This document shows positions 1 through 64,000 of a DNA stretch of 64,000 nt, in pieces. Each line of letters opens with the position of its first letter. Positions within the stretch are counted from its first letter, which is position 1. Source of the DNA: an uncultured Planctomycetales bacterium. GTDB lineage: Bacteria; Omnitrophota; Gorgyraeia; Zapsychrales; Zapsychraceae. The position numbers and the translations under genes were made by a program. The stretch is from positions 65,232 through 129,231 of the forward strand of contig CAZHWM010000012.1 in NCBI GenBank assembly GCA_964535935.1. The letters run 5' to 3'. The notes under the pieces were generated by a model that searched no databases, was not told the DNA's origin, and saw nothing but the letters and a program-made list of their open reading frames with translations.

Positions 1-1
1 A

Positions 2-490
2 GAATTCAGAGAAGATCTTTATTATAGGGTTAATGTTATAGCAATACAAATGCCACCGTTAAGAGAAAGAAAGGACGATATTGAGGCATTGGTATCTTAT
101 TTTATTGATAAATACAATAAAATTAATAATAAAAGTATACAAGGAATAAGTAAAGAGGTTAAAAGACTTTTTATGGAATATCACTGGCCTGGTAACATTA
201 GGGAACTTGAGAATGCTATAGAAGGTGCAGTGATTATGTGTAAATCTCATATTATTCAGAAGGGCGATATCCCTAACCTTGCTAAATTAGAGGCGGATCA
301 AAAATTACAATTATCAGGGGAGAAATTATTAAAAAAGGCGGTAGAACAACCTGAAAGAGAACATATTATTTCTGTATTAAATGAATGTAATTGGAATAGA
401 AACAAGGCTGCTAGATTATTAGGGATAAATAGAACTACTTTATATAATAAAATGAAAAAATATAATATATTTAGTAAAGAGAAACGGTGA
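2..490 (+). CDS. sigma54-dependent transcriptional activator (NtrC-family enhancer-binding protein), 3' portion; 5' end lies outside the window
   Basis: The frame is open from the window edge. EFREDLYYRVNVIAIQMPPLRERKDDI and WPGNIRELEN are C-terminal sigma54 AAA+ signatures. The terminal Fis-type HTH is NKAARLLGINRTTLYNKMKKY. Confidence 0.85.
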   Translation, partial: EFREDLYYRVNVIAIQMPPLRERKDDIEALVSYFIDKYNKINNKSIQGISKEVKRLFMEYHWPGNIRELENAIEGAVIMCKSHIIQKGDIPNLAKLEADQKLQLSGEKLLKKAVEQPEREHIISVLNECNWNRNKAARLLGINRTTLYNKMKKYNIFSKEKR

Positions 491-494
491 AATA

Positions 495-1508
495 ATGAGT
501 AAAAAAGATATTATTACCAATAGACAGTTGGCGTTAAAAATAATCAATAAGACTCGATGGGAAAATATATTATCTCGTTTTTCTGATGTTTTGAGAATTA
601 ATATATTTGTAGTTGACTCTCAAGGAGAAATTATTCTTCCACCAAATAAAATAAAATATGGCGCTAGATTGTTATTTGAACCTATTTTAGGTGTAAATTT
701 GTTAGAACCTGTGGTTGAAACACTAAAAAAAAATATAGATTACAATGCCAAATATATTGAGGTAACAGGCAAATTTAATCTTCATATATATGCTATCCCT
801 ATAATAATCCCTTCAAAAAGAATAATAGCATATATGATAATAGGTCCTATTATTTTAAATAAACGTATGGAAAATTATGAATATAGTAGATTGGCAGAGA
901 TGATGAATATTGATAAAGATGATGTTCTTGATGAAATCAATATGACTAGGGTAGTTTCGAATGTTATGATGAATTCCATACTTGAATTATTAGCTGATAT
1001 TGTCAAAAATGGAGTAGAACTGAGTCTACAGAAATGGAAAGGTGGAGCTATTTCAGATAAAGAGATAATTCTCTCTTCTAATAAAATGGCAGAAGATAAA
1101 TTGAAAGAATACCTTGCTACATTGTTAGAATTATCTTTAAATATAACTAACGCAGAATCGGGTTCGATAATGTTGATGGATGAAAATAAAAACACATTAA
1201 GTGTTAGAGTTGCTAAGGGGCCCGGTACAGAAAAAACTCAAGGTAGTAAACAAAGATTGGGTGAAGGTATAGCAGGTGTTGCTGCAAAAGAAAATTCTCT
1301 TTTTATTATCAATGGACAACATGGAGATAATAGGATAAGGCATCTATTAAAACGACCGGAGATCAAACAATCTATAGTGATGCCATTATCGGATAAAAAC
1401 AAGGTTCTTGGAGTATTAAATTTGCATACCCAAAAGGTTGATACTAAAGTAGTAGATACAGCAGATAAATTAAAATATATATCTAAATTATTAACTTCAA
1501 TATATTAA
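495..1508 (+). CDS. GAF domain-containing sensor-like protein with no recognisable output domain
   Basis: The C-terminal half has GAF-like motifs (GSIMLMDENKNTLSVRVAKG, GEGIAGVAAKENSLFIING, VMPLSDKNKVLGVLNLH). The N-terminal ~170 aa weakly resembles a PocR-type sensory domain. The start lies 4 nt after the EBP stop, which suggests translational coupling. Confidence 0.6.
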   Translation: MSKKDIITNRQLALKIINKTRWENILSRFSDVLRINIFVVDSQGEIILPPNKIKYGARLLFEPILGVNLLEPVVETLKKNIDYNAKYIEVTGKFNLHIYAIPIIIPSKRIIAYMIIGPIILNKRMENYEYSRLAEMMNIDKDDVLDEINMTRVVSNVMMNSILELLADIVKNGVELSLQKWKGGAISDKEIILSSNKMAEDKLKEYLATLLELSLNITNAESGSIMLMDENKNTLSVRVAKGPGTEKTQGSKQRLGEGIAGVAAKENSLFIINGQHGDNRIRHLLKRPEIKQSIVMPLSDKNKVLGVLNLHTQKVDTKVVDTADKLKYISKLLTSIY

Positions 1509-1543
1509 ATTTGGGTTTTATTTTTAGCAAATGCTCATATTAA

Positions 1544-1591
1544 AGCTATATTTAATTTTAGCAAATGCTAAAAATAAATATAGCTTTTGTT
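1544..1591 (+). terminator. 42-bp near-perfect palindrome followed by TTTGTT; candidate intrinsic terminator of the EBP/GAF operon and/or an operator
   Basis: AGCTATATTTAATTTTAGCA-AA-TGCTAAAAATAAATATAGCT has 20-nt arms with one mismatch and lies 36 nt after the GAF stop. The stem is AT-rich, so its stability is uncertain. Confidence 0.4.
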
Positions 1592-1635
1592 AGATTTTAG
1601 GATATAAATTTTAATACTTATTATAAATTAGCATA

Positions 1636-2136
1636 ATGAATAAAAAAGGTAGGCACAAAAAAGTCAGATATATACAAGAAATGCCTAAGATATCACAATT
1701 TAGCCCAAGAGGAAAACCCGGGAGGCCAGATGAAGTGGAATTAAAAATAGATGAAATGGAGGCTATAAGATTAGCAGACTATCAAGGATATAATCAAACT
1801 GAAGGCGCGTTAGCGATGGGTATATCAAGGCCTAGTTTTGGGAGAATATTGCGTGCAGGCAGAAAAATTGTTGCTGATGCTTTAATCAACGGGAAAATAA
1901 TTAAGATAAGAATCGGAGATGTTCAGGTTGGCGTTAAAAAACAAAAACTTCCAGAAAAGAAAAACATTTTTAAGAATATATCAAAAAACAACTTTTCTTC
2001 TAAGGAATATATAAACAAAGAGATATTATTGCGCACAAATATATTTAGATATAAAAAGACAAAAACCAATACTAATAATATTATTGGCAATAATAAACAA
2101 CAACTTGTAACAAACTCGCAACAAAAGATTTCTTAA
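1636..2136 (+). CDS. DUF134/UPF0251 family putative DNA-binding protein with a low-complexity N/K-rich tail
   Basis: The N-terminal region KKVRYIQEMPKISQFSPRG and the HTH-like EGALAMGISRPSFGRILRAGRKIVADALING are as in the UPF0251 family. This is recognised from memory. Confidence 0.65.
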   Translation: MNKKGRHKKVRYIQEMPKISQFSPRGKPGRPDEVELKIDEMEAIRLADYQGYNQTEGALAMGISRPSFGRILRAGRKIVADALINGKIIKIRIGDVQVGVKKQKLPEKKNIFKNISKNNFSSKEYINKEILLRTNIFRYKKTKTNTNNIIGNNKQQLVTNSQQKIS

Positions 2137-2142
2137 TATATT

Positions 2143-2174
<32 letters not shown>

Positions 2175-2325
2175 TGAAATATAATTTTTAAAAATAAAAA
2201 ACATAACAAAAAAATGGATAAAAAAAATTTTATAACTCTGTATTTATTTTATTTTTTGCTATCTTCTTCCCATCCCCATCATCACATATCTTCTATTTTA
2301 TCTGAAATTTTAAAAGGATAGGCGT

Positions 2326-3531
2326 ATGATAAAAAAACAAATAAACACATTAAAAGATTTTTATTCCCTAATGTTTCTAACCAGAGATATACGTATGAAA
2401 TTAGTGAAAGATTATATTAAGAGTTTTTATATTGATAAAAATTTGATCGATGAATTAAAAATTGCTCTTAAAATGCTTGAAATGCTTCCCCGGCAAACTG
2501 ATGGTAGATATCGTTTACAACTTGTAAAAGATAAATACATTTTTTTAGACCTATATTATGAGATAAACGAATTAAAAAAAGATATATTTTTTCTTACCCA
2601 TGATGAAAAAGACTTTCTGGCATTTCTATCTTCTATGCATCATGGTTTCACGCAGCAATTAACAAAAGGGAAAGATTTTCTTTCTAAGATAAAGATAAAA
2701 ACTTTTGTAACTGATAGAGATGGGACTATAAACAACTATTGTGGAAGATATCTATCTTCTATACAGTCTGTATATAATGCTGTGTTTTTATCACGTTTTG
2801 CTATGAATTCTGTTGACAATGCGATAATTTTGACCTCTGCCCCTTTAGATAATATTGGGTTGAAAGACGTAAGTATTATGCCGGAGGGAATTTTTATATA
2901 TGCTGGTTCTAAGGGCCGAGAATATTTTGATAAAAAATTAATTCGGCATGTGTTTCCTATAGAAAAAGAGAAACAACAGATGCTTGCTAAATTGAATGAA
3001 AGATTAAAATTACTGGTAAGACAACCTGAATATGAGATATTTTCTCTTATTGGTTCCGGGCTACAATTTAAATTTGGACAAACTACTATAGCACGACAAG
3101 ATATCTCTGGCACGATCCCAGAAAATGATTCTTTAAAATTTCTCAATATTATAAAGCATATTGTATCAGAAATTGATCCAGAAGGTATTTTTTTCCGAAT
3201 AGAAGACACAGGCAAGGACATTGAGATAATCCTTACTATCGATAATAACCAACAAAATCAAGGATTAAAGGATTTTGATAAAGGAGATGGTATCGTATTT
3301 TTAGATATGGATTTAGGGCTTAATATGTCAGATGGTATCACCTTGGTATGTGGTGATACCCTTTCTGATTTTCCAATGATTGAAGTGGCTATTAACAGAT
3401 CAGGCGCAACTAGAGCGATTTTTGTTACAGAAGATGTTTTTTTGAAAGAAAAAATAATCTCTCTACTGGGAGAAAAAAACGTATTTTTTGTAAATCAATC
3501 TGACATCCTTATTTCTATATTGAATGAATAA
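2326..3531 (+). CDS. HAD-IIB superfamily hydrolase, trehalose-phosphatase-like, with a ~130-aa N-terminal extension; substrate unknown
   Basis: HAD motif I is FVTDRDGTINNY, and motif IV-like is LVCGDTLSDFPMIE. The cap region DIEIILT...DFDKGDGIVFL resembles the T6PP pattern LEVRP..WDKG. The RBS AAGGA lies 8 nt upstream. Confidence 0.5.
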   Translation: MIKKQINTLKDFYSLMFLTRDIRMKLVKDYIKSFYIDKNLIDELKIALKMLEMLPRQTDGRYRLQLVKDKYIFLDLYYEINELKKDIFFLTHDEKDFLAFLSSMHHGFTQQLTKGKDFLSKIKIKTFVTDRDGTINNYCGRYLSSIQSVYNAVFLSRFAMNSVDNAIILTSAPLDNIGLKDVSIMPEGIFIYAGSKGREYFDKKLIRHVFPIEKEKQQMLAKLNERLKLLVRQPEYEIFSLIGSGLQFKFGQTTIARQDISGTIPENDSLKFLNIIKHIVSEIDPEGIFFRIEDTGKDIEIILTIDNNQQNQGLKDFDKGDGIVFLDMDLGLNMSDGITLVCGDTLSDFPMIEVAINRSGATRAIFVTEDVFLKEKIISLLGEKNVFFVNQSDILISILNE

Positions 3532-3535
3532 TGAA

Positions 3536-3627
3536 TGGCGGAGAGGGCGGGATTCGAACCCGCGAGCCACCTTACGGCAGCCACACGCTTTCCAAGCGTG
3601 CTCTTTCAACCACTCAGACACCTCTCC
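3536..3627 (-). tRNA. tRNA-Ser (anticodon GGA), class II with a long variable arm, CCA encoded
   Basis: The reverse complement reads GGAGAGG-TG-TCTGAGTGGTTGAAAGAG-CACGC-TTGGAAA-GCGTG-TGGCTGCCGTAAGGTGGCTC-GCGGG-TTCGAAT-CCCGC-CCTCTCC-G-CCA. The 7-bp acceptor stem pairs perfectly, the T-loop is TTCGAAT, and the anticodon loop is TT-GGA-AA. Confidence 0.95.
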
Positions 3628-3691
3628 AGTTTTCCTTAATCTTATTCTCGCTGCTACAAAAGTTACAAATTAAAAAGTCAAGAAAAACAGA

Positions 3692-4999
3692 TCAATAAAT
3701 ATTGTCTTTCAATCCTAACTCTTTTTCTATATCCTGTCGTAACGCCACCTTATTCTTTATAGTTGTCTCTTTTTGTTCATCAGCATATTTTTTGTCTTCC
3801 ATCATTCTTTCTAAATTAATATCCATAGCTTCTGCAATTCTATCAATGAATTTTATGTCAGCATAGTCACATTCTTTTATAAGAGCAGTGACCCTTTTCT
3901 CATTAGTATCTAATGCTTTTATTAAGGTAAAAGCCTTCTTTCTATTATCATTAACAAAAATCTCCAATCCGATTAGACAATCCCCACACACATCTTTAGA
4001 AGTATCAATAACATTTTGAATGCGAGAATATATTCTCTTATATTGTTGTAACAATCTTTCTCTGTTTTGTTTAATATTTTCTATGTATCTGCCTTGGTCT
4101 TTCTGGACATCCTTCAATACATTCATAAGCCGAATTAGATGTCCACCCTTTATCTCTAAAAATTCTTGGGATATAATTTTAAATTGACTATGTATAGTAT
4201 CGCGTATTTTATCTAGCTCCTTATCTGTCCCTTGAAAGTTATTGTCTAATAGCCATATTTCATAATTTAAGGAGGTAACCATTTTATCTATATTTTTTAT
4301 CCCATCAAGAGGAATATCTGTTATTTCGTTTATTATCTCCTCAAAATCGTATTTAAGTGCAGATACAGTTTGTTTAGAACACCCTTTTTTTGTGTTGTTA
4401 TCTTGATGACATTTATCTGAGGAGTTACTACATTCTCCTATCATCATCCCTTCTATGCGTTTGAGAAGTATGTCCAAACTTGGAAGATTCGTAACAGGAT
4501 CTTCTATTATTCCTTCAAACAGAGATGTTATCTGTGACTTTATACGATTATAATTTGTTTTCCTATTATAATAAGGACTTTTTTCCTCACACATATATAA
4601 AATGGAATCTGCTATTTGATTAAAATCATCTATTTTACCAAGCAATTGCTTCCTTACATTGTTTACAATATATGTATATTCTTTAGCCTTTTGACGCAAT
4701 TTTTCATTGTTATCCTTTAATTCCTTTAGCAATTCTTTGCGTTTAGAAATCAATTTTTCTCTTTTATTTAATATTTTTTTATATTCTGTAATTAGTTTAT
4801 TCCAATTATCTCTTGAATCAAATCTATATTCTTCTGATTTAGGTTGATGGATTCTTTTTTTAAACCATTTATGGTAATCCCCCAAGAATTTTGATATAGG
4901 GGAGCCCCCCTCATTACTATTCTGAGAGTGATAGTCATATATCTCTAAACAAACAAAGACAAGAATTATTAGCAGTGTTACAATTATCTTTTTAAGCAT
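3692..4999 (-). CDS. hypothetical membrane-anchored or exported alpha-helical (coiled-coil-rich) protein
   Basis: The N-terminal hydrophobic segment is IIVTLLIILVFVCLEI. Long K/E/L heptad-like stretches follow, with Cys clusters (GECSNSSDKCHQDNNTKKGC, DVCGDC). I recognise no family. Confidence 0.45.
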   Translation of the reverse strand: MLKKIIVTLLIILVFVCLEIYDYHSQNSNEGGSPISKFLGDYHKWFKKRIHQPKSEEYRFDSRDNWNKLITEYKKILNKREKLISKRKELLKELKDNNEKLRQKAKEYTYIVNNVRKQLLGKIDDFNQIADSILYMCEEKSPYYNRKTNYNRIKSQITSLFEGIIEDPVTNLPSLDILLKRIEGMMIGECSNSSDKCHQDNNTKKGCSKQTVSALKYDFEEIINEITDIPLDGIKNIDKMVTSLNYEIWLLDNNFQGTDKELDKIRDTIHSQFKIISQEFLEIKGGHLIRLMNVLKDVQKDQGRYIENIKQNRERLLQQYKRIYSRIQNVIDTSKDVCGDCLIGLEIFVNDNRKKAFTLIKALDTNEKRVTALIKECDYADIKFIDRIAEAMDINLERMMEDKKYADEQKETTIKNKVALRQDIEKELGLKDNIY

Positions 5000-5042
5000 A
5001 GTAATATATTTTACATTTCATATGAATTTATGTAAATATATT

Positions 5043-6260
5043 TCAAAAATTATATTTTTCCCGCCAAAAAAAGATTTTGTCCTTTGGCCTTACCTCAATA
5101 GGTAGTTTTATACCTACAACTTCTCCTCTAACAGCCTTTTTTATAAATTTATGATTTTGTTGCATCTGTTCTACTTTAATTACATCAGAAACTGTCTTCT
5201 TCCCTATAATGATAATATTCTCACCTACAGCTATCTCAAGATTCCTTATCTTTACTTCTGCGACACCTATTTTTTTAAAAAATCGCGTCACTTCTCCAAC
5301 AAATACCTTTTCATAGGTATGCGCAAGTCCATCGCTCCGCCATTTATCCGACAGCCCAAAAAAGAATCCTTCAGAGAATCCCCGGTTATATACAGTTGCC
5401 AATCTATCCTTTAATGAAGCCTTTAATTTATCATCTAATCTGCCCTCATAATATGCATCAATTGCCTGACGATATACAGCAGTAGTTGCTTTTATATATT
5501 CTGGTGAACGCATCCTTCCTTCTATTTTAAAAGAAGATATTCCTACTTCTATCAATTTATCTATAAACTCTATAGTACATAAATCTTTTGGACTTAATAT
5601 ATAATCATGACCAATAATATACTCTGTTTCTGCATCCATATCCCTTATCAAAAATTCTCTCCTACATGGTTGAAGGCATTTACCCTGATTAGCGGATTTG
5701 TTAAAAGAATATAAAGATAAAAAGCATCTACCTGATATACTTACACACATAGCCCCATGGATAAATGTCTCTATCTCACAGTTAATATTGTTTAAGCGTA
5801 TATACTCTATAATATGCCTAATATCATCAAGTTTGCACTCTCGTGCTAATATTATCCGATGAACCCCCAACTTAGCCCAAAACTTCACAGCTTCGCTATT
5901 GGATACACTCGCCTGTGTTGATAAATGAATACGAAACCCCATCTCCTTTGCCATGTCCAAAACGGATGCATCCCATAGTATAATAGCATCCACACCTGCC
6001 TCTTTGGCCGCCTTTAATATCTTCCGTATCTTACATATCTGATTATCTAAAACTATTATATTTAGAGTAAGATATCCTTTCCTCCCTTTTCCATGCAAAT
6101 AGTCCATAACCTTATGAAGTTCAAGGATATCAAAATTACCAGCATTATGCCGCATATTAAAACCTTTAATTCCAAAATATACACTATCTGCTCCACTTTC
6201 TATAGCTGCTATAAGTGAAGCTTGTGTCCCTGCAGGGGATAATAATTCTGGTTTTTTCAT
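5043..6260 (-). CDS. U32 family peptidase-like protein
   Basis: PELLSPAG...AIESGADSVYFG and the U32 signature ETFIHGAMCVSISGRCFLS are present. The ORF track extends to 6272 through a TTG. The ATG at 6260 (MKKPELL) is the more likely start. Confidence 0.85.
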   Translation of the reverse strand: MKKPELLSPAGTQASLIAAIESGADSVYFGIKGFNMRHNAGNFDILELHKVMDYLHGKGRKGYLTLNIIVLDNQICKIRKILKAAKEAGVDAIILWDASVLDMAKEMGFRIHLSTQASVSNSEAVKFWAKLGVHRIILARECKLDDIRHIIEYIRLNNINCEIETFIHGAMCVSISGRCFLSLYSFNKSANQGKCLQPCRREFLIRDMDAETEYIIGHDYILSPKDLCTIEFIDKLIEVGISSFKIEGRMRSPEYIKATTAVYRQAIDAYYEGRLDDKLKASLKDRLATVYNRGFSEGFFFGLSDKWRSDGLAHTYEKVFVGEVTRFFKKIGVAEVKIRNLEIAVGENIIIIGKKTVSDVIKVEQMQQNHKFIKKAVRGEVVGIKLPIEVRPKDKIFFWREKYNF

Positions 6261-6283
6261 ATTACAAAACAATAATACAACAA

Positions 6284-6346
6284 AAACGTAAGATAAGGTT
6301 AGAAAGATAATACACCCATCCCTATTATTAACCCTACCTTACGTTT
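6284..6346 (-). terminator. long hairpin plus U-rich tract between metY and the U32 gene (terminator or attenuator)
   Basis: On the minus-strand RNA, an 18-bp outer stem AAACGUAAGGUAGGGUUA / UAACCUUAUCUUACGUUU contains two G.U pairs that would be A-C mismatches on the other strand. There is an inner 6-bp stem AUAAUA/UAUUAU. The hairpin is followed by UUGUUGUAUUAUUGUUUUG. Confidence 0.55.
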
Positions 6347-6370
6347 CTTATTAACTGCCTAATATACTTT

Positions 6371-7666
6371 TTATTCAACTGCCTTTTTTAGTGCCTGTTC
6401 AATATCTACAATTATATCTTCTACTGCTTCAATGCCTATGGAAAGGCGAATAAAATCTGGTGTAATACCTGCCTTCTGTTGTTCTTCCTCTGTCATCTGA
6501 GAATGTGTTGTACTTGCTGGGTGTATAGCTAATGTCTTTGCATCTCCTATATTTGCCAGATGAGAGACTAACTGCAAGGAATTTATGAATTTTTTGCCTG
6601 CCTCCAATCCCCCTTTTATTCCAAATCCTATAATAGCCCCTGCCCCTTTCTTAAGATATTTATCAGCCCGTTCTTTATAGGGACTACTGGCTAACCCTGG
6701 ATAATTGACCCAACTAACATAAGGACTCTTCTCAAGATATTCAGCAACAGTTAGGGCATTTTTAGCATGGCGCACCATGCGCAAATGTAAGGTTTCAAGT
6801 CCCTGTAAAAATAAGAAGGCATTAAATGGAGACATTGCAGGTCCTAGAGGCCTAAGCATAGATAACCTTGCCTTAGCTATATATGCGGCATCGCCAAAGG
6901 CCTCTGTAAAATCTAACCCATGATATGCCTTGTCAGCCCCAGCTATTAAAGGAAATTTTTCTTCTGTCCACTTAAATTTTCCTGAATCTACTATTATTCC
7001 ACCAATTGAAGTTCCATGACCTCCTATAAATTTTGTTACTGATAAAACGACAATATCTGCTCCATAATCAACTGGACGGAATAGATATGGTGTAACAGTG
7101 TTATCTACAATAAGAGGGACACCTGCCTCATGAGCAACTTTTGCCAAAGCCTCTATATCTACAACATTTACCTTCGGGTTTCCCAAGGTCTCAGTATATA
7201 TAGCCTTAGTCTTAGAAGTAATTGCCTTCTTAAAACCATTTATGTCATCCGCATCTACAAACTTAACATTTATACCGAAACGTTTGAATGTATTGGAAAA
7301 CAGGGTATATGTACCGCCATACAAACTATCAACAGAAATAATCTCATCACCAGATTGAGTTATATTAAAAATAGCAAGAGATATCGCCGACATTCCACTG
7401 GCAACAGCCAAGGCCCCTACCCCTCCTTCCAACAATGCCATCCTTTTTTCTAAAACATCGGTAGTAGGATTCATTAACCGTGTATAGATATTTCCTGTTT
7501 CTTGTAAACCGAATAAATTAGCAGCATGCTCTGTGTTTCTAAAGACAAAAGACGTAGTCTGATAAATAGGTGTAACTCTGGCTCCTGTTGCTGTATCGGG
7601 CTTCTGCCCTCCATGCACTGTTAATGTATCTAAATTCAGAGTTGTTTTAACATTTTTGTCGCTCAT
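6371..7666 (-). CDS. metY: O-acetylhomoserine (thiol)-lyase / O-acetylhomoserine sulfhydrylase
   Basis: Cys/Met-metabolism PLP enzyme motifs are present: [19 protein letters not shown], and the PLP-lysine motif [17 protein letters not shown]. The length is 431 aa. Confidence 0.9.
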
Positions 7667-7771
7667 AGCTGCTCCTTATTTACTATAGATATAATTAAAA
7701 AAATTTTTTATATTATTATAATAAATATGATAAAAAAGTAAATTCTTTACTATTGATTTAAATAGAAAATC

Positions 7772-8701
7772 TTATTTGTATTTTTTTTTAGAGATAAATA
7801 TAATCCCATCTTTTACTCCTTTAAAGGTAGCTTTAAATAATTGTTTTTTATTTTTATACACACATAATATTTTAATAAAATCTTTTAGAAGACATAGAAA
7901 GTATATAGGTAGAAATAAAAGAAATGTTATTTTTTTAGAATAAACTTTATGGAGGAAAATAAGTTTGTTTCTATAATTATAGTAAGCTGTATATGGATTA
8001 AATTTCTCTCCTCCAGAACTTTGTGAAACTTTATGAAATACTATTGATAATGGTTCATAAATAATTTTATATCCTTCTTTATTTATTCTATAACAAAGAT
8101 CCAAATCCTCACAATAACAAAAATATTCTTCATCAAAATATATACTATTTAAAGAAAGTTTTATAAGCATAGAACATCCTGATATATATTGAACTTCTTT
8201 TGCCGTTTCTGTATTACTGTAATGGTCCTCTTTTCCCTCGTCTATATTAGAAAAAAATTTTAATCCTGGTGGGAACAGTTGAAACTTTATTAAATATAGA
8301 CCTCTAGACCAAATTTTATTTGAATCAAAAAATTTAATTTTTGACCCAACCGCCCCCACTTCTTTTCTCTTTAAATGGCGCACCTGATATTTCAGAGAAT
8401 CTTTATCTACAATAGTATCATTATTTAAAATCCATACATATTCATAACCATTATCTTTCGCCCATTTTATAGCTATATTATTCCCTTTTGAGAAACCATT
8501 GTTATTTTTATTTTGAATTAAATGAATGTCATGAAATTTTTCTTTAATACGACTTCCTTCATTTTCTTTAGAAAAATTATCTACTATAATTATTTTATAA
8601 TTAGAATATCCTAACTTTTTCAAAGATTCTATACACATAATTGTATCTTTATATCCATTCCAATTTAGTATAATTATTGCAACTTTTGGTTCATTCTGCA
8701 T
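7772..8701 (-). CDS. glycosyltransferase family 2
   Basis: VAIIILNWNGYKDT, IIIVDNFS, NNGFSKGNN, ILNNDT and CEDLDLCYR are typical GT2 (rhamnosyltransferase-like) motifs. Confidence 0.8.
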   Translation of the reverse strand: MQNEPKVAIIILNWNGYKDTIMCIESLKKLGYSNYKIIIVDNFSKENEGSRIKEKFHDIHLIQNKNNNGFSKGNNIAIKWAKDNGYEYVWILNNDTIVDKDSLKYQVRHLKRKEVGAVGSKIKFFDSNKIWSRGLYLIKFQLFPPGLKFFSNIDEGKEDHYSNTETAKEVQYISGCSMLIKLSLNSIYFDEEYFCYCEDLDLCYRINKEGYKIIYEPLSIVFHKVSQSSGGEKFNPYTAYYNYRNKLIFLHKVYSKKITFLLFLPIYFLCLLKDFIKILCVYKNKKQLFKATFKGVKDGIIFISKKKYK

Positions 8702-9045
8702 CCCTTAGAACTCCAGAATATAATTTAAATTAAAATAAAACTTAATCCATTCGTTAATTTTTTATGTATCTTTTACCTAAATAAAAAAAATGAAATATGA
8801 TAATTATAATAATTGTGATTAGTTGATATATTATTCTATTTTTTTAATCTTAGGTTTTAAATACCCTTAACTAATCGGGGGTTTTTTCATGATTTTTTAA
8901 AGTGGGATAAATATATAAATATAAATTTCATATTCCTAACACGTTTTAATTATTTCTTGCGAACTTGACTTGAATAAGGACTATATAATAATATTTTTTG
9001 TCATTTGTAACATTAATAGAAATATAAAGTATTGTATATAAACAT

Positions 9046-10098
9046 TTAGCTCTTTTTGTATTTATATCTTTTTACCCATTTTGCAGGTGAAATTCTTTCC
9101 CCTTTTATATTAAAAATAGCATGAATATATGCAAGGCATAGAAGTTTTAACCTTAAAATTTTGTAATCCATAAATACTATAATGTTTATACTGTTTCTTA
9201 AGAATATATAAATTATTTCTACCCAAAACTTTATATTTTTTTTATTACTATATTTTTTCCGGAGAAACAAACTATTACGTTTACCATAATATCTCTTCCA
9301 TAAATTTTCAATATTCTCGTAATTATTATTCTTATATTTTTCCCCCACCCGGTCTTTATGAATAATAATTGCTTTTTTATTCAAGTAAATTTTACCATAA
9401 TCGTTCAATCTCCAACAATACTCTACATCATCATACCAAATAAAAAAATCTTTATCAGGAAACCCTTTTTCTGCTACCGCTTTCTTAGAAATTAATAACC
9501 CCACGAAGGAACTGTAATCTATTTCTAATAAATTTTCATTTTTGGAATAATCTTCTTTGGACAAAGGAATAACTTCTCCTTTTTCTCTGTTTATATATCC
9601 TCGGTGTACTTTTTGAATCTCTCCTTCTGTATCAATTTTAAGAGGAGTTAATGCAGATATTTTAGAAGATAATAAATTGATACTATTTAACAATATTTTT
9701 AAACAGTCCTTTTCAGGTTCTGCATCATCATCCATCAACCATAACCAGTCATAGCCTTTTTCATATCCTCTTTTTACGCCCTCATAAAAGCCCCCAGCTC
9801 CACCAATATTTTTATGTATTCTAACGTAGTGAATTTTTAGCTCATTTTTGTTATCTTTTGCAGACATGAACATTTTACTCTCAGATTCCAAAGGATAATC
9901 GATAGGTTGTAAAATTTCCTTTATATATCCTTTTTTTTTCAATAGGACAGGGGTCCCATCCGTGGAGGCATTATCAATTATGTATATAGCATGTAAAGGA
10001 TATGTTTGTTTTAAAATAGAGTCCAGGCATTCCAACAATAAATCTTTCCTGTTATAAGTTACCACTACTGCGCATATTTTTTCTTGTTTATTGTCCAT
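9046..10098 (-). CDS. glycosyltransferase family 2 (GlfT/rhamnosyltransferase-like)
   Basis: CAVVVTYNRKDLL, IIDNASTDGT, NIGGAGGF, LWLMDDDAEPE and WYDDVEYCWR are present. Confidence 0.8.
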   Translation of the reverse strand: MDNKQEKICAVVVTYNRKDLLLECLDSILKQTYPLHAIYIIDNASTDGTPVLLKKKGYIKEILQPIDYPLESESKMFMSAKDNKNELKIHYVRIHKNIGGAGGFYEGVKRGYEKGYDWLWLMDDDAEPEKDCLKILLNSINLLSSKISALTPLKIDTEGEIQKVHRGYINREKGEVIPLSKEDYSKNENLLEIDYSSFVGLLISKKAVAEKGFPDKDFFIWYDDVEYCWRLNDYGKIYLNKKAIIIHKDRVGEKYKNNNYENIENLWKRYYGKRNSLFLRKKYSNKKNIKFWVEIIYIFLRNSINIIVFMDYKILRLKLLCLAYIHAIFNIKGERISPAKWVKRYKYKKS

Positions 10099-10100
10099 TT

Positions 10101-11420
10101 TTAATATCCTAAAATTTTTTTAATTTTAAATCCATCTTTTATAGAATCAACTATCCCTTGGAATTTCCATTTCCCGTATCTACCTATTTGATAAATGTTA
10201 TTTTCTCTAAGAATATTAATTGTTTCATCTTGCCAATTTGCATTTGTTGTTTGCCATGTATAAGCCACATCTATCCAGGTAGTGTTTACTACTTCTGCCT
10301 CGGAAATATATTCTGCTTCCATTAATTCTGCAACTATTTTTTTAGAAATCGATTTTATCTCTTCACTACTCGGTTTATTCCCTCCCAAAAAAGCTTTTTC
10401 TACGTATATAACTACACGATCATTATTTTCTCTAAAAGATATAGGGGAGAAAGATTTATCTACATTACTATAAAAACCAACTCTGTGGAATCCAGATTTA
10501 CTTTTAGGGAAATAAATCCAATGATAAGCTGGCAACTTTTTTCCTTTTTTTGCACCAATATTTACAACTAATACAGAGGTATAACACGGTATAATAGATT
10601 CTCCTATCTTTATTTCTGTTAATTGTAACATTTTGTTCAAAGGTAAAGTTGAAATTATCATGTCATATTTTACAGTTTCCCCATCTTCAAAATAGATCTC
10701 TTTTCTTTTAGGGACTATCTTTACAACTTTTTTATTAAAATTGATTTTACATCTTTCAGCCATTTTTCTAATCAACATATCTAACCCTTTTTGAGGATAG
10801 ACAAAACTCGCATTATAACCTACATTGGGTGACTTTTCTTTTATTCCTTTTAAAATTAGTTTTTTATTTATAGGGGTTTTAAATTTATCTTGTGGGGTTA
10901 TTTGTGTGTATAGATCAGCGGTATACAATTTATGAAATGGGAAAAAAAATAATTCACATAAAGTTTTTCCAAAATTGATTTCTAACCAATCAGATAGCGT
11001 ATTTACATCTTTATCTCCATTCTCAGAATCTAAGATTTCTTTTAATATTTTTTCCCTGATTTCTTCAGGTAAATAAATAAGATGATCTTGTAAAGGATAG
11101 GGAATATAGAGATCCAAATCAGGCAAATATACTGCGGAATTCCTTTTATAACGGTTAACCTTTACTAATGAAGTTATAAAATTTAAAATCTCTTTATCCG
11201 CACCAAAAATCCAATGGCCCCCCCCTATTTCAAATCTATAAGAGTCCTCTGTTTGCCGATAGTAACTTATTCTTCCGTTCAAATCCATATAATAGGATGC
11301 ACATATCCCACCAGCGATATTAGAGGCCTCATAAATTGTACATTTCGTATCTAACCCAGCACTTAATCCGGTTATTCCTGAACCTAAAATTATACCATTT
11401 TTTTGCATTTTATCCCCCAT
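10101..11420 (-). CDS. FAD-dependent flavoprotein resembling eukaryotic-type UDP-galactopyranose mutase
   Basis: The dinucleotide fold is [26 protein letters not shown] matches fungal UGM [42 protein letters not shown] and IGRYGKWKF match RGRFGSWRY. The stop lies 2 nt before the next gene's start. Confidence 0.55.
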   Translation of the reverse strand: [439 protein letters not shown]

Positions 11421-11437
11421 TTCTCCATATAACTTTA

Positions 11438-12718
11438 TTAAAGTAATAATTTTTTGTGATATAAATAAAAAAACATACTAGCTGTAACAAATATTTCGGT
11501 AACCAAGACAGATATAGAAATACCAATATATTTGTAACATGGAGTTAATAATAATGCTAGAATTATGTTAATAATCCCTGCTGAAATAAGAATTCTTGAG
11601 AATGCTTTCTTAAAGTTAAATGTAAGCATTATTTGAATACCTAGAATGTTACTTAAAGAAATTATAAATGGTAGGAATGACAAGATTTGCAGTACAATTA
11701 TAGACTGTTGAAACTGTCTACCCAGTATTATATTTATAATAGGTCTAGCAAATATTAAGATAAATAAAGAAATGGCAAAGCTTATTATACCTATAAAAAT
11801 AAGTATCTTCTTTGTAAAATTCAATGCTTTTTGTTTAGATTGAACTACTAGTTTGCTTATATAAGGATAAATAGTTTGTGAAAATGGGTGTAATATCCTT
11901 TGTATTACTGTAATTATTTTCTCTGCTGCTACATAATATCCTACGACAGCATTATTTGTAAATAGTCCTAATATAAAAGTATTACTATTTGTGTATAAAG
12001 TAATCGACATTGTAGAGATAAATACATACCAACCTTCTTTTAATTGGTAACTTATCTGCTTAAAGTTAGGCACAATGAACTTAATCTCAAAATTTTTATA
12101 TATAATCCATAATCCTATTATACCAGTTACCAAGAATCCTAAAGAAGTTATTAGAGGCACATAGATATAATCCTGTATCTTTTTTACAAATATAAAAATG
12201 GAGACTGTAAATATAATTTTTGATACTATATTTGAAAGGGTAATATATTTCATTTTTTCCATTCCTTGGAAGAACCATATGGGGAATAAACTTTGACCTA
12301 ATACACTGCCAAAGGTAAATATATATATTAACCAATGACTTTTAATTTTGGGGATACTAAGAATCAATCCTATTAAAATAATAAAACTAATCAGCATAAA
12401 ACAAAATTTAATTGACATTACTGAACTAAATATTTCTGAAATTTTGTTTTTATTTTCTCTATATATAGATATTTCCCTGGTTGCAGATAAATTAAATCCA
12501 TAATCTGTTAAAATAACAAAATATTGAATGAATGCTTTGGCGAAAGCAATTAACCCATATTTTTCTGGGCCTAAAACTCTTACCAAGTAAGGTAAAGTAA
12601 TTATTGGTAACACGTAATCCATTATTTGTAAAAAGGAGAGCGAAAGGAAATTTTCAATCAAAATATTTTTTTTTTTAGAAAAAAGAAATTTTTGGAAGGT
12701 ATCTTTTATGAATTCCAT
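11438..12718 (-). CDS. wzx: polysaccharide/oligosaccharide flippase (Wzx, MOP superfamily)
   Basis: This is a 426-aa polytopic membrane protein. Its N-terminal pattern LPIITLPYLVRVLGPEKYGLIAFA is typical of Wzx/RfbX. Confidence 0.75.
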   Translation of the reverse strand: MEFIKDTFQKFLFSKKKNILIENFLSLSFLQIMDYVLPIITLPYLVRVLGPEKYGLIAFAKAFIQYFVILTDYGFNLSATREISIYRENKNKISEIFSSVMSIKFCFMLISFIILIGLILSIPKIKSHWLIYIFTFGSVLGQSLFPIWFFQGMEKMKYITLSNIVSKIIFTVSIFIFVKKIQDYIYVPLITSLGFLVTGIIGLWIIYKNFEIKFIVPNFKQISYQLKEGWYVFISTMSITLYTNSNTFILGLFTNNAVVGYYVAAEKIITVIQRILHPFSQTIYPYISKLVVQSKQKALNFTKKILIFIGIISFAISLFILIFARPIINIILGRQFQQSIIVLQILSFLPFIISLSNILGIQIMLTFNFKKAFSRILISAGIINIILALLLTPCYKYIGISISVLVTEIFVTASMFFYLYHKKLLL

Positions 12719-12834
12719 TTTTTCTTATCAATTTATATCTATGTAAAATTAGTAATATATCTAACCACTTATTCCAAATGAAAAATTTTCTTAGAGCTTA
12801 TATGAACTGTGATTTATATTATTAATAAAAAAAC

Positions 12835-13860
12835 TTAATTACTTTTGAGAGCGCTCAATTGTTTTATTGCTTCAATAACATCAGTAACCCTAATTTTTTT
12901 CATACACAAATTATCCCCATATCTACATTGTTTATCATCGCAAGGAGGGTTACAGAATTTACGATCAATTTTTTTTCTAACAATACCTATTTTTCTATTA
13001 CCATCAATATAAGGATACCAACATTCTTTTGAAGGACCACATAAAACTACTTGAGGTACTCTAAGTGCATTGGCAATCCACATAGGGCCAGAATTAGTCG
13101 AAATAAAAAGATCCGCTTCGTTAATCAAGGCTGTCGTCTGAGGTATAGTAAACTTATTAACAACATTTATTACAGGCACATCTAACAATTTGATAACTTT
13201 CTCTGTTTTATCTACATCCACATAACTTCCAATAAAGAAAACATTAGCTTTATATTGTTTAACCAAAAATTTTACAACCTCCGCCCATTTTTTTTCAGAC
13301 CACATCCTTGAGTAAACCCCCTTATTTGCACCGATATGAAAAACAACTTTTGGAGTATTTTCATGGAATACACTATTTTTAAGAAAAATTTTTATATTGT
13401 AGCTTTCTTCCACAAAAGAGAAAGGGATAAACGGTTCATAATCACTTTCGTTAATATTTATATCTATTTTTTTTAAAATATCAAGTTTTAGACGACAGAC
13501 ATTTATATGCCTTAACGCTGGGAATTCTGTGCTTTTATAGAATATCTTTTTTTCTGCCCTAAGCGATGTTATCAATAAACTGTAGAAAAAATTTTTCGGA
13601 TATCCCAATGGCCTAGTTAGCCCTCCCCAACCGATTAATATATCTAGTTTTTGTTTAAAAAGTAAAGGAATTTTTGTTATCCTCCCATAAGTTATTATTT
13701 CGTCTAAAAGATCTATTTTAGTGTTCTCAATGAACCCCCCATCATAAGAGTAAAGATTGACTCTCGAATTCGGATAAACTCTTTTAAGTTTCCTTAAAAG
13801 AGGGGATATAGAAATTATATCCCCTATAGCAGCTGGAGAAATTATAGCTATTTTTTTCAT
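12835..13860 (-). CDS. glycosyltransferase family 9 (heptosyltransferase-like)
   Basis: IISPAAIGDIISISPLLRKLKRVYP, TNSGPMWIANALRVPQVVLCGPS and the C-terminal Cys cluster CNPPCDDKQCRYGDNLCM are present. Confidence 0.8.
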   Translation of the reverse strand: MKKIAIISPAAIGDIISISPLLRKLKRVYPNSRVNLYSYDGGFIENTKIDLLDEIITYGRITKIPLLFKQKLDILIGWGGLTRPLGYPKNFFYSLLITSLRAEKKIFYKSTEFPALRHINVCRLKLDILKKIDININESDYEPFIPFSFVEESYNIKIFLKNSVFHENTPKVVFHIGANKGVYSRMWSEKKWAEVVKFLVKQYKANVFFIGSYVDVDKTEKVIKLLDVPVINVVNKFTIPQTTALINEADLFISTNSGPMWIANALRVPQVVLCGPSKECWYPYIDGNRKIGIVRKKIDRKFCNPPCDDKQCRYGDNLCMKKIRVTDVIEAIKQLSALKSN

Positions 13861-13878
13861 AAAGACCCTATTTATCGT

Positions 13879-14934
13879 CTATCTAACCAACCTCTCAATG
13901 CATTCCCTAATATGCTTTCCTATCACTTTAGGTGAACATCTGCTACGAAATAATTGATATCCATTTTCTGCAATCTTTCTGCGTAGTTGTTCATCCTCAT
14001 GCAACGTCTTTATTGCCTCAGCCAGACTCTTAGGGTCTGCTGGCTTACATAAAAAAGCGGTTTCCTTATGAGCTAACAACTCTCTTGCTGCAGGTGTATC
14101 TGCAGTGATTAGTGGTTTTGCCATTGCAAGTGCTTCATAAACTTTATGCGGAATAACAAGACCTGCTTTCTGAGTATCTCCAAAGATTCCCAGACAAACG
14201 GATGCTCTTGCAATATATTCTGGCAATTGTTCATATGGCACAGAATCTATAAAATCAATATTATTTACATCATATCTATCTGCTATCTTTATACACTTTT
14301 TAAGCTCTCTCCCTCTACCTATCATCTGAAATTTTATCTCTGGAATAAAGGATGCAGCTTTTATTATATATTCCGCCCCATGCAAAGGCTGAAACTCACC
14401 ATGGAAATGGACAATAAATTCTGAATCTCTACCCTCTCTTGGAAACATTATAGAAGTATCAGAACTAACCCATAGCCGTCTGAATTTATTTTTTGAAAGT
14501 TTATATTCTTCGCAGAAAAACTTAATATGTTCCTCTGTATCTAAAAATACCATATCTGCTAACTTACAAGAAATCTTATCAAATAGCCTAGCAATTTTAG
14601 CAAAAATACTACCCTTAGATATTGCTTTACGGTCAAAGACCAATGTTTGATACACAGAAATAAATGCATCAAAAATAATTTTCTTGCGTGTAAATAATTT
14701 CACAATTGGGAGCAAAAACTGGCCTAAAAATCCTACAAAAATAATATCACACTCTCTCTTGTGCCTCAAAAATCTAAAAAAACTCTTAATATATCTAAAT
14801 ACATTTCTATCTGGACAGGAACAATCATATACTATGATATTTACTTGTCTCATCGCATTTAACAAGACCCTGTTTCGGGAGTAGCCTGATTCTCTACCTG
14901 GGATATAACATATCTTAATTATCCTACCACTCAT
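13879..14934 (-). CDS. glycosyltransferase family 4 (GT-B, GT1 clan)
   Basis: The C-terminal GT-B motif is LVIPHKVYEALAMAKPLITADTPAARELL. Confidence 0.8.
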   Translation of the reverse strand: MSGRIIKICYIPGRESGYSRNRVLLNAMRQVNIIVYDCSCPDRNVFRYIKSFFRFLRHKRECDIIFVGFLGQFLLPIVKLFTRKKIIFDAFISVYQTLVFDRKAISKGSIFAKIARLFDKISCKLADMVFLDTEEHIKFFCEEYKLSKNKFRRLWVSSDTSIMFPREGRDSEFIVHFHGEFQPLHGAEYIIKAASFIPEIKFQMIGRGRELKKCIKIADRYDVNNIDFIDSVPYEQLPEYIARASVCLGIFGDTQKAGLVIPHKVYEALAMAKPLITADTPAARELLAHKETAFLCKPADPKSLAEAIKTLHEDEQLRRKIAENGYQLFRSRCSPKVIGKHIRECIERLVR

Positions 14935-14938
14935 ATCT

Positions 14939-15940
14939 CTATATCTTATATACCTTTTTCCAATACCTTTCTAAAAATCTTTTCTTATCCTCCATCCACT
15001 TCATATTTTCCATATACCATGCAACTGTCTTTCGCATACCTTCTCCAATAGCAGTCTTGGCTCGCCATCCTAAACGCTTAATCTTTGCACAATTTACAGA
15101 ATACCTGAAATCATGCCCTGCTCTGTCCTGGACAAATTGTATCAAATTCTCAGGTTTATCTAATAATTTAAGAATGGTCTTTACAGTATTGATATTCTCT
15201 CTATCAAAATAGCTTCCTATATTATATATTTCACCTATCTTGCCCTTCTCTAACAAAATCTCTATTGCTTCGGCACAATCAGATACATAAAGCCACTCCC
15301 GTATTTGTTTTCCCCTTCCGTAAACCGGTACTGGCTGATTATGCATTGCCTTAAAAATAACTACTGGAATTAATTTTTCAGGGTACTGCCATGGACCGTA
15401 ATTATTAGCAGGTCTTATTATAATAGCAGGAAAGTTATATGTCCTTATAGCAGCTCTCACTAACATCTCAGCAGATGCCTTTGTCGCTGAATATGGATTA
15501 TTGGGTTTAATAGGGGCTGTTTCAAGAAAACGCCCTGATTGACTCTCACCATATACTTCATCAGTTGATATATGCAAAAATCTATTTATCCCATATTTTC
15601 TACTTATATCAATCAGATTCTGCGTTCCTATTACATTTGTACGTATAAATGCGCCTACCTCCTGTATACTTCTGTCAACATGTGTCTCAGCTGCAAAATG
15701 AATAATAGCATCTGGTTTTTCCTTATCTACAACATCAGCCAATTTGGCCTTATTGCAGATATCTATCTTATAAAAAACATATCTTCCCGCTACATCCTTA
15801 AGCCGCAATAGGTCCCCTGCATAAGTAAGTTTATCTACTACTACAACCTTATACCCTTTATCAATAGAGTGTCTGACAAATTCACTTCCTATAAAACCCG
15901 CCCCGCCTGTAACTAATACTTTACGTATTCCTTTATGCAT
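14939..15940 (-). CDS. rfbB: dTDP-glucose 4,6-dehydratase
   Basis: [35 protein letters not shown] and RPANNYGPWQYPEKLIP are present. Confidence 0.92.
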   Translation of the reverse strand: MHKGIRKVLVTGGAGFIGSEFVRHSIDKGYKVVVVDKLTYAGDLLRLKDVAGRYVFYKIDICNKAKLADVVDKEKPDAIIHFAAETHVDRSIQEVGAFIRTNVIGTQNLIDISRKYGINRFLHISTDEVYGESQSGRFLETAPIKPNNPYSATKASAEMLVRAAIRTYNFPAIIIRPANNYGPWQYPEKLIPVVIFKAMHNQPVPVYGRGKQIREWLYVSDCAEAIEILLEKGKIGEIYNIGSYFDRENINTVKTILKLLDKPENLIQFVQDRAGHDFRYSVNCAKIKRLGWRAKTAIGEGMRKTVAWYMENMKWMEDKKRFLERYWKKVYKI

Positions 15941-16755
15941 TCTTCTACCACCTCTTTAATTGAACGAACAGGGAACCCTGTGTCCTCAAGTTTCTTTGTT
16001 GATAAAATTAAATTGGTTCTATCCAGCCCAAGCTCCTCTAAAGGCAATATCTCATACTTGAATTCAGGTCTGTATCTCCTGTAAACATCCATTAGCTGTG
16101 GATATCGTAAAGCTCCCTTACAAACCACATTGTATATACCTACCGCATCAATGGAAATAAGATATTTCATTGCCTTAATAAAATCAGGGACATATGTCAC
16201 AGAATTAGGGATATCTAAAACTCTCTTATACTTTATCAATTTATCAACTATATTCTTGGGATGAGGTCTGTTATCCATAGGTATCCGCATTCTTAAGATA
16301 AGGATATTATAACGAATGGCTAACTCCTTTAATACAGCCTCTGAATAAATCTTACTCCTGCTATAATATAAATCGTAGTAATCAGGGACTCTATTCTCTG
16401 TTATAGGCCTCTGTCTTTCATAATCATAGTGATAAATACACCCGCTAGAAATATGTACCAGTTTGATACCACACCGTAATGCTATCTCCCCAAGTAATAT
16501 AGGTACAAATGTATTTGCCATAATGGTCTTGTCAATATCCTTTTCGCAATCATCTACATTTTTTTTCCCTGTATACCCGATACAGTTGACTATGATTTTG
16601 GGCTTATATTTTTTAATTTCTGCATTTATATCCTTAAAAGAATATATCTTCCTATCAGATAATATCCAACCCAACTCATCATGTAGTCTATTACCTATAA
16701 AACCATTACCTAAAATTAAAATTTTATTTTTGTCAAACATCTTTTTATCTTTCAT
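15913..16755 (-). CDS. NDP-4-keto-6-deoxyhexose reductase of the NRS/ER type (probable bifunctional 3,5-epimerase/4-reductase) occupying the rmlD position
   Basis: [10 protein letters not shown] is the Rossmann motif. [48 protein letters not shown] and YSRSKIY match Arabidopsis NRS/ER (NYATGCIFEYD, LRVRMPISSDLTNPRNFITKISRYQKVVNIPNSMT) much better than bacterial RmlD (HYSTDYVF). The start could instead be the ATG at 16740. Confidence 0.65.
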
Positions 16756-17614
16756 TTTTTAAACACCTCTTTAAATACTCTCCATAATCTGTTTTTATTG
16801 CCTTAGCCAACCTGCACAACTGGTTTGCATTTATATATCCCATACGATAAGCTATCTCTTCTATACAACCTATCTTAAGCCCCTGTCTATCTTCTATAGT
16901 CTTAATAAACATAGAAGCCTCTATAAGAGAATCATATGTACCTGTATCAAGCCATGCAAACCCTCTGCCGAGGAGTTTAACTTGCAACTTGCCCTTTTTT
17001 AAGTATGCCTTATTTACATCCGTAATTTCAAGTTCTCCTCTTGCAGATGGCTTTAGTTTCTTAGCTATGTTTATAACGTTATTATCATAAAAATATATTC
17101 CTGTTACAACCCAGTTCGAACGAGGAAATTTAGGTTTCTCCACTATAGAAGTTACCTTCTGATTCTTATCAAAGGTAATAACACCATAACGTTCAGGATC
17201 GTTTACACTATATGCAAAAACGACCGCTCCGTTCCTATTGGAAGCAGCCTCTCTTAAAAGATTAGTAAGTTTGTCTCCATGAAAAATATTATCGCCCAAT
17301 ATAAGGCATACAGAACTATTTCCTATAAACTCTTCACCTACAATAAAAGCCTGTGCTATTCCTTTAGGTTCTTGTTGGACAGCATAACTTATATCAAGCC
17401 CAATATCCTGCCCATTTCCGAATAATTTTTTAAAATTGTCGATATCTGCTGGCGTCGAAATAATCAATATCTCCCTTATCCCTGCCAGCATCAAAACAGA
17501 TAAAGGATAATATACCATAGGTTTATTATATACAGGCAAAAGTTGTTTACATACACCTCGTGTTATAGGGTAAAGCCTTGTAGCCCTCCCTCCAGCAAGG
17601 ACTATACCTTTCAT
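16745..17614 (-). CDS. rfbA: glucose-1-phosphate thymidylyltransferase
   Basis: [39 protein letters not shown] and the rest of the RmlA pattern are present. The length is 289 aa. Confidence 0.92.
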
Positions 17615-17668
17615 TACTTTCTCCTTAAAATGAATTATTTTGTCATGAATATAGCCAAAAATATGTCT

Positions 17669-19576
17669 TTATACTTTCTCATATTCTTCTGACTTCTGCA
17701 AATGTTTTTTTAAGTTATCAACAGATTCCTTTAATAACCTGCAATACAAATCAAAACCCACAGTAGCAATATATCCATGCTGTTCTGCACCCAAAAGATT
17801 TCCTGCCCCTCTAAGTTGCATATCCTCATATGCAATATGAAAACCAGCACCTAATTCGCTAAACTTTTCAATAGCCTCAACCCTAGACCTTGCCTGTACA
17901 GATAAGCTCCTAAGACTTGGCACTAAAAAATATGCATATGCCTTTTTATTTTCCCGGCCAACCCTTCCCCGTAATTGATGCAAATCTGCCAGGCCAAACA
18001 TATCTGCCCTGTTAACAATCAGTGTATTTGCATTAGGAATATCTATTCCTGACTCTATAATAGTAGTACATACAAGCACATCTATCTTGCCTTCTAAAAA
18101 CCTAAACATAATCTCTTCAAGGAGTTTAGGTGGCATCTGTCCATGTGCTATACTTATATCCGCATCCGGCACCAACTTTTTTAATAACAAACCCATACGT
18201 TCAATATCTTCCACACGATTATGTAGAAAAAAGACCTGGCCCTTACGCCTTAATTCTCTATTTATAGCCTTCTTAATAATCTCTTCGTCAAATTCGGCTA
18301 TGATAGTCTTTACTGCCAATCTATTTTGAGGTGAAGTTGATATAACAGACATATCCTTTGCTCCTGACAAAGCCATATAAAGAGTTCGTGGTATAGGAGT
18401 AGCTGTTAGAGTAAGGACATCAGCCATGACCCTAAAATGTTTCAGCCTTTCTTTAGCCTTTACACCAAATCTTTGTTCTTCATCAACAATAATTAAGCCT
18501 AAATCCTTAAAGGCAATATCTTTTGATAATAACCTATGCGTCCCTATAATAATATCGATATCCCCATCTGCCAATCTTTTAATAATCTGTTGCTGTTCGG
18601 CCTTATTACGCAATCGGCTTATCATCTCTATATTTATAGGATATTTATTTAATCTTTGAAAAAAATTATAAAAATGTTGTTCAGCAAGTATTGTTGTGGG
18701 GACAAGAACAGCTACCTGTTTATTATCCATAACAGCCTTAAACGCTGCTCTTAAAGCTACTTCTGTCTTCCCATATCCAACATCTCCGCAAAGAAGCCTG
18801 TCCATAGGATGTGGAGATTCCATATCTGCCTTTACTTCAGATACCGCTTTAATCTGATCTGCGGTCTCTTCATATGGAAACGCTGCCTCAAATTCTCTCT
18901 GCCAATCAGTATCTTTTGAAAATACATGACCTTTCAACCCCACCCTAAGTGCCTGAGTATGCAGAAGTTCTGCTGCTAAGCGTTGTAATCTCTTTTTAAC
19001 AAGAGACTTAACTCTCTTCCATTCTTTACTACCTAACTTGTAGATACGTGGCGGCCTTTTAGAAAAACTAACATATTTCTGAACAAGATGAATATCTTCT
19101 TTAGGGACAAAGAGTCTATCTCCATCCCTATATTCTATTATAAGATAATCCTTGTTAACATCATTCACTTCTATCTGCTTTATTCCTAAAAACTTGCCTA
19201 TACCATGGTTATTATGAACGACATAATCACCTTTTTTTACATCTATAAAATTATTAAGCGGGATATCTGAAGAAAAAATTTCTTTTTTAAAGGATGGTTT
19301 CTTATTAGGGATAAGAATAACTATATTATGTTGCCATATAACAGTAGCTGTCTTAATATCTATGGTGGTAATAGAAGAGATCCTATCATCATCAAAACTT
19401 ATACGTAAAGGGGCATCAAAATTAGGAGGATATACATCTATTATCTCGCCTCTATGGCTAAACTCCCCTTGTTTTATTGTTTTTTTTACCCGATGATAAT
19501 GAAAGGCACTAAGGTTATTCAATACAACCTCAATATTAATCCTCTGGCCTGCAAACAACTCTAATGATTCAAACAT
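17669..19576 (-). CDS. mfd: transcription-repair coupling factor, compact form (~635 aa)
   Basis: The CarD/TRCF RNAP-interaction domain is VKKGDYVVHNNHGIGKFLGI...LFVPKEDIHLVQKY. Helicase motifs are GDVGYGKTEVA, IVDEEQRFG, LTLTATPIPRT and QLRGRVGR. The ORF track starts at 19651 with a TTG that overlaps secDF. The ATG at 19576 (MFESLE) is the more plausible start. Confidence 0.85.
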   Translation of the reverse strand: MFESLELFAGQRINIEVVLNNLSAFHYHRVKKTIKQGEFSHRGEIIDVYPPNFDAPLRISFDDDRISSITTIDIKTATVIWQHNIVILIPNKKPSFKKEIFSSDIPLNNFIDVKKGDYVVHNNHGIGKFLGIKQIEVNDVNKDYLIIEYRDGDRLFVPKEDIHLVQKYVSFSKRPPRIYKLGSKEWKRVKSLVKKRLQRLAAELLHTQALRVGLKGHVFSKDTDWQREFEAAFPYEETADQIKAVSEVKADMESPHPMDRLLCGDVGYGKTEVALRAAFKAVMDNKQVAVLVPTTILAEQHFYNFFQRLNKYPINIEMISRLRNKAEQQQIIKRLADGDIDIIIGTHRLLSKDIAFKDLGLIIVDEEQRFGVKAKERLKHFRVMADVLTLTATPIPRTLYMALSGAKDMSVISTSPQNRLAVKTIIAEFDEEIIKKAINRELRRKGQVFFLHNRVEDIERMGLLLKKLVPDADISIAHGQMPPKLLEEIMFRFLEGKIDVLVCTTIIESGIDIPNANTLIVNRADMFGLADLHQLRGRVGRENKKAYAYFLVPSLRSLSVQARSRVEAIEKFSELGAGFHIAYEDMQLRGAGNLLGAEQHGYIATVGFDLYCRLLKESVDNLKKHLQKSEEYEKV

Positions 19577-19610
19577 ATGCGAAGAAATAAGAAAACAAAT
19601 CCTCCATTTT

Positions 19611-21899
19611 CTATTTTTTCTTATCCCATGCCAAGACAAGAGGTGAGGCAATAAAAATAGTAGAATATGTTCCTGCTACGAAACCAATAATTAAACAAAG
19701 GGCAAATGTATTTAAAACTTCTCCTCCTTTGAAAAATAATGAAAAGACAACCAATAGAGTAGTAAGTGTAGTTAAAATTGTCCTACCCAAAGTCTGATTA
19801 ATACTCATATTAATAAGTTCTGCTAACCTTTTTTTAGGGAATTTTGCCATATTTTCCCTAACGCGATCATATATAATTATAGTGTCATTGATAGAGTACC
19901 CAGCAATAGTGAGCAAGGCTGTTACCACCAAAAGATCTATCTGTCTTCCCAACATAACCGCAATTCCCAAAGTAACAAAGACATCATGTAATAATGCTAT
20001 AACACCAGCAGTTGCAAAATCAAAGTGCTTAAATCTAAAACCAATAAAAATAAGAATACCTCCCAAAGCAAAAATAACTGCAAAGATCGCCCTTTTCCGT
20101 AAGGCCTTTCCAACAACAGGGCCAACTTTTTCTATACGCAATATCTCAAATGGATTAGAAGGAAATGCCTTTGCAAAAGCAGCCACAACCTTCTTATATG
20201 TATCTTTTGATGTCCTAATAAGGACGTTCTCTGAAGAACCATTTCGTTTAACTGTCGACTTTTTTTCAGATAAACCAAGCTTCTCTAAGCCTTTGCTTAT
20301 CGCATCATCTGATGATGGTTTTGTTATCTGAATAACCGCATCCTCTATGCCTGCTTTATCCAACGACCTTCTTAATGTCTCAGCGTTAACGGGTTTCTTA
20401 AACCTATATTCCTGTATTTGGCCTCCTGCAAAATCAATACCATATGCCTTATCTTTCTTCTGCACTAAAGCAACGACACTGGCAATAATTACAAATATGG
20501 ATATTGCAAAACAGACAAATCGTTTCGAAACAAAATCTATCTTAGAATTTTTAAACAACTGAAGCATAGTAAGTGATTTCAAAAATCCCAACTCAAAAAA
20601 TAAATCAAAAAACGTCCTTGTTACAAAAAGGGCTGTAAAAAGGCTAACAACAAGTCCTATTGAAAGTGTTACTGCAAATCCTTTAATTGGCCCTGAACCG
20701 AACTGAAATAACATAAACGCGGCAATAAGAGTAGTAGAATTTGAATCAACTATAGCCTTAAGTGCCTTATTAAATCCATTATTTATGGCTGCCTTAATAG
20801 ATCTTCCATTGTTAATTTCTTCTCTGATACGTTCGTTAATCAATACATTAGCATCTACAGCCATACCAAGAGTAAGAATAATACCTGCTATACCCGGTAA
20901 GGTTAAAGTAAGTTGAGACTCTGGTAAAGTCAGATTAAGGAATCCCATAGTACCGAATATAAGCAAAATGTTTAATACCAGAGCTATGTCTGATATCAAT
21001 CCTGCCTTTAAATAATAAACCAGCATAAAAATAAGCACCAACGCACCGCCTATAATAGTAGCAGTAATACCAGCGTTAATTGAGTCACGGCCCAAAAGTG
21101 GGCCAATGGTTCTCTCTTCTTCTATATGCATAGGCGCAGGCAATGCACCTGAACGGAGGGCTAAAGCTAACATGGATGCCTCTTCATAATTAAATTGACC
21201 GGTTATTTGAGCACTGCCACTTAGAATAGGTTCTTTAATATTAGGAGCTGTCAAAACCTCACCATCCAAAATCGCAGCTAATCTTCTGCCTACATTCTTT
21301 CTTGTAATATCTGCAAACTTTTTTGCACCTTCCGCGTTAAATTTTAAAGAAATATATGGTTCCCCGAAACCTGTCTGATCAAAATCCACTCTTGCATCTA
21401 CGATTGTATCTCCGTTTAATGCCACCTTATCTTGAACTAATAATGGTTCAGGTTTTTCTGCTCCCGTCCTATCTTTTACATATTTTAGTATATAGCCTTT
21501 CGGAACTTTACCTTTCAATGCTTCCTTTAATTTTTCAGGGTCATCATTAACTAACCTAAACTCAAGCTGCGCAACCTTACCTATCATCTGAATAGCCTTG
21601 TCACGATCGGTTATTCCCGGTAACTGAACCAAAATTTCATCCTCTCCCTGCCTTTGAATAACAGTCTCCCCAACACCTAGGCTATCAATACGATTTCGCA
21701 ATATCTCAATAGCGCGTAAAACTGCATCCTTCTTAGCATTTTTATCCAATTTTTCAGTTTCAACCTTTAAAATAAGATGCATCCCACCCTTTAAATCAAG
21801 GCCTAAATTAATATGCTTTTCTACAGGGAAAGTAAGATATATTGCAGCCACCACCACCGCGATTATAACCAATAGCCTATTTCTCAAACTCTTTCGCAT
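19611..21899 (-). CDS. secDF: protein translocase subunit SecDF (fused)
   Basis: A 762-aa single ORF has a SecD-like periplasmic domain plus 6 TM (GLDLKGGMHL, QQGEDEILVQLPG) and then a SecF-like half (GIDFAGG, SINDTIIIYDRVREN). Confidence 0.9.
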   Translation of the reverse strand: MRKSLRNRLLVIIAVVVAAIYLTFPVEKHINLGLDLKGGMHLILKVETEKLDKNAKKDAVLRAIEILRNRIDSLGVGETVIQRQGEDEILVQLPGITDRDKAIQMIGKVAQLEFRLVNDDPEKLKEALKGKVPKGYILKYVKDRTGAEKPEPLLVQDKVALNGDTIVDARVDFDQTGFGEPYISLKFNAEGAKKFADITRKNVGRRLAAILDGEVLTAPNIKEPILSGSAQITGQFNYEEASMLALALRSGALPAPMHIEEERTIGPLLGRDSINAGITATIIGGALVLIFMLVYYLKAGLISDIALVLNILLIFGTMGFLNLTLPESQLTLTLPGIAGIILTLGMAVDANVLINERIREEINNGRSIKAAINNGFNKALKAIVDSNSTTLIAAFMLFQFGSGPIKGFAVTLSIGLVVSLFTALFVTRTFFDLFFELGFLKSLTMLQLFKNSKIDFVSKRFVCFAISIFVIIASVVALVQKKDKAYGIDFAGGQIQEYRFKKPVNAETLRRSLDKAGIEDAVIQITKPSSDDAISKGLEKLGLSEKKSTVKRNGSSENVLIRTSKDTYKKVVAAFAKAFPSNPFEILRIEKVGPVVGKALRKRAIFAVIFALGGILIFIGFRFKHFDFATAGVIALLHDVFVTLGIAVMLGRQIDLLVVTALLTIAGYSINDTIIIYDRVRENMAKFPKKRLAELINMSINQTLGRTILTTLTTLLVVFSLFFKGGEVLNTFALCLIIGFVAGTYSTIFIASPLVLAWDKKK

Positions 21900-21975
21900 A
21901 TCTCCTCCTGATTTTTTGATAAAACCACATAAATTTTATTACATAAACAATCCTAACAGTTACAAATTTATACTA

Positions 21976-22266
21976 TTAGGAATTATTTTTACTTTTAACA
22001 GATGTAATTGCATCCTTATTAAACTCTATTCTTACATTATCATCAACCCGCAAAATAACAGTATCATTCTTTATCATAACTACCTTCCCATGAATGCCTC
22101 CTGCAGTTATAACTTCATCATTTTTCTTTAAATTAGTAAGCATATTAGCATGTTCCTTCTGCTTTTCTTTTTGTGGTTTGAGAACTAAGAAATAAAAAAT
22201 GAAAAATATTAAAATATAAGGAATAATAGGCAATTGGGTTAAAGCAGAAGCATGTTCAGCCTGCAT
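21976..22266 (-). CDS. yajC: preprotein translocase subunit YajC
   Basis: There is a single TM and then the motif ITAGGIHGKVVMIKNDTVILRVDDNVRIEFNKDAI. Confidence 0.8.
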   Translation of the reverse strand: MQAEHASALTQLPIIPYILIFFIFYFLVLKPQKEKQKEHANMLTNLKKNDEVITAGGIHGKVVMIKNDTVILRVDDNVRIEFNKDAITSVKSKNNS

Positions 22267-22324
22267 AATATCTCCTTTTTATTAATATATAAAATTAAAA
22301 TATAGATTAGTTACTTTATTCTTT

Positions 22325-22573
22325 TTATTTTTTCTTTGCCTTACGTACCAGTGACTTCACTGTGTCACTCATCTGTGCTCCTCTACTCAACCATTTATTT
22401 AATTTTTCTTCATCAACTACAATAACTGCCGGTTCTTTTGCAGGGTCATAATGCCCGATAATCTCTAAATGCCTGCCATCGCGTTTGTTTGCACGCGGCA
22501 TAGCAACAATCCTAAAATTGTAACTTCCCTTTGCAGGTTTGCCTGCCTTTTGTAACCTGATTCTAACTTCCAT
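22325..22573 (-). CDS. rpsP: 30S ribosomal protein S16
   Basis: VRIRLQKAGKPAKGSYNFRIVAMPRANKRDGRHLEIIGHYDP matches the S16 pattern. Confidence 0.93.
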   Translation of the reverse strand: MEVRIRLQKAGKPAKGSYNFRIVAMPRANKRDGRHLEIIGHYDPAKEPAVIVVDEEKLNKWLSRGAQMSDTVKSLVRKAKKK

Positions 22574-22656
22574 ATACTTAACTCCTCTTTTTATAGATTA
22601 TTTATCTTATTTTTTAGCTTATAATTCATCCTTAAAACCATTCAAAAAACTGTTTC

Positions 22657-24237
22657 CTAATCACTATCAATAGCAGAATGAGCAAGTTCTATCGCCTTTA
22701 TTTGTGCCATAGCCTTATTTATTGTTTCACTATATTCCTTCTCTGGGGCAGAATCAGCGACAATGCCTGCTCCTGCCTGAACATATGCCTTACCTTTAGT
22801 AACAACTATTGTCCTTATTGTTATACAGCTCTCAAAGTCTCCAGAAAAACTAAAATAACCAATACAACCTGCGTATGGTCCACGACAAACATCTTCTAAA
22901 TCCTCAATAATCTCCATAGCTCGTATCTTAGGAGCACCTGACACTGTACCAGCAGGGAAAGTTGCCTTAAGCACATCAAAAATATCCTTTCCATGTGCTA
23001 ATTCTCCACGCACATTACTTACTATATGCATTACATGGGAATATCTCTCAATAGTCATAAATTCTGATAAATGGACTGTGCCTTTCTTACAAACCCGACC
23101 AAGATCATTGCGACCAAGATCAACTAACATAATATGTTCAGCTTTTTCCTTAGGATCTCTCAACAAATCCTCTGCTAACCTATCATCTTCTTCTCTATTT
23201 TCCCCTCTAGGACGCGTTCCTGCTATGGGCCGTGTTTCAACTATACCTGCCTCACATTTGACCAACAATTCTGGAGATGCACCTATAATATAAAGATCTT
23301 CAAAATTGAGATAATACATATAAGGTGAAGGATTAAGTAGCCTTAAAGCACGATATATCTCAAATGGATCAACGGATAAATCCATTTCAAACCGTTGAGA
23401 TAATACAACCTGAATAATCTCACCAGCCCTTATCTGTTTTTTTGCCTCTTTTACAATCTTTTTAAAACGTTCTTCTGAAAAGTTAGATTTTGGCTTAAAC
23501 CTACAACTATAATTACCCTTACCCGGCTTATGTCTTATTGTAAAAATCGGTTGTCTCAATTCCTGTATAAGCCTATCTATCTTTCTCATTGCCTTTTTAT
23601 ACCCTCTCAGAAGCGTATGGTTTGTCTCATCCTTATCCACCTCAATACAACATACAACCTTTATCTTATGATTGAGATGATCAAAAATGAGAATATCTTT
23701 CGCAAGCATAAGGAACACATCCGGCAAATTTAAATCATCCTTTACTTTCTCTGGCAATTTTTCAAAGAACCTTACTATTTCATAACTAAAATAACCTACC
23801 ATACCACCACAAAATTGTGGCAGTTGTGGAATATTAACGAATTTGTATTTCTGCAATATCTCTTTAATAATAGAAAGCGGTGTATCATCTATATCTTTCT
23901 CTTCATAAAACTCCTTACCGTTTTTCAACCTTGTTATCCTAGCCCTCCTCCCCTTACTCTGAAACACTAACTCTGGATTACGTGCTAAAAAAGAAAACCT
24001 TGCTACTCGTTCTTCTCCTTCGACAGACTCAAGTAAAAAAGAATACTTTGCATCCTGAGCTATTTTAAAAAAGGCGGAAACAGGTGTATCCATATCTGCC
24101 ACAATTTCTTTATAAACAGGAATAAGATTACCTTTTTTAACTAATCGCAAAAACTCAGATTCATTAAGATATGATACTATCTTAGATGCCCTTGCCCTTA
24201 CACCTGATTTCCCTTCTTTGGATGCGTATATATTCAT
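22657..24237 (-). CDS. trpE: anthranilate synthase component I
   Basis: The Trp-feedback motif LLESVEGEERVARFSF is present, together with the chorismate-binding core GAPKIRAMEIIEDLE, RGPYAGCIGYF and IVADSAPEKEYSET. The gene starts 15 nt after the hisI stop. Confidence 0.88.
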   Translation of the reverse strand: MNIYASKEGKSGVRARASKIVSYLNESEFLRLVKKGNLIPVYKEIVADMDTPVSAFFKIAQDAKYSFLLESVEGEERVARFSFLARNPELVFQSKGRRARITRLKNGKEFYEEKDIDDTPLSIIKEILQKYKFVNIPQLPQFCGGMVGYFSYEIVRFFEKLPEKVKDDLNLPDVFLMLAKDILIFDHLNHKIKVVCCIEVDKDETNHTLLRGYKKAMRKIDRLIQELRQPIFTIRHKPGKGNYSCRFKPKSNFSEERFKKIVKEAKKQIRAGEIIQVVLSQRFEMDLSVDPFEIYRALRLLNPSPYMYYLNFEDLYIIGASPELLVKCEAGIVETRPIAGTRPRGENREEDDRLAEDLLRDPKEKAEHIMLVDLGRNDLGRVCKKGTVHLSEFMTIERYSHVMHIVSNVRGELAHGKDIFDVLKATFPAGTVSGAPKIRAMEIIEDLEDVCRGPYAGCIGYFSFSGDFESCITIRTIVVTKGKAYVQAGAGIVADSAPEKEYSETINKAMAQIKAIELAHSAIDSD

Positions 24238-24252
24238 ATAAAATATATTCCA

Positions 24253-24609
24253 CTACTTTTCTATCTTACGATAAAAACAACTTTTTTTATTAGTATGACA
24301 TGCAGCGCCCACCTGCCTTACCTTAATCAACAACGTATCGCAATCACAATCATAGTATATTGCCTTCACATATTGAAAATGTCCACTTGTCATACCCTTC
24401 ACCCACAATTCCTGTCGTGAACGTGACCAGTAACAAGCAACACCGTCTTTTAATGTCTTCCTTAAAGACTCAAGATTCATATAAGCAAGCATTAAGACAT
24501 CCTTGCTTTTATAATCCTGCACCACTACCGGAATCAGTCCATCTTTGTTAAACCTTAACTTCCTAATTGTTCTTGGTGTTATTTTGATTGTTTCAATACT
24601 TTGTTTCAT
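24253..24609 (-). CDS. hisI: phosphoribosyl-AMP cyclohydrolase (HisI domain only)
   Basis: [40 protein letters not shown] and DCDCDTLL are present. At 118 aa there is no HisE domain. Confidence 0.9.
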
Positions 24610-24664
24610 ATAAATCCTCTTTCATATAAAAAATATTCTTAAAATTTTAAAACCTACAACTAAC

Positions 24665-25420
24665 CTATAACCTCACATTAATACCTTTCTCACTTAAAAA
24701 CTTCTTCACATCTCCTACACTAAACTCCTGATAATGAAATACAGATGCTGCAAGTGCCGCATCTGCGGATGTCCTAATAAATACTTCAAAAAAATGCTCA
24801 AGCCTGCCTGCCCCACCTGATGCAATAACCGGGATTCTGACTGCATTACATACCGCATCCGTCAAAGCAATATCATAACCATCTTTAGTGCCATCAGAAT
24901 CCATACTGGTAAGCAATATTTCACCTGCGCCCAACCCCTCTGCCTGTCTCGCCCATTCTACCACATCTTTACCAGTAGGAGTCCTGCCACCATGAACATA
25001 TACCTCCCAGCCCCTATCTATCTTTTTCGCATCTATTGCAACAACAATACACTGGCTACCAAACCTATCAGCGGATAGCTTTATCAAATCAGGATTCTTT
25101 ACTGCTGCTGTATTTATAGAAACCTTATCCGCCCCAGCATTCAATAACCTGCGAATATCTTCAACATCTGTTATCCCCCCACCAACCGTCAATGGCATAA
25201 ATACCTTCTCTGCTGTCTTACGAACAACATCAATAATAATAGACCGTCTCTCATGACTCGCAGTTATATCAAGAAAAACAATCTCATCAGCCCTTTGCTT
25301 ATCATAAAGCTCCGCGACCTCAACCGGATCTCCTGCATCTTTTAGATTTACAAAATTTGTCCCTTTGACAACACGTCCGTCTTTTACATCAAGACACGGT
25401 ATTATCCGCTTTGTTAACAT
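24665..25420 (-). CDS. hisF: imidazole glycerol phosphate synthase cyclase subunit
   Basis: [29 protein letters not shown] and PVIASGGAG are present. Confidence 0.95.
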
Positions 25421-26159
25421 ATCCCTCTCTCTTCATCTCGGAAACTATATCTATAGCTCTTTTTAAATCTATCTTCCCTTCATATATAGCCTTACCGATA
25501 ATAACACCTATTATACCATCATTCTCCATGGCCGCTATCCTTAATATATCTTCTAATATTGAGACCCCTCCGGATGCTATAACAGGGATATCAGTAGTCT
25601 TTAATAACTCTTCAATACCCTTAAAATTAGGCCCAGTCAACATACCATCACGTGTCACATCTGTATATACAATTGAACCCACTCCAATATCAGCCAACTC
25701 TCTTACAAAATCAGATACCTTTATACCTGTATTAGAAACCCAACCTTCTCCTAACAGTATCCCTTCTGAACAATCAAGACTGACACATACTCTATCCTGC
25801 CACGTATTAACAGCTTCTTCTAAAAAGTCTCTTGAACTAATAGCCCCAGTCCCTAAAATAACCCTTTTTACACCACCTTCAATAAGTCTAAGAATATCAT
25901 CCTTTTTTCGTATACCACCCCCTACCTGTATAGAAACCTCTACACAAGAAGCTATCTTTAATATAATATCTGTGTTCTTAGGACTCCCTTCTTTAGCACC
26001 ATCTAAATCAACAATATGAAGCCATTCTGCTCCCTGGGATACCCAATGTTTTGCCATGTCGACTGGGTCAGCACCATACTCAGTAACCTTATCAAACTTA
26101 CCCTGAAGTAATCTAACAACATGCCTATTCTTTATATCAATAGCAGGGAAAACAACCAT
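25389..26159 (-). CDS. hisA: 1-(5-phosphoribosyl)-5-[(5-phosphoribosylamino)methylideneamino]imidazole-4-carboxamide isomerase
   Basis: [34 protein letters not shown] and PVIASGGV are present. The gene overlaps hisF by 32 nt. Confidence 0.92.
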
Positions 26160-26176
26160 ATCTCTACCTAATAAGT

Positions 26177-26779
26177 TTATAACTCTGCAAAATTTTTTAA
26201 TATTCTCAAGCCCTCTTGCTGACTCTTCTCTGGATGAAACTGTACGCCAAATATATTACCACAATACACAGAAGAAGCAAACTTTATACCATAATCAGTG
26301 GAAGTAGTAACTATGTTTTTATCCAAGACATCTACATAATATGAATGACAAAAATACACATTAATAGGAAACTCCAATCCCTTAAAAATAGGACAATTAT
26401 TTATATTCAAGCTAAGCTGATTCCATCCCATATGGGGCACCTTAACTGTTGGAGGGAACCTTTTAACCCTACCTTGCAATATACCAAGCCCCTTAACCAA
26501 ACCACCTTCATAACTCTCTTCAAAAAGCAGCTGAAATCCTAGACAAATCCCAAGAAAAGGCACACCAGCCTTAACAACATCCTTTATAATAGAAATCAAG
26601 CCCAAATCTCTAAGTCTATCAACAGCTGGTTTAATAGCCCCCACTCCTGGAAGCACTATCTTATCTGCAGATTTAATATTATGCTTATCTTGACTAACTT
26701 TAACCTCAGCACCCACACTCTCAAAGGCCTTCTCAACACTCCTCAAATTTCCCATTCCATAATCTATAACCGTAATCAT
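26177..26779 (-). CDS. hisH: imidazole glycerol phosphate synthase glutamine amidotransferase subunit
   Basis: ITVIDYGMGNLRSVEKAF, the catalytic Cys motif GICLGFQLL, and FGVQFHPEKS are present. Confidence 0.92.
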   Translation of the reverse strand: MITVIDYGMGNLRSVEKAFESVGAEVKVSQDKHNIKSADKIVLPGVGAIKPAVDRLRDLGLISIIKDVVKAGVPFLGICLGFQLLFEESYEGGLVKGLGILQGRVKRFPPTVKVPHMGWNQLSLNINNCPIFKGLEFPINVYFCHSYYVDVLDKNIVTTSTDYGIKFASSVYCGNIFGVQFHPEKSQQEGLRILKNFAEL

Positions 26780-26790
26780 AGCAAACTGCC

Positions 26791-27423
26791 TTAATCAATT
26801 ATACCCTTAGTTGAAGGCACCTCATCAGGCCTGCGAGGATCTATCTGTGTAGCCTGATCCAGTGCCAATCCTAACGATTTAAAAACAGTCTCAACATTAG
26901 TATGTAAATCAGGACTGGGATTATCAATAAAAATATTTATTGTAGCCCCTAAGCCATGAGCAAAAGACTCCATAAAATGCTCTAAATAAGTAAGAGAGTA
27001 ATTTTCTTCTGATTTGATATCAACAGAAGCAATATCCTTACCTCCAACACTAATCTTTAAATAACCTCGCCCACTAATATCTACTACAGTTCGCCCTAAA
27101 CATGATTCCATAGGCGCAAACCCTACTCCAAACCGCTTAATACCTTGTTTTTCTCCTAATGCCTTTTTAAACACCTTACCCAAAACGATACCTATATCTT
27201 CATTCGTATGATGCAGATCTATCTCTTCATCGTTTTTTAAAACCTCTAATATCAAATCAAAATAACCATGAAACGCAAACAACTCTAACATATGATCTAA
27301 AAATGCTATCCTTGTCTTTATCTGTATCTGTCCTTTACCATCGATATTTAACTCTGCCTTAATCTCTGTCTCCCTGCTTTTTCTTATATATTCTGCCTTT
27401 CGCATAATTTCTCCCTTCCACAA
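26791..27423 (-). CDS. hisB: imidazoleglycerol-phosphate dehydratase (monofunctional, no phosphatase domain)
   Basis: RKSRETEIKAELNIDG, FLDHMLELFAFHG, DLHHTNEDIGIVLG and HHIVESFFKAL-like motifs are present. The start may be the ATG at 27405 (MRKAEY). Confidence 0.92.
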   Translation of the reverse strand: MWKGEIMRKAEYIRKSRETEIKAELNIDGKGQIQIKTRIAFLDHMLELFAFHGYFDLILEVLKNDEEIDLHHTNEDIGIVLGKVFKKALGEKQGIKRFGVGFAPMESCLGRTVVDISGRGYLKISVGGKDIASVDIKSEENYSLTYLEHFMESFAHGLGATINIFIDNPSPDLHTNVETVFKSLGLALDQATQIDPRRPDEVPSTKGIID

Positions 27424-27454
27424 AAAAAACTATAAAAATTCTACAAAAAAAGCT

Positions 27455-28678
27455 CTATTTGAATCGAATATTAACCGACTCATAATGTTTTTGCAACCCC
27501 TCTAGCTTTGCAACTTTCTCAATAGGCTCTCTTATCTTCTCCAGCGCACGTTTAGAATAATATATAATATGCTGTGTCTTCATAAAGTCAGAAACACATA
27601 GCCCTGAAAAAAACCTTGCAGAGCCCATTGTAGGTAATACATGGCTTGGTCCTGCAGCATAATCACCTAATGCAGTTGGACTATAAGGGCCTAAAAATAT
27701 TGCTCCAGCATTTACGATTTTTCTTGCCACCTTAGCAGGATTATTAGTCAATATCTGTAGGTGTTCAGGAGCTATCTTATTCACAATCGTAACTGCCTCA
27801 TCTATATTTTTAGCATAAATAGCATAGCCTTCAGGCACATATTTCCGTAACTGTTTAATAAGCTGTTTTGACGTTGAAACCAGCACCCCAAGGCCTCCAA
27901 GATGCTCTACCTGCGCCTCAAGATCTGCTACAATAAACTTCGGATTACTATAACGGTTAGCAATAATCACAAGCTCTGATGGCCCTGCCAGCATATCGAT
28001 ATCCACATACCCAAAAAGCTGCCTCTTTGCCTCTGTAACAAACATATTCCCTGGGCCTATTATCTTATCTACCTTAGGTATAGTCTTTGTCCCACAGGCC
28101 ATGGCAGCTATTGCCTGTGCCCCGCCTATCTTATATATCTCGTTAACCTTCAACAAATTCGCAACTGCTAATATATAAGGATTAACACGGCCATCTGCTC
28201 CTGGCGGTGTGGCAATAACAATACGCTTAACACCTGCAACCTTTGCAGGGAGTACTGTCATATATACCGTAGATACAAGCGGAGCAGTACCTGCTGGGAT
28301 ATATATTCCTACTGTTTCTATAGGCACAATATTCTCTTTTAAAAGCACACCATCTGCATCACGAACACGGCATGGTTTATGATTCTGCTTTTTATAAAAT
28401 AAAGAAACATTATTAATAATAACTTTCAATGCAGAGATAAAATCACTGGTTATATCCTGAAATGCCCCACTTATCTCGCTCTCTGCTACCCTAAGTTGTT
28501 TGGTATTGAGTTTCACCTTATCAAATTTTTTTGTATATTGAATAAGGGCTGTATCTCCTTGCTGTTGAATATCTTTTATAATCTTACGTACTTTTTCCTC
28601 AACATGCCTTTTATGCGCAAACAAGTTACGATTATATAATTTCTGAATAGCCTGCCCTTTTTGTGTAAGTATCTTCAT
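27455..28678 (-). CDS. hisD: histidinol dehydrogenase
   Basis: VGIYIPAGTAPLVSTVYM, IGGAQAIAAMA, GPGNMFVTEAK and DLEAQVEH are present. Confidence 0.92.
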   Translation of the reverse strand: MKILTQKGQAIQKLYNRNLFAHKRHVEEKVRKIIKDIQQQGDTALIQYTKKFDKVKLNTKQLRVAESEISGAFQDITSDFISALKVIINNVSLFYKKQNHKPCRVRDADGVLLKENIVPIETVGIYIPAGTAPLVSTVYMTVLPAKVAGVKRIVIATPPGADGRVNPYILAVANLLKVNEIYKIGGAQAIAAMACGTKTIPKVDKIIGPGNMFVTEAKRQLFGYVDIDMLAGPSELVIIANRYSNPKFIVADLEAQVEHLGGLGVLVSTSKQLIKQLRKYVPEGYAIYAKNIDEAVTIVNKIAPEHLQILTNNPAKVARKIVNAGAIFLGPYSPTALGDYAAGPSHVLPTMGSARFFSGLCVSDFMKTQHIIYYSKRALEKIREPIEKVAKLEGLQKHYESVNIRFK

Positions 28679-28725
28679 CCTATTTATTCCTCACATAACA
28701 TTAATGGCAACATACCTTCTTAGCC

Positions 28726-31437
28726 TTACTTATTACTTTTATTTATCTTCTCTTTTACAATATCCTCTAACTTATTAAATACCTTATCAAATTTAGCAAT
28801 ATCCTTGCTTCCTGCCTGAGCCAGCTGAGGGCGACCTCCACCAGAACCATTCATAATAGGGGCTATCTCTGATATCAATTCATTGGCCTTAATCCCCCTA
28901 TCTATCACATCCTCAGAGACCGCAACTAACAATGATACCTCAAATTTAAAACGAGAAGCTAACAAAACAACAGCAGAATCACATTTTTGTCTGATTATAT
29001 CAGCCAACCGCCTTAAGGTAATAATATCAACATCATTAAAACAAACTTTTATAATATGTAAACCATTAATAACCTCTGCAGACTTTATTAGGTTATCAAG
29101 AGAACTTTTTATAGCAGAAAACCTTAATTCTGCGACATCCTTCTCCAAGGTCCTAATACGTTTTAGTTGATAATTTACTCTATCTACGACATCATCTACA
29201 GGGACCTTTAATATAGAAGCAACCTTCTTTAACAGATTCTCTTCAAAGTTAACAAAATCTAATGCCCCAAATCCTGTTTTAGCCTCTATCCTGCGAATCC
29301 CCTGAGCGACAGCGGTTTCTGATATAATCTTAAACAACCCTATCTGGCCAGTATTATCCACATGTGTTCCCCCGCAAAATTCTTTAGAGTAATTTCCTAT
29401 AGAAACCACCCTTACTACATCAGAATACCTTTCCCCAAAGAAAGCTAACGCCCCTGTATGTTTGGCTTCTTCTATAGGCAAATATTCCTTAGTTACAGTC
29501 TCTGTTGCAATAATATACTCGTTTACCTTACGTTCTACCAAACATAACTGTTCAGTATTCAGCTGCTTATGATGGGAAAAATCAAACCTAAGCCTATCCT
29601 CTGCTACATAAGACCCCTGCTGTTTAACATGAGCTCCTAATATCTCTCTTAATGCTGCCTGTAAAATGTGTGTAGCAGTATGGTTACGCATTATAGCCAT
29701 ACGACGGTCTATATCAATCTCAGCATGAACCTGTTCGTTTACTTTTAAACATCCTTTTTCTACAATGCCACAATGAATAAATATTTCATCTATCTTATGC
29801 GTGTCATACACCCTAACCATTACACCTTCTGCAGATATACATCCTGTATCTCCAAGCTGTCCTCCTGATTCTGCATAAAAAGGGGTTTTATCAAGTGCAA
29901 TCTTTACGTCTTCTCCTTTCTCTACCTCATTTACACTTTTCCCATTAACAAATATCTTTAATACAGTACTCGCTGTCCTACTCATTTTATACCCTAAAAA
30001 CTCTGTCTTAGGTAATCCAAGATCAAGAAGAGAGTAATCAAAGACACTTGCAGATATCTTGCTTAAGCTACGTGACTTCTCCTGCTGAGAACGCATAAGA
30101 GAATTAAACCTCTCTATTGCCTCATCCATATATTTATCTTTAATCTCATCCACCTCTTCTAAAACCGCAGTTATAACTGACAATGTAAGCCCAAAGGTAT
30201 CACGGTATTTAAATATCAGCCTACCCAATTCATCTGCGGCCTCTCTTGCTGATAACCTACCTAAACGTTCCACCAACTCATCCCTTTCTCTTCTCAATGC
30301 AGGGACCCTCTCTTTTCTAACCTTGATATAAGATGCCTCCACCCCCTTGATAAGCTCACTTATATCAGAAGATTTCTGGCTTATCTCTGGATAAATATCA
30401 CCCATAGCCTCAAGCACAGAAGGAACAAGTCTAAATATTATAACCGGGTTAGACTCTAAGGATTGCCTATCATCACTCTTAGACTGGATATTTAAGGCAA
30501 TATCTGCCATATCAATAATAAGTTTTTTAATAACATATCCCCTGCCTTCATTAGAAGGTATAACTCCATCAGCAATGGCAAACACAACAGCCCTTATATG
30601 ATCAGCTATACGATATCTCTCATACCTAGTAAGTTTTCTTTTATCTGACACATTAATAAATTTGTCAATAGCTGCCAAGATAGGCATAAACAAATCTATC
30701 TCGAAGTTATTTCTCTTACCTTGAACAACCGCTGATATACGCTCAAGTCCCATTCCTGTATCAATATTTTTATTAGGCAAAGGAATAAGTTCACCACCAT
30801 CTTTTCGTTCAAACTGAGTAAAAACAAGATTCCACACCTCAGAAAACCTTCCGCAATCGCAAGCAGGATTACAATTATCATTTTTACATTCAGGATTAGG
30901 ACCATAATCATAAAATATCTCAGAACACGGCCCGCACGGTCCATTAGGACCTTTCTCTTTGGCATCTGCAGGCCAAAAATTGCTATGATCACCCAGACGG
31001 ACAATCTTCTCCGGACTAATTCCTATTTTATTAAGCCATATTTGCTCTGCTTCTTTATCATCCTTATATACTGAAACCCATAACTTATCCTGCCCAATTC
31101 CTAATTCTTTAGTTAGAAATTCCCATGCCCAGGAAATAGCCTCTTCTTTAAAATAATCACCAAAAGAAAAATTACCTAACATCTCAAAAAATGTATGGTG
31201 AAAATCCGTCTTACCAACCATGTCTAAATCATCTGTCCTGAGACATTTCTGAGAGGTAGCTGCCCGATTGAAACCCTTAATATGGCCTAAAAACTGAGGT
31301 TTAAACTGTTGCATACCTGCAGTAGTAAACAATACAGTATCATCATCTTTTGGTATTAAAGAATCACTTGCGATTATACTATGTCCTTTTGAAGCAAAAA
31401 AATCCAAAAATTTTTTACGTATCTCATTAACTGTCAT
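28726..31437 (-). CDS. alaS: alanine--tRNA ligase
   Basis: LFTTAGMQQFKP, FEMLGNFSFGDYFK, the editing-domain motif HTATHIL...HV, and a C-terminal DHHA1-like GGGRPQLAQAG are present. The length is 903 aa. Confidence 0.95.
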   Translation of the reverse strand: MTVNEIRKKFLDFFASKGHSIIASDSLIPKDDDTVLFTTAGMQQFKPQFLGHIKGFNRAATSQKCLRTDDLDMVGKTDFHHTFFEMLGNFSFGDYFKEEAISWAWEFLTKELGIGQDKLWVSVYKDDKEAEQIWLNKIGISPEKIVRLGDHSNFWPADAKEKGPNGPCGPCSEIFYDYGPNPECKNDNCNPACDCGRFSEVWNLVFTQFERKDGGELIPLPNKNIDTGMGLERISAVVQGKRNNFEIDLFMPILAAIDKFINVSDKRKLTRYERYRIADHIRAVVFAIADGVIPSNEGRGYVIKKLIIDMADIALNIQSKSDDRQSLESNPVIIFRLVPSVLEAMGDIYPEISQKSSDISELIKGVEASYIKVRKERVPALRRERDELVERLGRLSAREAADELGRLIFKYRDTFGLTLSVITAVLEEVDEIKDKYMDEAIERFNSLMRSQQEKSRSLSKISASVFDYSLLDLGLPKTEFLGYKMSRTASTVLKIFVNGKSVNEVEKGEDVKIALDKTPFYAESGGQLGDTGCISAEGVMVRVYDTHKIDEIFIHCGIVEKGCLKVNEQVHAEIDIDRRMAIMRNHTATHILQAALREILGAHVKQQGSYVAEDRLRFDFSHHKQLNTEQLCLVERKVNEYIIATETVTKEYLPIEEAKHTGALAFFGERYSDVVRVVSIGNYSKEFCGGTHVDNTGQIGLFKIISETAVAQGIRRIEAKTGFGALDFVNFEENLLKKVASILKVPVDDVVDRVNYQLKRIRTLEKDVAELRFSAIKSSLDNLIKSAEVINGLHIIKVCFNDVDIITLRRLADIIRQKCDSAVVLLASRFKFEVSLLVAVSEDVIDRGIKANELISEIAPIMNGSGGGRPQLAQAGSKDIAKFDKVFNKLEDIVKEKINKSNK

Positions 31438-31502
31438 TAATCAGCCTCCCCTACAAAATATAAAAAAACTACTTATCTTCCAAAATCCTGTTTATAATTT
31501 CC

Positions 31503-32009
31503 CTATTTATATTTTTTTATCTTCCTCAATGCCTTACCAATGGCGCAACTGCTAAATCCTCGCCGAAGGAGGTATCCATATAACCTATGCTTCATTTTCT
31601 CCGTAGATATACCCTTATACTTAGAAACTTGTTTTTCAACCAAATGGGCCACTACATCATCTTCATCATAACTATCCTGCATAGCAGATGACAATTCATC
31701 CTCAATAATAGAATCATCAATACCCTTCTGCTGTAACTCTCTCTTTATCCTTACCCTACCAAATGGCTTAGCTAATCTCCATTCAATCCACTCACGTGCA
31801 AACCTACGGTCATCTATAATACCTATATCCTTAAAATAATCAACTACTCTAACAATAACCTCCTCATTAAATCCCTTTTTTTTTAATCTCTCACTCAATT
31901 CAGCCTCACTACGTATCCTGAACTTCAACAACCTTTGCGCTGCTGTTATTGCCTTCTTATAATCTTGAGATAAGATATCTCTCATAATTAAAGTCAAAAT
32001 ATAGGACAA
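31503..32009 (-). CDS. recX: recombination regulator RecX
   Basis: A 168-aa helical-repeat protein (RSEAELSERLKKKGF...VVDYFKDIGIIDDRRFA) lies directly downstream of recA, giving the conserved recA-recX-alaS order. Confidence 0.8.
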   Translation of the reverse strand: MSYILTLIMRDILSQDYKKAITAAQRLLKFRIRSEAELSERLKKKGFNEEVIVRVVDYFKDIGIIDDRRFAREWIEWRLAKPFGRVRIKRELQQKGIDDSIIEDELSSAMQDSYDEDDVVAHLVEKQVSKYKGISTEKMKHRLYGYLLRRGFSSCAIGKALRKIKKYK

Positions 32010-32019
32010 GAGGGAAATA

Positions 32020-33072
32020 TTAGATAGGTTTCAGATCAAACTTTGCGCGTATTTCTTTTTCTATCTTTTTTGCTATCTTAGGATTATTCTTTAAAAATTT
32101 ACGAACATTATCCTTCCCCTGACCTATCCGTTCACCACCATAAGAAAACCATGCACCTGATTTTTCAATAATTCCTTGCTTTACTGCTAAATCAAGGATA
32201 TCTGCCTCATAAGATATCCCCTCATCAAAATGTATCTCAAACTCTGCTTCCCTGAACGGTGCTGCAACTTTATTTTTTACAATCTTTGCCTTAACACGAT
32301 TTCCTATAATATGTTCTCCCCTCTTAATTGACTCAATACGTCGTAAATCTATACGAACAGAGGCATAAAACTTCAACGCCCTCCCTCCTGTAGTAGTCTC
32401 AGGAGAGCCAAACATAACACCTATCTTCATCCTTATTTGATTAATAAAAATTACACACGTATTTGACTTATTAATAACGGCTGTTAACTTTCTCAATGCC
32501 TGCGACATCAACCTAGCCTGCAACCCCATATGAGAGTCGCCCATATCACCTTCTATTTCAGCTCTCGGGGTAAGTGCAGCAACAGAATCTATGATAATTA
32601 CATCGACTGCGCTAGAACGAACTAGCGTCTCTGCAATCTCTAGAGCCTGTTCTCCAGTATCAGGTTGAGATACCAGAAGCTCCTCCAATTTAACTCCAAC
32701 TTTCTGTGCATAAGCAGAATCAAAGGCATGTTCTGCATCAATAAAAGCAGCAGTGCCTCCCATTTTTTGAACCTGATGTATAATACTTAATGTAAGAGTG
32801 GTCTTTCCAGAAGATTCTGGTCCAAATATCTCAACAACCCTGCCTCTTGGGACCCCCCCTACTCCAAGGGCAACATCCAGCGCAAACGAACCAGTAGGGA
32901 TAGCATCAACACCTTTAGCAACACTCCCATCCAATTTCATAATAGACCCCTTCCCAAACTGCTTCTCTATCTGAGAAAGGGCTAGTTCTAATGCCTTTTT
33001 CCTATTCTCTGACTCAAGGTTCTTTTTTGCATCAGAGTTTTTCTTTTGTTCTTTCATAACCTTTTTCCTCAC
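32020..33072 (-). CDS. recA: recombinase RecA
   Basis: [20 protein letters not shown], the Walker A motif [19 protein letters not shown] and [20 protein letters not shown] are present. Confidence 0.97.
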
Positions 33073-33367
33073 TAATTAATAAGTATATATATAAAAAGAC
33101 CGACCAGGACAGTTAATAATAAGCTTCTGTTTTGTCCCTTAATTAAATTATAATGTTATTTATGATAATTTATATAAAAATATAAAAATTAATAAAGATG
33201 AGGTTGAATTATACATGACAATAAAAACCTTGTCAATTAATTGTCGGTTAATAGTAAAAAGGAAAACAGAAAATAATATTTATAATATCTATTATCGATT
33301 GTTTAGAAGTTGATCGAATATTTTAAAATTATTTATCAATTCATATACAGTGTCAATAGAGGTTATT

Positions 33368-34396
33368 TTAAATTATCATCATAGCATCTCCATAACTGTA
33401 AAATCTATATTTTCTTTTTATTGCTTCTTTATATGCCTTTTTCATTAGATTTGTGCCCCCAAAGGCATAAACAAGCATAAGAAGACTACTATGAGGTAAA
33501 TGAAAATTTGTAACAATCGTGTCTGTTAAATGGAATTTGTAGCCCGGATATATAAATATATCTGTATTGCCTTTTAAGGTAGGATTTTTACCCAATGCTA
33601 TTTCCTTACCTAATGTTTCAAGTACTCTACATGATGTTGTTCCTATGGCAACTATGGTTTGTTTCTGTTTTTTAGCCTTTATTAGTTCGTTAAAACTTTT
33701 CTCACCTACAGAATAAAATTCTGAATGCATTTTATGGTTTTCTATATCTTGCTCTTCTACGGGTTTAAATGTGGCATAGTTTATGTGTAAAGTTACTTTT
33801 ATTATTTTATGACCTTCTTTTTTTAGATTATTTAAAAGTTTTTTAGTAAAGTGAAGGCCAGCGGTAGGTGATGCAACTGATCCTTCTTTTCTGGCAAAGA
33901 CTGTTTGGTAGTAGTTTTTATCATCCAAATTGTCAACTCGTTTTATATACGGTGGCAAAGGAATATGTCCAAAGTTTTCTATGTATTCGGATATGTCTTT
34001 TTTATTGAAACCTACTATACGTTTCTCAACGTCTTTAAGTTGGGCATAGATTTGCCCGTCTCCGAATATTATCTTTTCATCTACTTTTATCTTTCTTAAA
34101 GGTCGTATTAATGTTTGATATAGATAGGGATTTGAAAGTCGTTTTAATAAAAATACTTCTACCTTCCCGTTAGTTTTTTCCCTTTTGCCTATAAGTCTTG
34201 CAGGTATTACTTTGCTATCATTTAATACAATAATAGAAGGAGACTTGAGATGTTTACCTATATTGTAAAATATGTCATGGTCTATAGTTTGGTTTTGTCT
34301 ATCTATTACCATAAGCCTAGCATGGTCTCTTTCTTTTAGAGGATATTGTGCAATAAGTTCTGGAGGAAGTTTGTATGCAAATTCTGATAATTTCAT
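33368..34396 (-). CDS. queA: S-adenosylmethionine:tRNA ribosyltransferase-isomerase
   Basis: LPPELIAQYP, RLMV, GSVASPTAGLHFT and VGTTSCRVLE are present. Confidence 0.93.
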   Translation of the reverse strand: MKLSEFAYKLPPELIAQYPLKERDHARLMVIDRQNQTIDHDIFYNIGKHLKSPSIIVLNDSKVIPARLIGKREKTNGKVEVFLLKRLSNPYLYQTLIRPLRKIKVDEKIIFGDGQIYAQLKDVEKRIVGFNKKDISEYIENFGHIPLPPYIKRVDNLDDKNYYQTVFARKEGSVASPTAGLHFTKKLLNNLKKEGHKIIKVTLHINYATFKPVEEQDIENHKMHSEFYSVGEKSFNELIKAKKQKQTIVAIGTTSCRVLETLGKEIALGKNPTLKGNTDIFIYPGYKFHLTDTIVTNFHLPHSSLLMLVYAFGGTNLMKKAYKEAIKRKYRFYSYGDAMMII

Positions 34397-34405
34397 ATTA
34401 TCTTT

Positions 34406-35644
34406 TTAATAATATTTAACAATATTTGTTCCAGGATAGTAATATTGTAAAATTTCTTTATATTTATATCCTTGTTTTGCCATATTGTATGCACCCCACT
34501 GACACATCCCAACACCATGGCCCCAACCTTTGCCAATGAGGTCAAAATAATAACCTTTCATTATCACATTATAAAGGTTGCTTTTTATATTATTAGGCCC
34601 TATTATTTCTCTGAACTTTTTGCCTGATATAGTTATTGATTTACCGTCACGACAAATAATCTGTAATTCTTTTACTCTTCCGCTATTATCTCGTTTTATA
34701 ATTTTTATTTCTTTTATTAATCCTAGGTGATATCCATTTTGATTCAATTTATCTTGAATATCTTTTAAACGAAAATTTTTTTTCCATTTTGAGTGTGGTG
34801 ATGACTTACAAAATTTACAAATTCGCCCTTTTAACGGAGGAATGTTATATCCCCACAGCTCATTTGCATCTTCGGTATGCCCACCACAGTTAGAATGAAA
34901 ATACGCCGGAATTATATCACCTTTATACAATAATACTTCCCCTCTTGTTTTTCGTATAGCTACATTCGTCCGATATCTTTCCGCATTCCTTCCGCCATAT
35001 ACTTGTGAATATATGTCACTAGTTACATCATAGGTATGGGACCGGTTTTCTTTCATACGATATAATGCATACGTCCTGGCTGCGACCGCTTGTGCTTTTA
35101 GTGCTTCTATTGGCCAGTAAAACGGCATTTCATGATACAAAACACCTCGTAAATAATATTCTATATTTATGGTATTGACTATTAATAACGTATTATTATT
35201 TTGTGCACTTATATCTATATATCCTCTAAATTTACGAAGTTTGCCATTGATATATATGATGGAGTATTTTTTAGGATATATACGTATTCGTTTAGTTGAG
35301 AGGCATTTTCTACCTATATATATGCTATTTTTTAAAGTTATTGGCGTTCGCCTTAAATATTTTCCTTTATATAATATTATATTTTTCTCAAGATCAATAA
35401 GCTTATACTCCCCGTGTACTGCACAAGTTACTTGTTTTGTTTGTTTTATTAAGGCTACTCTTATAAACTGTCTTTGAGCATGGGTATAATTTGCATACAT
35501 AGTATGGATAGATATAAACAATGTGCTCACCAAAACCGCAAATTTTTTAAGAATACATTTATGATTATATGATATACTAAAAATACGGATAGATAATACT
35601 TCAAGGATAGTATTTTTATTATGTGTTATTATTTCTGGTTCCAT
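34406..35644 (-). CDS. SpoIID/LytB domain-containing protein (lytic transglycosylase-like)
   Basis: YLRGVLYHEMP, EALKAQAVAARTYAL, YFHSNCGGHTE and GHGVGMCQWGA are present. The N-terminal start is uncertain and overlaps the upstream small gene. Confidence 0.8.
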   Translation of the reverse strand: MEPEIITHNKNTILEVLSIRIFSISYNHKCILKKFAVLVSTLFISIHTMYANYTHAQRQFIRVALIKQTKQVTCAVHGEYKLIDLEKNIILYKGKYLRRTPITLKNSIYIGRKCLSTKRIRIYPKKYSIIYINGKLRKFRGYIDISAQNNNTLLIVNTINIEYYLRGVLYHEMPFYWPIEALKAQAVAARTYALYRMKENRSHTYDVTSDIYSQVYGGRNAERYRTNVAIRKTRGEVLLYKGDIIPAYFHSNCGGHTEDANELWGYNIPPLKGRICKFCKSSPHSKWKKNFRLKDIQDKLNQNGYHLGLIKEIKIIKRDNSGRVKELQIICRDGKSITISGKKFREIIGPNNIKSNLYNVIMKGYYFDLIGKGWGHGVGMCQWGAYNMAKQGYKYKEILQYYYPGTNIVKYY

Positions 35645-35835
35645 AGAGATAGTAATATACTGAGTATGAGACTGACTAAAATACAGGTGGCAAGGGGAAA
35701 ATAGAATGCAAAATTTTCTTTTTTGATAAAAATATCTCCTGGTAATCTACCTAGCCATGGGATTTTACCTATAATATATGCAGCTATTCCCGCAATAATG
35801 AATATAATTCCTATTGTAATTAACAATTTAGCCAT
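35629..35835 (-). CDS. DUF2905 family small membrane protein
   Basis: The protein is 68 aa with two TM segments and the motif GRLPGDIFIKKENFAFYFP. Confidence 0.65.
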   Translation of the reverse strand: MAKLLITIGIIFIIAGIAAYIIGKIPWLGRLPGDIFIKKENFAFYFPLATCILVSLILSILLSLWNQK

Positions 35836-36955
35836 TGTTACTATCTATTGATAAACTTAATAGGTTAATATGTTTTTTAGCTAGTTCTGTTAATTCTCTA
35901 CCACGTTGAGTCCTTCTTATATACCCCATCTTCAGAAGATATGGTTCGATAACCTCCACCAATGTATCGACCTCTTCATTTAATGTAGCAGCAAGAGTTT
36001 CTACTCCTACAGGACCACCATTATAGTTATTGTGAATAAGCTTCAGAAGTCTTATATCTATTTCATCTAATCCTTGGCTATCTATACCCAATGTTTTCAT
36101 TGCAGATTTAACTACAGTTGTATTTATAATGCCTTCTTTTGTTCTTACCTGTGCATAATCCCTAACACGCCTAAGTAGTCTGTTTGCGATTCTCGGTGTC
36201 CCACGCGACCTTTTGGCGATCTCTAATGCCGCACTTTCATCAATAGGTATATTAAGCTTTTTAGCAGATCTTATAATTATCTTACTCAGGTCCTCATGAC
36301 TATAAAATTCCAGGTGGTAAAATATACCAAAACGAGTACGTAAAGGTGAAGTGAGTAGACCACTACGTGTTGTTGCTCCTATAAGAGTAAAAGGTTTTAA
36401 GTTAAAATTGATAGTTCTAGCATAAGGCCCTTTATCTACAACAAAATCTATTTTAAAATTTTCCATAGCAGGATATAAAAATTCTTCTACCACCTTTGAC
36501 AATCTATGTATTTCATCTATAAATAAAATATCGCCTGTTTCTAAATTAGTTAATATACCTATAAGATCTCCTGCCCGTTCTATTGCTGGGCCGGAAGTTA
36601 TTGTAATCCGTGCATCCATCTCATGTGCAACTATATTTGCCAGAGAAGTCTTCCCCAGTCCTGGTGGTCCTGATAATAGTATGTGCTCTATAGCTTCTTT
36701 CCTTTGTTTCGCTGCCTCTAAAGATACCTTAAGGCTCTCCACTATGTCTGTTTGTCCTATAAAATCATCCAAACTTAGTGGTCGTAATGACAAACTGTAA
36801 ACTTTATCTTCTTCTGTCGATTGTCGTACAGGAGATTTTTTTATCTTCTCTGTTATATTATTATCTACAGGTATTTTTAGTTTTCTATCATTGATGTTAA
36901 TTTTTTGCTGAAATATTATTTTTTTTTCTTTTCCCATAGCACATAGAAATATCAA
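35828..36955 (-). CDS. ruvB: Holliday junction branch migration helicase RuvB
   Basis: LRPLSLDDFIGQ, LLSGPPGLGKTSLA, ILFIDEIHRL and RGTPRIANRLLRRVRD are present. There is an N-terminal extension, and the alternative start MGKEKK lies at 36937. Confidence 0.95.
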   Translation of the reverse strand: MIFLCAMGKEKKIIFQQKININDRKLKIPVDNNITEKIKKSPVRQSTEEDKVYSLSLRPLSLDDFIGQTDIVESLKVSLEAAKQRKEAIEHILLSGPPGLGKTSLANIVAHEMDARITITSGPAIERAGDLIGILTNLETGDILFIDEIHRLSKVVEEFLYPAMENFKIDFVVDKGPYARTINFNLKPFTLIGATTRSGLLTSPLRTRFGIFYHLEFYSHEDLSKIIIRSAKKLNIPIDESAALEIAKRSRGTPRIANRLLRRVRDYAQVRTKEGIINTTVVKSAMKTLGIDSQGLDEIDIRLLKLIHNNYNGGPVGVETLAATLNEEVDTLVEVIEPYLLKMGYIRRTQRGRELTELAKKHINLLSLSIDSNNG

Positions 36956-36980
36956 ACTTGTTGTTTCAATAAAATAATAA

Positions 36981-37727
36981 TCAATTATGTACTGGTTCTA
37001 TATTCTCTTTATTTCGTATTATTTTTATCTCTTTAAAGGGTTTTTTTTGGACTGCTCTGATCTCTTTTAGTCGTATTAATTCTAATATAGCAAGAAATGT
37101 CACAATTATATCTATTTTATTTCTTGTGTCTTCAAATAATTCTGTCAACAAAATGGATTCTCTTTCTATCATACAATGTAATATTTTATGTATCTTTTCT
37201 TCGACAGTAGCCTCATCTTTAACTACTATTTCATGAATTATTCCTTTTGGTTGTCGATTTAGCGCAGATGTTAAAGCACTAATTAAATCAAACAGATTTG
37301 CATCAAAATAAATTTCTGTTGCCTCTTCTTTTAGTTGAGTTAATTTTTTTTCATCAACACCTCTTGAAAACAAAGCACTCCTTTCTCTTTCTTTTTTTTG
37401 AAGCACCTCAGCAAGTTCTTTAAATTTTTTATATTCATATAATCTTCTTATAAGTTCATCTTTAGGATCAGGTTCATCCTCATCTTCATATTCAGGATTT
37501 TGTGGCAGCAACATCCTTGATTTGATCTGCATTAAGGTTGCTGCCATAACTAAAAAATCTCCTACTACATCAAGGTTAAGTATCTTCATCATCTCTATAT
37601 ATTGCATATATTGTTCTGTCACCTCGACTATAGGGATATCTTTAATATCTATGTCATTCTTTTTTATTAGGTAAAGTAACAAATCTAGCGGACCTTCAAA
37701 TATATCTAATTTAAGTTTATATTTCAT
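36981..37727 (-). CDS. scpA: segregation and condensation protein A
   Basis: FEGPLDLLLYLIKKNDIDIKDIPIVEVTEQY and the C-terminal VTFLAILELIR are present. Confidence 0.85.
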   Translation of the reverse strand: MKYKLKLDIFEGPLDLLLYLIKKNDIDIKDIPIVEVTEQYMQYIEMMKILNLDVVGDFLVMAATLMQIKSRMLLPQNPEYEDEDEPDPKDELIRRLYEYKKFKELAEVLQKKERERSALFSRGVDEKKLTQLKEEATEIYFDANLFDLISALTSALNRQPKGIIHEIVVKDEATVEEKIHKILHCMIERESILLTELFEDTRNKIDIIVTFLAILELIRLKEIRAVQKKPFKEIKIIRNKENIEPVHN

Positions 37728-37773
37728 TATGATTTTATAACATTATGGAAAGTTTTTAAGGAAGATCTCCCTT

Positions 37774-38766
37774 TCATGGACAAATTCGTCCGAATACAGA
37801 CTCTCTTACTTGAGCTATGGTATTTACTGCTATTTTTTTAGCTTGATTTGTCCCTTCTAAAAGAATATCTTTAACCTTATTTATGTTACGCTCTAAGCTT
37901 TGACGCCTTTCACGAATAGGTTCAAGTCTAGCTGTTAGTATTTTTGCCAAGCTGGCTTTACATTCTATGCATCCTTTCTCAGCATTTATACACCAATGAT
38001 AGACCTCGTTTTCCATATTTGGCGAAAATATTTTGTAGTAATTAAATACATTGCATTCTAACGGATGTCCTACGTCTGTCTTTTTTATACGTTTGGGATC
38101 CGTAAACATAGATTTTACTTTTGTTCTTATCTCTTCTTCCGAGGCAGAAAGGTTAATAGCATTATTATAGCTTTTACTCATTTTTCTACCATCTATACCC
38201 AGTAAACGGGATGTCTTTGTTAATATGGCTTCACAGTCAGGGAATAATTGTTTTTTAAAGATGTGATTAAACCTACGAGCTATCTCTCGTGTCAATTCTA
38301 TATGCGGGAGTTGATCTTCCCCTATCGGAACAGCAGAAGCTTTATATAACAATATATCTGCCGCTTGAAGTATTGGATATCCTAAAAATCCATAAGTTTG
38401 TATATTCCTACTCTTTATTTCTCTAAGTTGCTCTTTATATGTTGGATTTCTTTCAAGCCATCCCAGCGGTGTAATACAGGAAAATATCATACTAAGTTCA
38501 AGATGTTCTGGTATCTGTGACTGAATAAAAAGTATGCTTTTCTCAGGATTAATACCACATGCTATCCAATCAATAGCCATTTGGATAGCATTTTCTGTTA
38601 TATGCTTACTATTTTCATATTCTCCCATTAAAGCATGCCAGTCTGCTATTGCAAAGATACACGAATATTTTTCCTGTAATTTGGTCCAATTGTCTATTGC
38701 CCCTACCAGATGCCCTAAATGGAGCCGTCCGGTTGGACGCATTGCACTAAAAACGATTTTTTTCAT
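37774..38766 (-). CDS. trpS: tryptophan--tRNA ligase (with a C-x20-C-x6-C-x2-C motif)
   Basis: The class I signatures are TGRLHLGHLVG (HIGH) and KMSKS, and GEDQLPHIELTREIARRFN is also present. Confidence 0.93.
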   Translation of the reverse strand: MKKIVFSAMRPTGRLHLGHLVGAIDNWTKLQEKYSCIFAIADWHALMGEYENSKHITENAIQMAIDWIACGINPEKSILFIQSQIPEHLELSMIFSCITPLGWLERNPTYKEQLREIKSRNIQTYGFLGYPILQAADILLYKASAVPIGEDQLPHIELTREIARRFNHIFKKQLFPDCEAILTKTSRLLGIDGRKMSKSYNNAINLSASEEEIRTKVKSMFTDPKRIKKTDVGHPLECNVFNYYKIFSPNMENEVYHWCINAEKGCIECKASLAKILTARLEPIRERRQSLERNINKVKDILLEGTNQAKKIAVNTIAQVRESVFGRICP

Positions 38767-38813
38767 ACTGCTTTTACCTAAATTTATCTGAATTTTCTGT
38801 CTCTAAGGAAGAG

Positions 38814-41180
38814 CTACAATTTTTGGGCTATAGTTTCTATTTCATATACCTCTATAATATCACCTTTTTGATATCCGCTGAAACCTTCTACTATAATTCC
38901 ACATTCCATCCCCTCATTAACTTCACGCACATCATCTTTAAATCGTTTAAGAGATTGTATTGTGCTGGAAAAAATTACGTCGCCATTTCTTATTATATCG
39001 ACCTTTGCCTTTCTGTTAACTTTACCTTTTTGAACATAACAACCTGCTACTATACCATGTTTTGTCAACTTAAAGACCTCACGTACTTCTATTCGAGCAA
39101 GAAAATGCTTTCTAACTTTTGCTTCCAACATTCCCTCCAAAGCCTTTTTAATATCATCAACAGCATTATAAATTACGCTATATTTTCGAACATCTACTGC
39201 TGTCTTTTCAAGTTCTACTTTGGCTCTGGGTTCAATCCCTACTTGAAATGCTATTATAATAGCATTTGAAGCTACTGCTAATATTACATCAGAGGTATTA
39301 ACATCACCAACACCCAAATGTATAAAGCGTATTTTTACCTTTTCACTTGGAATTTTTTCCAAAGAATCCTTCAGGGCTTCAAGAGAACCCCGCACATCCG
39401 CCTTAAGAATAACATTCAACTCTTTTACTTCGCCTTTTTGCATCTGAGAATATAAATCTTCTAATGTTATCCTTTGAGACGATAATAGTTTTTTATTTTT
39501 TAGTTCCTCTTGACGTTTCAACGATATTTCCTTTGCTCGCTTTTCATCATCAACTACATAAAATATATCCCCTGCTTCAGGGACCTCAGGTAGCCCTAGT
39601 ATTTCGACAGGCATTGAAGGCCCAGCCTCTTTTACAGTACGTTCATGGTCGTCAAACATAGCCCTCACTTTACCATATATGGGGCCTACTACAATTATAT
39701 CTCCTTCTCGCAACGTCCCACTTTGTACTATAACTGTACATACTACACCTTTTCCTCTACTTAGATGCGCTTCTACTATAATCCCTGATGCCTTTTTATG
39801 TGGATTTGCCTTAAGTTCAAGTAGTTCTGCTTCTAATAATATCATTTCAAGAAGATGGTCTACTCCTTCTCCTGTAACTGCTGATACACCCACAACTACT
39901 GTTTTACCTCCCCAGTCTTCAGGGGTAAGGTCATGTTCAGCCAGTTGCTTTTTTACTCTATCTATATCTGCATTTCTTTTATCAATTTTATTTAATGCCA
40001 CAACAATCGGAACACCTGCTGCTCGAGCATGATCAATTGCCTCTTCTGTTTGCGGCATAACTCCTTCGTCGGCAGCTACTACTAATACAATAATATCTGT
40101 GATATTAGCGCCCCGGGCCCGCATTGCAGTAAACGCCTCATGACCAGGGGTATCTAGAAAGGTAATCCTGCCATTAGGCAGTAATACAGAATATGCTCCT
40201 ATATGTTGAGTGATACCACCATGTTCTTTATCAACTACGTTAGTTTTACGTATTCTATCAAGTAAAGTGGTTTTTCCATGATCTACATGTCCCATAAAAG
40301 TGATTACAGGAGCCCTTGGTTCCAATAATTCCGGATTGTCTTCTTCCTGTTTATGTATTTCAATAAGTTGTTCTTCTTGTGTTTTACATCTTGTAATATT
40401 GAATCCAAAAGCCTCAGCAACTTTACGCGCTATCTCCTCATTTAAACTTTGATTAATATGCGCAAAAACTCCTATTTTCATAAGTTGTTTTAAAACAAGA
40501 CTAGACTTCTGTTGCATTTTCGAACTGAGTTCTTTAACTGTGATAGGAAAATCTATCTCTAAGTCCGTAAAAGTCTTTTTATCCTGCACAGGTATTGGGT
40601 CAGAGAGTATATCTTCTTTTTTTTCACTCTCAGATGGGCTAAATGTGATATTGCCTGTTGAATCTTCAGTTATTTTATCTTTGATTAGAGGTTCTTCTTT
40701 TTTCTTTTTTTCATCTTTAATAGGTCTTTTTTTCCTACGGCCTAATGGCTTTAGTGTTATCACAGGTTCTTTGCCAATCTTTTTTCTAATTCTTGATAAA
40801 TCTTTTACAGGAACCTTTTTATCTTTCTTTTTATTTTTTCTATTTAACTCTTCTATTTTAGTCTTTTTCTCTACTTTTTCTTTAACTTTAATTTCTATTC
40901 CTTGTTCTTCTATCCTCTTTTTAGTCCTATCTTTTCTCTTTTTAAGATCTTTTTTTTCTTTTTGAGAACTTTCTTTTTGAGTTGTAGTTATATTTTCATC
41001 TTTTGATTGAACAAGACTACCTTCTTTTGCCTTACGTTTCAATTCACTTCTTAATACAGAAACCACTGCAACATTGAGTTGCTGGTCTTCCCCTTTTGCT
41101 TTCAATTTTAATGAGCGAAGGGTATTCAATATAACTTCACTTGTGGTGTTAAATTCTTCTGCTAATTCAAATACTTTCAT
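38814..41180 (-). CDS. infB: translation initiation factor IF-2
   Basis: The G domain has [20 protein letters not shown] and NKID. The N-terminal region is K/E-rich. The length is 788 aa. Confidence 0.96.
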
Positions 41181-41363
41181 ATGTTCTTTCCTAAAAATAA
41201 ATAATATTTATAATATTATATAAATATATAATATAAATTTAAAATTATATATTTATAATTTTAGAATACCTAATATTTTAATACAAAATAAAAACAATCC
41301 TTTTTATTTTGTTTTTTTAATTTCAAACAAATATTTTTATTTATGTATCAAATCTTATTAGAA

Positions 41364-42452
41364 TTAATCTCTACTATCAGTATCGGCATTTTCAATATCT
41401 GTTTGACTTGATATATCTTGTTTCTCTTTCTCAGATTCATAATCTTTATCTTCGCCTAATACTAATTTTAAGGCATTTATTTCTTCGTTATTAACAGATT
41501 CCTCTAATTGTCGCCATTGTTCAAAAGAAAATAAATCAAGCTCCCATCCTACAAGTTGACTTGCTAAGCGTACATTTTGCCCTCGTTTACCTATAGCTAA
41601 AGAAAGTTGATCATTTGCTACAATTATATTGGCCTTTTTCTCTTCATAATCCAGTTGAATCTGTGAAATTTCTGCAGGAGCTAATGCTGCTTGAATATAT
41701 TCTTTTATATCATCCGAATAAGGAACCACATCTATTTTTTCACCTTGAAGTTCAGATACTATATTCTTAACTCTAGCCCCTCTCATTCCAACACATGCCC
41801 CTAAACAGTCAACCTTTTCATCTTTGGAATAAACTGATATTTTGGTTCTTTCTCCTACATCACGAGCTATAGATTTTATTTCAACTATACCATCATATAT
41901 CTCAGGAACCTCTAATTGAAACAGTCGTTTAATGAAATTAGGATGAGCGCGTGATAAGATTATACGTGCTCCCTTATTCTCTCGGGTCACATCTAATACA
42001 TATGCCCTTATTCTATCCCCTTGTCTAAATTCTTCCTTTGGAGATTGTTCTTTTTTAAGTATAAATGCTTCAGCATTGCCTAAATCTACTACAATATTAT
42101 TTCTTTCAAATCTATATACACTTCCACTTATGATCTGGCCTATTTTTTCTTTATATTCAGCAAAGACGACATCTTTTTCTGCTTCACGTATTTTTTGGAC
42201 TACTACTTGTTTTGCTGTCTGGGCTGCTATTCGGCCAAATTCACTAGAACGTATCTCTTGATCTCCCGCATAGGCTGTCAATTTCCCTGTTTTAAGATCA
42301 AGAACAACGCGTATTTCTTCTTTTTTGTCTACTGTCCATAGTTTTTTTGCTGCAGAAGTTACAGCAGCCTCCACTGCTTTAACAAGAACCTTTTTATCTA
42401 TCCCTTTATCCCTTTCTAATTGTTCTAATATACCTAATAGCTCATTATCCAT
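41364..42452 (-). CDS. nusA: transcription termination/antitermination factor NusA
   Basis: The N-terminal LEQLERDKGIDKKVL is followed by an S1 domain (GQIISGSVYRFERNNIVVDLG) and KH domains (CVGMRGARVKNIVSEL, AIGKRGQNVRLASQL). Confidence 0.95.
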   Translation of the reverse strand: MDNELLGILEQLERDKGIDKKVLVKAVEAAVTSAAKKLWTVDKKEEIRVVLDLKTGKLTAYAGDQEIRSSEFGRIAAQTAKQVVVQKIREAEKDVVFAEYKEKIGQIISGSVYRFERNNIVVDLGNAEAFILKKEQSPKEEFRQGDRIRAYVLDVTRENKGARIILSRAHPNFIKRLFQLEVPEIYDGIVEIKSIARDVGERTKISVYSKDEKVDCLGACVGMRGARVKNIVSELQGEKIDVVPYSDDIKEYIQAALAPAEISQIQLDYEEKKANIIVANDQLSLAIGKRGQNVRLASQLVGWELDLFSFEQWRQLEESVNNEEINALKLVLGEDKDYESEKEKQDISSQTDIENADTDSRD

Positions 42453-42566
42453 ATCTCCATCCCTTCCTGTGTTGTATTAAACTTTTGTGTTCAGTTAAAC
42501 TATGCTTTCATATATGTATCATAAATTTTATATTATATCCAATTTTAGCTTTATCATCAAGTAATA

Positions 42567-43055
42567 TCATATAACCTGTTTAGCTTTTATTATATCTTTA
42601 ATCATAAGCGAGACTATCCCTGTCGTTGTCACTTTTCGTTTTTTACTTTTTTTTATAGGTATTATCATAACTTTGTCTTCTAAAACTTTTTTTACTATGC
42701 CCTCATATGTTTTGGGATTATTTAAATTATCGGATGTAAATATATTAACATGTCTGCCTATTACCCTTCTAAAATCATTTTTAGTTTTTATGGGCCTGTC
42801 CACACCAGGAGATGAAACTTCTACCATATAGTTTTTATCCCTAATAACATCATATTTGCCTAATTTAGCATATAACTCTCGATTTACTATACTGCATTCT
42901 TCAATACTGATTCCTCCAGTTTCTTTATCTATAATTATTTGTAAATATAGAGTATTGTTTATTTTTTTTATGTTTAATTCTATTATTTCTGCTTTTACCT
43001 TATCTAGAACTGGTTCAATAAGTGTTTTTATTTCTGTCTCTAGTTCTTCAAACAT
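42567..43055 (-). CDS. rimP: ribosome maturation factor RimP
   Basis: A 162-aa protein with YMVEVSSPGVDRPIKT lies upstream of nusA, its conserved position. Confidence 0.85.
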   Translation of the reverse strand: MFEELETEIKTLIEPVLDKVKAEIIELNIKKINNTLYLQIIIDKETGGISIEECSIVNRELYAKLGKYDVIRDKNYMVEVSSPGVDRPIKTKNDFRRVIGRHVNIFTSDNLNNPKTYEGIVKKVLEDKVMIIPIKKSKKRKVTTTGIVSLMIKDIIKAKQVI

Positions 43056-43090
43056 GATATATAGTCTATATTTATATTTTTAATTATTAT

Positions 43091-44353
43091 TTAATTATTT
43101 AGTATATTTATTATTTTTTCTATTGCATTTTCTTTAGGAGTTAAGATGACTTCTGCTGTATTGCGTTTTTTGATTTCTACATTACCTTTTTCTAGATTCC
43201 TTTTTCCTATTGTTATTCGTAAAGGAATACCTATCAGATCAGCATCATTAAATTTTCGGCCAGGACTCTCATCCCTGTCATCTATAAGCACATCGATACC
43301 CGCTTTTTGAAGAGCATCATAATATTGATTACTTATCTGCATTATTTCATCTTCATATTCTGAAAACAGCGGTAATATTTCTACATCAAAAGGTGCTACA
43401 GATTTAGGCCAAATAATCCCTTTATTATCGTTATGTTTTTCTATAATTGCTGCAATAACCCTACTTACACCTATGCCATAACATCCCATTATGATAGGAT
43501 ATTGTTTACCATTTTTATCTATAAATTTTGCTCCTTGAGCCGAACTGTATTTTGTCCCTAACTGAAAAATATGTCCTAGTTCTATTGCTACATGTTTTTT
43601 TAATTTAGCCTTATCACATTTTGGGCAATTCATATTTTCTTTTATATTATTTGTTTCTGGAGAATGCATACCACAGGAGTCACAATATATTACAGTATCT
43701 TCTCCTATTGGGGCAGGTACCATAAATTCATGCGAAATATCTCCACCCATTGCCCCTGAATCTGCTTCAAGTATGATTACATCTAATTCGAGTCTTTTAA
43801 ATATTTTCTTATATGCCATTAGCATCTTTTCATAACTTTTTCTTAACCCATTGATATCACAGTCAAAACTATAAGCGTCTTTCATAATAAACTCAGATGC
43901 CCTTACTATTCCAAATCTAGGTCTTAATTCATCCCGAAATTTAGTCTGAATTTGATATAAAATTATAGGTAGTTGTTTATAAGATTGAACAAAATCTTTT
44001 ACCAGGTTAGTAATAATTTCTTCATGAGTGGGTCCGAGACACATTTCTTTGCCTCTGGTATCCTTAAATTTAATCATTACCTCATTTAAAGTCTTGTCTC
44101 TCCCTGTCTTTTTCCACAGATCCAGAGGATGCAGGCATGGAAGGAACACTTCTATTGCACCTACAGCATTCATCTCTTCTCTTATAATACTTTCCACTTT
44201 TCTTAAGACCTTTAATCCTAAAGGAAGATAAGAATATACTCCTGAAGTCAACATATGGACCATGCCAGCCCTAAGAAGAAGCTGATGACTTATAGCTTCA
44301 GTTCCTAAGGGTATTTCTTTTAATGTTGGTATAAAATAATTTTTCCACTTCAT
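43091..44353 (-). CDS. proS: proline--tRNA ligase, bacterial type, lacking the INS editing domain
   Basis: Class II motifs are present: FRDELRPRFGIVRASEFIMKDAYSF, GHIFQLGTKYS and MGCYGIGVSRV. At 420 aa, a ~35-aa CDSC...CPKC segment sits where the INS domain is found in E. coli. Confidence 0.9.
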   Translation of the reverse strand: MKWKNYFIPTLKEIPLGTEAISHQLLLRAGMVHMLTSGVYSYLPLGLKVLRKVESIIREEMNAVGAIEVFLPCLHPLDLWKKTGRDKTLNEVMIKFKDTRGKEMCLGPTHEEIITNLVKDFVQSYKQLPIILYQIQTKFRDELRPRFGIVRASEFIMKDAYSFDCDINGLRKSYEKMLMAYKKIFKRLELDVIILEADSGAMGGDISHEFMVPAPIGEDTVIYCDSCGMHSPETNNIKENMNCPKCDKAKLKKHVAIELGHIFQLGTKYSSAQGAKFIDKNGKQYPIIMGCYGIGVSRVIAAIIEKHNDNKGIIWPKSVAPFDVEILPLFSEYEDEIMQISNQYYDALQKAGIDVLIDDRDESPGRKFNDADLIGIPLRITIGKRNLEKGNVEIKKRNTAEVILTPKENAIEKIINILNN

Positions 44354-44390
44354 TTTAGTTTTTATTTTATTATTTGGTTAAACTGTAAAT

Positions 44391-45659
44391 TTAATTTAAA
44401 TCAAAAAAACCATCCGGAACTTTAACTCTCCGTTTTTCTATTTTTTTATAAAAGGATGGTTTTCCCCTATCCATTACCCATTTCCCCAAAATTTCACCTG
44501 TTTCGGTAACCCCAGTTTGAACAAATTTGAATATATCTCTCATTATCACCTTTTTCTCTTTATCATCATATGAAATGTCTGTAATATAAGCTATACGTCG
44601 TTTGCCATCCATAAATAACTCTAGGTGTACTATAAGATCTATGGCCTTTGCTACCTGTCTGTAAATTTCTTCTGTACTTAGCCGAATTCCAGTTGCAAGC
44701 ATCATTGTTATCATCCTGCTAAAACAATCTTCCGGTGTTTCCGCATGAACTATAGCAAGTGAACCGCTATGGCCACTACTAATGGACTCAATAAGATCTA
44801 ACATTTCATTGCCTCGTATTTCGCCAATTATGACTCTATCTGGTCTCATACGAAGAGAATTAATAAAGATATCTCTGATAGTAATCTCTCCCTTTCCTTC
44901 TATATTGGCAGGTTTAGATGCTAACGGGACTACATGTTGCTGTGAAAGCATAAGTTCTGGGGTATCTTCTATAGTAATAATACGTTCATCTTCAGGAATA
45001 TGTTTTGAGAATACATTTAAGGCAGTAGTTTTACCCGCACCAGTAGATCCACAAAATACCACATTCAATTTTGCCTTCATTGCAATGATAAGTAATGTGG
45101 CCATATCTTCATTAAGTTCACCTCTTTTAACAAGATCATCAACTGTTTTTATATCATCACGAAATTTTCTTATTGTCATAACTGGACCTATAAGAGACAA
45201 TGGTGGAAGTATTATATTAACTCTTGATCCATCAGGTAAAGAAAAGTCAACATAAGGAGATGATTCATCTACTCTTTTATTAGTTCCAGAGCCCGCCAAT
45301 ATCTTTTGGATTGTATGAAGCAAGTGATTATTATCATCAAATTTAATATCAGTGAGTATTAGTTTACCCTCTCTTTGTACATATATCTGCTTAGGGCCAT
45401 TAATCATAATCTCTGTCACAGATTTGTCTTCCATTAATGGGCGTATAGGGCCTAAACTCATAACAGCGCTTACTAATGTTCTTATAAGAACAGCACGTTC
45501 TTCCATAGATATTTCAACAAAATGTTCTGAACAAAAATCAGAAATCGCTTGATCAACAAACAGCCGCAACTGATCCTCATTCATCGTATCTTTTACTTTC
45601 AGAAAATCTGTGCCAGTAAGAAGATAACGATTTATTCTTTCCCTAAGATCTTCATTCAT
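44391..45659 (-). CDS. cpaF: CpaF/TadA-family type II/IV secretion ATPase (orphan)
   Basis: VTEIMINGPKQIYVQREGK, the Walker A motif GSTGAGKTT, ITIEDTPEL, RMRPDRVIIGEIRGNE and SGHSGSLAIVHA are present. Confidence 0.85.
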   Translation of the reverse strand: MNEDLRERINRYLLTGTDFLKVKDTMNEDQLRLFVDQAISDFCSEHFVEISMEERAVLIRTLVSAVMSLGPIRPLMEDKSVTEIMINGPKQIYVQREGKLILTDIKFDDNNHLLHTIQKILAGSGTNKRVDESSPYVDFSLPDGSRVNIILPPLSLIGPVMTIRKFRDDIKTVDDLVKRGELNEDMATLLIIAMKAKLNVVFCGSTGAGKTTALNVFSKHIPEDERIITIEDTPELMLSQQHVVPLASKPANIEGKGEITIRDIFINSLRMRPDRVIIGEIRGNEMLDLIESISSGHSGSLAIVHAETPEDCFSRMITMMLATGIRLSTEEIYRQVAKAIDLIVHLELFMDGKRRIAYITDISYDDKEKKVIMRDIFKFVQTGVTETGEILGKWVMDRGKPSFYKKIEKRRVKVPDGFFDLN

Positions 45660-45692
45660 TATGTATATCCCCCTTTTTTAATCGCAGATCTT

Positions 45693-47057
45693 TTAGTGAA
45701 AAAACATTTTTATTTTATCAATGACCCCTATTCTATCAAAATCTATGTAAAAAACATATATTGCAAGAAGCATAATCATACCAAAACCTATTCTTGTAAT
45801 AATATCATCTGTTTTGGGAGATAGTGCTTTACCTCGTATTTTCTCAATACCGAATAGAAAAAGATGCCCACCGTCTAGAGGAATAACTGGTAATAAATTA
45901 AATATAGCCAAACTGAGACTTATTGAACCTAACATAAATAAAAAATAGCTTATGCCTAAATCTACAGCATCTGCTACTAATCCAAATATCATAATAGGCC
46001 CACCTATTGCTTCTCTGGGAGATATTGTTCTAGTAATCATAGCGTATAGTGCCCGACAAGTCCCAGAAGTTATTTCTACAAATTTATCCCAGCCTTTCTC
46101 CATTGCTGGCAATAAGCTAAATTTATGGTTACCCAATTTTACTTTCTCTGGACCGATACCAATAATCTTTCTTGTTATACCTTTTTCTTTAATTTCTTCT
46201 GGAACAATATGATATAATATTTTTTTATTATTTCTTAATACAGTTATTTTTATCTGTCTCCCCTTTTGCTCACGGATACTATTTTGCAAATCATGCCAGC
46301 CGAATATATCTTTTTGCCCTACCCGTATAATTTTATCTCCAATTAATAATCCTGCTTTTTGAGCAGGCGCCCCTTCTTTTAGCCATCCTATTATGTTCGA
46401 GTTGAGATCAATACCAATAGTCTTAACTTTATCATATTTTCCGAATGGATTTCTTTCAGCAGTTATTTGCGGTTTTATTTTCTTTATAAATTCTTGCTTG
46501 CCTCGTAAAATTTTTAAAGTAATCACCTCATTTTTGGAATCTCTAATACTTTCTAGAAGATCATCCCAGAAATAAACATTCTTCCCATCTACTTGTATTA
46601 TCTTATCTCCTACCTGTATTCCTACCTTTTGTGCAGGCGAACCATTAATCAGTCCATTAACACGAGTGGACGGATTAGAATAACCTATCATAAACATTAA
46701 GACAAAACAGATATAGGCTAAAATAAAATTAACTACAGGACCGTTTATTACAATAAGTGCTCTTTTCCAAACAGGTTGTGAATAAAATTCATCAGGTGCA
46801 CCTGTACATTTAGATCGTTCATCTCCTGCCATTTTAACATAACCACCTAAGGGAAACAGTTTAAGTTTATAATTAGTCCCTTTATACATCTTAGAAAATA
46901 TTGTTCGTCCGAAACCTAAAGCAAATTCTGTGACAGAGACTCCCATTAATTTAGCTGTAATAAAATGTCCCCATTCATGTACAGTTATAAGTATGCCTAA
47001 AAAAACACCAAAAGTAATTATTTTCTCAAGATTATAGATAACGTGTTCTATTAACAT
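45693..47057 (-). CDS. rseP: RIP metalloprotease RseP (site-2 protease, M50) with two PDZ domains
   Basis: HEWGHFITAKLMGV, two copies of GSPAQKxGLxxGDKII, and the C-terminal NLLPVIPLDGGH are present. Confidence 0.88.
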   Translation of the reverse strand: MLIEHVIYNLEKIITFGVFLGILITVHEWGHFITAKLMGVSVTEFALGFGRTIFSKMYKGTNYKLKLFPLGGYVKMAGDERSKCTGAPDEFYSQPVWKRALIVINGPVVNFILAYICFVLMFMIGYSNPSTRVNGLINGSPAQKVGIQVGDKIIQVDGKNVYFWDDLLESIRDSKNEVITLKILRGKQEFIKKIKPQITAERNPFGKYDKVKTIGIDLNSNIIGWLKEGAPAQKAGLLIGDKIIRVGQKDIFGWHDLQNSIREQKGRQIKITVLRNNKKILYHIVPEEIKEKGITRKIIGIGPEKVKLGNHKFSLLPAMEKGWDKFVEITSGTCRALYAMITRTISPREAIGGPIMIFGLVADAVDLGISYFLFMLGSISLSLAIFNLLPVIPLDGGHLFLFGIEKIRGKALSPKTDDIITRIGFGMIMLLAIYVFYIDFDRIGVIDKIKMFFH

Positions 47058-47082
47058 AACCTTTATTCCTCGTTAGGATTTT

Positions 47083-48252
47083 TTATTTTCTATTGTGCAT
47101 TTTATAAATAAATGATTTAGCTGTCTCTCTCGCCCACTGCTCTGCTGATATAATATTATTAAGAGTTACAGTATTATTGACACGATGGCTCATTACAGTC
47201 TTTTCTACTATATCATAAATGTTAGAGAAAGCTATCTCTCTTTTTAAGAATGCCTCTACAGCCTCTTCATCAGCAGCGTTTAATACTGCAGGTAATGTTC
47301 CTCCTTTTTCCCCTGTGTAAATAGCTAAAGATAATGAAGGGAAACGTCTTAGGTCCGGAGGTGTAAAGGTCAGCTGTTTTAGTTTAAAAAAATCCAAAGA
47401 TCTTAATCCTGTATCAGTTCGTTTAGGATATGTCAGGGCATATTGTATTGGCAATCGCATATCTGCTATTCCCATCTGTGCCACAATGCTTCCATCTTGA
47501 AATTCAACCATAGAATGAATAATAGCTTCGGGGTGAATAATTACTGTTATATTGGTTACAGCTACATTAAATAACCTACTAGCTTCTATCACCTCAAACC
47601 CCTTATTCATCAATGTAGCAGAATCTACTGTAATTTTCTTTCCCATCTTCCATTTAGGATGTTTTAATATTTGTTCAACTGACATATCTCTAAATTTAGA
47701 TTTAGGTATATTTAACAGTGGCCCACCAGATGCTGTAAGAAGAATTTTTTTAACTATATTAACATCGTTACCTTTTAAACATTGAAATATAGCACTTTGT
47801 TCACTATCAATAGGAATAATTTCTGCCCTATGTTTTTTTGCCTCTTTCATTATTATCTCTCCTGCGATAACTAATGCCTCTTTATTTGCAGGTGTGACCC
47901 TTTTCCCCAATCTCACAGCAGTTAGGAATGGTTTAAGTGCTATACTTCCCCGCATTGCAATTACAACGATATCTATATTTTTATTTGACACAAATTCTTC
48001 TAATTCCGTATCGACATTAAAAATTTTAACCTTTCTTGTATTGATATTCTGTCTTAAATATTCGATACCTTTACTACTAACCGCAACCTGTTTTGGGGAA
48101 AAAACTCTTATTTGTTTCTCTAATAATTTAAAATTATTATATGCTGTAAGTCCAAATATAGTAAATTTTTGCTGCAGTCGACTTACAACTTTTAGTGTAT
48201 TGATACCTATAGACCCTGTTGAACCTAAAATAACAATACGTTTTTTATGCAT
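47083..48252 (-). CDS. dxr: 1-deoxy-D-xylulose 5-phosphate reductoisomerase
   Basis: ILGSTGSIGINTL, PANKEALV, PIDSEQSAIFQC, HPKWKMGKKITVDSATLMNKGFEVIEA and IHPEAIIHSMVEF are present. Confidence 0.95.
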   Translation of the reverse strand: MHKKRIVILGSTGSIGINTLKVVSRLQQKFTIFGLTAYNNFKLLEKQIRVFSPKQVAVSSKGIEYLRQNINTRKVKIFNVDTELEEFVSNKNIDIVVIAMRGSIALKPFLTAVRLGKRVTPANKEALVIAGEIIMKEAKKHRAEIIPIDSEQSAIFQCLKGNDVNIVKKILLTASGGPLLNIPKSKFRDMSVEQILKHPKWKMGKKITVDSATLMNKGFEVIEASRLFNVAVTNITVIIHPEAIIHSMVEFQDGSIVAQMGIADMRLPIQYALTYPKRTDTGLRSLDFFKLKQLTFTPPDLRRFPSLSLAIYTGEKGGTLPAVLNAADEEAVEAFLKREIAFSNIYDIVEKTVMSHRVNNTVTLNNIISAEQWARETAKSFIYKMHNRK

Positions 48253-48279
48253 ATATATAAATAAAAAAATTATAGAGAA

Positions 48280-49101
48280 TTAAACACTTCTGATAAGAGA
48301 ACTAATATAAAAATAAAATACAGGGGCTGAAAATAATAAACTATCTATAGCATCTAATACTCCTCCCAAAGCAGGGAGCATTCTACCAGAATCTTTAACG
48401 TTACAATCTCTTTTTATAAGAGATTCTGAAATATCTCCAAGCTGACCTATTCCGCCAAAAAAAGCACCTATTAACACTATTTGCCAAATTTCAAGTCCCA
48501 ATTCTGAAGGCAAAAGAGACCTACCTAATACAGCAGCCATGATACTAAAAAGAAAACTACCTATACTTCCTTCTATAGTTTTGTTTGGGCTAACTCGTGG
48601 CAGAAGAAGATGCCTACCAAACGTGCTACCTATGAGCAATGCCCCGACGTCTCCCATTTTTGTGACAAGCAATATAAAACCTAATAATTTCATCCCGCCT
48701 ACACCCGGCAAGAGAAATCGTATTTTTATGAGAAAACTAAATAACCATGAAACATAAAGAACTCCAAAAAGAGTTGTGGATATCCCAACTATTGCATTTT
48801 TATTCTCTTTTCTTGTAAGCTGCATAAGGAATATTATTAGTAAAACAAGCACAATAAACAATAACTCCCAACCTTTAGTGGGTTCGAATTTAACAAATAT
48901 AGATAAGGGTATCGTTACCCCTATTACTATCCCAGTATAACTGTAAATGGGTATACCCTTCTTTTTTATCAAGTAAAAAAATTCATATAGACCTCCTATT
49001 GTTAAAGCCAAAACTACAAATAAGAGTATCCATTTATTTAACACCGCAAATAATGACAATAATATCATTATTGTAGAACTAATTAATCTATCTTTACTCA
49101 T
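48280..49101 (-). CDS. cdsA: phosphatidate cytidylyltransferase
   Basis: This polytopic membrane protein carries the CDS signature SLIKRDCNVKDSGRMLPALGGVLDAIDS. Confidence 0.85.
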   Translation of the reverse strand: MSKDRLISSTIMILLSLFAVLNKWILLFVVLALTIGGLYEFFYLIKKKGIPIYSYTGIVIGVTIPLSIFVKFEPTKGWELLFIVLVLLIIFLMQLTRKENKNAIVGISTTLFGVLYVSWLFSFLIKIRFLLPGVGGMKLLGFILLVTKMGDVGALLIGSTFGRHLLLPRVSPNKTIEGSIGSFLFSIMAAVLGRSLLPSELGLEIWQIVLIGAFFGGIGQLGDISESLIKRDCNVKDSGRMLPALGGVLDAIDSLLFSAPVFYFYISSLIRSV

Positions 49102-49104
49102 AAT

Positions 49105-49836
49105 CTATTCTCTTTTCAACATAGTCGCGGTTATACTACCAAATCTACGTTCTCTTTTTTGATAATCACTAATGGCCTTTTCAAATTCTTCTTTTGTAAA
49201 TTCAGGCCAATATTTATCCGTAAAATAAAGTTCAGTATAGGAAAGCTGCCATAACAAAAAATTGCTAATCCTTTGTTCTCCTGAAGTTCTGATTAACAAA
49301 TCAGGGTCAGGAAGCATTTTTGTATATAAAGCATCAGAAACTGTATTTTCACAAATTTCATTAATATTTAGATTGCCATTCTTTACTCTGTAGGCTATAT
49401 CTTTTATAGCATCGACAATTTCTCTTCTGGCACCATAGTTAAATGCTAAATTTATTATAAGTCCATTATTATTTTTTGTCTCTTCTTTAACCTTGTTAAT
49501 TGTTTCTAATATAGGGATAGGAACATTATCTGAAACACCTATGGTTTGAAATTGTAAATTATTGTTTTTAAATTTATCGATTTTTTTATTTAGTATAATC
49601 TTTAGTAAATTCATTAACATAGATATTTCTGCATCCGGCCTATGCCAATTTTCAGTAGAGAATGCAAATAGTGTAAGGACTTTTACTCCTATTGAATTTG
49701 CAAAATCTACCACTTCTTCTGCCCGCTTTGCACCTTCAATATGTCCCTGTGTTCTTGGCAGATGGTGCTGTTTTGCCCATCTCCCATTCCCATCCATTAT
49801 TATGGCAACATGTTTTGGTATGCGTTTATCTTTCAT
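49105..49836 (-). CDS. uppS: isoprenyl transferase (undecaprenyl diphosphate synthase)
   Basis: HVAIIMDGNGRWA, TLFAFSTENW, RTSGEQRISNFLLWQLSYTELYF are present. Confidence 0.93.
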   Translation of the reverse strand: MKDKRIPKHVAIIMDGNGRWAKQHHLPRTQGHIEGAKRAEEVVDFANSIGVKVLTLFAFSTENWHRPDAEISMLMNLLKIILNKKIDKFKNNNLQFQTIGVSDNVPIPILETINKVKEETKNNNGLIINLAFNYGARREIVDAIKDIAYRVKNGNLNINEICENTVSDALYTKMLPDPDLLIRTSGEQRISNFLLWQLSYTELYFTDKYWPEFTKEEFEKAISDYQKRERRFGSITATMLKRE

Positions 49837-49887
49837 TTATAATCAATAATTATTTTGATTTTAAACATATAAACATTTTAACTATAT

Positions 49888-49918
49888 TAAAAAAATGGGG
49901 GATCTATATATCCCCCAT
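49888..49918 (-). terminator. rho-independent terminator downstream of the 131-aa coiled-coil gene
   Basis: On the minus strand, AUGGGGGAU-AUAUAG-AUCCCCCAU forms a perfect 9-bp stem with a G/C core and a 6-nt loop. It is immediately followed by UUUUUUUAAUAU. Confidence 0.7.
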
Positions 49919-49966
49919 ATTATAACTTATCGATTTCCCTTCGTCTCTAAAAAAATATCCAATTAA

Positions 49967-50362
49967 TTATTTGGCAGCAGGAACTGCCATAGTTTTTTCT
50001 TCAACAGTATTATTTGCCTTAGCAGCTGTAGATATTGCAACTAATTCCTTTATTTTTGTTTCTAATTGTTTAATTGTATTATTAGCCTTATTTAATCTTT
50101 CACTCAAACTAGAATTATCTGATTTAACTTTCTTTAATATTCTATTTAGCTTTTGTATCTCTATATTAGTTTTCTTTATTTCGCCCTTTAAAGTTAAAAT
50201 TTTTTTATTTGCAAAAGACAAACTTTCTTCTGTCTTTATCCTTTTAAATCTTTCATTATTTAACTTTTGTTGCATCTCTATAGCATTCTGGGCATAACGA
50301 ATCACCAATCCTCCACTTATAACTATCAAAATAATTAATAAGGACATTATAAAGATTCTCAT
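49967..50362 (-). CDS. hypothetical membrane-anchored coiled-coil protein
   Basis: The N-terminal TM is IMSLLIILIVISGGLVI, followed by a continuous heptad-like K/L/N/E sequence. The gene lies immediately downstream of the OmpA-like gene. Confidence 0.45.
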   Translation of the reverse strand: MRIFIMSLLIILIVISGGLVIRYAQNAIEMQQKLNNERFKRIKTEESLSFANKKILTLKGEIKKTNIEIQKLNRILKKVKSDNSSLSERLNKANNTIKQLETKIKELVAISTAAKANNTVEEKTMAVPAAK

Positions 50363-50399
50363 TTCCTTACCGCCTTTCTTTTTGTTTAGTTTATATTAA

Positions 50400-51008
50400 T
50401 TATCGCCCCTTTTTAGTTGTGGGAGGAAGAATTACTATTTCTACACGTCTATTTTTTTGTCTACCAGCAGCTGTCTTATTCGAAGCCACTGGATGATATT
50501 CCCCATAACCTGTAGCTGTAAGACGCCTTGGGTCAACCTTTTTATGCTCAAGATAATGAAGTACACTTAAAGCTCTCGCTACAGATAGTTCCCAATTAGA
50601 TTTCCATTTTGAATATTTAATTGGAACATTATCAGTATGTCCTTCTATGCCCACAGAAGAATCCTTTACTGTAGTATTTAATACCTTTGCTACTTTATCT
50701 AATTTTTTATAGGCATCTTTTCTAAGGGTTGCCTTGCCAGAATCAAACAAAACCTCTGCAACAAAAGTTATCACAAGTCCCTTCTCTAACATCTCTACCT
50801 TAACCTCTTTATCATTTATCTCTTGTTTAAGACGCTGCTCCAGCTGAACTTTAGCCTTTTCCAACTCACTTAATTGTCTTTTCAATTTAGATAACTTTAC
50901 AACATCAATACGTCTACCTTTCTGAAATATAAAAGTACAGCCATTAGCGGCAAGACATATACTAACCACTGTAGTTATTAAGCCGAGATTCTTAAGGAAT
51001 TTAAACAT
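50400..51008 (-). CDS. OmpA/MotB-family peptidoglycan-binding (lipo)protein with a coiled-coil linker
   Basis: The signal/lipobox-like sequence is VVSICLAANGC. The OmpA_C motifs are IEGHTDNVPI, SNWELSVARALSV and RRVEIVI. Confidence 0.8.
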   Translation of the reverse strand: MFKFLKNLGLITTVVSICLAANGCTFIFQKGRRIDVVKLSKLKRQLSELEKAKVQLEQRLKQEINDKEVKVEMLEKGLVITFVAEVLFDSGKATLRKDAYKKLDKVAKVLNTTVKDSSVGIEGHTDNVPIKYSKWKSNWELSVARALSVLHYLEHKKVDPRRLTATGYGEYHPVASNKTAAGRQKNRRVEIVILPPTTKKGR

Positions 51009-51308
51009 ACTTTCCTCCTTTTTTGCCCATTCTAAATTTAGCCGCTATGGTTGTTATTAAAAGGGATATACTATTTTATATAATATATATAAATTATTTT
51101 CCAAGGAAGGATTTATTCGTCGGAGATTATACTTCACCTTAACATAACCTTATATTAAAGTCAAGTAAATTATTTATTTTCCAAGGTTTATAATTTATTA
51201 TAAAATCTTACAATTCTATTAAAACTAAATAATATACTTATTCTATTATTAAAAAATATTTCAAATTTTATTCAGATCTCCCATACAATAAAACATTCTA
51301 TTTTTTCC

Positions 51309-52580
51309 TTAACGAGCAATTATTTCTTCTCTGTCTGAACCAATAGATATATATTTAACCTTAACTTTAAGCAATTTTTCAAGTCTTTCTATATATCTTC
51401 TTGCATTCTTAGGGAGTTTTTTGTAATTACGTATACCTTTTAAAGAAGTTTGCCATCCATCCAGTTCTTCATATATTGGTTTTGCATTACATAAAACCTC
51501 AAAATCAACAGGAAAATCTTTATAAATTCGTCCTTTAAATTTATAGGCTGTACATATCTTTATTTTTTTTAAATCATCTAACACATCAAGTTTCATGATA
51601 GCAAGTTCAGATACCCCATTAACTATAACAGCATATCTTACAAGTACACTATCAAACCAACCACATCGTCGGGGCCTACCTGTAGTAGCTCCAAATTCAT
51701 TTCCTTTTTTTTGAATATCATATTTAAGCCTATCTGAAAATTCAGTTGGAAATGGTCCCGCTCCCACACGGGTAGTATATGCCTTGACACAGGCTATAAC
51801 TTTGTCTATTACATTAGGAGCTACGCCACAACCAGAGCATACTCCCCCAGCGATGGAGTTAGAAGAGGTAACGAAAGGATACGTTCCAAAATCTATATCT
51901 AAAAATGTTCCCTGCGCTCCTTCGAATAATATAGAGTTCTTTTTATTTATAGCTTCATTGAGGTAAAGAGTTGTATCACATATATAGGGCTTTAATTGTC
52001 GGCCGTAAGAAAGATATTTCCTATAGATATCTTCCAGTTTAAATCCTTCACTATTAAAGACCTTTTTTAATATCTCATTTTTTTCTTCTATATTGTCTGC
52101 TAGTTTTTGTTTGAATACCTTTGGATTAAGAAGGTCTATCATTCTTATCCCACATCTTGTTACCTTATCTGCATAACACGGACCAATTCCCCTGCCTGTT
52201 GTCCCTATTTTATTTTTTCTTTTTACTTCTTTTAGACTATCCAGTAATCTGTGATATGGCATAATTAGATGACAACGGTTGGATATTTTAAGCCTTCTTG
52301 GGGTTATATTTACTTTACGAGCATGAAGCTCTTTTATCTCTTTTATAAGTGCCTCGGGATCAACTACTACTCCATTCCCAATAACACAGACTTTATTTTT
52401 ATGTAATATAGCTGAGGGTAATAAATGGAAAATATATACATTATCTCCTATAACTACTGTATGTCCAGCATTGTTACCCCCTTGATAACGAACAGTTATA
52501 TCTAAATCTTCAGAAAGCACATCTATAAGTTTACCTTTCCCCTCATCACCCCATTGAGCACCAACTACAACCAAATTCAT
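51309..52580 (-). CDS. purA: adenylosuccinate synthetase
   Basis: VVVGAQWGDEGKGKLID, GGNNAGHTV, GTTGRGIGPCYADK and GATTGRPRRCGW are present. Confidence 0.96.
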   Translation of the reverse strand: MNLVVVGAQWGDEGKGKLIDVLSEDLDITVRYQGGNNAGHTVVIGDNVYIFHLLPSAILHKNKVCVIGNGVVVDPEALIKEIKELHARKVNITPRRLKISNRCHLIMPYHRLLDSLKEVKRKNKIGTTGRGIGPCYADKVTRCGIRMIDLLNPKVFKQKLADNIEEKNEILKKVFNSEGFKLEDIYRKYLSYGRQLKPYICDTTLYLNEAINKKNSILFEGAQGTFLDIDFGTYPFVTSSNSIAGGVCSGCGVAPNVIDKVIACVKAYTTRVGAGPFPTEFSDRLKYDIQKKGNEFGATTGRPRRCGWFDSVLVRYAVIVNGVSELAIMKLDVLDDLKKIKICTAYKFKGRIYKDFPVDFEVLCNAKPIYEELDGWQTSLKGIRNYKKLPKNARRYIERLEKLLKVKVKYISIGSDREEIIAR

Positions 52581-52649
52581 TTGATAAAATCCTTTCTTAT
52601 AAAGAAAGATATAATTTTCTGGTTACCAGCTAATATAGCTTTATTTAAT

Positions 52650-53462
52650 TTATGCCCCAAATAGATATATGAATCCCACCCCTGAAGAAATAAATAATGC
52701 AGCTGTTATTAGTCTTACATAAATACTATATTTAATCAATAAAGAATCTATTTTTTTTAATTTATTATTATATATATATATTATAGAAAAGAATAATAAT
52801 ATATGTAAGACAATAAAACCTAGATTATAAAGAATAGGTACAAATATTGCGTTAGTATAATCTTTTATCATGATAAAAAAAGAAAATTTAAGGAGAACCA
52901 ACTTATTTAACGTCAGGACAGAATTTAGAAGACTACATAATATACCTGTTATAATGGAGATTACTAATATTACAATGTATGGAAAATTTTGTTTAGTTAC
53001 ATTTGATTTGGAAATGATAGGCATAGGGATAAAAAAAGTACTTCTATGGTCTTTTTTAAACTTAAAATAATCGCAAAGTATTAATATCCCCCATATAAAG
53101 AAAATTATTCCTATTATCTCATATATAAAATGAAAAAGGAGAAAAGATGCTATAAGCCACTTGTCAAATATTCCCAAAAAAGAAAGTATATTAGTAAAAA
53201 ATAATGTTAGGATGAAAGCTATTCCTCCTATTTTTATATTTTTTTTGTTTGAACCAGTAAGAGATAGGAGCATAAATAGAAAAAGTAAAGACGTAATTCC
53301 GCCGACTTTGATACTATCCTGTATACCAATACCTATTATTGGAATTAAATTATATAAAGGAATATCACATCCTTTCTTTTTTATCCATTTACGCAACTCT
53401 CTATTTTCTGTGTTTCCTACCCTAAATCTATATTTATCGGCCTCTATTCTCACCTTCTCCAT
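52650..53462 (-). CDS. hypothetical polytopic membrane protein
   Basis: The protein is 270 aa. A ~35-aa basic N-terminal region is followed by about 6-7 hydrophobic segments. I recognise no family. Confidence 0.45.
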   Translation of the reverse strand: MEKVRIEADKYRFRVGNTENRELRKWIKKKGCDIPLYNLIPIIGIGIQDSIKVGGITSLLFLFMLLSLTGSNKKNIKIGGIAFILTLFFTNILSFLGIFDKWLIASFLLFHFIYEIIGIIFFIWGILILCDYFKFKKDHRSTFFIPMPIISKSNVTKQNFPYIVILVISIITGILCSLLNSVLTLNKLVLLKFSFFIMIKDYTNAIFVPILYNLGFIVLHILLFFSIIYIYNNKLKKIDSLLIKYSIYVRLITAALFISSGVGFIYLFGA

Positions 53463-53484
53463 GAATATATAGGTATCTTTTATA

Positions 53485-55068
53485 TTAAACTTTTAGCAAT
53501 TTTACAAACAATATATCCTTAACTGCACTGAGTCTTCCTATGACTTCTTCCGGGACTTTATTGTCTACGTTTACAACACTCACTGCTAAGCCACCTTGTG
53601 TTTCTCTCCCAAAAGTAATACCTGCAATATTTATTTTAGCATCTCCTAAAATAGTCCCTACTGCCCCTACTATACCGGGTTTATCATTATTATTGATGAA
53701 TAACATATACCCTTCAGGAACCGCCTCAACATAAACTTTATTAACTTTTACTATACGTGGTTGTTTATTCCCTGACAAGGCACCCAGTATGGAAAAATTT
53801 TCTTTATCAGTGACGATCTCTAAATTAACACAATTAACAAATTCTTCTTCTCGTGTAGAATTTATCGTCTCTACTTTGATGCCTCGCTCCTTTGCAAGAT
53901 CAACTGCGTTTATAAAATTAACCGTATCTCCCATGATTGGGGTAAGTAGGCCATTAATTAGGGCAAGACTTATAGGAGCAACTTTATATTCTGTGACAAC
54001 GCCACTGTAAGTTATTTTTACCCCGTTTATTCTTCCATTAATAAGTTGCCCGGCAAATTTACCCATACGAAATGCAAGGTTAATATAAGGTGAAAGTACT
54101 TCATATGCCTCTGGTGTCACAGACGGGAAATTCGCTGCATTCACAATACCCTTGCCAAGCAGGGCATCGCGTATGGTTTCAGCTATTTCAACAGCAACAT
54201 TTACCTGTGCTTCCGAAGTGGATGCCCCGAGATGAGGGGTTGTAACACAATTATCAAATTTGAATAAAACTGAATTAAAGTCAGGGGGTTCCTGTTCATA
54301 TACATCTAAAGCACAACCTGCTATTTTTTTCTCTTCCAGTGCTTTTATTAATGCCTTTTCATCTATAATTCCGCCTCTGGCACAATTTATTATTCGCACG
54401 TTTTTTTTCATTAGAGCAAATTCTTTATCTGATACCATACCCTTAGTCTCAGAGGTTTTGGGTACATGTATTGTTATGTAATCAGACTCTTTTAGAAGGG
54501 TCTCCCATTCTACTACGCGGACTCCTCTCTTTTCAGCTATCTCTACTGATAAAAATGGATCAAAGGCAATAATATTCATCCCAAAGGCTTCAGCAAACTT
54601 TGCAACTGTAGATCCTATTCTCCCCAATCCTATGATACCAAGAGTTTTTCCTCTAAGTTCTACTCCACTAAACTTAGATCTTTCCCATCTCCCTTCTCTT
54701 AAAGAAACATATGCTTGCGGTATGTTCCTTGATAGGGCAAGTATAAGGCTCATAGTATGTTCTGCTGTAGAAGTAGTATTACCTGCTGGAGTATTCATAG
54801 CAACTACACCCTTTTTTGTAGCAGCTTTTAAATCAACATTATCAAGGCCGACACCTGCTCTCCCTATAAATTTCAGTTTTTCTGCTGCCTCTATTATATC
54901 AGCAGTCAACTTAGTACCACTTCTTATAATGATAGCATCATAATCCTTTATGATAGCCTTTAGTTCTTCAGGACTAAGCCCTGTTTTAACATCTACCTCA
55001 AAACTATCAACTGCTTTTAGTATATCAATGCCTTCCTTGGCTAATTTATCACTAATTAAAATCTTCAT
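53485..55068 (-). CDS. serA: D-3-phosphoglycerate dehydrogenase (long form with ASB/ACT domains)
   Basis: GRAGVGLDNVD, GIIGLGRIGSTVA, ARGGIIDE and TPHLGAST are present. The C-terminal ACT-like segment is PGIVGAVGTILGDAKINIA. Confidence 0.93.
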   Translation of the reverse strand: MKILISDKLAKEGIDILKAVDSFEVDVKTGLSPEELKAIIKDYDAIIIRSGTKLTADIIEAAEKLKFIGRAGVGLDNVDLKAATKKGVVAMNTPAGNTTSTAEHTMSLILALSRNIPQAYVSLREGRWERSKFSGVELRGKTLGIIGLGRIGSTVAKFAEAFGMNIIAFDPFLSVEIAEKRGVRVVEWETLLKESDYITIHVPKTSETKGMVSDKEFALMKKNVRIINCARGGIIDEKALIKALEEKKIAGCALDVYEQEPPDFNSVLFKFDNCVTTPHLGASTSEAQVNVAVEIAETIRDALLGKGIVNAANFPSVTPEAYEVLSPYINLAFRMGKFAGQLINGRINGVKITYSGVVTEYKVAPISLALINGLLTPIMGDTVNFINAVDLAKERGIKVETINSTREEEFVNCVNLEIVTDKENFSILGALSGNKQPRIVKVNKVYVEAVPEGYMLFINNNDKPGIVGAVGTILGDAKINIAGITFGRETQGGLAVSVVNVDNKVPEEVIGRLSAVKDILFVKLLKV

Positions 55069-55095
55069 TCTATATCTCCTCCACTATTACTGATG

Positions 55096-56241
55096 TTACT
55101 CTTCCCCATTAAAAAACTCTTGAGCTGTAGCAACACCTACACCTAATTTAAATGAATGTCCTAATTTTTTAAGTACTTTTTCAAGACATGAAATACCGGT
55201 CAATATGTCATATTCATCAATACAGCCCATATGAGCGATACGGATAATTTTGCCTTTTAATTGTGCCTGTCCACCGGCAACTGAGATTCCATATGTATCC
55301 CGCATTAATTTTACTAACTTCCCCCCATCTATACCTTCTGGTAGTTTTATAGCTGTAAGTGCGTTTGATATACATGCCTCATCTGCTAACAAGCTCAACC
55401 CTAAAGCCTTTGCAGCCTTTCTGGTTGCCTCTGCTAGACGTGCGAAGTGGGCAAATCTTTTTTCTAATCCTTCTTCTTTTATAATCCTAAGGCTTTCATT
55501 TAACGCTACTATAATACCTATAGCAGGGGTAAAAGGTGTATCTGGTTTCGAAAAGACCTTTTTGGACTTTCTCAAGTCAAAATAGTATCTGGGTAAAGTA
55601 GCTTTTTCCATCAACGCAGCTGCTTTCTGGTTTACAGCAACAAAGGCCACCCCTGGTGGCAGCATAAACCCTTTATGGGATGCAGATACTGCCACATCCA
55701 CAGCCCAATTATCTGTTTGCATATCCACTACACCCAATCCACTTACAGCGTCAACAATAAGTATCGCATCTGTTTCTTTTACTACATCTGCTATTGCCTT
55801 GATATCAGTAGTAACACCTGTTGATGTTTCACATAATGTGACAAAAACAGCTTTTACATCATTATTTTTTTGTAATAATTCTGCTATTTGTTCTGCCTTA
55901 ACAGCCTTCCCCCATTCTATAGTTATCACTTCTGGTATAAGCCCATATGCCTTGCATAGTTCTGTCCATCGTTCGCCAAACTTACCACCTTCAACAGTAA
56001 TAACCTTATCTCCAGCAGAAAGGAAATTACATACAGCAGCCTCCATCCCTCCTGTCCCAGAAGAGGCAAGTATATATATATCATTTTTTGTCTGAAATAC
56101 ATATTGCAGACCTTCAATAACCTCTTTTAATGCCTCTTGGAATTGTGGTGTTCTATGGTGTATTATAGGTTTTCCTAATGCTTGGCATATTTCTACTGGT
56201 ATATGTGTTGGGCCTGGTGTAAGCAATAAATTTTTCTTCAT
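55096..56241 (-). CDS. class V aminotransferase (serine-pyruvate/phosphoserine aminotransferase type)
   Basis: LLTPGPTHIP, the ETSTGV motif and SASHKGFMLPPG (PLP lysine region) are present. Adjacency to serA suggests a phosphoserine aminotransferase role. Confidence 0.8.
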   Translation of the reverse strand: MKKNLLLTPGPTHIPVEICQALGKPIIHHRTPQFQEALKEVIEGLQYVFQTKNDIYILASSGTGGMEAAVCNFLSAGDKVITVEGGKFGERWTELCKAYGLIPEVITIEWGKAVKAEQIAELLQKNNDVKAVFVTLCETSTGVTTDIKAIADVVKETDAILIVDAVSGLGVVDMQTDNWAVDVAVSASHKGFMLPPGVAFVAVNQKAAALMEKATLPRYYFDLRKSKKVFSKPDTPFTPAIGIIVALNESLRIIKEEGLEKRFAHFARLAEATRKAAKALGLSLLADEACISNALTAIKLPEGIDGGKLVKLMRDTYGISVAGGQAQLKGKIIRIAHMGCIDEYDILTGISCLEKVLKKLGHSFKLGVGVATAQEFFNGEE

Positions 56242-56313
56242 TTAAAACTCTCCTTTTATTTTACATCATCCATAATTTACAGTATTTCTACCTTTTTATC
56301 ATACTTATTTAGA

Positions 56314-56916
56314 CTAACTGCCCTCTGGACTGATTACTTCATCTACCAATCCATATTCCTTAGCCTCATAAGAACTCATAAAAAAATCTCTATCACAATC
56401 TTTTTCTATCTTTTCATAGGATTGTCCGCTGTGTTTGGAAAGCAGTTTAATAAGTTCATCTTTCATCCTTAATATTTCTTTTGCCTGTATAGATATGTCG
56501 CTTGCTGTCCCCTGCGCTCCACCCCATGGTTGATGTATCATAATCCTGGAATAAGGAAGAGCATATCTTTTACCTTTTGTTCCTGCAGATAACAAAAGAG
56601 ACCCCATACTAGCGGCCTGACCTATACAATAGGTGCATACGTCAGGTTTTACAAACTGCATTGTATCATATATAGCTAGTCCTGCAGTGACGGATCCCCC
56701 GGGTGTATTAATATATATATTTATATCTTTTGTGGCATCTTCACTCTGCAAAAATAGTAACTGTGCTATTATAAGATTTGCGACGTTATCGTCTATAGCT
56801 GTACCAATAAATATAATCCTCTCTTTCAAAAGTCGTGAATATATATCATAGGCACGTTCACCATGGCCTGTTTTTTCCACTACCATAGGTACCAATATCT
56901 GATTTTTTGTATCCAT
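56314..56916 (-). CDS. clpP: ATP-dependent Clp protease proteolytic subunit
   Basis: [14 protein letters not shown], the catalytic Ser in [11 protein letters not shown], and the His in MIHQPWGG are present. The ORF track begins at a TTG (56979). The ATG at 56916 is preceded by GAGGGGGGA and is the likely start. Confidence 0.95.
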
Positions 56917-56966
56917 TTTCCATCCCCCCTCATTATCATCATCCAAAAATATAATTTTAAAATAAT

Positions 56967-57854
56967 TTATGTTTGCCAATTTGCCTCTTTTAACAGAAAT
57001 TCCATAACTATGGGGACCAGTCTGTTATCATCTTTTATCTCTATCTCCTCCTGTTCAGCTATTTTCTCAAATATGAGAAATATTTTTACTTCTTTCTCTA
57101 TCTGTTCTTTTAAAATTTTACGCATATTTTCTTCTTTTTCATTAATATCTTTGGCAGGCATACCTTCTGATTTAGCCTTCTTTTTCCATTCAGATATTCT
57201 TCGTTCTATATGTTTGTTAATAAAAGATTGAGATATAGTTAATTGGGCCTTTTTAAGGATATGATTTATAATCTGTTGTTCTACATCTGCACGGTTATGT
57301 CTATCTTTATCTAAAGACATCTGGTTCCTCAATATCTTTTTAAACTCATCAAGATTGGCATACCCCAACTTATGTGCAAAGCTATCATCAATCTGATCTT
57401 CATCCTTAAGCCCCTGTCCCTTTTTGATATACTCCATAGTTTTTTCAAGTTCCTCATCTGTAACCTCTGAATCTTTTCTTTTTATTTTTATCCCTTTATA
57501 ATCCTTTATAGTAACTTCTGGTCTAATATCCAATATAGCTGTAAATTTTAAAATCCCATCATTAAGGCTTACATCTTTTATATCAGGCACATCTAATGGA
57601 ATTATTTTTTCCTTTTTAAGGCCTTCCTGATATACCTCTGGAATAAGTTTTTTTACTGCTTCCTCCCTAGCTACATCGCCATAATGTGCCTCCAATACCT
57701 GTTTTGGAACCTTCCCCGGCCTAAATCCTTTTACCTTAGCACGCTTCCCTATTTCTTTATATGCATCCTCAAGTTTTGGAAGAAATTTTTCCTTTGGAAC
57801 CTCAAATTTTAATTCTCGCTTACTTGGATCTAATTTTTTAACTTCAACTTTCAT
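56967..57854 (-). CDS. tig: trigger factor lacking the PPIase (FKBP) domain
   Basis: The N-terminal ribosome-binding domain carries the signature [13 protein letters not shown]. After the linker, ~[18 protein letters not shown] runs directly into C-domain-like sequence ([21 protein letters not shown]...). The length is 295 aa versus ~430 typical. Confidence 0.8.
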
Positions 57855-57953
57855 TGCTGTCTTTTCCTTTCATTTAAAAATAAGCTGTTACCTTGTATGT
57901 TTATCTTATGTTTTTCCTTAAGACTATAACCCGATTACATTAATACATAAATG

Positions 57954-58682
57954 CTACATGCTGAATTTCTCTCCTAAATAAATTTTCCTTGCCTCTGGAT
58001 TATTTATTAAATCCTCAGCTGTCCCAGAAATTAAAATACGACCCTCAGCAATTAAATATGCTCTGTCTGTTATCGATAATGTTTCTCTCACATTATGATC
58101 TGTTAAAAGAATGCCTAACCCTCTGTTTTTTAATTCTTTTATAATTTCTTGCGCTTCACTAACCACTATAGGGTCTATCCCGGAAAAAGGCTCATCCAAT
58201 AAAATAAAAGATGGATTAGTAACAAGTGCACGTGTAATCTCAAGCCTTCGTCTTTCCCCACCGGATAGAGTATATGCCTTACTTTTAGCCAAATGAGCAA
58301 TATTAAGTTCTTCTAAAAGTGCATCCAATCTCCTTTGTCTCTCACGAGGACTTATATTAAGTGTTTCTAAAATAGACATGATATTCTCTTCTACTGTAAG
58401 CCTTCTAAAGATAGACGGTTCTTGAGAAAGATATCCCATTCCTAATCGACAACGTTCATGTATCGGCTTATTAGTGATATCTTCACTATCAAAGAATATC
58501 TTCCCTTCAGTAGGTTTGACGATCCCTACTACCATATAAAAAGTGGTAGTTTTACCTGCTCCATTGGGGCCAAGCAACCCTACTATCTCTGAACGGCCTA
58601 CAGAAATATTTACACCATCAACAACTTTTTTGCGGCCATAAACTTTTACGAGATTTTTAGTTTCTAATATGTGTAATGGCAT
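57954..58682 (-). CDS. lptB: LPS export ABC transporter ATP-binding protein
   Basis: GLLGPNGAGKTTTF, YLSQEPSIF, LSGGERRRLEITRAL and ILLDEPFSGIDP are present. Confidence 0.93.
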   Translation of the reverse strand: MPLHILETKNLVKVYGRKKVVDGVNISVGRSEIVGLLGPNGAGKTTTFYMVVGIVKPTEGKIFFDSEDITNKPIHERCRLGMGYLSQEPSIFRRLTVEENIMSILETLNISPRERQRRLDALLEELNIAHLAKSKAYTLSGGERRRLEITRALVTNPSFILLDEPFSGIDPIVVSEAQEIIKELKNRGLGILLTDHNVRETLSITDRAYLIAEGRILISGTAEDLINNPEARKIYLGEKFSM

Positions 58683-59520
58683 TTTCCCCCTCTGTTTGTA
58701 AAATTAATTTTGGCCGTCCTGAAAGTGTAATCTTCTTTGTTATAGCATCATAGATAGCCTGCTCTGCAAACGTCTTATTCTCCTTCTCTATTATTTCAAC
58801 ATTACCACTGCATATCATTTTTTTTATAGACTTCATATCAGGGTCAAAAAACACTTCTATCTTATCAGCTTTTAACTGCTGTTGATCCTGTATTGCCACA
58901 ACATTATTATTAAAAACTGCCACTGCTTTTTTTTGATCTATTTCCAAAGGTCCATCACAAGTAATCGTTACAAACTTTTTTATTTTTTTATCGGGTGTAG
59001 TATTAACCTTTACCTTTACATCAGTCTTTATCTGTGCGGTTTTAAGCCCAGGTCTGGCTTCCATTCCTTTACCAACAACAGTCATTCGTTTGTCCCTAAG
59101 CACAACTTTATCATCTGTGGAGACCAAGTCATCATCTCTTTTCCAATCAATATGATCTGTTTTTAACTGCGTTCCGTCTTCCGTAGTAATCACAACATCA
59201 TCTTCAAGTCGCATGTTTCCACTACTTTGGTCAATAATACCCGTATCAGCTTTTACATTCATTTTATTCTCATTATAGGTATTAGCATCCACATTAGACA
59301 ATTTTACCTTAGTGCCTACAACATCGGCAGTATCACCTTTGACCTCCCATGATTTATTTCCATTATTATCATATCCATGAAGCTGAAATCCTTGGAATTT
59401 TTGATCCACATTTTCTTCTGCATAAAGATTATTTATCTTATTTAAATTTAATCCTGCCAACAATACTACAACATATAACAAAATTTTAATATATAATAAT
59501 ATTTTCATTTCATTTCTCAC
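58657..59520 (-). CDS. membrane-anchored OstA-family LPS transport protein; LptC-like N-terminal half and LptA-like C-terminal half
   Basis: The TM anchor is ILLYIKILLYVVVLLAGL. The LptC-like segment is WEVKGDTADV...NMRLEDDVVITTEDGTQLKTDHIDW. The LptA/OstA-like segment is AVFNNNVVAIQDQQQLKADKIEVFF...GNVEIIEKENKTFAEQAIYD...ITLSGRP. The gene lies between kdsC and lptB. Confidence 0.65.
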   Translation of the reverse strand: MRNEMKILLYIKILLYVVVLLAGLNLNKINNLYAEENVDQKFQGFQLHGYDNNGNKSWEVKGDTADVVGTKVKLSNVDANTYNENKMNVKADTGIIDQSSGNMRLEDDVVITTEDGTQLKTDHIDWKRDDDLVSTDDKVVLRDKRMTVVGKGMEARPGLKTAQIKTDVKVKVNTTPDKKIKKFVTITCDGPLEIDQKKAVAVFNNNVVAIQDQQQLKADKIEVFFDPDMKSIKKMICSGNVEIIEKENKTFAEQAIYDAITKKITLSGRPKLILQTEGENAITHIRN

Positions 59521-59563
59521 TCAATTGATTATAGAATGTTTATTATAACACATAATTGTCCTA

Positions 59564-60085
59564 TTAGAAGTTATTTAAGATTGACTCCCATTGCCCTTTA
59601 TTCTTAAGTATAAGTTCTACTGCTTCTCTTACCGCCCCCTCTCCTCCGCATCTAGTAGTAATATAATCAGCTGCCTGTTTTGCCTCAAATGAAGCATTTC
59701 TAGGTGCAATGGCAAGTCCTACTCGTTTAAATATACATATATCAGGAAGATCATCTCCTATAAAACATACTTCATAATCTTCCACTTGAAAAAATCTCGA
59801 CATATCCTCAAACGCCTCATCTTTAGGATAAGCGTTCTGATATACACGGTCTATTCTTAAATCTCTGGCACGTAAATCTATGGCAGCTGAGGACCTTGCA
59901 GAGATGATGGCTGTTTTTATACCTGCCTTTCTTAAAAGATGTATGCCCAGACCGTCACGAACATCAAAACTCTTTATCTCTCTGCCAGTATCATCTAGGA
60001 TAATTTTACCATTTGTAAGAACTCCATCTACATCAAGGCATACTACCTTAATTTTTTCTATTTTTTCTTTTAAATTAGTTTTCAT
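59564..60085 (-). CDS. kdsC: 3-deoxy-D-manno-octulosonate 8-phosphate phosphatase
   Basis: HAD motif I is VCLDVDGVLTNG. FDVRDGLGI and FIGDDLPD are also present. The length is 173 aa. Confidence 0.88.
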   Translation of the reverse strand: MKTNLKEKIEKIKVVCLDVDGVLTNGKIILDDTGREIKSFDVRDGLGIHLLRKAGIKTAIISARSSAAIDLRARDLRIDRVYQNAYPKDEAFEDMSRFFQVEDYEVCFIGDDLPDICIFKRVGLAIAPRNASFEAKQAADYITTRCGGEGAVREAVELILKNKGQWESILNNF

Positions 60086-60103
60086 TATAAAAATTTCCTA
60101 AAT

Positions 60104-61063
60104 TCAAACTAAACCAGCTTTTAAAATATCCTGGACATCTAATAATCCAACTAATTTATGTTTATTATCAATGACAGGCAATTCATCTATTTTTCTATCT
60201 TGTAATATTTTTAATGCATCTACTGCTAATCTATCCTTAGATATAGTTGCAGGATTTTTGGTCATTATATCTTTTACTTGTTTTGATAATATATCAGGGC
60301 TGGTTTCAAGATTACGCCTTAAATCTCCATCAGTAAAAATCCCTACAAATTTACCTTTTTTGTTAAGTATACAAGCAGATCCACACCTTGCTTTTGTAAT
60401 AGCCAATAACACATCTTTTATACAAGTATCCTCTTTAACCCGTGCAAACCTCCTACCTGTACGCATAAGATCTTCTACTTTTAGAAGAAGTTTCTTGCCA
60501 AGTGAACCCGCAGGATGAAAAAAGGCAAAATCTTCCTTTTTAAATCTTCTTCGAACAATAAGAGATGCGGCCAACGCATCTCCCATTGCTAATGTAGCAG
60601 TAGTAGATGCCATGGGAGCAAGTCCTAAAGGGCAACCTTCTTTTTCTACTGAAACATCCAGAACTATGTCACTATGTTTCGCCAATGCCGACTTAAGATT
60701 CCCTGTAACAGCAATGATTTTGGTCCTAATTCTTTTCACAAGAGGCAATATCTTTTTTATTTCCTCTGTTTCTCCACTATTAGAAATAATCAACAGAACA
60801 TCGTTTTTTGTAACCTGTCCTAGATCCCCATGAAGGGCCTCTGCACTATGCATCCACATACTAGGAGTTCCAGTAGAAGACAAAGTAGCAGCTATCTTTC
60901 TGCCTATAATACCTGTTTTGCCCATGCCTGTAACAATAACCCGACCTTTGCATTTAAGTATGGTATCCACTGCACTCTTAAAATTCTGATTTATTCTTGA
61001 AGTAAGGCGATTGATAGCCTCTGCTTCTATTTTGATTACCTCTTTTGCCTTATTTAGTGACAT
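60104..61063 (-). CDS. kdsD: arabinose-5-phosphate isomerase (SIS + tandem CBS)
   Basis: GRVIVTGMGKTGIIGRKIAATLSSTG and ISNSGETEE form the SIS domain. The C-terminal CBS pair includes IMTKNPATI and LPVID. Confidence 0.9.
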   Translation of the reverse strand: MSLNKAKEVIKIEAEAINRLTSRINQNFKSAVDTILKCKGRVIVTGMGKTGIIGRKIAATLSSTGTPSMWMHSAEALHGDLGQVTKNDVLLIISNSGETEEIKKILPLVKRIRTKIIAVTGNLKSALAKHSDIVLDVSVEKEGCPLGLAPMASTTATLAMGDALAASLIVRRRFKKEDFAFFHPAGSLGKKLLLKVEDLMRTGRRFARVKEDTCIKDVLLAITKARCGSACILNKKGKFVGIFTDGDLRRNLETSPDILSKQVKDIMTKNPATISKDRLAVDALKILQDRKIDELPVIDNKHKLVGLLDVQDILKAGLV

Positions 61064-61122
61064 ACGTATTTTGTTCCTAAAATTTTTATAATGATAACAC
61101 GTGATAAAATTAGATTATAAAA

Positions 61123-61959
61123 TCAAGATAGTGATTTTATAATTCTATCTATTTCTTTAAGGCAGAGCAGTAATTTTTCTAATTTGTTCAATTTTAACAT
61201 ATTGGCTCCATCGGATAAGGCCTCCTCAGGATTAGGATGAACCTCCATAAATATACCAGCACACCCTGCTGCTACTGCACATCTTGATAATAATGGGACA
61301 AATTCACTTTTGCCTCCTGTTGCAGTCCCAAGTCCACCCGGTTGTTGCACACTATGTGTTGAATCAAAAATAACAGGATACCCTATATTTGACATTATTG
61401 CTAGAGAACGGAAATCATTTATAAGATAATGATATCCAAAACTCGTGCCTCGTTCTGTAAGAAGTATTTTTTTATTTCCCGTAGCCTCTATCTTTTTTAC
61501 TGCCTGCTCCATATCCTCAGGTGCTAAAAATTGACCTTTTTTTATATTAACAACCTTCATTGTTCTCCCTGCGGCAATAAGTAGATCTGTTTGCCGACAC
61601 AAAAAAGCAGGGATTTGTATAATATCCAAGACCTCTGCAGCTTCTACAGCTTCATCAGGGGTATGGACATCGCTTAATATAGGAATATTTAGTTCCTTTT
61701 TTATTTTACTTAATATCTTTAATCCTTTTTTTATACCCGGACCACGAAAAGATTTTATTGAAGTCCTGTTGGCCTTATCATAACTTGCCTTGAATATAAA
61801 AGGAATATTAAGCTTTTGCGTAATCTTTTGAATATTAATTGCTATATTGAAAGTTAATTTTTCTTCTTCTATAACACATGGTCCTGCAATTAAAATAAAA
61901 TTATTTTTATTGCCTATATGTATATCGCCTATTTTTATTATTTTGATCCGTCTCTTCAT
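61123..61959 (-). CDS. kdsA: 3-deoxy-8-phosphooctulonate synthase
   Basis: LIAGPCVIE, FKASYDKANRTS, QIPAFLCRQTDLL, NIKKGQF and FDSTHSVQ are present. Confidence 0.95.
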   Translation of the reverse strand: MKRRIKIIKIGDIHIGNKNNFILIAGPCVIEEEKLTFNIAINIQKITQKLNIPFIFKASYDKANRTSIKSFRGPGIKKGLKILSKIKKELNIPILSDVHTPDEAVEAAEVLDIIQIPAFLCRQTDLLIAAGRTMKVVNIKKGQFLAPEDMEQAVKKIEATGNKKILLTERGTSFGYHYLINDFRSLAIMSNIGYPVIFDSTHSVQQPGGLGTATGGKSEFVPLLSRCAVAAGCAGIFMEVHPNPEEALSDGANMLKLNKLEKLLLCLKEIDRIIKSLS

Positions 61960-62681
61960 TTATTATTCAAAAATTTCTCTACCTTAATAATATCTTCAGG
62001 AACATCAACCCCTATGGTATCTATTTCCGTTATTACTGTTTTTATTTTATATCCTGCCTCAAGCACCCTTAGTTGTTCCAATCTCTCCGAGGCTTCAAGT
62101 CTTGATGATGGTAGCTGATTAAATTTTTTCAAAAAATCTTTTCTGTAGGCATATATACCCAGGTGTTTAAAATAGTCTATATTACTGCATGTCCTATTAT
62201 ATGGAATAATAGTCCTAGAGAAATACATAGCATTGCCATATCTATCAACGACTACTTTAACGACGTTAACATCCTGTAATTGCTCCTGAGATTCTATTTT
62301 TTTTATTGAAGTAGCCATAACAGCTGTACTATTTTTGATAAGGACAGATATTAAATTATCAATTATAGAATGATGTATTAACGGTTCATCTGCCTGTATA
62401 TTGACAATAATATCTGCATCAACATTAGCTGCTGCTTCGATGATTCTATCTGTCCCTGATGCATGTTTTTTCGAAGTCAATACAGCATTAGCCCCAAACC
62501 CCTTAGCTGCCTCTATAATCCTTTCATCATCACATGCAATAATAAGTTCATTTAGCAAGCTACTTTTCCCAGCATTTTCCCATACATGCTGGATCATTGG
62601 CCTATCTGCTATCTTAGCTAAAACTTTCCCTTTAAATCTACTCGCCTCCCAACGGGCTGGAATAATACCTACTGTTCTCAT
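61956..62681 (-). CDS. kdsB: 3-deoxy-manno-octulosonate cytidylyltransferase
   Basis: GIIPARWEASRFKGK, SGTDRI, VNIQADEPL and LEQLRVLEAG are present. An ATGA overlaps the kdsA start. Confidence 0.93.
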   Translation of the reverse strand: MRTVGIIPARWEASRFKGKVLAKIADRPMIQHVWENAGKSSLLNELIIACDDERIIEAAKGFGANAVLTSKKHASGTDRIIEAAANVDADIIVNIQADEPLIHHSIIDNLISVLIKNSTAVMATSIKKIESQEQLQDVNVVKVVVDRYGNAMYFSRTIIPYNRTCSNIDYFKHLGIYAYRKDFLKKFNQLPSSRLEASERLEQLRVLEAGYKIKTVITEIDTIGVDVPEDIIKVEKFLNNK

Positions 62682-62753
62682 ATGTGATTATATGATAAAA
62701 ATAATAGTTCAAATTATTACTAATATATGTAAATTAAAATTTAAGATGAGAAA

Positions 62754-63782
62754 TCACATCTCTTTTATTGCTCTAAGAAGTTCATTTTTCCCTATTGCCA
62801 CTGCCCCTATCTTTCCTACAACAATCCCTGCAGCAAGATTAGCAAGTCGTGCAGCATCCTTTTTATCTGCCCCAGTTGTAAGAGCCAGAGTAAAGACAGC
62901 AATCACTGTATCACCTGCACCACTTACATCATAGACTTCTCTGGCTTGAGTTTTTATAGAAAAGGGTTTTCTCCCTTTTTCAAACAACCTCATTCCGTCT
63001 TCACCTAAAGTGACAAGTAGTGCATCTGGCTCTAAAAGTCGTAAAATTTGTTTTGCTGCTATATCTATATCCTCTGTTGTTTTAAGTTTATTTGGCTTTA
63101 TATTAAGAATTTCTGTTCCATCACTCTGAAAGTTTAAATCTGTTACTGCATTTTCCAATTCTTTTTTATTAGGAGTTATTGCAGTTACATTTTTATAATA
63201 ATTAAAGTGTTCTATTTTAGGGTCAACAGTTATAATCTTCCCTTTTTGAATTGCTAGGGAACATATAAAAGATACAAGATTAGAGGTTATCATGCCTTTA
63301 CCATAATCAGATATAATAATAGCATCGACAGAATCTATCTTCTTTTGTATAAAATTAATAATTTTATCATTTATTTTAGGATCAGCACATGCCCTGCAAT
63401 CCTCTCTATCAACTCGTACAACCTGCTGATGTTGTGCGATAATTCTTGTCTTGGTTACTGTGGGTATATTTTTATCAACAAAAACACCAGTTGTCTCAAT
63501 ACCCTTTTCTTTTAAATCTTGTATCAGTGTTCTTCCATCAGTGTCAGCACCTATCCTTCCTACTTGAATTACCTTACTATCCAGGCTACTTAAATTATGT
63601 GCGACATTAGCTGCTCCTCCTATAGTATGAAAACAACGTTCTTCAACTACTACCGGGACAGGGGCCTCTGGAGATATACGTGAGACGCTTCCTTGAATAT
63701 ATCGGTCTAAGATGATATCTCCGATTACTAATATTCTTTTTCTTTTAAATTTTGAAATAACTGAAGAAAAATAATGCATCAT
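62754..63782 (-). CDS. hldA: D-glycero-beta-D-manno-heptose-7-phosphate kinase (RfaE/HldE domain I only)
   Basis: The ribokinase/PfkB fold has ILVIGDIILDRY, GGAANVAHNL and DVSGAGDTVIAVF. At 342 aa there is no fused adenylyltransferase domain. Confidence 0.85.
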   Translation of the reverse strand: MMHYFSSVISKFKRKRILVIGDIILDRYIQGSVSRISPEAPVPVVVEERCFHTIGGAANVAHNLSSLDSKVIQVGRIGADTDGRTLIQDLKEKGIETTGVFVDKNIPTVTKTRIIAQHQQVVRVDREDCRACADPKINDKIINFIQKKIDSVDAIIISDYGKGMITSNLVSFICSLAIQKGKIITVDPKIEHFNYYKNVTAITPNKKELENAVTDLNFQSDGTEILNIKPNKLKTTEDIDIAAKQILRLLEPDALLVTLGEDGMRLFEKGRKPFSIKTQAREVYDVSGAGDTVIAVFTLALTTGADKKDAARLANLAAGIVVGKIGAVAIGKNELLRAIKEM

Positions 63783-63855
63783 TATAAAATTATATTAATA
63801 TTAAACAAGTAAGGTTAGCCATATTTCGGATATTATATTAAAATAAGAAATAATA

Positions 63856-64000
63856 TTAACATACTTTGAATACCGAGTCAACTGCTTCCAAAACATCATC
63901 AGGGGATATATTATAAAGATATTTTTTGCTAATTAGGCCACTTTTTTTGAAAGATAAGCTGTTGTCAGGTTTGACACTTACAAAAGTAGAATTAGGCCCT
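63856..64000 (-). CDS. 3' end of an unidentified CDS that continues beyond the window
   Basis: The minus frame is open from the window edge to the TAA at 63856-63858: ...GPNSTFVSVKPDNSLSFKKSGLISKKYLYNISPDDVLEAVDSVFKVC*. It is too short to assign. Confidence 0.3.
   Translation of the reverse strand, partial: GPNSTFVSVKPDNSLSFKKSGLISKKYLYNISPDDVLEAVDSVFKVC

Follow-up and report, generated by a model that had tools for sequence, protein, structure and literature searches.

An SDR of the NRS/ER type between rmlA and rmlB: a predicted three-enzyme route to dTDP-L-rhamnose in an uncultured Omnitrophota bacterium

In the window, i.e. the whole 64 kb stretch of DNA analysed here, the genes rmlA and rmlB flank a gene for an SDR of the NRS/ER type, called ER below. 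Judged from the sequence, the three genes probably encode a three-enzyme route to dTDP-beta-L-rhamnose that feeds a polysaccharide or LPS cluster. ER would replace both RmlC and RmlD in this route, because it is predicted to perform epimerisation and reduction in one site.

The initial annotation described rmlA and rmlB on either side of an SDR of 280 residues, and the three reading frames are found there, all on the minus strand, see Table 1. The end of rmlA overlaps the start of the ER gene by 11 nt, and the end of the ER gene overlaps the start of rmlB by 28 nt; the triad would be translationally coupled. A GT4 gene lies 4 nt downstream of rmlB in the same co-directional array. The rmlA protein obtains 464.9 bits with TIGR01207 (curated cutoff 360.65) and the rmlB protein 421.5 bits with TIGR01181 (curated cutoff 365.1). 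A scan for promoters and terminators in the region from 7 to 20 kb performed no better than on shuffled sequence.

Table 1. Genes of the rmlA–ER–rmlB locus and the adjoining cluster. In the columns: the predicted product, the position in the window, the strand, the length and the supporting matches.
Product	Position	Strand	Length and matches
rmlA, glucose-1-phosphate thymidylyltransferase	16745..17614	minus	289 aa; TIGR01207, PF00483
ER, NRS/ER-type SDR, predicted bifunctional dTDP-4-keto-6-deoxyglucose 3,5-epimerase/4-reductase	15913..16755	minus	280 aa
rmlB, dTDP-glucose 4,6-dehydratase	14939..15940	minus	333 aa; TIGR01181
GT4 glycosyltransferase	13879..14934	minus	PF00534 84 bits; NCBIfam matches all sub-threshold
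GT9 (heptosyltransferase-like) glycosyltransferase	12835..13860	minus	PF01075 60 bits; TIGR02195 75 bits (below cutoff)
Wzx-type polysaccharide flippase	11438..12718	minus	PF01943/PF13440; NF041871 Wzx_EPS below cutoff
FAD amine-oxidase-like protein	10101..11420	minus	PF01593; weak UDP-galactopyranose-mutase likeness, TIGR00031 E 3e-4
GT2 glycosyltransferase, candidate rhamnosyl-/galactofuranosyl-transferase	9046..10098	minus	NF050113 GlfT1 87 bits, TIGR01556 rhamnosyltransferase 62 bits, both below cutoff
GT2 glycosyltransferase, candidate rhamnosyltransferase	7772..8701	minus	best NCBIfam match TIGR01556 rhamnosyltransferase, 76 bits (cutoff 200)

By its sequence and its modelled structure, ER is a member of the NRS/ER–L780 branch and not an RmlD. 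Its modelled fold is that of an extended SDR, and a glycine-rich motif for dinucleotide binding lies near the N-terminus. In a phmmer comparison with the PDB, ER matches 4QQR (Arabidopsis NRS/ER) with an E-value of 1.4e-29 and 7JID (Mimivirus L780) with 8.1e-19, while RmlD structures reach just 1e-8 and 1.2e-7. The likeness to 4QQR and 7JID is thus well outside what chance would give. A profile built from 51 Omnitrophota homologues gives 132 bits (1.7e-37) for 4QQR and 110 bits for 7JID, compared with 46 bits for the best RmlD. The ER protein itself obtains 151.7 bits with an HMM of the eukaryote-type and viral enzymes (built from four sequences: 4QQR, 7JID and two further, unnamed representatives that group with these) and 61.4 bits with an RmlD HMM built from three sequences. 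The AF2 model of ER has a pLDDT of 93.1, and Foldseek ranks 7JID (4.8e-21) and 4QQR (1.8e-19) first, at TM values of 0.81-0.87, with all RmlDs at 3.7e-16 or weaker. The earlier proposal that the SDR is of the NRS/ER/L780 type rather than an RmlD is therefore supported by sequence, profile and predicted fold, in each of which 4QQR and 7JID are the best matches. The translation contains the motifs on which it was based, [43 protein letters not shown] and [12 protein letters not shown], and they align with the equivalent stretches of 4QQR. The description as plant/giant-virus-like holds as a family label but not as a sign of recent transfer, since the identity is low (~25-30%) and the family includes a large radiation in uncultured bacteria and phages.

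With the curated rmlD models ER obtains 50.3 bits for TIGR01214 (cutoff 224.05) and 16.8 bits for NF007440 (cutoff 308); it passes only the broad Pfam domain PF04321 (RmlD_sub_bind), with 42 bits over residues 40-160. A canonical RmlD identity is ruled out by the TIGR01214 score, by SSGC in place of STDY and by the failure to find an RmlC partner in the window or, apart from the fused variant described below, in about 100 related loci. Membership of the GDP-fucose synthases was also considered and rejected, as an NCBIfam scan of ER at E ≤ 0.01 lists two rmlD models only and no Fcl model (NF047922).

The glycines of the Rossmann motif (G16, G18, G21) are conserved in ER, and the reductase triad S104–Y131–K135 is invariant in close homologues and aligns with the triads of 4QQR, 7JID and RmlD. 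Two further residues, C106 and K172, are the predicted acid/base pair of the epimerase. They align with Cys108 and Lys175 of L780, key catalytic residues that according to a review were confirmed by mutagenesis (PMC9614988), at positions where RmlDs have Tyr and Thr. Both are invariant in the 51 Omnitrophota homologues. Among representatives of the whole family the Cys is found in 133 of 140 and the Lys in 139 of 140, and of the 102 ER genes in the loci retrieved, 99 keep both; in one close relative (L032) Leu replaces the Cys. The fusion protein P0235 (RmlC–ER–RmlD-like) carries an ER domain with Cys→Val and with YxxxK→YxxxR. Going by its sequence, this variant is a natural control, in which the Cys is lost when RmlC is fused. 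The motifs SGC, YxxxK, LRxRxP, (K/R)N(I/F)hxK and PNS are common to ER, NRS/ER and L780.

The claim that the cluster has no cupin-type rmlC agrees with our searches, which found none in the cluster or anywhere in the 64 kb window (tblastn, phmmer --max, and Pfam on ten RmlC-sized ORFs). Pfam annotation of an identical locus (L016) likewise shows no RmlC-like ORF in the cluster. Searches by phmmer --max with three RmlC queries, covering the window and about 100 ER-bearing loci (1.5 Mb, i.e. 64 kb of the source genome and ±8-10 kb in the related loci), gave nothing at E < 0.4. As positive controls, the same queries recover E. coli RmlC and the RmlC–ER fusion, and two of the three also recover each other across phyla. 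Among the approximately 100 related loci, RmlC is found just once, in the fused variant that has lost the Cys. In a canonical Priestia locus, rmlC directly adjoins rfbD. The canonical RmlABCD set is thus incomplete in the 64 kb: RmlA and RmlB score above their cutoffs, and RmlC and a canonical RmlD were not found.

The proposed pathway is as follows. In the first step RmlA makes dTDP-glucose, which RmlB dehydrates to dTDP-4-keto-6-deoxy-D-glucose, both activities being assigned by homology above the curated cutoffs. ER would carry out both remaining steps in a single SDR active site that depends on NAD(P)H. C106/K172 would act as the acid/base pair in the epimerisation of C3 and C5 via enolate intermediates, and the S104–Y131–K135 triad would then serve the hydride transfer that reduces C4. 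In this way ER would stand in for RmlC, a cupin, as well as for the reductase RmlD. Epimerisation followed by reduction is the established mechanism of Arabidopsis NRS/ER and Mimivirus L780. The dTDP-L-rhamnose would be passed to the adjacent cluster of glycosyltransferases and Wzx flippase and be built into surface polysaccharide or LPS.

The closest solved relative by sequence is Arabidopsis thaliana NRS/ER (UER1, At1g63000; 4QQR), considered here together with the C-terminal domain of the RHM proteins. Like ER it is a stand-alone protein of ~280-300 residues with the same extended-SDR fold (TM 0.81) and a Thr/Ser–Tyr–Lys triad, and Cys 115 and Lys 183 of the 4QQR chain align with C106 and K172. 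It differs in being eukaryotic and only ~30% identical, in its preference for UDP substrates and its UDP-glucose dehydratase partner, and in not sharing an operon with rmlA; ER has SSGC where NRS/ER has ATGC and does not contain the small 'PLGSGI' insertion. The UDP-L-rhamnose synthase L780 of Mimivirus (7JID) is the top Foldseek match (TM 0.86). However, L780 is a giant-virus protein with 24% identity to ER, its partner is the UDP-glucose dehydratase R141, and it has no clustered rmlA. Identity of ER to the characterised plant and viral enzymes is ~24-30% overall. Bacterial RmlD (TIGR01214; 1VL0, 3SC6, 1KBZ) shares the SDR subfamily fold (TM ~0.8), the YxxxK chemistry and the operon position beside rmlA and rmlB, but it has TDY for the SGC of ER and Thr for K172, and it needs a separate RmlC, which was not found at the ER locus. 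A mechanistic precedent is the GDP-L-fucose synthase of E. coli (GMER/Fcl), a single SDR that 3,5-epimerises and then 4-reduces; comparison with it led to the identification of the L780 catalytic residues (PMC9614988). Unlike ER, it acts on a GDP-mannose-derived substrate and belongs to a different SDR subfamily.

The module is found well beyond the window. The exact adjacent order rmlA–ER–rmlB is present in 10 of 13 Omnitrophota-type loci, and in an eleventh (L003) rmlA lies ~0.5 kb upstream. A complete Omnitrophota genome (CP070797.1) carries rmlA–ER–rmlB at about 543-545 kb, and in one bacterial contig ER is fused to RmlA, beside rmlB. Of the viral loci with ER, 39 of 80 also have rmlA and/or rmlB, and in compact phage genomes with all three genes together no rmlC was found within ±8-10 kb. 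The ER family consists of ~10^3 clusters at 50% identity, and IMG labels some of its proteins "3,5-epimerase/4-reductase". The collections of cultured phages and plasmids contain no family member, just RmlD-like matches of at most 30% identity. In neighbour-joining trees of 142-144 sequences the eukaryotic and viral enzymes form a small clade apart from the Omnitrophota clade, and this small clade appears nested among unlabelled environmental sequences. Bootstrap support is weak, at 36/60 for the eukaryotic and viral clade and 26/60 for the split from the RmlD outgroup, and the trees do not separate the deep branches or indicate a direction or root.

One alternative is that ER is only a divergent 4-ketoreductase and that RmlC, or an unrelated epimerase, is encoded elsewhere in the genome and carries out the 3,5-epimerisation. 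The match to RmlD_sub_bind in Pfam fits this, and the inspection for rmlC covered 64 kb of the genome. In Pseudomonas putida KT2440 two RmlC homologues are reported to catalyse this epimerisation (PMC8184846), which suggests that the step is not always assigned to one gene of the operon. However, the Cys/Lys pair, without a role in RmlD, is almost invariant across the family, and it is lost in the one variant that is fused to RmlC. Approximately 100 loci, compact phage genomes with rmlA, ER and rmlB among them, have no rmlC within ±8-10 kb, whereas in the canonical Priestia control rmlC is adjacent. We consider a reductase-only function quite unlikely.

Even if ER is bifunctional, its product could be another 6-deoxyhexose, either dTDP-6-deoxy-L-talose, through reduction from the opposite face, or a mono-epimerised sugar such as 6-deoxy-D-allose. 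ER is just ~25-30% identical to characterised enzymes, the viral SDR Mg535, a relative, reportedly carries out no more than C3 epimerisation and reduction (PMC9614988), and no glycosyltransferase of the cluster reaches a rhamnosyltransferase cutoff. Another sugar is still unlikely, given that ER has the motifs of NRS/ER and L780 in the active site and the substrate region, that the rhamnosyltransferase model TIGR01556 is among the best family matches of both GT2 proteins, and that RmlA, RmlB and one finishing enzyme make up a minimal rhamnose set. The nucleotide might also differ, with RmlA and RmlB acting on UTP and UDP-glucose and the pathway leading to UDP-L-rhamnose as in plants and Mimivirus. 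Characterised enzymes of the NRS/ER type do favour UDP substrates (PMC6556577, PMC9614988), but RmlA and RmlB are above the equivalog cutoffs for thymidylyltransferase and dTDP-glucose dehydratase, an ER–RmlA fusion exists, and L780 takes 4-keto-6-deoxyglucose in both its dTDP and its UDP form (PMC9614988). Judged by the scores of the partner enzymes, a UDP-sugar pathway is considered improbable, and dTDP-L-rhamnose is the preferred product.

The enzyme family is already known, and it is the bacterial and phage variant of the pathway for which no description was found. Yin et al. reported in 2011 four Verrucomicrobia homologues of the C-terminal domain of RHM, and proposed a prokaryotic donor operon in which rmlB and rmlA were already accompanied by an 'integrated' epimerase-reductase gene; bacterial homologues were rare, and other prokaryotic carriers were suggested to be 'largely extinct' (PMC3220709). 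That paper does not contain operon context or an analysis of catalytic residues. Compared with its Verrucomicrobia set, the family described here comprises ~10^3 clusters at 50% identity with a conserved rmlA–ER–rmlB module. Beyond Yin et al. we found no literature on a bacterial, Omnitrophota or phage enzyme of the NRS/ER type and no biochemistry for any bacterial or phage member, in a search of incomplete coverage. As a tentative reading, rmlA–ER–rmlB may be a widespread and hitherto undescribed three-enzyme pathway by which uncultured bacteria, Omnitrophota and others, and their phages make dTDP-L-rhamnose. This radiation may also be the long-sought reservoir connected with the origin of the NRS/ER and RHM enzymes of eukaryotes and giant viruses, which Yin et al. 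postulated and thought nearly extinct. The locus would provide an actual prokaryotic example of the operon type from which plant RHM and NRS/ER have been proposed to descend, which opens the evolutionary question to phylogenetic testing.

In the rhamnose literature consulted, RmlABCD is treated as the bacterial route, and a fused epimerase-reductase as a trait of eukaryotes and giant viruses (PMC6556577). If the operon works as predicted, the RmlABCD-only rule would fail for an entire phylum and for numerous phages, and genome surveys in which RmlC and RmlD serve as the markers of rhamnose capacity would overlook them. Enzymatic synthesis of the sugar donor would become simpler with one enzyme for the whole conversion of dTDP-4-keto-6-deoxyglucose to dTDP-rhamnose, and this variant would escape inhibitors of RmlC and RmlD. 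In the tentative reading given above, the module would serve phages as a set of auxiliary genes, with rhamnose being made during infection.

The initial annotation described rfbA and rfbB genes on either side of a 280-aa SDR, and the three ORFs are found as described, all on the minus strand; the motifs that it quoted occur as written in the SDR translation. The reading frames overlap by 11 nt (rmlA/SDR) and 28 nt (SDR/rmlB), which suggests translational coupling of the three genes. A GT4 gene starts 4 nt past rmlB, and beyond it lie genes for a GT9-like transferase, a Wzx flippase, an FAD protein and two GT2 enzymes, placing the triad at the head of a surface-polysaccharide cluster. For both GT2 proteins, the best family match includes the rhamnosyltransferase TIGR01556, under its NCBIfam cutoff. 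On the rmlA side lies an Mfd-like transcription-repair coupling factor, whose precomputed Pfam domains are UvrB-interaction, CarD/RID and helicase, with no others. It looks short, as a typical Mfd has about 1100-1200 aa. The 5' end of its gene overlaps the end of the SecDF gene.

Features of the window and of the homologous loci discussed in the text.
Sequence	Feature	Position	Strand	Description
Window	rmlA	16745..17614	-	289 aa; TIGR01207 464.9 bits, NCBIfam equivalog cutoff 360.65
Window	ER (SDR)	15913..16755	-	280 aa
Window	rmlB	14939..15940	-	333 aa; TIGR01181 421.5 bits, NCBIfam equivalog cutoff 365.1
Window	FAD protein and GT2	9046..11420	-	FAD protein amine-oxidase-like, 439 aa; GT2 next to it
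Window	Mfd-like	17669..19651	-	only ~635-660 aa
Window	SecDF	19611..21899	-	one 762-aa protein, SecD and SecF fused
Window	kdsB region	57954..62681	-	kdsB (CMP-Kdo synthetase family), KdsC-sized HAD phosphatase, ABC ATPase gene
L021	rmlB, P0216	7206-9937		P0216: 548-aa ER–RmlA fusion
L022	P0235	10001-12058		685-aa RmlC cupin, ER-like and RmlD-like fusion; also on L023
L032	ER	7986-8885		Leu for catalytic Cys
L040	rmlA, ER, rmlB	2130-4825		viral contig
L104	rmlA, ER, rmlB	6951-9694		viral contig

The proposed resemblance of the SDR (ER in the following) to plant NRS/ER and Mimivirus L780 rather than to bacterial RmlD is borne out by PDB search, profiles, HMMs and structure prediction. ER scores 50.3 bits with the RmlD equivalog TIGR01214, far below the cutoff of 224, and its match to the broad Pfam family RmlD_sub_bind is confined to residues 40-160. 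Against all PDB sequences the best match is Arabidopsis NRS/ER (4QQR, 1.4e-29), followed by L780 (7JID, 8.1e-19), while RmlDs are far weaker (1e-8 and 1.2e-7). The gap is larger with a profile from 51 Omnitrophota homologues, 132 bits for 4QQR and 110 for 7JID versus at most 46 for RmlD. An HMM of the eukaryote-type and viral enzymes, built from only four sequences (4QQR, 7JID and two unnamed representatives clustering with them), gives ER 151.7 bits versus 61.4 with a small RmlD HMM, and all 138 family representatives tested score the same way. The AlphaFold2 model (pLDDT 93.1, pTM 0.91) matches 7JID first (4.8e-21, TM 0.86), then 4QQR (1.8e-19), with RmlDs later (3.7e-16 and weaker). The family comprises 130 clusters at 50% identity for E ≤ 1e-30 and 978 for E ≤ 1e-10; in neighbour-joining trees its deep branches are weakly supported. 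In a collection of 5.8 billion proteins the nearest relatives are 60-68% identical, one 93%, and every named one comes from a Candidatus Omnitrophota MAG; the identical protein occurs on six metagenomic contigs. NCBI labels these relatives 'sugar nucleotide-binding protein', and IMG 'dTDP-4-dehydrorhamnose reductase' or '3,5-epimerase/4-reductase'.

ER has the SDR triad S104, Y131 and K135, as well as the pair that distinguishes NRS/ER-type enzymes, C106 and K172. These align with 4QQR chain positions 115 and 183 and with L780 Cys108 and Lys175 (7JID chain positions 111 and 178, due to three extra N-terminal residues), key catalytic residues confirmed by mutagenesis according to a review (PMC9614988). 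Both are invariant in the 51 Omnitrophota homologues; among 140 diverse representatives the Cys is present in 133 and the Lys in 139. RmlD of E. coli and Clostridium has Tyr and Thr at these positions, within an STDY strand. Across the loci, 99 of 102 ER genes have both residues, the exceptions being the RmlC fusion (P0235) and L032. The L032 protein is closely related to the Omnitrophota ER (E 2.7e-91) and may be a derivative with reductase activity only. Its gene lies on a 114-kb 'viral' contig, near rmlA and rmlB, which run on the opposite strand; this contig may in fact be bacterial DNA that was misclassified.

The claimed absence of a cupin rmlC from the cluster extends to the full 64 kb, where tblastn, phmmer --max with three RmlC queries and Pfam on ten RmlC-sized ORFs gave none; PF00908 is also absent from the precomputed Pfam of the identical locus. 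In the 1.5 Mb of the window and 106 loci, E. coli control aside, RmlC is found only on L022/L023, fused to an ER domain. As positive controls, the E. coli, P0235 and Priestia queries each recover the rfbC locus of E. coli as well as the RmlC domain in the fusion. No canonical RmlD was found in these loci, where E. coli RfbD matches RmlB best.

Of 13 Omnitrophota-type loci taken from species-representative genomes, 10 have rmlA, ER and rmlB adjacent and in this order, as does the complete genome CP070797.1 (1.5 Mb). L003 differs in that rmlA is set about 0.5 kb upstream of ER; a contig end truncates one of the remaining two loci, and in the last rmlB is 5 kb away. On L021, a 16-kb bacterial contig with GroEL/GroES nearby and no rmlC found, rmlB is directly followed by P0216, a protein that unites the enzymes for the first and the last predicted step. 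In P0235 the ER-like domain has Val for the Cys and YxxxR for YxxxK; the Cys loss is as expected if this residue is needed only where ER must epimerise alone. Its 90-kb, ORFan-rich contig may come from a giant virus.

A scan of IMG/VR showed, unexpectedly, that the family is frequent on uncultured viral contigs, 185 of which encode a relative. Among the 80 fetched, 39 carry rmlA and/or rmlB alongside ER and none carries RmlC or RmlD. L104 and L040 have the three genes in order with a PhoH-like gene within ~3 kb, and L104 also a head-maturation protease within ~4 kb, so these are genuine phages bearing the rhamnose module. Other viral contigs with ER have primase, RuvC and ligase genes. The family has no member among 50,697 cultured-phage records.

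From their family assignments, RmlA makes dTDP-glucose and RmlB dTDP-4-keto-6-deoxy-D-glucose, and we consider the triad likely to be a three-enzyme route to dTDP-beta-L-rhamnose. ER would take up NAD(P)H, epimerise C3 and C5 via enolates with C106 and K172 acting, and then reduce C4 via Y131, K135 and S104; the product would presumably be supplied to the adjacent glycosyltransferases. This scheme follows the mechanism of NRS/ER and L780, for which GDP-fucose synthase served as the model (PMC9614988). Stereochemistry is not readable from sequence, and ER might yield a different 6-deoxyhexose, which we regard as unlikely. It is quite unlikely that the SDR is a reductase only, with rmlC elsewhere in the genome. 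In favour of this reading, the sequence inspected is 64 kb of that genome, and in P. putida two homologues of RmlC are reported to carry out the epimerisation (PMC8184846); it would leave without explanation the phage modules, the fusion control and the conservation of the Cys/Lys pair. L780 acts on both UDP- and dTDP-4-keto-6-deoxyglucose (PMC9614988); a UDP-based pathway here is very improbable, as the family assignments of RmlA and RmlB, together with the ER–RmlA fusion, point away from it.

Epimerase-reductases are well known from plants, fungi, algae and Mimivirus (PMC3220709, PMC6556577, PMC9614988), and the identity of ER as such an enzyme is not new, as IMG auto-annotation already marks some Omnitrophota proteins '3,5-epimerase/4-reductase'. 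Two published accounts give RmlABCD as the bacterial route and place the epimerase-reductase ('Uger') in eukaryotes and Mimivirus only (10.1101/854612; PMC6556577). In the work of Yin et al. 2011 the homologues from bacteria numbered just four, all in Verrucomicrobia; the authors speculated on a prokaryotic donor in which the epimerase-reductase gene was already integrated, and suggested that other carriers are 'largely extinct' (PMC3220709). We found no published description of a conserved rmlA–ER–rmlB module without RmlC from bacteria and phages; from its sequences this module is probably dTDP-based.

The FAD protein of the cluster is weakly UDP-galactopyranose-mutase-like, and the best NCBIfam match of the GT2 beside it is the galactofuranosyltransferase GlfT1, under cutoff; this hints at galactofuranose, made by a divergent mutase, as a further component of the glycan. 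Elsewhere in the window, kdsB, the KdsC-sized HAD phosphatase and the ABC ATPase, which may be LptB, suggest that the organism makes LPS; a role of the rhamnose cluster in supplying an O-antigen or core glycan fits with this.

What the first reader, a model, noticed from the sequence alone, without database searches (positions are those of the whole stretch)
17669..19651. Minimal Mfd (~635 aa) without the C-terminal D7 domain and most of the UvrB-homology module
Canonical Mfd is ~1150 aa. This ORF stops at ...GFDLYCRLLKESVDNLKKHLQKSEEYEKV*, right after the translocase core, where E. coli Mfd (GFSLYMELLENAVDALK...) continues for ~190 aa (the autoinhibitory D7). At the N-terminus only ~90 aa precede the RNAP-interaction domain. 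That stretch (GEFSHRGEIIDVYPPNFDAPLRISFDDDRISSI) aligns, from memory, to E. coli residues ~160-195 (HGEYATRGALLDLFPMGSELPYRLDFFDDEIDSL). Only ~25 aa then separate it from VKKGDYVVHNNHGIGKF, versus ~280 aa in E. coli. The neighbours abut tightly (secDF stop at 19611, rfbA start at 17614), so the missing parts are not encoded next door. An Mfd lacking D7 should lack the known autoinhibition of UvrA recruitment.
Basis: partly seen in the sequence, partly recalled or inferred. Interest (0 to 1): 0.55.

Follow-up and report, generated by a model that had tools for sequence, protein, structure and literature searches.

The report
Four-domain mini-Mfd of Omnitrophota bacteria
This is the intact transcription-repair coupling factor (Mfd) of an Omnitrophota bacterium, and across that phylum the protein keeps only its UvrA-docking domain, RNA-polymerase-binding domain and DNA motor, having lost the C-terminal domain that locks the protein off in E. 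coli.

Summary
The gene (window 17669-19576, minus strand, 635 aa from the ATG; the 660-aa ORF is only the mechanical TTG start) encodes an Mfd made of D2, a 14-24-aa tether, RID, TD1 and TD2, ending just after the hook helices. D1a, D1b, D3 and D7 are cleanly absent: E. coli 126-221 aligns to residues 3-97 and E. coli 463-991 to residues 99-627.

It is not a pseudogene or an assembly error. 240 further protein clusters (617-683 aa, one 489-aa fragment aside), almost all named Omnitrophota, share the architecture, and none has a TRCF/D7 domain. They form one clade (NJ bootstrap 160/200) in conserved synteny (mfd, surA-like, pdxA, ksgA).

All tested ATPase, translocation and TRG residues, the hook-relay W550, and the UvrA-binding R165 and R181 are conserved. 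F185 and the otherwise invariant Q200 are replaced.

Most likely it is a working coupling factor without the D2-D7 clamp. Published E. coli delta-D7 mutants still carry out strand-specific repair.

Two things were not resolved: whether uvrA/uvrB exist in these genomes, and whether a second mfd lies outside the DNA I could read.

The searchable literature describes only the opposite natural truncation (endosymbionts lose D2 and keep D7). I rate this a new variant of a known kind, of moderate interest.

The parts
17669..19576 (-). Complete short mfd gene (635 codons plus TAA stop at 17669-17671). The listed ORF extends to a TTG at 19651, but that N-terminal extension is not conserved.
   Evidence: Identical 635-aa public gene call P0001. 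NCBIfam TIGR00580 (mfd) scores 900 bits against a cutoff of 800.
19301..19564 (-). D2, the UvrA-interaction domain (residues 5-92). It is the only part of the UvrB-homology module that is kept.
   Evidence: Pfam UvrB_inter E = 9e-19. Aligns to E. coli Mfd 126-221 and to the D2 crystal chain 4DFC. AF2 pLDDT about 90. R165 and R181 equivalents present in 232/241 and 241/241.
19241..19300 (-). Short connector (residues 93-112) replacing about 247 aa of D1b and D3. Predicted to be flexible.
   Evidence: 14-24 aa in 241 short forms against 143-351 aa in 263 full-length Mfds. pLDDT below 50 for residues 93-106.
19037..19240 (-). D4, the RNA-polymerase interaction domain (RID, residues 113-180).
   Evidence: Pfam CarD_TRCF_RID E = 4e-21. 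Aligns to E. coli 472-547. The L499 position stays hydrophobic (I/L/F).
18332..19036 (-). Relay helix (residues 184-213) and translocation domain 1 (D5), with Walker A, motif Ic and motif II (DEEQ).
   Evidence: Pfam DEAD. K634, T710, D729, E730 and E731 equivalents invariant, and W550 equivalent (W186) present in 240/241. 30-residue helix in the AF2 model.
17708..18331 (-). Translocation domain 2 (D6), with motif VI, the TRG motif and the hook helices (residues 416-623).
   Evidence: Pfam Helicase_C. H842, R902, R905, R929, R953 and Q963 equivalents invariant. Aligns through to E. coli 987-991.
17672..17707 (-). Variable 12-residue C-terminal tail where the roughly 158-aa D7 would follow in canonical Mfds.
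   Evidence: Median of 10 aa after the E. coli K987 equivalent in short forms against 158 aa in full-length Mfds. Pairwise identity 0.20.
19611..21899 (-). Upstream neighbour, a fused SecDF. Its stop lies 35 nt before the mfd ATG, so it leaves no room for D1a.
   Evidence: Same order (yajC, secDF, mfd) in relatives.
16745..17614 (-). Downstream neighbour, an RfbA-type nucleotidyltransferase. Its start lies 54 nt after the mfd stop, so it leaves no room for D7.

Best explanation
This is the single, functional Mfd (transcription-repair coupling factor) of an Omnitrophota bacterium. An ancestor of the clade lost three segments of a full-length Mfd: D1a (about 130 aa), D1b plus D3 (about 250 aa) and D7 (about 160 aa). 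What remains is a four-module protein of D2, a flexible tether, the RID, and the TD1/TD2 motor with its relay helix, TRG motif and hook helices.

Shown here: the architecture, its conservation across the phylum and its single origin, the intact catalytic, translocation and RNAP-binding determinants, and constraint on D2 that includes the two arginines reported as critical for UvrA binding.

Inferred: the RID binds the beta subunit of a stalled RNA polymerase. The motor translocates on upstream duplex DNA and pushes the polymerase forward or off. D2, hanging on its tether, recruits UvrA (UvrA2B) to the vacated site. Because D7 and the D1-D3 clamp do not exist, the UvrA-binding face of D2 cannot be masked and the motor cannot be held by the N-terminal clamp. 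The protein should therefore behave like the derepressed E. coli delta-D7 and delta-N mutants. Residual control would come only from the conserved hook-relay interface (W550 equivalent), from RNAP tethering, and perhaps from expression level.
For: Domain content and clean junctions.

No D7, D1a or D1b/D3 coding potential in any frame of the window or of five short-form loci, with strong positive controls.

The 120 best homologues are 621-669 aa. A second divergent branch adds 120 more (119 of them 617-683 aa, plus one 489-aa fragment). None has PF03461, and the named ones are almost all Omnitrophota, on contigs up to 1.63 Mb.

Among 1.84 billion cluster representatives, only the two closest hits are short and the next 148 are 987-1337 aa.

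All 17 sampled short forms fall on one branch, NJ bootstrap 160/200.

Synteny is conserved (secDF or rpoA-rplQ-aminotransferase, then mfd, surA-like, pdxA, ksgA). In three of the eight neighbourhoods the mfd stop overlaps the next gene's start.

Walker A K, motif Ic T710, motif II, H842, R902/R905, TRG R929/R953/Q963 and W550 are invariant or nearly so in 241 short forms.

D2 conservation relative to the motor (0.56 vs 0.75) is at least as high as in full-length Mfds (0.39 vs 0.60). R165 and R181 equivalents are present in 232/241 and 241/241.

The AF2 model (pLDDT 81.8) matches Mfd crystal structures (TM 0.64-0.73, E about 1e-62).

Literature: E. coli Mfd delta-D7 has elevated ATPase and translocase activity (PMC1874598) and still performs strand-specific repair in vitro and in vivo, whereas loss of the UvrB-homology module or the D2 R165A/R181A/F185A mutant does not (PMC3025350). 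R165 and R181 are reported as critical for UvrA binding (PMC7385628).
Against: The presence of uvrA, uvrB and uvrC in these genomes was not established. None lies in the 64-kb window, in the 10 kb reached beyond one end, or within +-10 kb of mfd in eight other Omnitrophota genomes, and no paper in the library addresses it.

F185, one of the three residues in the published UvrA-binding-defective triple mutant, is D/E/R in the short clade (204/241). Q200, invariant in 263 full-length Mfds, is G. The UvrA interface may therefore be altered, although UvrB itself has G at the Q200 position.

No biochemical data exist for any member.

A second mfd, or stand-alone D7 or D1 genes elsewhere in the genome, cannot be excluded from the DNA available.
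Confidence: 0.65

Rival explanations
1. The protein is a working RNAP-displacing or anti-backtracking translocase, but D2 no longer recruits UvrA. D2 is kept for another reason, for example a new intramolecular regulatory contact with the motor that replaces the D2-D7 clamp, or binding of a different partner. On this reading it is a transcription-termination or rescue factor rather than a repair-coupling factor.
For: There are clade-wide substitutions at positions that are strongly conserved in canonical Mfds: F185 to D/E/R, Q200 to G, relay-helix Y572 to Q (97%) and TRG-hairpin R/H948 to E (99%). Together these could form a new D2-motor surface. No uvr gene was found in any Omnitrophota DNA examined. 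The literature accepts repair-independent roles for Mfd (PMC13453472).
Against: Where UvrABC is known to be lost (Buchnera, Wigglesworthia, chloroplasts), Mfd loses D2 as well (PMC3488230). Here D2 is the one N-terminal piece that was preserved through two flanking deletions. R165 and R181, reported as critical for UvrA binding, are retained. UvrB, which binds the same UvrA surface, also has G at the Q200 position. The tether is predicted to be disordered rather than docked.
Confidence: 0.2
2. The missing domains are supplied in trans. Either a separate gene elsewhere in the genome encodes D7 (or D1/D3), or a second full-length mfd paralogue coexists, so the short protein is only part of the system.
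For: Only 64 kb of a contig of at least 211 kb was available. One full-length Mfd (P0129, 1112 aa) carries an Omnitrophica label.
Against: No D7, D1a or D1b/D3 signal appears in any frame of the window or of five short-form loci, nor in the Pfam calls of eight +-10-kb neighbourhoods. P0129 sits on a 3.8-kb contig, and its relatives form a small separate full-length group whose only other named member is Ratteibacteria. It therefore looks like the orthologue of a neighbouring lineage, not a paralogue. The short gene occupies a conserved housekeeping position as a single orthologue in both branches. From general knowledge, mfd is normally single-copy in bacteria.
Confidence: 0.07
3. The gene is a truncated pseudogene or an assembly or frameshift artefact of a full-length mfd.
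For: Its length is about 55% of canonical Mfd.
Against: The same length and domain set appear in 240 further 90%-identity clusters from NCBI, JGI, ENA and Logan assemblies. The junctions are clean and in frame. Catalytic residues are invariant. The flanking genes abut. There is no residual coding signal for the lost domains.
Confidence: 0.01

Closest known systems
Canonical bacterial Mfd / TRCF (E. coli Mfd, PDB 2EYQ; M. smegmatis Mfd, 6AC8)
   Same: D2, RID, relay helix, TD1, TD2, TRG motif and hook helices are all present. The core is about 51% identical to E. coli and 57-59% identical to the nearest full-length Mfds. It passes the NCBIfam mfd equivalog cutoff, and the best structural matches are Mfd crystal structures.
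   Different: It lacks D1a, D1b, D3 and D7, about 510 of 1148 residues. [quoted passage not shown] F185, Q200, Y572 and R/H948 are replaced across the clade.
Engineered E. coli Mfd delta-D7 (Smith 2007, PMC1874598; Manelyte 2010, PMC3025350)
   Same: There is no D7, and D2 is present and unmasked. The mutant is derepressed for ATPase and translocation yet still supports strand-specific repair, so it is the best functional analogue.
   Different: The mutant keeps D1a, D1b and D3. The natural protein also lacks these, so it additionally resembles the N-terminal clamp deletions (Murphy 2009, cited) while retaining D2.
Atypical natural Mfds of Buchnera, Wigglesworthia and Arabidopsis chloroplasts (Smith 2012, PMC3488230; Brugger 2026, PMC13453472)
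   Same: They are naturally shortened Mfds from reduced genomes and lack D1.
   Different: They are the opposite pattern. They lack D2 and keep D7, and their hosts lack UvrABC. The Omnitrophota form keeps D2 and lacks D7. A metagenomic example of the endosymbiont-like type was seen in passing (P0367, 690 aa, RID, motor and TRCF).
Thermus thermophilus Mfd (978 aa; PMC13453472)
   Same: It is a natural Mfd reported to be constitutively derepressed, with an open D2-D7 clamp. This shows that weak or absent clamp autoinhibition is tolerated in nature.
   Different: [quoted passage not shown] Its clamp is dynamic, not deleted.
RecG
   Same: It has the same SF2 motor with a TRG motif and was the next-best structural and sequence match.
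   Different: RecG has an N-terminal wedge domain and no RID or D2. All NCBIfam RecG models score far below their cutoffs (for example 408 against 718).

Membership tests
Mfd / TRCF (NCBIfam TIGR00580) | The whole-protein score reaches the curated equivalog cutoff | tested here: met
   900.2 bits against a cutoff of 800. The E. coli-type full-length model NF007966 is not reached (676 against 1329).
Mfd / TRCF | RNA-polymerase interaction domain (CarD_TRCF_RID, D4) | tested here: met
   PF02559 E = 4e-21. Aligns to E. coli 472-547 and to the RID chains 3MLQ and 6YHZ.
Mfd / TRCF | SF2 translocase with ATPase motifs, motif Ic Thr, His842 and the TRG motif (R929, R953, Q963) | tested here: met
   All are invariant or nearly invariant in 241 short forms.
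Mfd / TRCF | Relay helix and hook helices with the conserved Trp (W550) | tested here: met
   W186 is present in 240/241. The AF2 model shows a 30-residue helix at 184-213 and C-terminal helices.
Mfd / TRCF | Complete UvrB-homology module (D1a-D2-D1b) | tested here: not met
   Only D2 is present (PF17757). A median of 9 aa precedes it and 21 aa follow it before the RID. HMMs for D1a and D1b/D3 find nothing.
Mfd / TRCF | C-terminal TRCF domain (D7, PF03461) | tested here: not met
   No Pfam hit at E <= 1. The protein ends about 12 aa after the hook helices. The D7 HMM finds nothing in six-frame translations. The domain is absent from all 240 homologous clusters listed.
Mfd / TRCF | ATP-dependent displacement of stalled RNAP, and binding of UvrA through D2 | not testable with these tools
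   This needs biochemistry. Only the sequence determinants could be checked: R165 and R181 are kept and F185 is replaced.
Endosymbiont-type truncated Mfd (Buchnera / Wigglesworthia / chloroplast) | Lacks the whole UvrB-homology module including D2, and retains D7 | tested here: not met
   D2 is present and D7 is absent, the reverse pattern (family definition from PMC3488230).
RecG | Reaches a RecG equivalog cutoff, with an N-terminal wedge domain and no RID | tested here: not met
   The best RecG model scores 408 bits against a cutoff of 718, and a RID and D2 are present instead.

The most novel reading that the evidence does not exclude
Omnitrophota run transcription-coupled repair with a coupling factor that has none of the D2-D7 or N-terminal clamp autoinhibition thought to be needed to prevent premature UvrA recruitment and indiscriminate attack on RNA polymerase. 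Alternatively, they have evolved a different, direct D2-to-motor lock, using the clade-specific changes at F185, Q200, relay-helix Y572 and TRG R/H948. Either way the protein would be a natural minimal TRCF that defines which Mfd parts are truly essential.
Probability: 0.3. Interest if true: 0.65.

Novelty: new variant of a known kind. Interest (0 to 1): 0.52.

Why it matters
Mfd regulation is an active topic. An August 2026 paper argues that clamp autoinhibition is not universal, but still treats D7 and the hook as the conserved regulatory core (PMC13453472). An earlier paper reasoned that a permanently activated Mfd is unlikely to exist in cells, because even atypical Mfds keep D7 (PMC3488230).

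A whole bacterial phylum whose only detectable Mfd lacks D7, D1 and D3 yet keeps D2 is a natural counter-example. It supports, from evolution, the mutant result that D7 is dispensable for strand-specific repair while D2 is not.

It also offers a compact 72-kDa, four-module protein for structural and single-molecule work on RNAP displacement and UvrA hand-off. It flags residues (Q200, F185, Y572, R/H948) whose roles in the full-length protein could now be tested.

It is not a new kind of system. The parts and their likely mechanism are those of Mfd.

Tried and rejected
Looking for uvrA/uvrB. I ran tblastn with E. coli UvrA and UvrB against the window and five short-form loci; only an ABC ATPase and D2 itself hit. 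I tried to extend the window by 10 kb at each end; the right-hand extension showed LPS genes, and the left-hand look-up returned only 3-4-kb contigs. I read eight other Omnitrophota mfd neighbourhoods. I made four literature searches and one supplement search. Nothing was found, and the neighbourhoods are too conserved for chance discovery. With the tools available I could not read whole genomes.

The metagenome scan used generic Mfd motifs and returned mostly full-length Mfds from other phyla. That still yielded three more short forms and a length contrast.

The first AF2 run on 25 close homologues was poor (pLDDT 63.6), so I repeated it with 141 sequences. The models give no coordinates, so I could not test whether D2 docks on the motor.

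The first tree run timed out. The second used a wrong ORF for L006 and was corrected.

Rejected ideas:
- D2 re-acquired from UvrB. The short D2 scores higher against Mfd D2 than against UvrB domain 2.
- P0129 as evidence of a paralogue. It belongs to a separate Ratteibacteria-like group.
- The DEEQ motif II as unusual. It is the majority form in full-length Mfds.


Full report
**1. The observation**

The window has an ORF at 17669-19651 on the minus strand, 660 aa counted from the first in-frame TTG. The sequence around the 5' end shows the secDF stop at 19611-19613 and an ATG at 19576 that begins MFESLELF. All homologues start at that motif, and public gene calls give an identical 635-aa protein (P0001). 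I therefore take 17669-19576 as the gene. The stop is TAA at 17669-17671, and the next gene starts at 17614. Pfam confirms the neighbours: fused SecDF, YajC and S16 upstream, and an RfbA-type nucleotidyltransferase plus RmlD- and RmlB-like enzymes downstream.

**2. Domain content**

Pfam finds four domains and no TRCF domain (PF03461), even at E <= 1:
- UvrB_inter, residues 5-92 in 635-aa numbering
- CarD_TRCF_RID, residues 114-169
- DEAD, residues 240-399
- Helicase_C, residues 436-542

NCBIfam places the protein in TIGR00580 (mfd) at 900 bits against a cutoff of 800. It fails the E. coli-type full-length model (676 against 1329) and all RecG models.

Against solved structures, E. coli Mfd residues 126-221 align to query 3-97 and residues 463-991 align to query 99-627 (coordinates converted from the 660-aa query). 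The junctions are clean. D1a, D1b plus D3, and D7 are missing, and D2 is joined to the RID region almost directly.

A 506-sequence alignment quantifies this, comparing 241 short forms with 263 full-length Mfds (medians, with ranges for the connector):

| Segment | Short forms | Full-length Mfds |
|---|---|---|
| Before D2 | 9 aa | 141 aa |
| Between D2 and the RID | 21 aa (14-24) | 247 aa (143-351) |
| After the hook helices | 10 aa | 158 aa |

**3. Not an artefact, and nothing hidden nearby**

I built HMMs for D7, D1a and D1b/D3 from 139-145 full-length relatives. They recover the E. coli domains at E = 8e-42, 3e-27 and 3e-24. In six-frame translations of the whole window and of five other short-form loci they find nothing better than E = 0.19. 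By eye, the window is otherwise housekeeping sequence: his genes, alaS, recX, recA, queA, ruvB, infB, nusA, proS and LPS genes.

**4. Distribution**

- The 120 best homologues (65-100% identity) are all 621-669 aa with the same Pfam set. Every one that a source names to an organism is Omnitrophota/Omnitrophica.
- An exhaustive search of 1.84 billion cluster representatives lists only two short proteins (642 and 640 aa), as the top hits. The next 148 are 987-1337 aa, and those I scanned carry D7.
- A metagenome scan added three short forms (L005, L006, L014) among 77 longer or end-truncated Mfd ORFs.
- Searching with the most divergent of these (L014, 50% identity) returned another 120 clusters: 119 of 617-683 aa plus one 489-aa fragment. 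None has D7, and the named ones are almost all Omnitrophota, on contigs up to 662 kb.
- In a neighbour-joining tree of the shared core (516 columns, 175 sequences), all 17 sampled short forms fall on one branch, with bootstrap 160/200. Their mutual core identity goes down to 56%, about the same as their identity to full-length Mfds of other phyla (57-59%). The deletions are therefore ancient and arose once.

Synteny supports a single orthologous gene per genome. One branch has alaS, the his operon, trpE, rpsP, yajC, secDF and then mfd. The other has the ribosomal protein cluster, rpoA, rplQ, an aminotransferase and then mfd. In every related genome I read from either branch, surA-like, pdxA and ksgA follow (in this window an rfb cluster sits there instead; section 9). 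In the three first-branch neighbourhoods read the mfd stop overlaps the next start.

One full-length Mfd labelled Omnitrophica (P0129) sits on a 3.8-kb contig. Its relatives form a small separate full-length group whose only other named member is Ratteibacteria. I read it as the orthologue of a neighbouring lineage, not a paralogue.

**5. Is it functional?**

These residues are invariant or nearly so in 241 short forms:
- Walker A Lys
- motif Ic Thr710
- motif II (DEEQ, which is also the majority form in full-length Mfds)
- His842
- motif VI Arg902 and Arg905
- TRG residues Arg929, Arg953 and Gln963

Trp550 is also kept, in 240/241. Mutating Trp550 derepresses E. coli Mfd through the hook-relay interface (PMC3488230). 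The RID position of L499 stays hydrophobic.

D2 is under constraint. Its mean pairwise identity is 0.56 against 0.74-0.76 for the motor. In full-length Mfds the figures are 0.39 against 0.57-0.62.

An AF2 model from 141 sequences has pLDDT 81.8 and pTM 0.66. D2 is at about 90, the only long low-confidence stretch is 93-106 (the tether), there is a 30-residue relay helix, and the hook helices run to the C-terminus. Foldseek's best matches are Mfd crystal structures (6AC8 TM 0.72, 2EYQ 0.64, E about 1e-62), followed by RecG.

**6. The UvrA question**

Of the three residues in the published UvrA-binding-defective triple mutant (R165A, R181A, F185A; PMC3025350):
- R165 is kept in 232/241.
- R181 is kept in 241/241. 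Both arginines are described as critical for UvrA binding (PMC7385628).
- F185 is D/E/R in 204/241, against F in 184/263 full-length Mfds.

Q200, invariant in all 263 full-length Mfds, is G in 231/241 short forms. UvrB, which binds the same UvrA surface, also has G there, in both sequences I could check. Q200 is therefore probably an Mfd-specific intramolecular contact made redundant by the deletions. That is inference.

The short D2 is closer to Mfd D2 (63-70 bits) than to UvrB domain 2 (45-50 bits), so it was inherited and not re-acquired.

I could not establish whether these genomes encode UvrA and UvrB. None lies in the DNA I could read, and the literature available is silent. This is the main gap.

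**7. Mechanism**

Established knowledge:
- In E. coli, D7 packs on D2 and masks the UvrA site, and D1-D3 clamp the motor.
- Release requires loading onto a stalled elongation complex (PMC7864632; PMC7385628).
- Deleting D7 raises ATPase and translocase activity (PMC1874598).
- Mfd delta-D7 still gives strand-specific repair in vitro and in vivo, whereas deleting the UvrB-homology module or mutating D2 abolishes it (PMC3025350).

The Omnitrophota protein is, in effect, a natural delta-D7 and delta-D1/D3 form that keeps D2. I infer the following sequence. The RID anchors the protein to RNAP. The motor translocates and displaces or rescues the polymerase. A permanently exposed, tethered D2 recruits UvrA. 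Residual control would come from the hook-relay interface and from RNAP tethering.

The alternative is that D2 has been redeployed, for example as a new lock on the motor using the switched residues at F185, Q200, Y572 and R/H948. I cannot exclude this and give it about 0.2.

**8. Comparison with what is known, and novelty**

The literature describes natural truncations only of the opposite kind. Mfds of Buchnera, Wigglesworthia and chloroplasts lack the UvrB-homology module including D2 and keep D7, in organisms without UvrABC (PMC3488230; PMC13453472). Those papers reason that D7 and the hook are the conserved regulatory core and that a permanently activated Mfd is unlikely.

No paper in the searchable library links Mfd with Omnitrophota. 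The proteins are auto-annotated as "transcription-repair coupling factor" without comment.

This is therefore a new variant of a known kind. It passes the family's sequence threshold and has all motor and RID features, but it fails two architectural features (D7 and the full UvrB-homology module).

**9. What else was seen**

- In this genome the otherwise conserved surA-like, pdxA, ksgA block downstream of mfd is replaced by an rfb / glycosyltransferase cluster of low G+C content.
- Other Mfd architectures turned up in metagenomes: L074, P0367 and P0141.
- Some records carry loose taxon labels.

Details are in the noticed-in-passing list.

Noticed in passing
window 7772-17614 (minus strand): In every related Omnitrophota genome examined, mfd is followed by surA-like, pdxA and ksgA. 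In this window that block is replaced by an rfbA / rmlD-like / rmlB-like cluster with glycosyltransferase, flippase-like and heptosyltransferase-like genes. G+C drops to 0.26-0.29 at 8-14 kb, against about 0.35 around it, which suggests an inserted or exchanged surface-polysaccharide island.
   Followed up: partly
window residues 62, 77, 208 and 584 of the mfd product (codons at about 19391-19393, 19346-19348, 18953-18955 and 17825-17827): Clade-specific switches at positions conserved in full-length Mfds: F185 to D/E/R; Q200 (263/263 Q) to G; relay-helix Y572 to Q (97%); TRG-hairpin R/H948 to E (99%); also Q895 to D and L914 to F. They may mark lost D7/D1b/D3 contact surfaces or a new D2-motor contact. 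This is unexplained.
   Followed up: partly
L074:9605-12475: A 957-aa Mfd on a 687-kb metagenomic contig has D1a, D2, only about 85 aa between D2 and the RID (no D3, reduced D1b) and a D7. It is an intermediate architecture, which shows that the D1b/D3 region is independently shrinkable.
   Followed up: no
P0367; P0141: P0367 is a 690-aa metagenomic Mfd with RID, motor and TRCF domains but no UvrB_inter domain, which is the endosymbiont-like type. P0141 (1006 aa) has a full N-terminus but no TRCF hit at E <= 1e-5 and only 54 aa after the core. That may be another D7-less form or a gene cut by a contig end.
   Followed up: no
L001 (CAZYOA010000013.1); P0440: Records labelled 'uncultured Planctomycetales bacterium' and 'Verrucomicrobiae bacterium' carry the short mfd in the typical Omnitrophota synteny, so these taxon labels are probably loose.
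   Followed up: partly
L094:14858-20534: In one Omnitrophota lineage, mutS, mutL and radC directly follow the mfd, surA-like, pdxA, ksgA block. This makes a local cluster of DNA-repair genes.
   Followed up: no
window 19577-19651: The mechanical ORF begins at a TTG that overlaps the end of secDF by 41 nt. The 25 extra residues are not conserved in any homologue. The GGAGG at 19601-19605 lies 24 nt upstream of the ATG at 19576, too far for a classical Shine-Dalgarno spacing.
   Followed up: partly
window 31503-33072: recA (350 aa) and recX (168 aa) are adjacent, and ruvB lies at 35828-36955. So recombinational repair genes are present in this genome segment even though no uvr gene is.
   Followed up: no

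Follow-up and report, generated by a model that had tools for sequence, protein, structure and literature searches.

Is the single reading frame between kdsC and lptB in this genome one gene or the equivalent of two? In E. coli, LptC (191 aa, bitopic) and LptA (185 aa, periplasmic) are encoded by adjacent genes in the order kdsD-kdsC-lptC-lptA-lptB. In the 64-kb stretch of DNA analysed here (the window) the order is kdsD-kdsC-[fusion]-lptB, so that one reading frame fills the slot of both lptC and lptA. With a probability of about 0.8, its product is a single periplasmic polypeptide, in which an LptC-type β-jellyroll is joined by a linker of ~9 aa and fixed length to one OstA/LptA-type β-jellyroll, and the gene belongs to a kdsBADC-[lptC-lptA]-lptB operon in which it is coupled to lptB.

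The longest reading frame occupies positions 58657..59520 of the minus strand, begins with GTG at 59520 and codes for 287 aa; position and length agree with the preliminary description. The identities and order of its neighbours on the same strand were also assigned correctly there, since all of them score above the respective cut-offs: kdsD (60104..61063; TIGR00393, 338.7 bits, cut-off 203.7), kdsC (59564..60085; TIGR01670, 157.8 bits, cut-off 106.95) and lptB, the ATPase of the LPS exporter (57954..58682; TIGR04406, 361.6 bits, cut-off 240). An in-frame ATG at 59508, four codons downstream of the GTG, gives a coding sequence of 283 aa (58657..59508), as in public gene calls. A protein 100% identical to the window fusion (P0001) is called at this length in independent assemblies. 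Inspection by eye finds purine-rich DNA before the ATG and AT-rich DNA before the GTG, and the ATG is more likely the true start. The Kdo biosynthesis genes kdsB-kdsA-kdsD-kdsC (59564..62681) lie directly upstream on the same strand, with kdsA and kdsB further from the fusion than kdsD and kdsC, and heptosyltransferase genes are found still further upstream on the source contig. The presence of Kdo genes in the operon and of heptose genes on the contig argues for LPS as the cargo.

The domain content of the product is clear. Pfam LptC (PF06835) matches residues 21–170 of the fusion with 60.1 bits (gathering cut-off 21), and the NCBIfam model TIGR04409 (LptC) gives 76.2 bits (cut-off 38) over profile positions 6–179 of 180. 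The C-terminal half is matched by PF03968 (LptD_N/OstA), with 50.5 bits (gathering cut-off 20.4) over residues 192–273 and profile positions 7–94 of 113. An LptC part at residues ~40–175 followed by an OstA/LptA part at ~185–287, as first proposed from the letters of the sequence, is thus borne out by two families in one reading frame, both above their gathering cut-offs, and a lone LptC domain with no OstA match is excluded. The LptA equivalog model TIGR03002 reaches 47.3 bits over profile positions 9–103 of 142, which is below its cut-off of 71.7; the C-terminal part is therefore named an LptA-type module and not a proven LptA orthologue. Pfam detects neither the LptD barrel domain nor LptF/G permease helices in the fusion, and the protein stops ~14 aa past the OstA module.

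The sequences of solved structures are of little help here: when the family profile was compared with the PDB, matches to LptA and LptC were marginal, at E ~0.17 (LptA 8onu, E 0.17), and a structure-based search was needed. The AlphaFold2 model (pLDDT 88.8, pTM 0.76) contains ~17 consecutive β-strands in an unbroken run over residues 36–269. The LptC-type jellyroll (59002..59403, minus strand; residues ~40–173 in the 287-aa numbering, strands 36–169 in the model) is built of nine long strands, and the OstA/LptA-type jellyroll (58702..58974, minus strand; residues ~183–273 in the 287-aa numbering) of eight. Between them lies the ~9-aa linker (58975..59001, minus strand), variable in sequence and constrained in length, where pLDDT is ~80 against 95–97 on either side. 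The strand pattern and the pTM value suggest that the groove may be continuous across the junction. In the Foldseek search against the PDB every match with E≤1e-3 is an LptC, an LptD N-terminal domain or an LptH; LptA chains rank just above E 1e-3, and the first non-Lpt match occurs at rank 28. For the LptC half they include LptC 6mit_C (E=7.7e-6, TM-score on the target 0.67) and 9doq_C (rmsd 2.6 Å over 127 columns); for the OstA module the matches are to LptA/LptH and to the N-terminal domain of LptD.

A recent internal duplication of LptC was also considered and rejected. Aligned with HHalign, the two halves reach a probability of only 2.5%, with 24% identity over 46 columns; the halves are only faintly alike and belong to different Pfam families, so the second one is not a recent copy of the first.

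The same values bear on the idea that the protein is a long LptC of the ordinary kind, with a C-terminal extension that does not do the work of LptA. That the homologues are named "LptC" by the NCBI annotation pipeline PGAP, and that TIGR03002 stays under its cut-off, would agree with it. However, the C-terminal half belongs by its Pfam match to PF03968, not to PF06835, resembles the N-terminal half at only ~24% identity over those 46 columns, sits exactly in the lptA slot before lptB, and is a module that relatives repeat two to five times. Among homologues, too, ordinary long LptC proteins are excluded, as LptC and OstA domains are both present in all of the best 120 and in 80 of 80 Omnitrophota loci from GTDB, in the latter within one reading frame. 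We regard such an extended LptC as improbable.

The 80 loci are also uniform in their surroundings: lptB directly follows the fusion in 79 of them, and kdsC or kdsD precedes it in 78. The linker measures 9–12 aa in 115 of the best 120 homologues. In every homologue examined the OstA domain starts ~9 aa beyond the LptC jellyroll, within one reading frame, not as a free protein with its own signal peptide. The fusion is a genuine gene of Candidatus Omnitrophota, conserved by vertical descent, and its arrangement is kept across the phylum. An error of assembly or a frameshift that joined two genes, in favour of which no sign was found, is ruled out by the occurrence of the identical protein, with the same neighbours, in three independent assemblies (ENA, NCBI and Logan) and of one reading frame in 80/80 species-level genomes; the conserved linker length and the confident, continuous model speak against it as well, and the chance of such an artefact is practically negligible. 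Profile matches, predicted structure with its fold search, and conservation hence all support the original proposal of an LptC and an LptA-type jellyroll in one polypeptide in the lptC+lptA slot. The two-domain architecture is already flagged by annotation pipelines, and JGI labels some of the homologues "LptC/LptA"; PGAP calls them just "LptC". In the literature searched, a fusion of LptC and LptA occurring in nature was not found described; "LptCA" stands there for the operon, for a point mutant (LptC-AA) or for the bridge LptCAD.

The 3' half of the reading frame, which encodes the OstA part, ends inside lptB. The overlap of 26 nt reported initially is present both in the DNA and in the gene calls. 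It falls in the C-terminal tail (QTEGENAITHIRN*; 58657..58701, minus strand), which is predicted to be disordered (pLDDT <50 for residues 275–283 of the AlphaFold2 model) and holds both the Shine-Dalgarno sequence of lptB (GAGGGGG, 58686..58692) and its ATG (58682). The lptB ribosome-binding site lies within the conserved "TEGE" codons of the fusion. In 53 of 79 related loci the overlap amounts to 20–38 nt, with a modal value of 26 nt, and 65 of the 79 have a Shine-Dalgarno-like motif upstream of the lptB start. As read from this layout, lptB is translationally coupled to the fusion. Overlap with lptB and an lptB ribosome-binding site inside the preceding coding sequence both distinguish this locus from that of E. 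coli.

The N-terminus of the protein is more ambiguous. It carries a hydrophobic segment (MKILLYIKILLYVVVLLAGLNLNKINNLYA, directly followed by EE; 59431..59508, minus strand) that would serve as a Sec signal, to be either cleaved off as a signal peptide or retained as a signal anchor. The preliminary description took it for a transmembrane anchor; the hydrophobic segment is indeed there, but a cleavable Sec signal peptide accounts for its features no less well than an anchor. In the window protein a short hydrophobic core is followed by an A-x-A site and then by acidic residues. According to a home-made heuristic used to score these features, an A-x-A-type site after the hydrophobic core and then D/E/Q is found in 162 of 172 family members (median position 23), the core has a median length of 15 aa and the predicted signal peptide one of 23 aa. 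The true anchor form is seen in the multi-OstA relatives, which possess ~22 hydrophobic residues without A-x-A. An uncleaved signal anchor lying between LptF and LptG, like the transmembrane helix of E. coli LptC, is nevertheless a serious contender, if the less probable one. Residues 3–22 (ILLYIKILLYVVVLLAGLNL) could cross the membrane if Lys8 snorkels, a similar segment must span the membrane in the LpxL-LptC-OstA triple fusions, and the Foldseek alignment covers nearly the whole of the full-length LptC 6mit_C (173 columns, 175-residue chain). The helix drawn by AlphaFold2 for this segment does not discriminate, since signal peptides are rendered as helices too. On balance we lean, from these sequence features, towards cleavage, in which case the mature protein would be a soluble double jellyroll kept at the inner membrane through LptF alone.

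LptC lacking its transmembrane helix still binds LptB2FG via its jellyroll (PMC9972910), and a lipid anchor is predicted for the LptC of Borrelia burgdorferi (preprint 10.1101/2022.12.21.521298). The truncated E. coli LptC and the lipoprotein proposed for Borrelia show that the canonical transmembrane helix is not the sole route of attachment for LptC. They differ from the present protein in being single-domain proteins with a separate LptA, and the lipobox is nearly absent from the family described here (4/186).

Lineage-specific HMMs, a broad iterated OstA HMM and Pfam annotation detect no second LptC/OstA gene in the 64-kb window. A weak candidate at 49970..50395 (E 0.14) was discarded, having no Lpt-related Pfam match above cut-off. 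Likewise, no second OstA/LptC-like reading frame is present in ~1.5 Mb of Omnitrophota flanking sequence (±10 kb in 80 related genomes), a broad iterated profile being included in this search. It is nevertheless quite conceivable, if less likely than not, that the fusion is real but makes up the first bridge segment only, and that free LptA from one or more genes elsewhere in the genome polymerises to link the fused OstA module with LptD. The fused module is short (~90 aa, against ~130–140 aa for the LptA chains among the PDB matches), and some Omnitrophota relatives (P0129, NQT91039.1) have a second OstA module, which suggests that one module is not always enough; moreover, the search covered the 64-kb window and the ±10-kb flanks only. 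Against free LptA stand the empty result in the window and in 80 × 20 kb of Omnitrophota sequence, and the size of the cells. Most Omnitrophota cells measure ~0.2 μm (PMC10066038), and a short bridge might hence suffice to cross their envelope. In addition, according to PMC5575297, E. coli does not strictly depend on a stable LptA oligomer in vivo.

The preferred reading, one chain with an LptC-type and an LptA-type jellyroll, leads to the following mechanism. The protein would be exported through its N-terminal Sec signal. Its LptC half would dock on LptB2FG, edge-to-edge with the jellyroll of LptF, and the attached OstA half would carry the hydrophobic groove onward to the jellyroll at the LptD N-terminus, either directly or via further LptA units. 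As the contact between the LptC C-terminus and the LptA N-terminus, non-covalent in E. coli, is here within one chain, it would be hard-wired at 1:1. The window holds no lptD, lptF or lptG, and for this reason the docking partners are assumed. Binding to LptF and LptA and uptake of LPS from LptB2FG are thus predicted roles, and the bridging of LptC to the LptD N-terminal domain by the OstA half is suggested by domain order and family. The bridge is known to run head-to-tail from LptC to LptA (preprint 10.1101/2022.12.21.521298); the C-then-A order of domains in the fusion agrees with this polarity and so supports the bridge reading.

The comparison with E. coli LptC and LptA may be put briefly. 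Operon position, β-jellyroll folds, C-then-A order and lptB downstream are alike. The two polypeptides of E. coli are one here, with a fixed linker of ~9 aa; E. coli LptA is longer than the ~90-aa LptA-type module, and where E. coli LptC has a 20-aa transmembrane helix the N-terminus here is signal-peptide-like. Precedents for an Lpt jellyroll covalently tied to another Lpt component are LptD, whose OstA jellyroll is joined to the outer-membrane barrel, and LptF/LptG, whose jellyroll is inserted in a membrane protein. PF03968 describes both the N-terminal domain of LptD and the C-terminal module of the fusion. In contrast to these proteins, the fusion has no barrel or permease helices and joins two soluble bridge modules together.

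Closer relatives vary the same theme. Some consist of LptC and 2–5 OstA modules (680–1046 aa), and others carry LpxL, a lipid A acyltransferase domain, fused N-terminally to LptC-OstA. Both kinds share the N-terminal LptC + OstA unit (profile E-values 1e-40 to 1e-70); the window protein, with its single OstA module, represents the smallest form. The LptC-(OstA)2–5 chains differ from it in their extra modules and clear 22-aa anchor, the triple fusions in the N-terminal acyltransferase. Of two multi-OstA relatives examined, neither adjoins lptB. The cluster members of the multi-OstA proteins are mostly metagenome proteins. A bolder scheme, which we consider doubtful, is that in Omnitrophota a single double jellyroll, covalent and possibly soluble, makes up the whole span from LptB2FG to LptD without any free LptA, that the series of LptC with one, two or three to five OstA modules is an encoded ruler set by envelope width, and that the triple fusions couple the last lipid A acylation to export.

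Antibiotics can be aimed at the Lpt bridge; the LptC-LptA and LptA-LptA contacts, or the transporter, are where thanatin and macrocyclic peptides act. The number of LptA units across the periplasm is still debated. A natural covalent LptC-LptA fusion throughout a phylum is independent "Rosetta-stone" evidence for the C-to-A head-to-tail polarity and for a functional 1:1 unit. Compounds against the LptC-LptA interface would have no target in the fusion lineages, and the fusion offers a stable single-chain construct for structural study of the junction. Since the homologues are named only "LptC" by PGAP, surveys of Lpt genes may list Omnitrophota as lacking lptA. With the LptC-(OstA)n relatives the relation of bridge length to envelope geometry becomes testable; if true, the ruler of OstA numbers would answer from comparative genomics how many LptA units a bridge needs, and the LpxL-LptC-OstA fusions would imply a physical coupling of the last step of lipid A acylation to export.

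The preliminary description proposed a fusion of LptC and LptA at 58657..59520 (minus strand); the ORF is present as claimed, with a GTG start and a length of 287 aa in its longest form. A CDS of 283 aa begins at an in-frame ATG (59508), which was taken as the start because public gene callers give the 283-aa form (homologue P0001 is 100% identical to the window protein); in our reading of the window DNA this ATG follows a purine-rich stretch, which also fits, and the GTG follows AT-rich DNA. The assignment of an LptC part and an OstA/LptA part to the one ORF is borne out by Pfam: LptC (PF06835) covers residues 21-170 with 60.1 bits (gathering score 21) and LptD_N/OstA (PF03968) residues 192-273 with 50.5 bits (gathering score 20.4). 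The NCBIfam LptC equivalog TIGR04409 is passed (76.2 bits, cut-off 38) and the LptA equivalog TIGR03002 is missed (residues 183-273, 47.3 bits, cut-off 71.7). Thus the N-half is LptC by curated criteria and the C-half is classed as an OstA/LptA-family module, under the strict threshold for LptA orthologues. PDB sequences match the family profile only marginally (E about 0.17), with the alignments in the expected places: LptC of E. coli is matched at its C-terminal end by the N-half, and LptA over residues 20-100 by the C-half.

The neighbours are likewise those named before, all above cut-off: lptB (57954..58682; TIGR04406, 361.6 bits, cut-off 240), kdsC (59564..60085; TIGR01670, 157.8 bits, cut-off 106.95) and kdsD (60104..61063; TIGR00393, 338.7 bits, cut-off 203.7). 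They are followed by kdsA (61123..61959), kdsB (61956..62681) and a PfkB-family sugar kinase gene (62754..63782), and further upstream on the longer source contig by four heptosyltransferase-family (Glyco_transf_9) genes and other glycosyltransferases. Given the kds neighbours and the heptosyltransferase-family genes, the fusion gene belongs to a large LPS core/Kdo cluster.

Several other features of the window deserve mention. The trigger factor gene (56967..57854, minus strand) encodes only 295 aa; its precomputed Pfam content is limited to Trigger_N and Trigger_C and lacks an intervening FKBP-type PPIase domain, and it overlaps the annotated clpP ORF (56314..56979) by 13 nt. SecD and SecF form a single 762-aa SecDF protein (19611..21899, minus strand) directly after yajC. 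Nearly all genes from ~3.7 kb to 64 kb lie on the minus strand, and GC content is 26-39%. GC skew is negative in all 2-kb bins from ~2 kb onward (cumulative -6.8), and the window therefore probably lies within a single replichore.

A merging of two genes during assembly was considered and rejected: the identical protein with the same neighbours occurs in an ENA metagenome contig (113 kb), in the NCBI assembly GCA_006243085.1 and in a Logan assembly, and among GTDB species representatives 80 loci with the fusion were detected, in every one of which a single ORF holds both domains. At these loci lptB lies directly downstream in 79 and kdsC or kdsD upstream in 78. A homology search with the window protein gave 419 matches at E<=1e-3; the 120 listed all contain both Pfam domains within 255-304 aa, and their named sources are Candidatus Omnitrophota/Omnitrophica MAGs. 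When 1.84 billion representative proteins were searched exhaustively with a profile, 199 clusters were returned at E<=1e-30, nearly all of those listed being 250-310 aa long with both domains covered; the named clusters sampled down the ranking belong to Omnitrophota save one labelled Elusimicrobiota. The phylum-labelled GTDB loci are Omnitrophota as well. Judged from this distribution of homologues, the window organism is an uncultured member of Omnitrophota, and its closest named relatives share 52-60% identity in the fusion protein. Many GTDB representative MAGs with the fusion (L009, L019, L028 and others) are deposited as "uncultured Planctomycetales bacterium", a labelling issue of bulk-submitted bins that could mislead taxonomic summaries. 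Products are named "LptC" by NCBI and, in several cases, "LptC/lipopolysaccharide transport protein LptA" by JGI; annotation pipelines have thus already flagged the two-domain content, through these JGI names and the Pfam architecture.

The AlphaFold2 model of the fusion (alignment of 58 homologues; mean pLDDT 88.8, pTM 0.76) agrees with the suggestion of two consecutive jellyrolls. It comprises a helix at residues 2-25, nine long strands at 36-169, a loop of ~9 residues, eight more strands at 179-269 and a disordered tail at 275-283. Foldseek matches in the PDB at E<=1e-3 are exclusively Lpt proteins: LptC from LptB2FGC complexes (6mit_C, E=7.7e-6; 6mjp_C), LptD (8h1s_A, 9ia0_A, 4q35_A) and LptH (4uu4). 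The LptA chains 2r1a and 2r19 fall just above 1e-3, and the first non-Lpt match ranks 28th. The C-half as a recent copy of the N-half was rejected on the faint HHalign similarity between them (probability 2.5%, 24% identity over 46 columns). Of 120 homologues, 115 have an inter-domain linker of 9-12 aa, a spacing more in keeping with a rigid, continuous double jellyroll than with two tethered domains. The hydrophobic groove may run uninterrupted across the modelled LptC-OstA junction.

Of the N-terminal transmembrane anchor proposed earlier, the hydrophobic segment is confirmed and the anchor is not established, the homologues showing instead a pattern typical of Sec/SPase I signal peptides. 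Among 116 homologues, the median length of the stretch that precedes the domain is 27 aa, and the median of its longest run of hydrophobic or small residues is 15. By our own permissive heuristic, which is not equivalent to SignalP, 162 of 172 sequences have a hydrophobic core, an A-x-A-type site after it and then Q/E/D-E/D (median position 23), with Ala at position -1 in 120; a lipobox is all but missing (4 of 186). A membrane-spanning anchor would be compatible with the 20-residue span that the window protein offers if Lys8 is tolerated, and a similar segment (AYA or LYA followed by E) must cross the membrane in relatives where LptC-OstA is preceded by an LpxL-like domain; the prevalence of the A-x-A-type site speaks against it. 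Cleavage of the segment is slightly favoured (probability about 0.6). After cleavage the protein would be a soluble double jellyroll whose sole hold on the inner membrane is jellyroll-jellyroll docking on LptF; this is plausible since E. coli LptC retains its binding to LptB2FG when the TM helix is removed (PMC9972910).

The 3' end of the fusion gene (...ACA GAG GGG GAA AAT GCC ATT ACA CAT ATT AGA AAC TAA) contains the lptB ATG (58682) within the codons AAT-GCC and a candidate Shine-Dalgarno sequence GAGGGGG (58686..58692) just upstream of it. Among 79 related loci the overlap is 20-38 nt in 53, most commonly 26 nt (28 loci), and an SD-like motif precedes lptB in 65. The C-terminal T-E-G-E-N motif (58686..58701) is conserved yet falls in a tail of predicted disorder, and it overlies these signals, so its conservation probably reflects, at least partly, the lptB ribosome-binding site. 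Location of this site within fusion codons implies that the periplasmic module and the LptB ATPase are translationally coupled.

Lineage-specific HMMs, one per fusion half, found no other match in the 64-kb window, and Pfam annotation covering nearly all of the window revealed no lptD, lptF, lptG or OstA protein. A 131-aa ORF (49970..50395, minus strand) adjoining an OmpA-family gene (50400..51008, minus strand) gave the sole, very weak match (E 0.14) to a broad OstA profile; it has no Pfam domain above cut-off, only sub-threshold coiled-coil-type matches, and is probably unrelated to Lpt. The known bridge is assembled head-to-tail, the LptA N-terminus meeting the LptC C-terminus and LptA meeting the LptD N-terminal domain (10.1101/2022.12.21.521298), and the C-then-A order of the fusion reproduces this polarity. 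In the simplest model, LptB2FG would pass LPS to the fusion and the fusion to LptD(N)/LptE, the C-A contact being fixed covalently at 1:1. One LptA-type unit is plausibly enough, as E. coli in vivo does not, according to PMC5575297, strictly require a stable LptA oligomer, and the envelope of Omnitrophota, most of which have cells of about 0.2 um (PMC10066038), may be narrow. Lengthening of the bridge by free LptA units encoded elsewhere is possible though less likely, the broad OstA profile, after iteration on 577 domain instances, having no further match in the window or the 80 x 20 kb flanks.

The same profile search of representative proteins recovered further architectures. LptC with two OstA modules occurs in P0129 (415 aa, NQT91039.1) and P0200 (417 aa); as P0129 comes from a Candidatus Omnitrophota MAG, the number of fused bridge modules varies even within the phylum. 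Chains of 680-1046 aa with three to five OstA/LptD_N modules (P0138, P0145, P0207, P0218, P0227, P0243, P0250, P0252, P0253, P0264 and P0279; multi-OstA loci L087:4181-6913 and L088:5562-8201) could be single-polypeptide Lpt bridges. In contrast to the A-x-A pattern described above, their N-terminus is a clear 22-aa anchor: ~22 hydrophobic residues lead into K/R-E-P-P and A-x-A is absent, which reads as a classical LptC-type signal anchor. Neither of the two with genomic context adjoins lptB: the P0145 contig looks PVC-like, and the P0279 gene directly follows a YhdP/AsmA-like gene. In P0191 (576 aa), P0223 (610 aa) and P0260 (643 aa), a lipid A late acyltransferase (PF03279, LpxL-like) and a hydrophobic segment precede LptC and OstA; they form three separate 50%-identity clusters, one with full-length NCBI, ENA and Logan copies, and through them an enzyme that acylates lipid A would be physically tied to the export bridge. 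All these relatives support reading the window C-half as a modular bridge unit and point to covalent bridges that form a graded series.

The system is the known Lpt pathway, built of known folds. It differs from that of E. coli in the covalent joining of LptC to an LptA-type module by a short fixed linker, the shortness of this OstA module, the likely absence of a canonical TM anchor and the lptB ribosome-binding site embedded in the fusion coding sequence. No description or discussion of a natural LptC-LptA fusion was found in the literature searched, where subscription journals are thinly covered and an earlier mention is possible; the Omnitrophota genome papers checked (including PMC10066038) do not mention LPS transport. 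A natural fusion is unlikely to shock an Lpt specialist. It provides useful evidence on the polarity and stoichiometry of the bridge and a handle on the question of its length.
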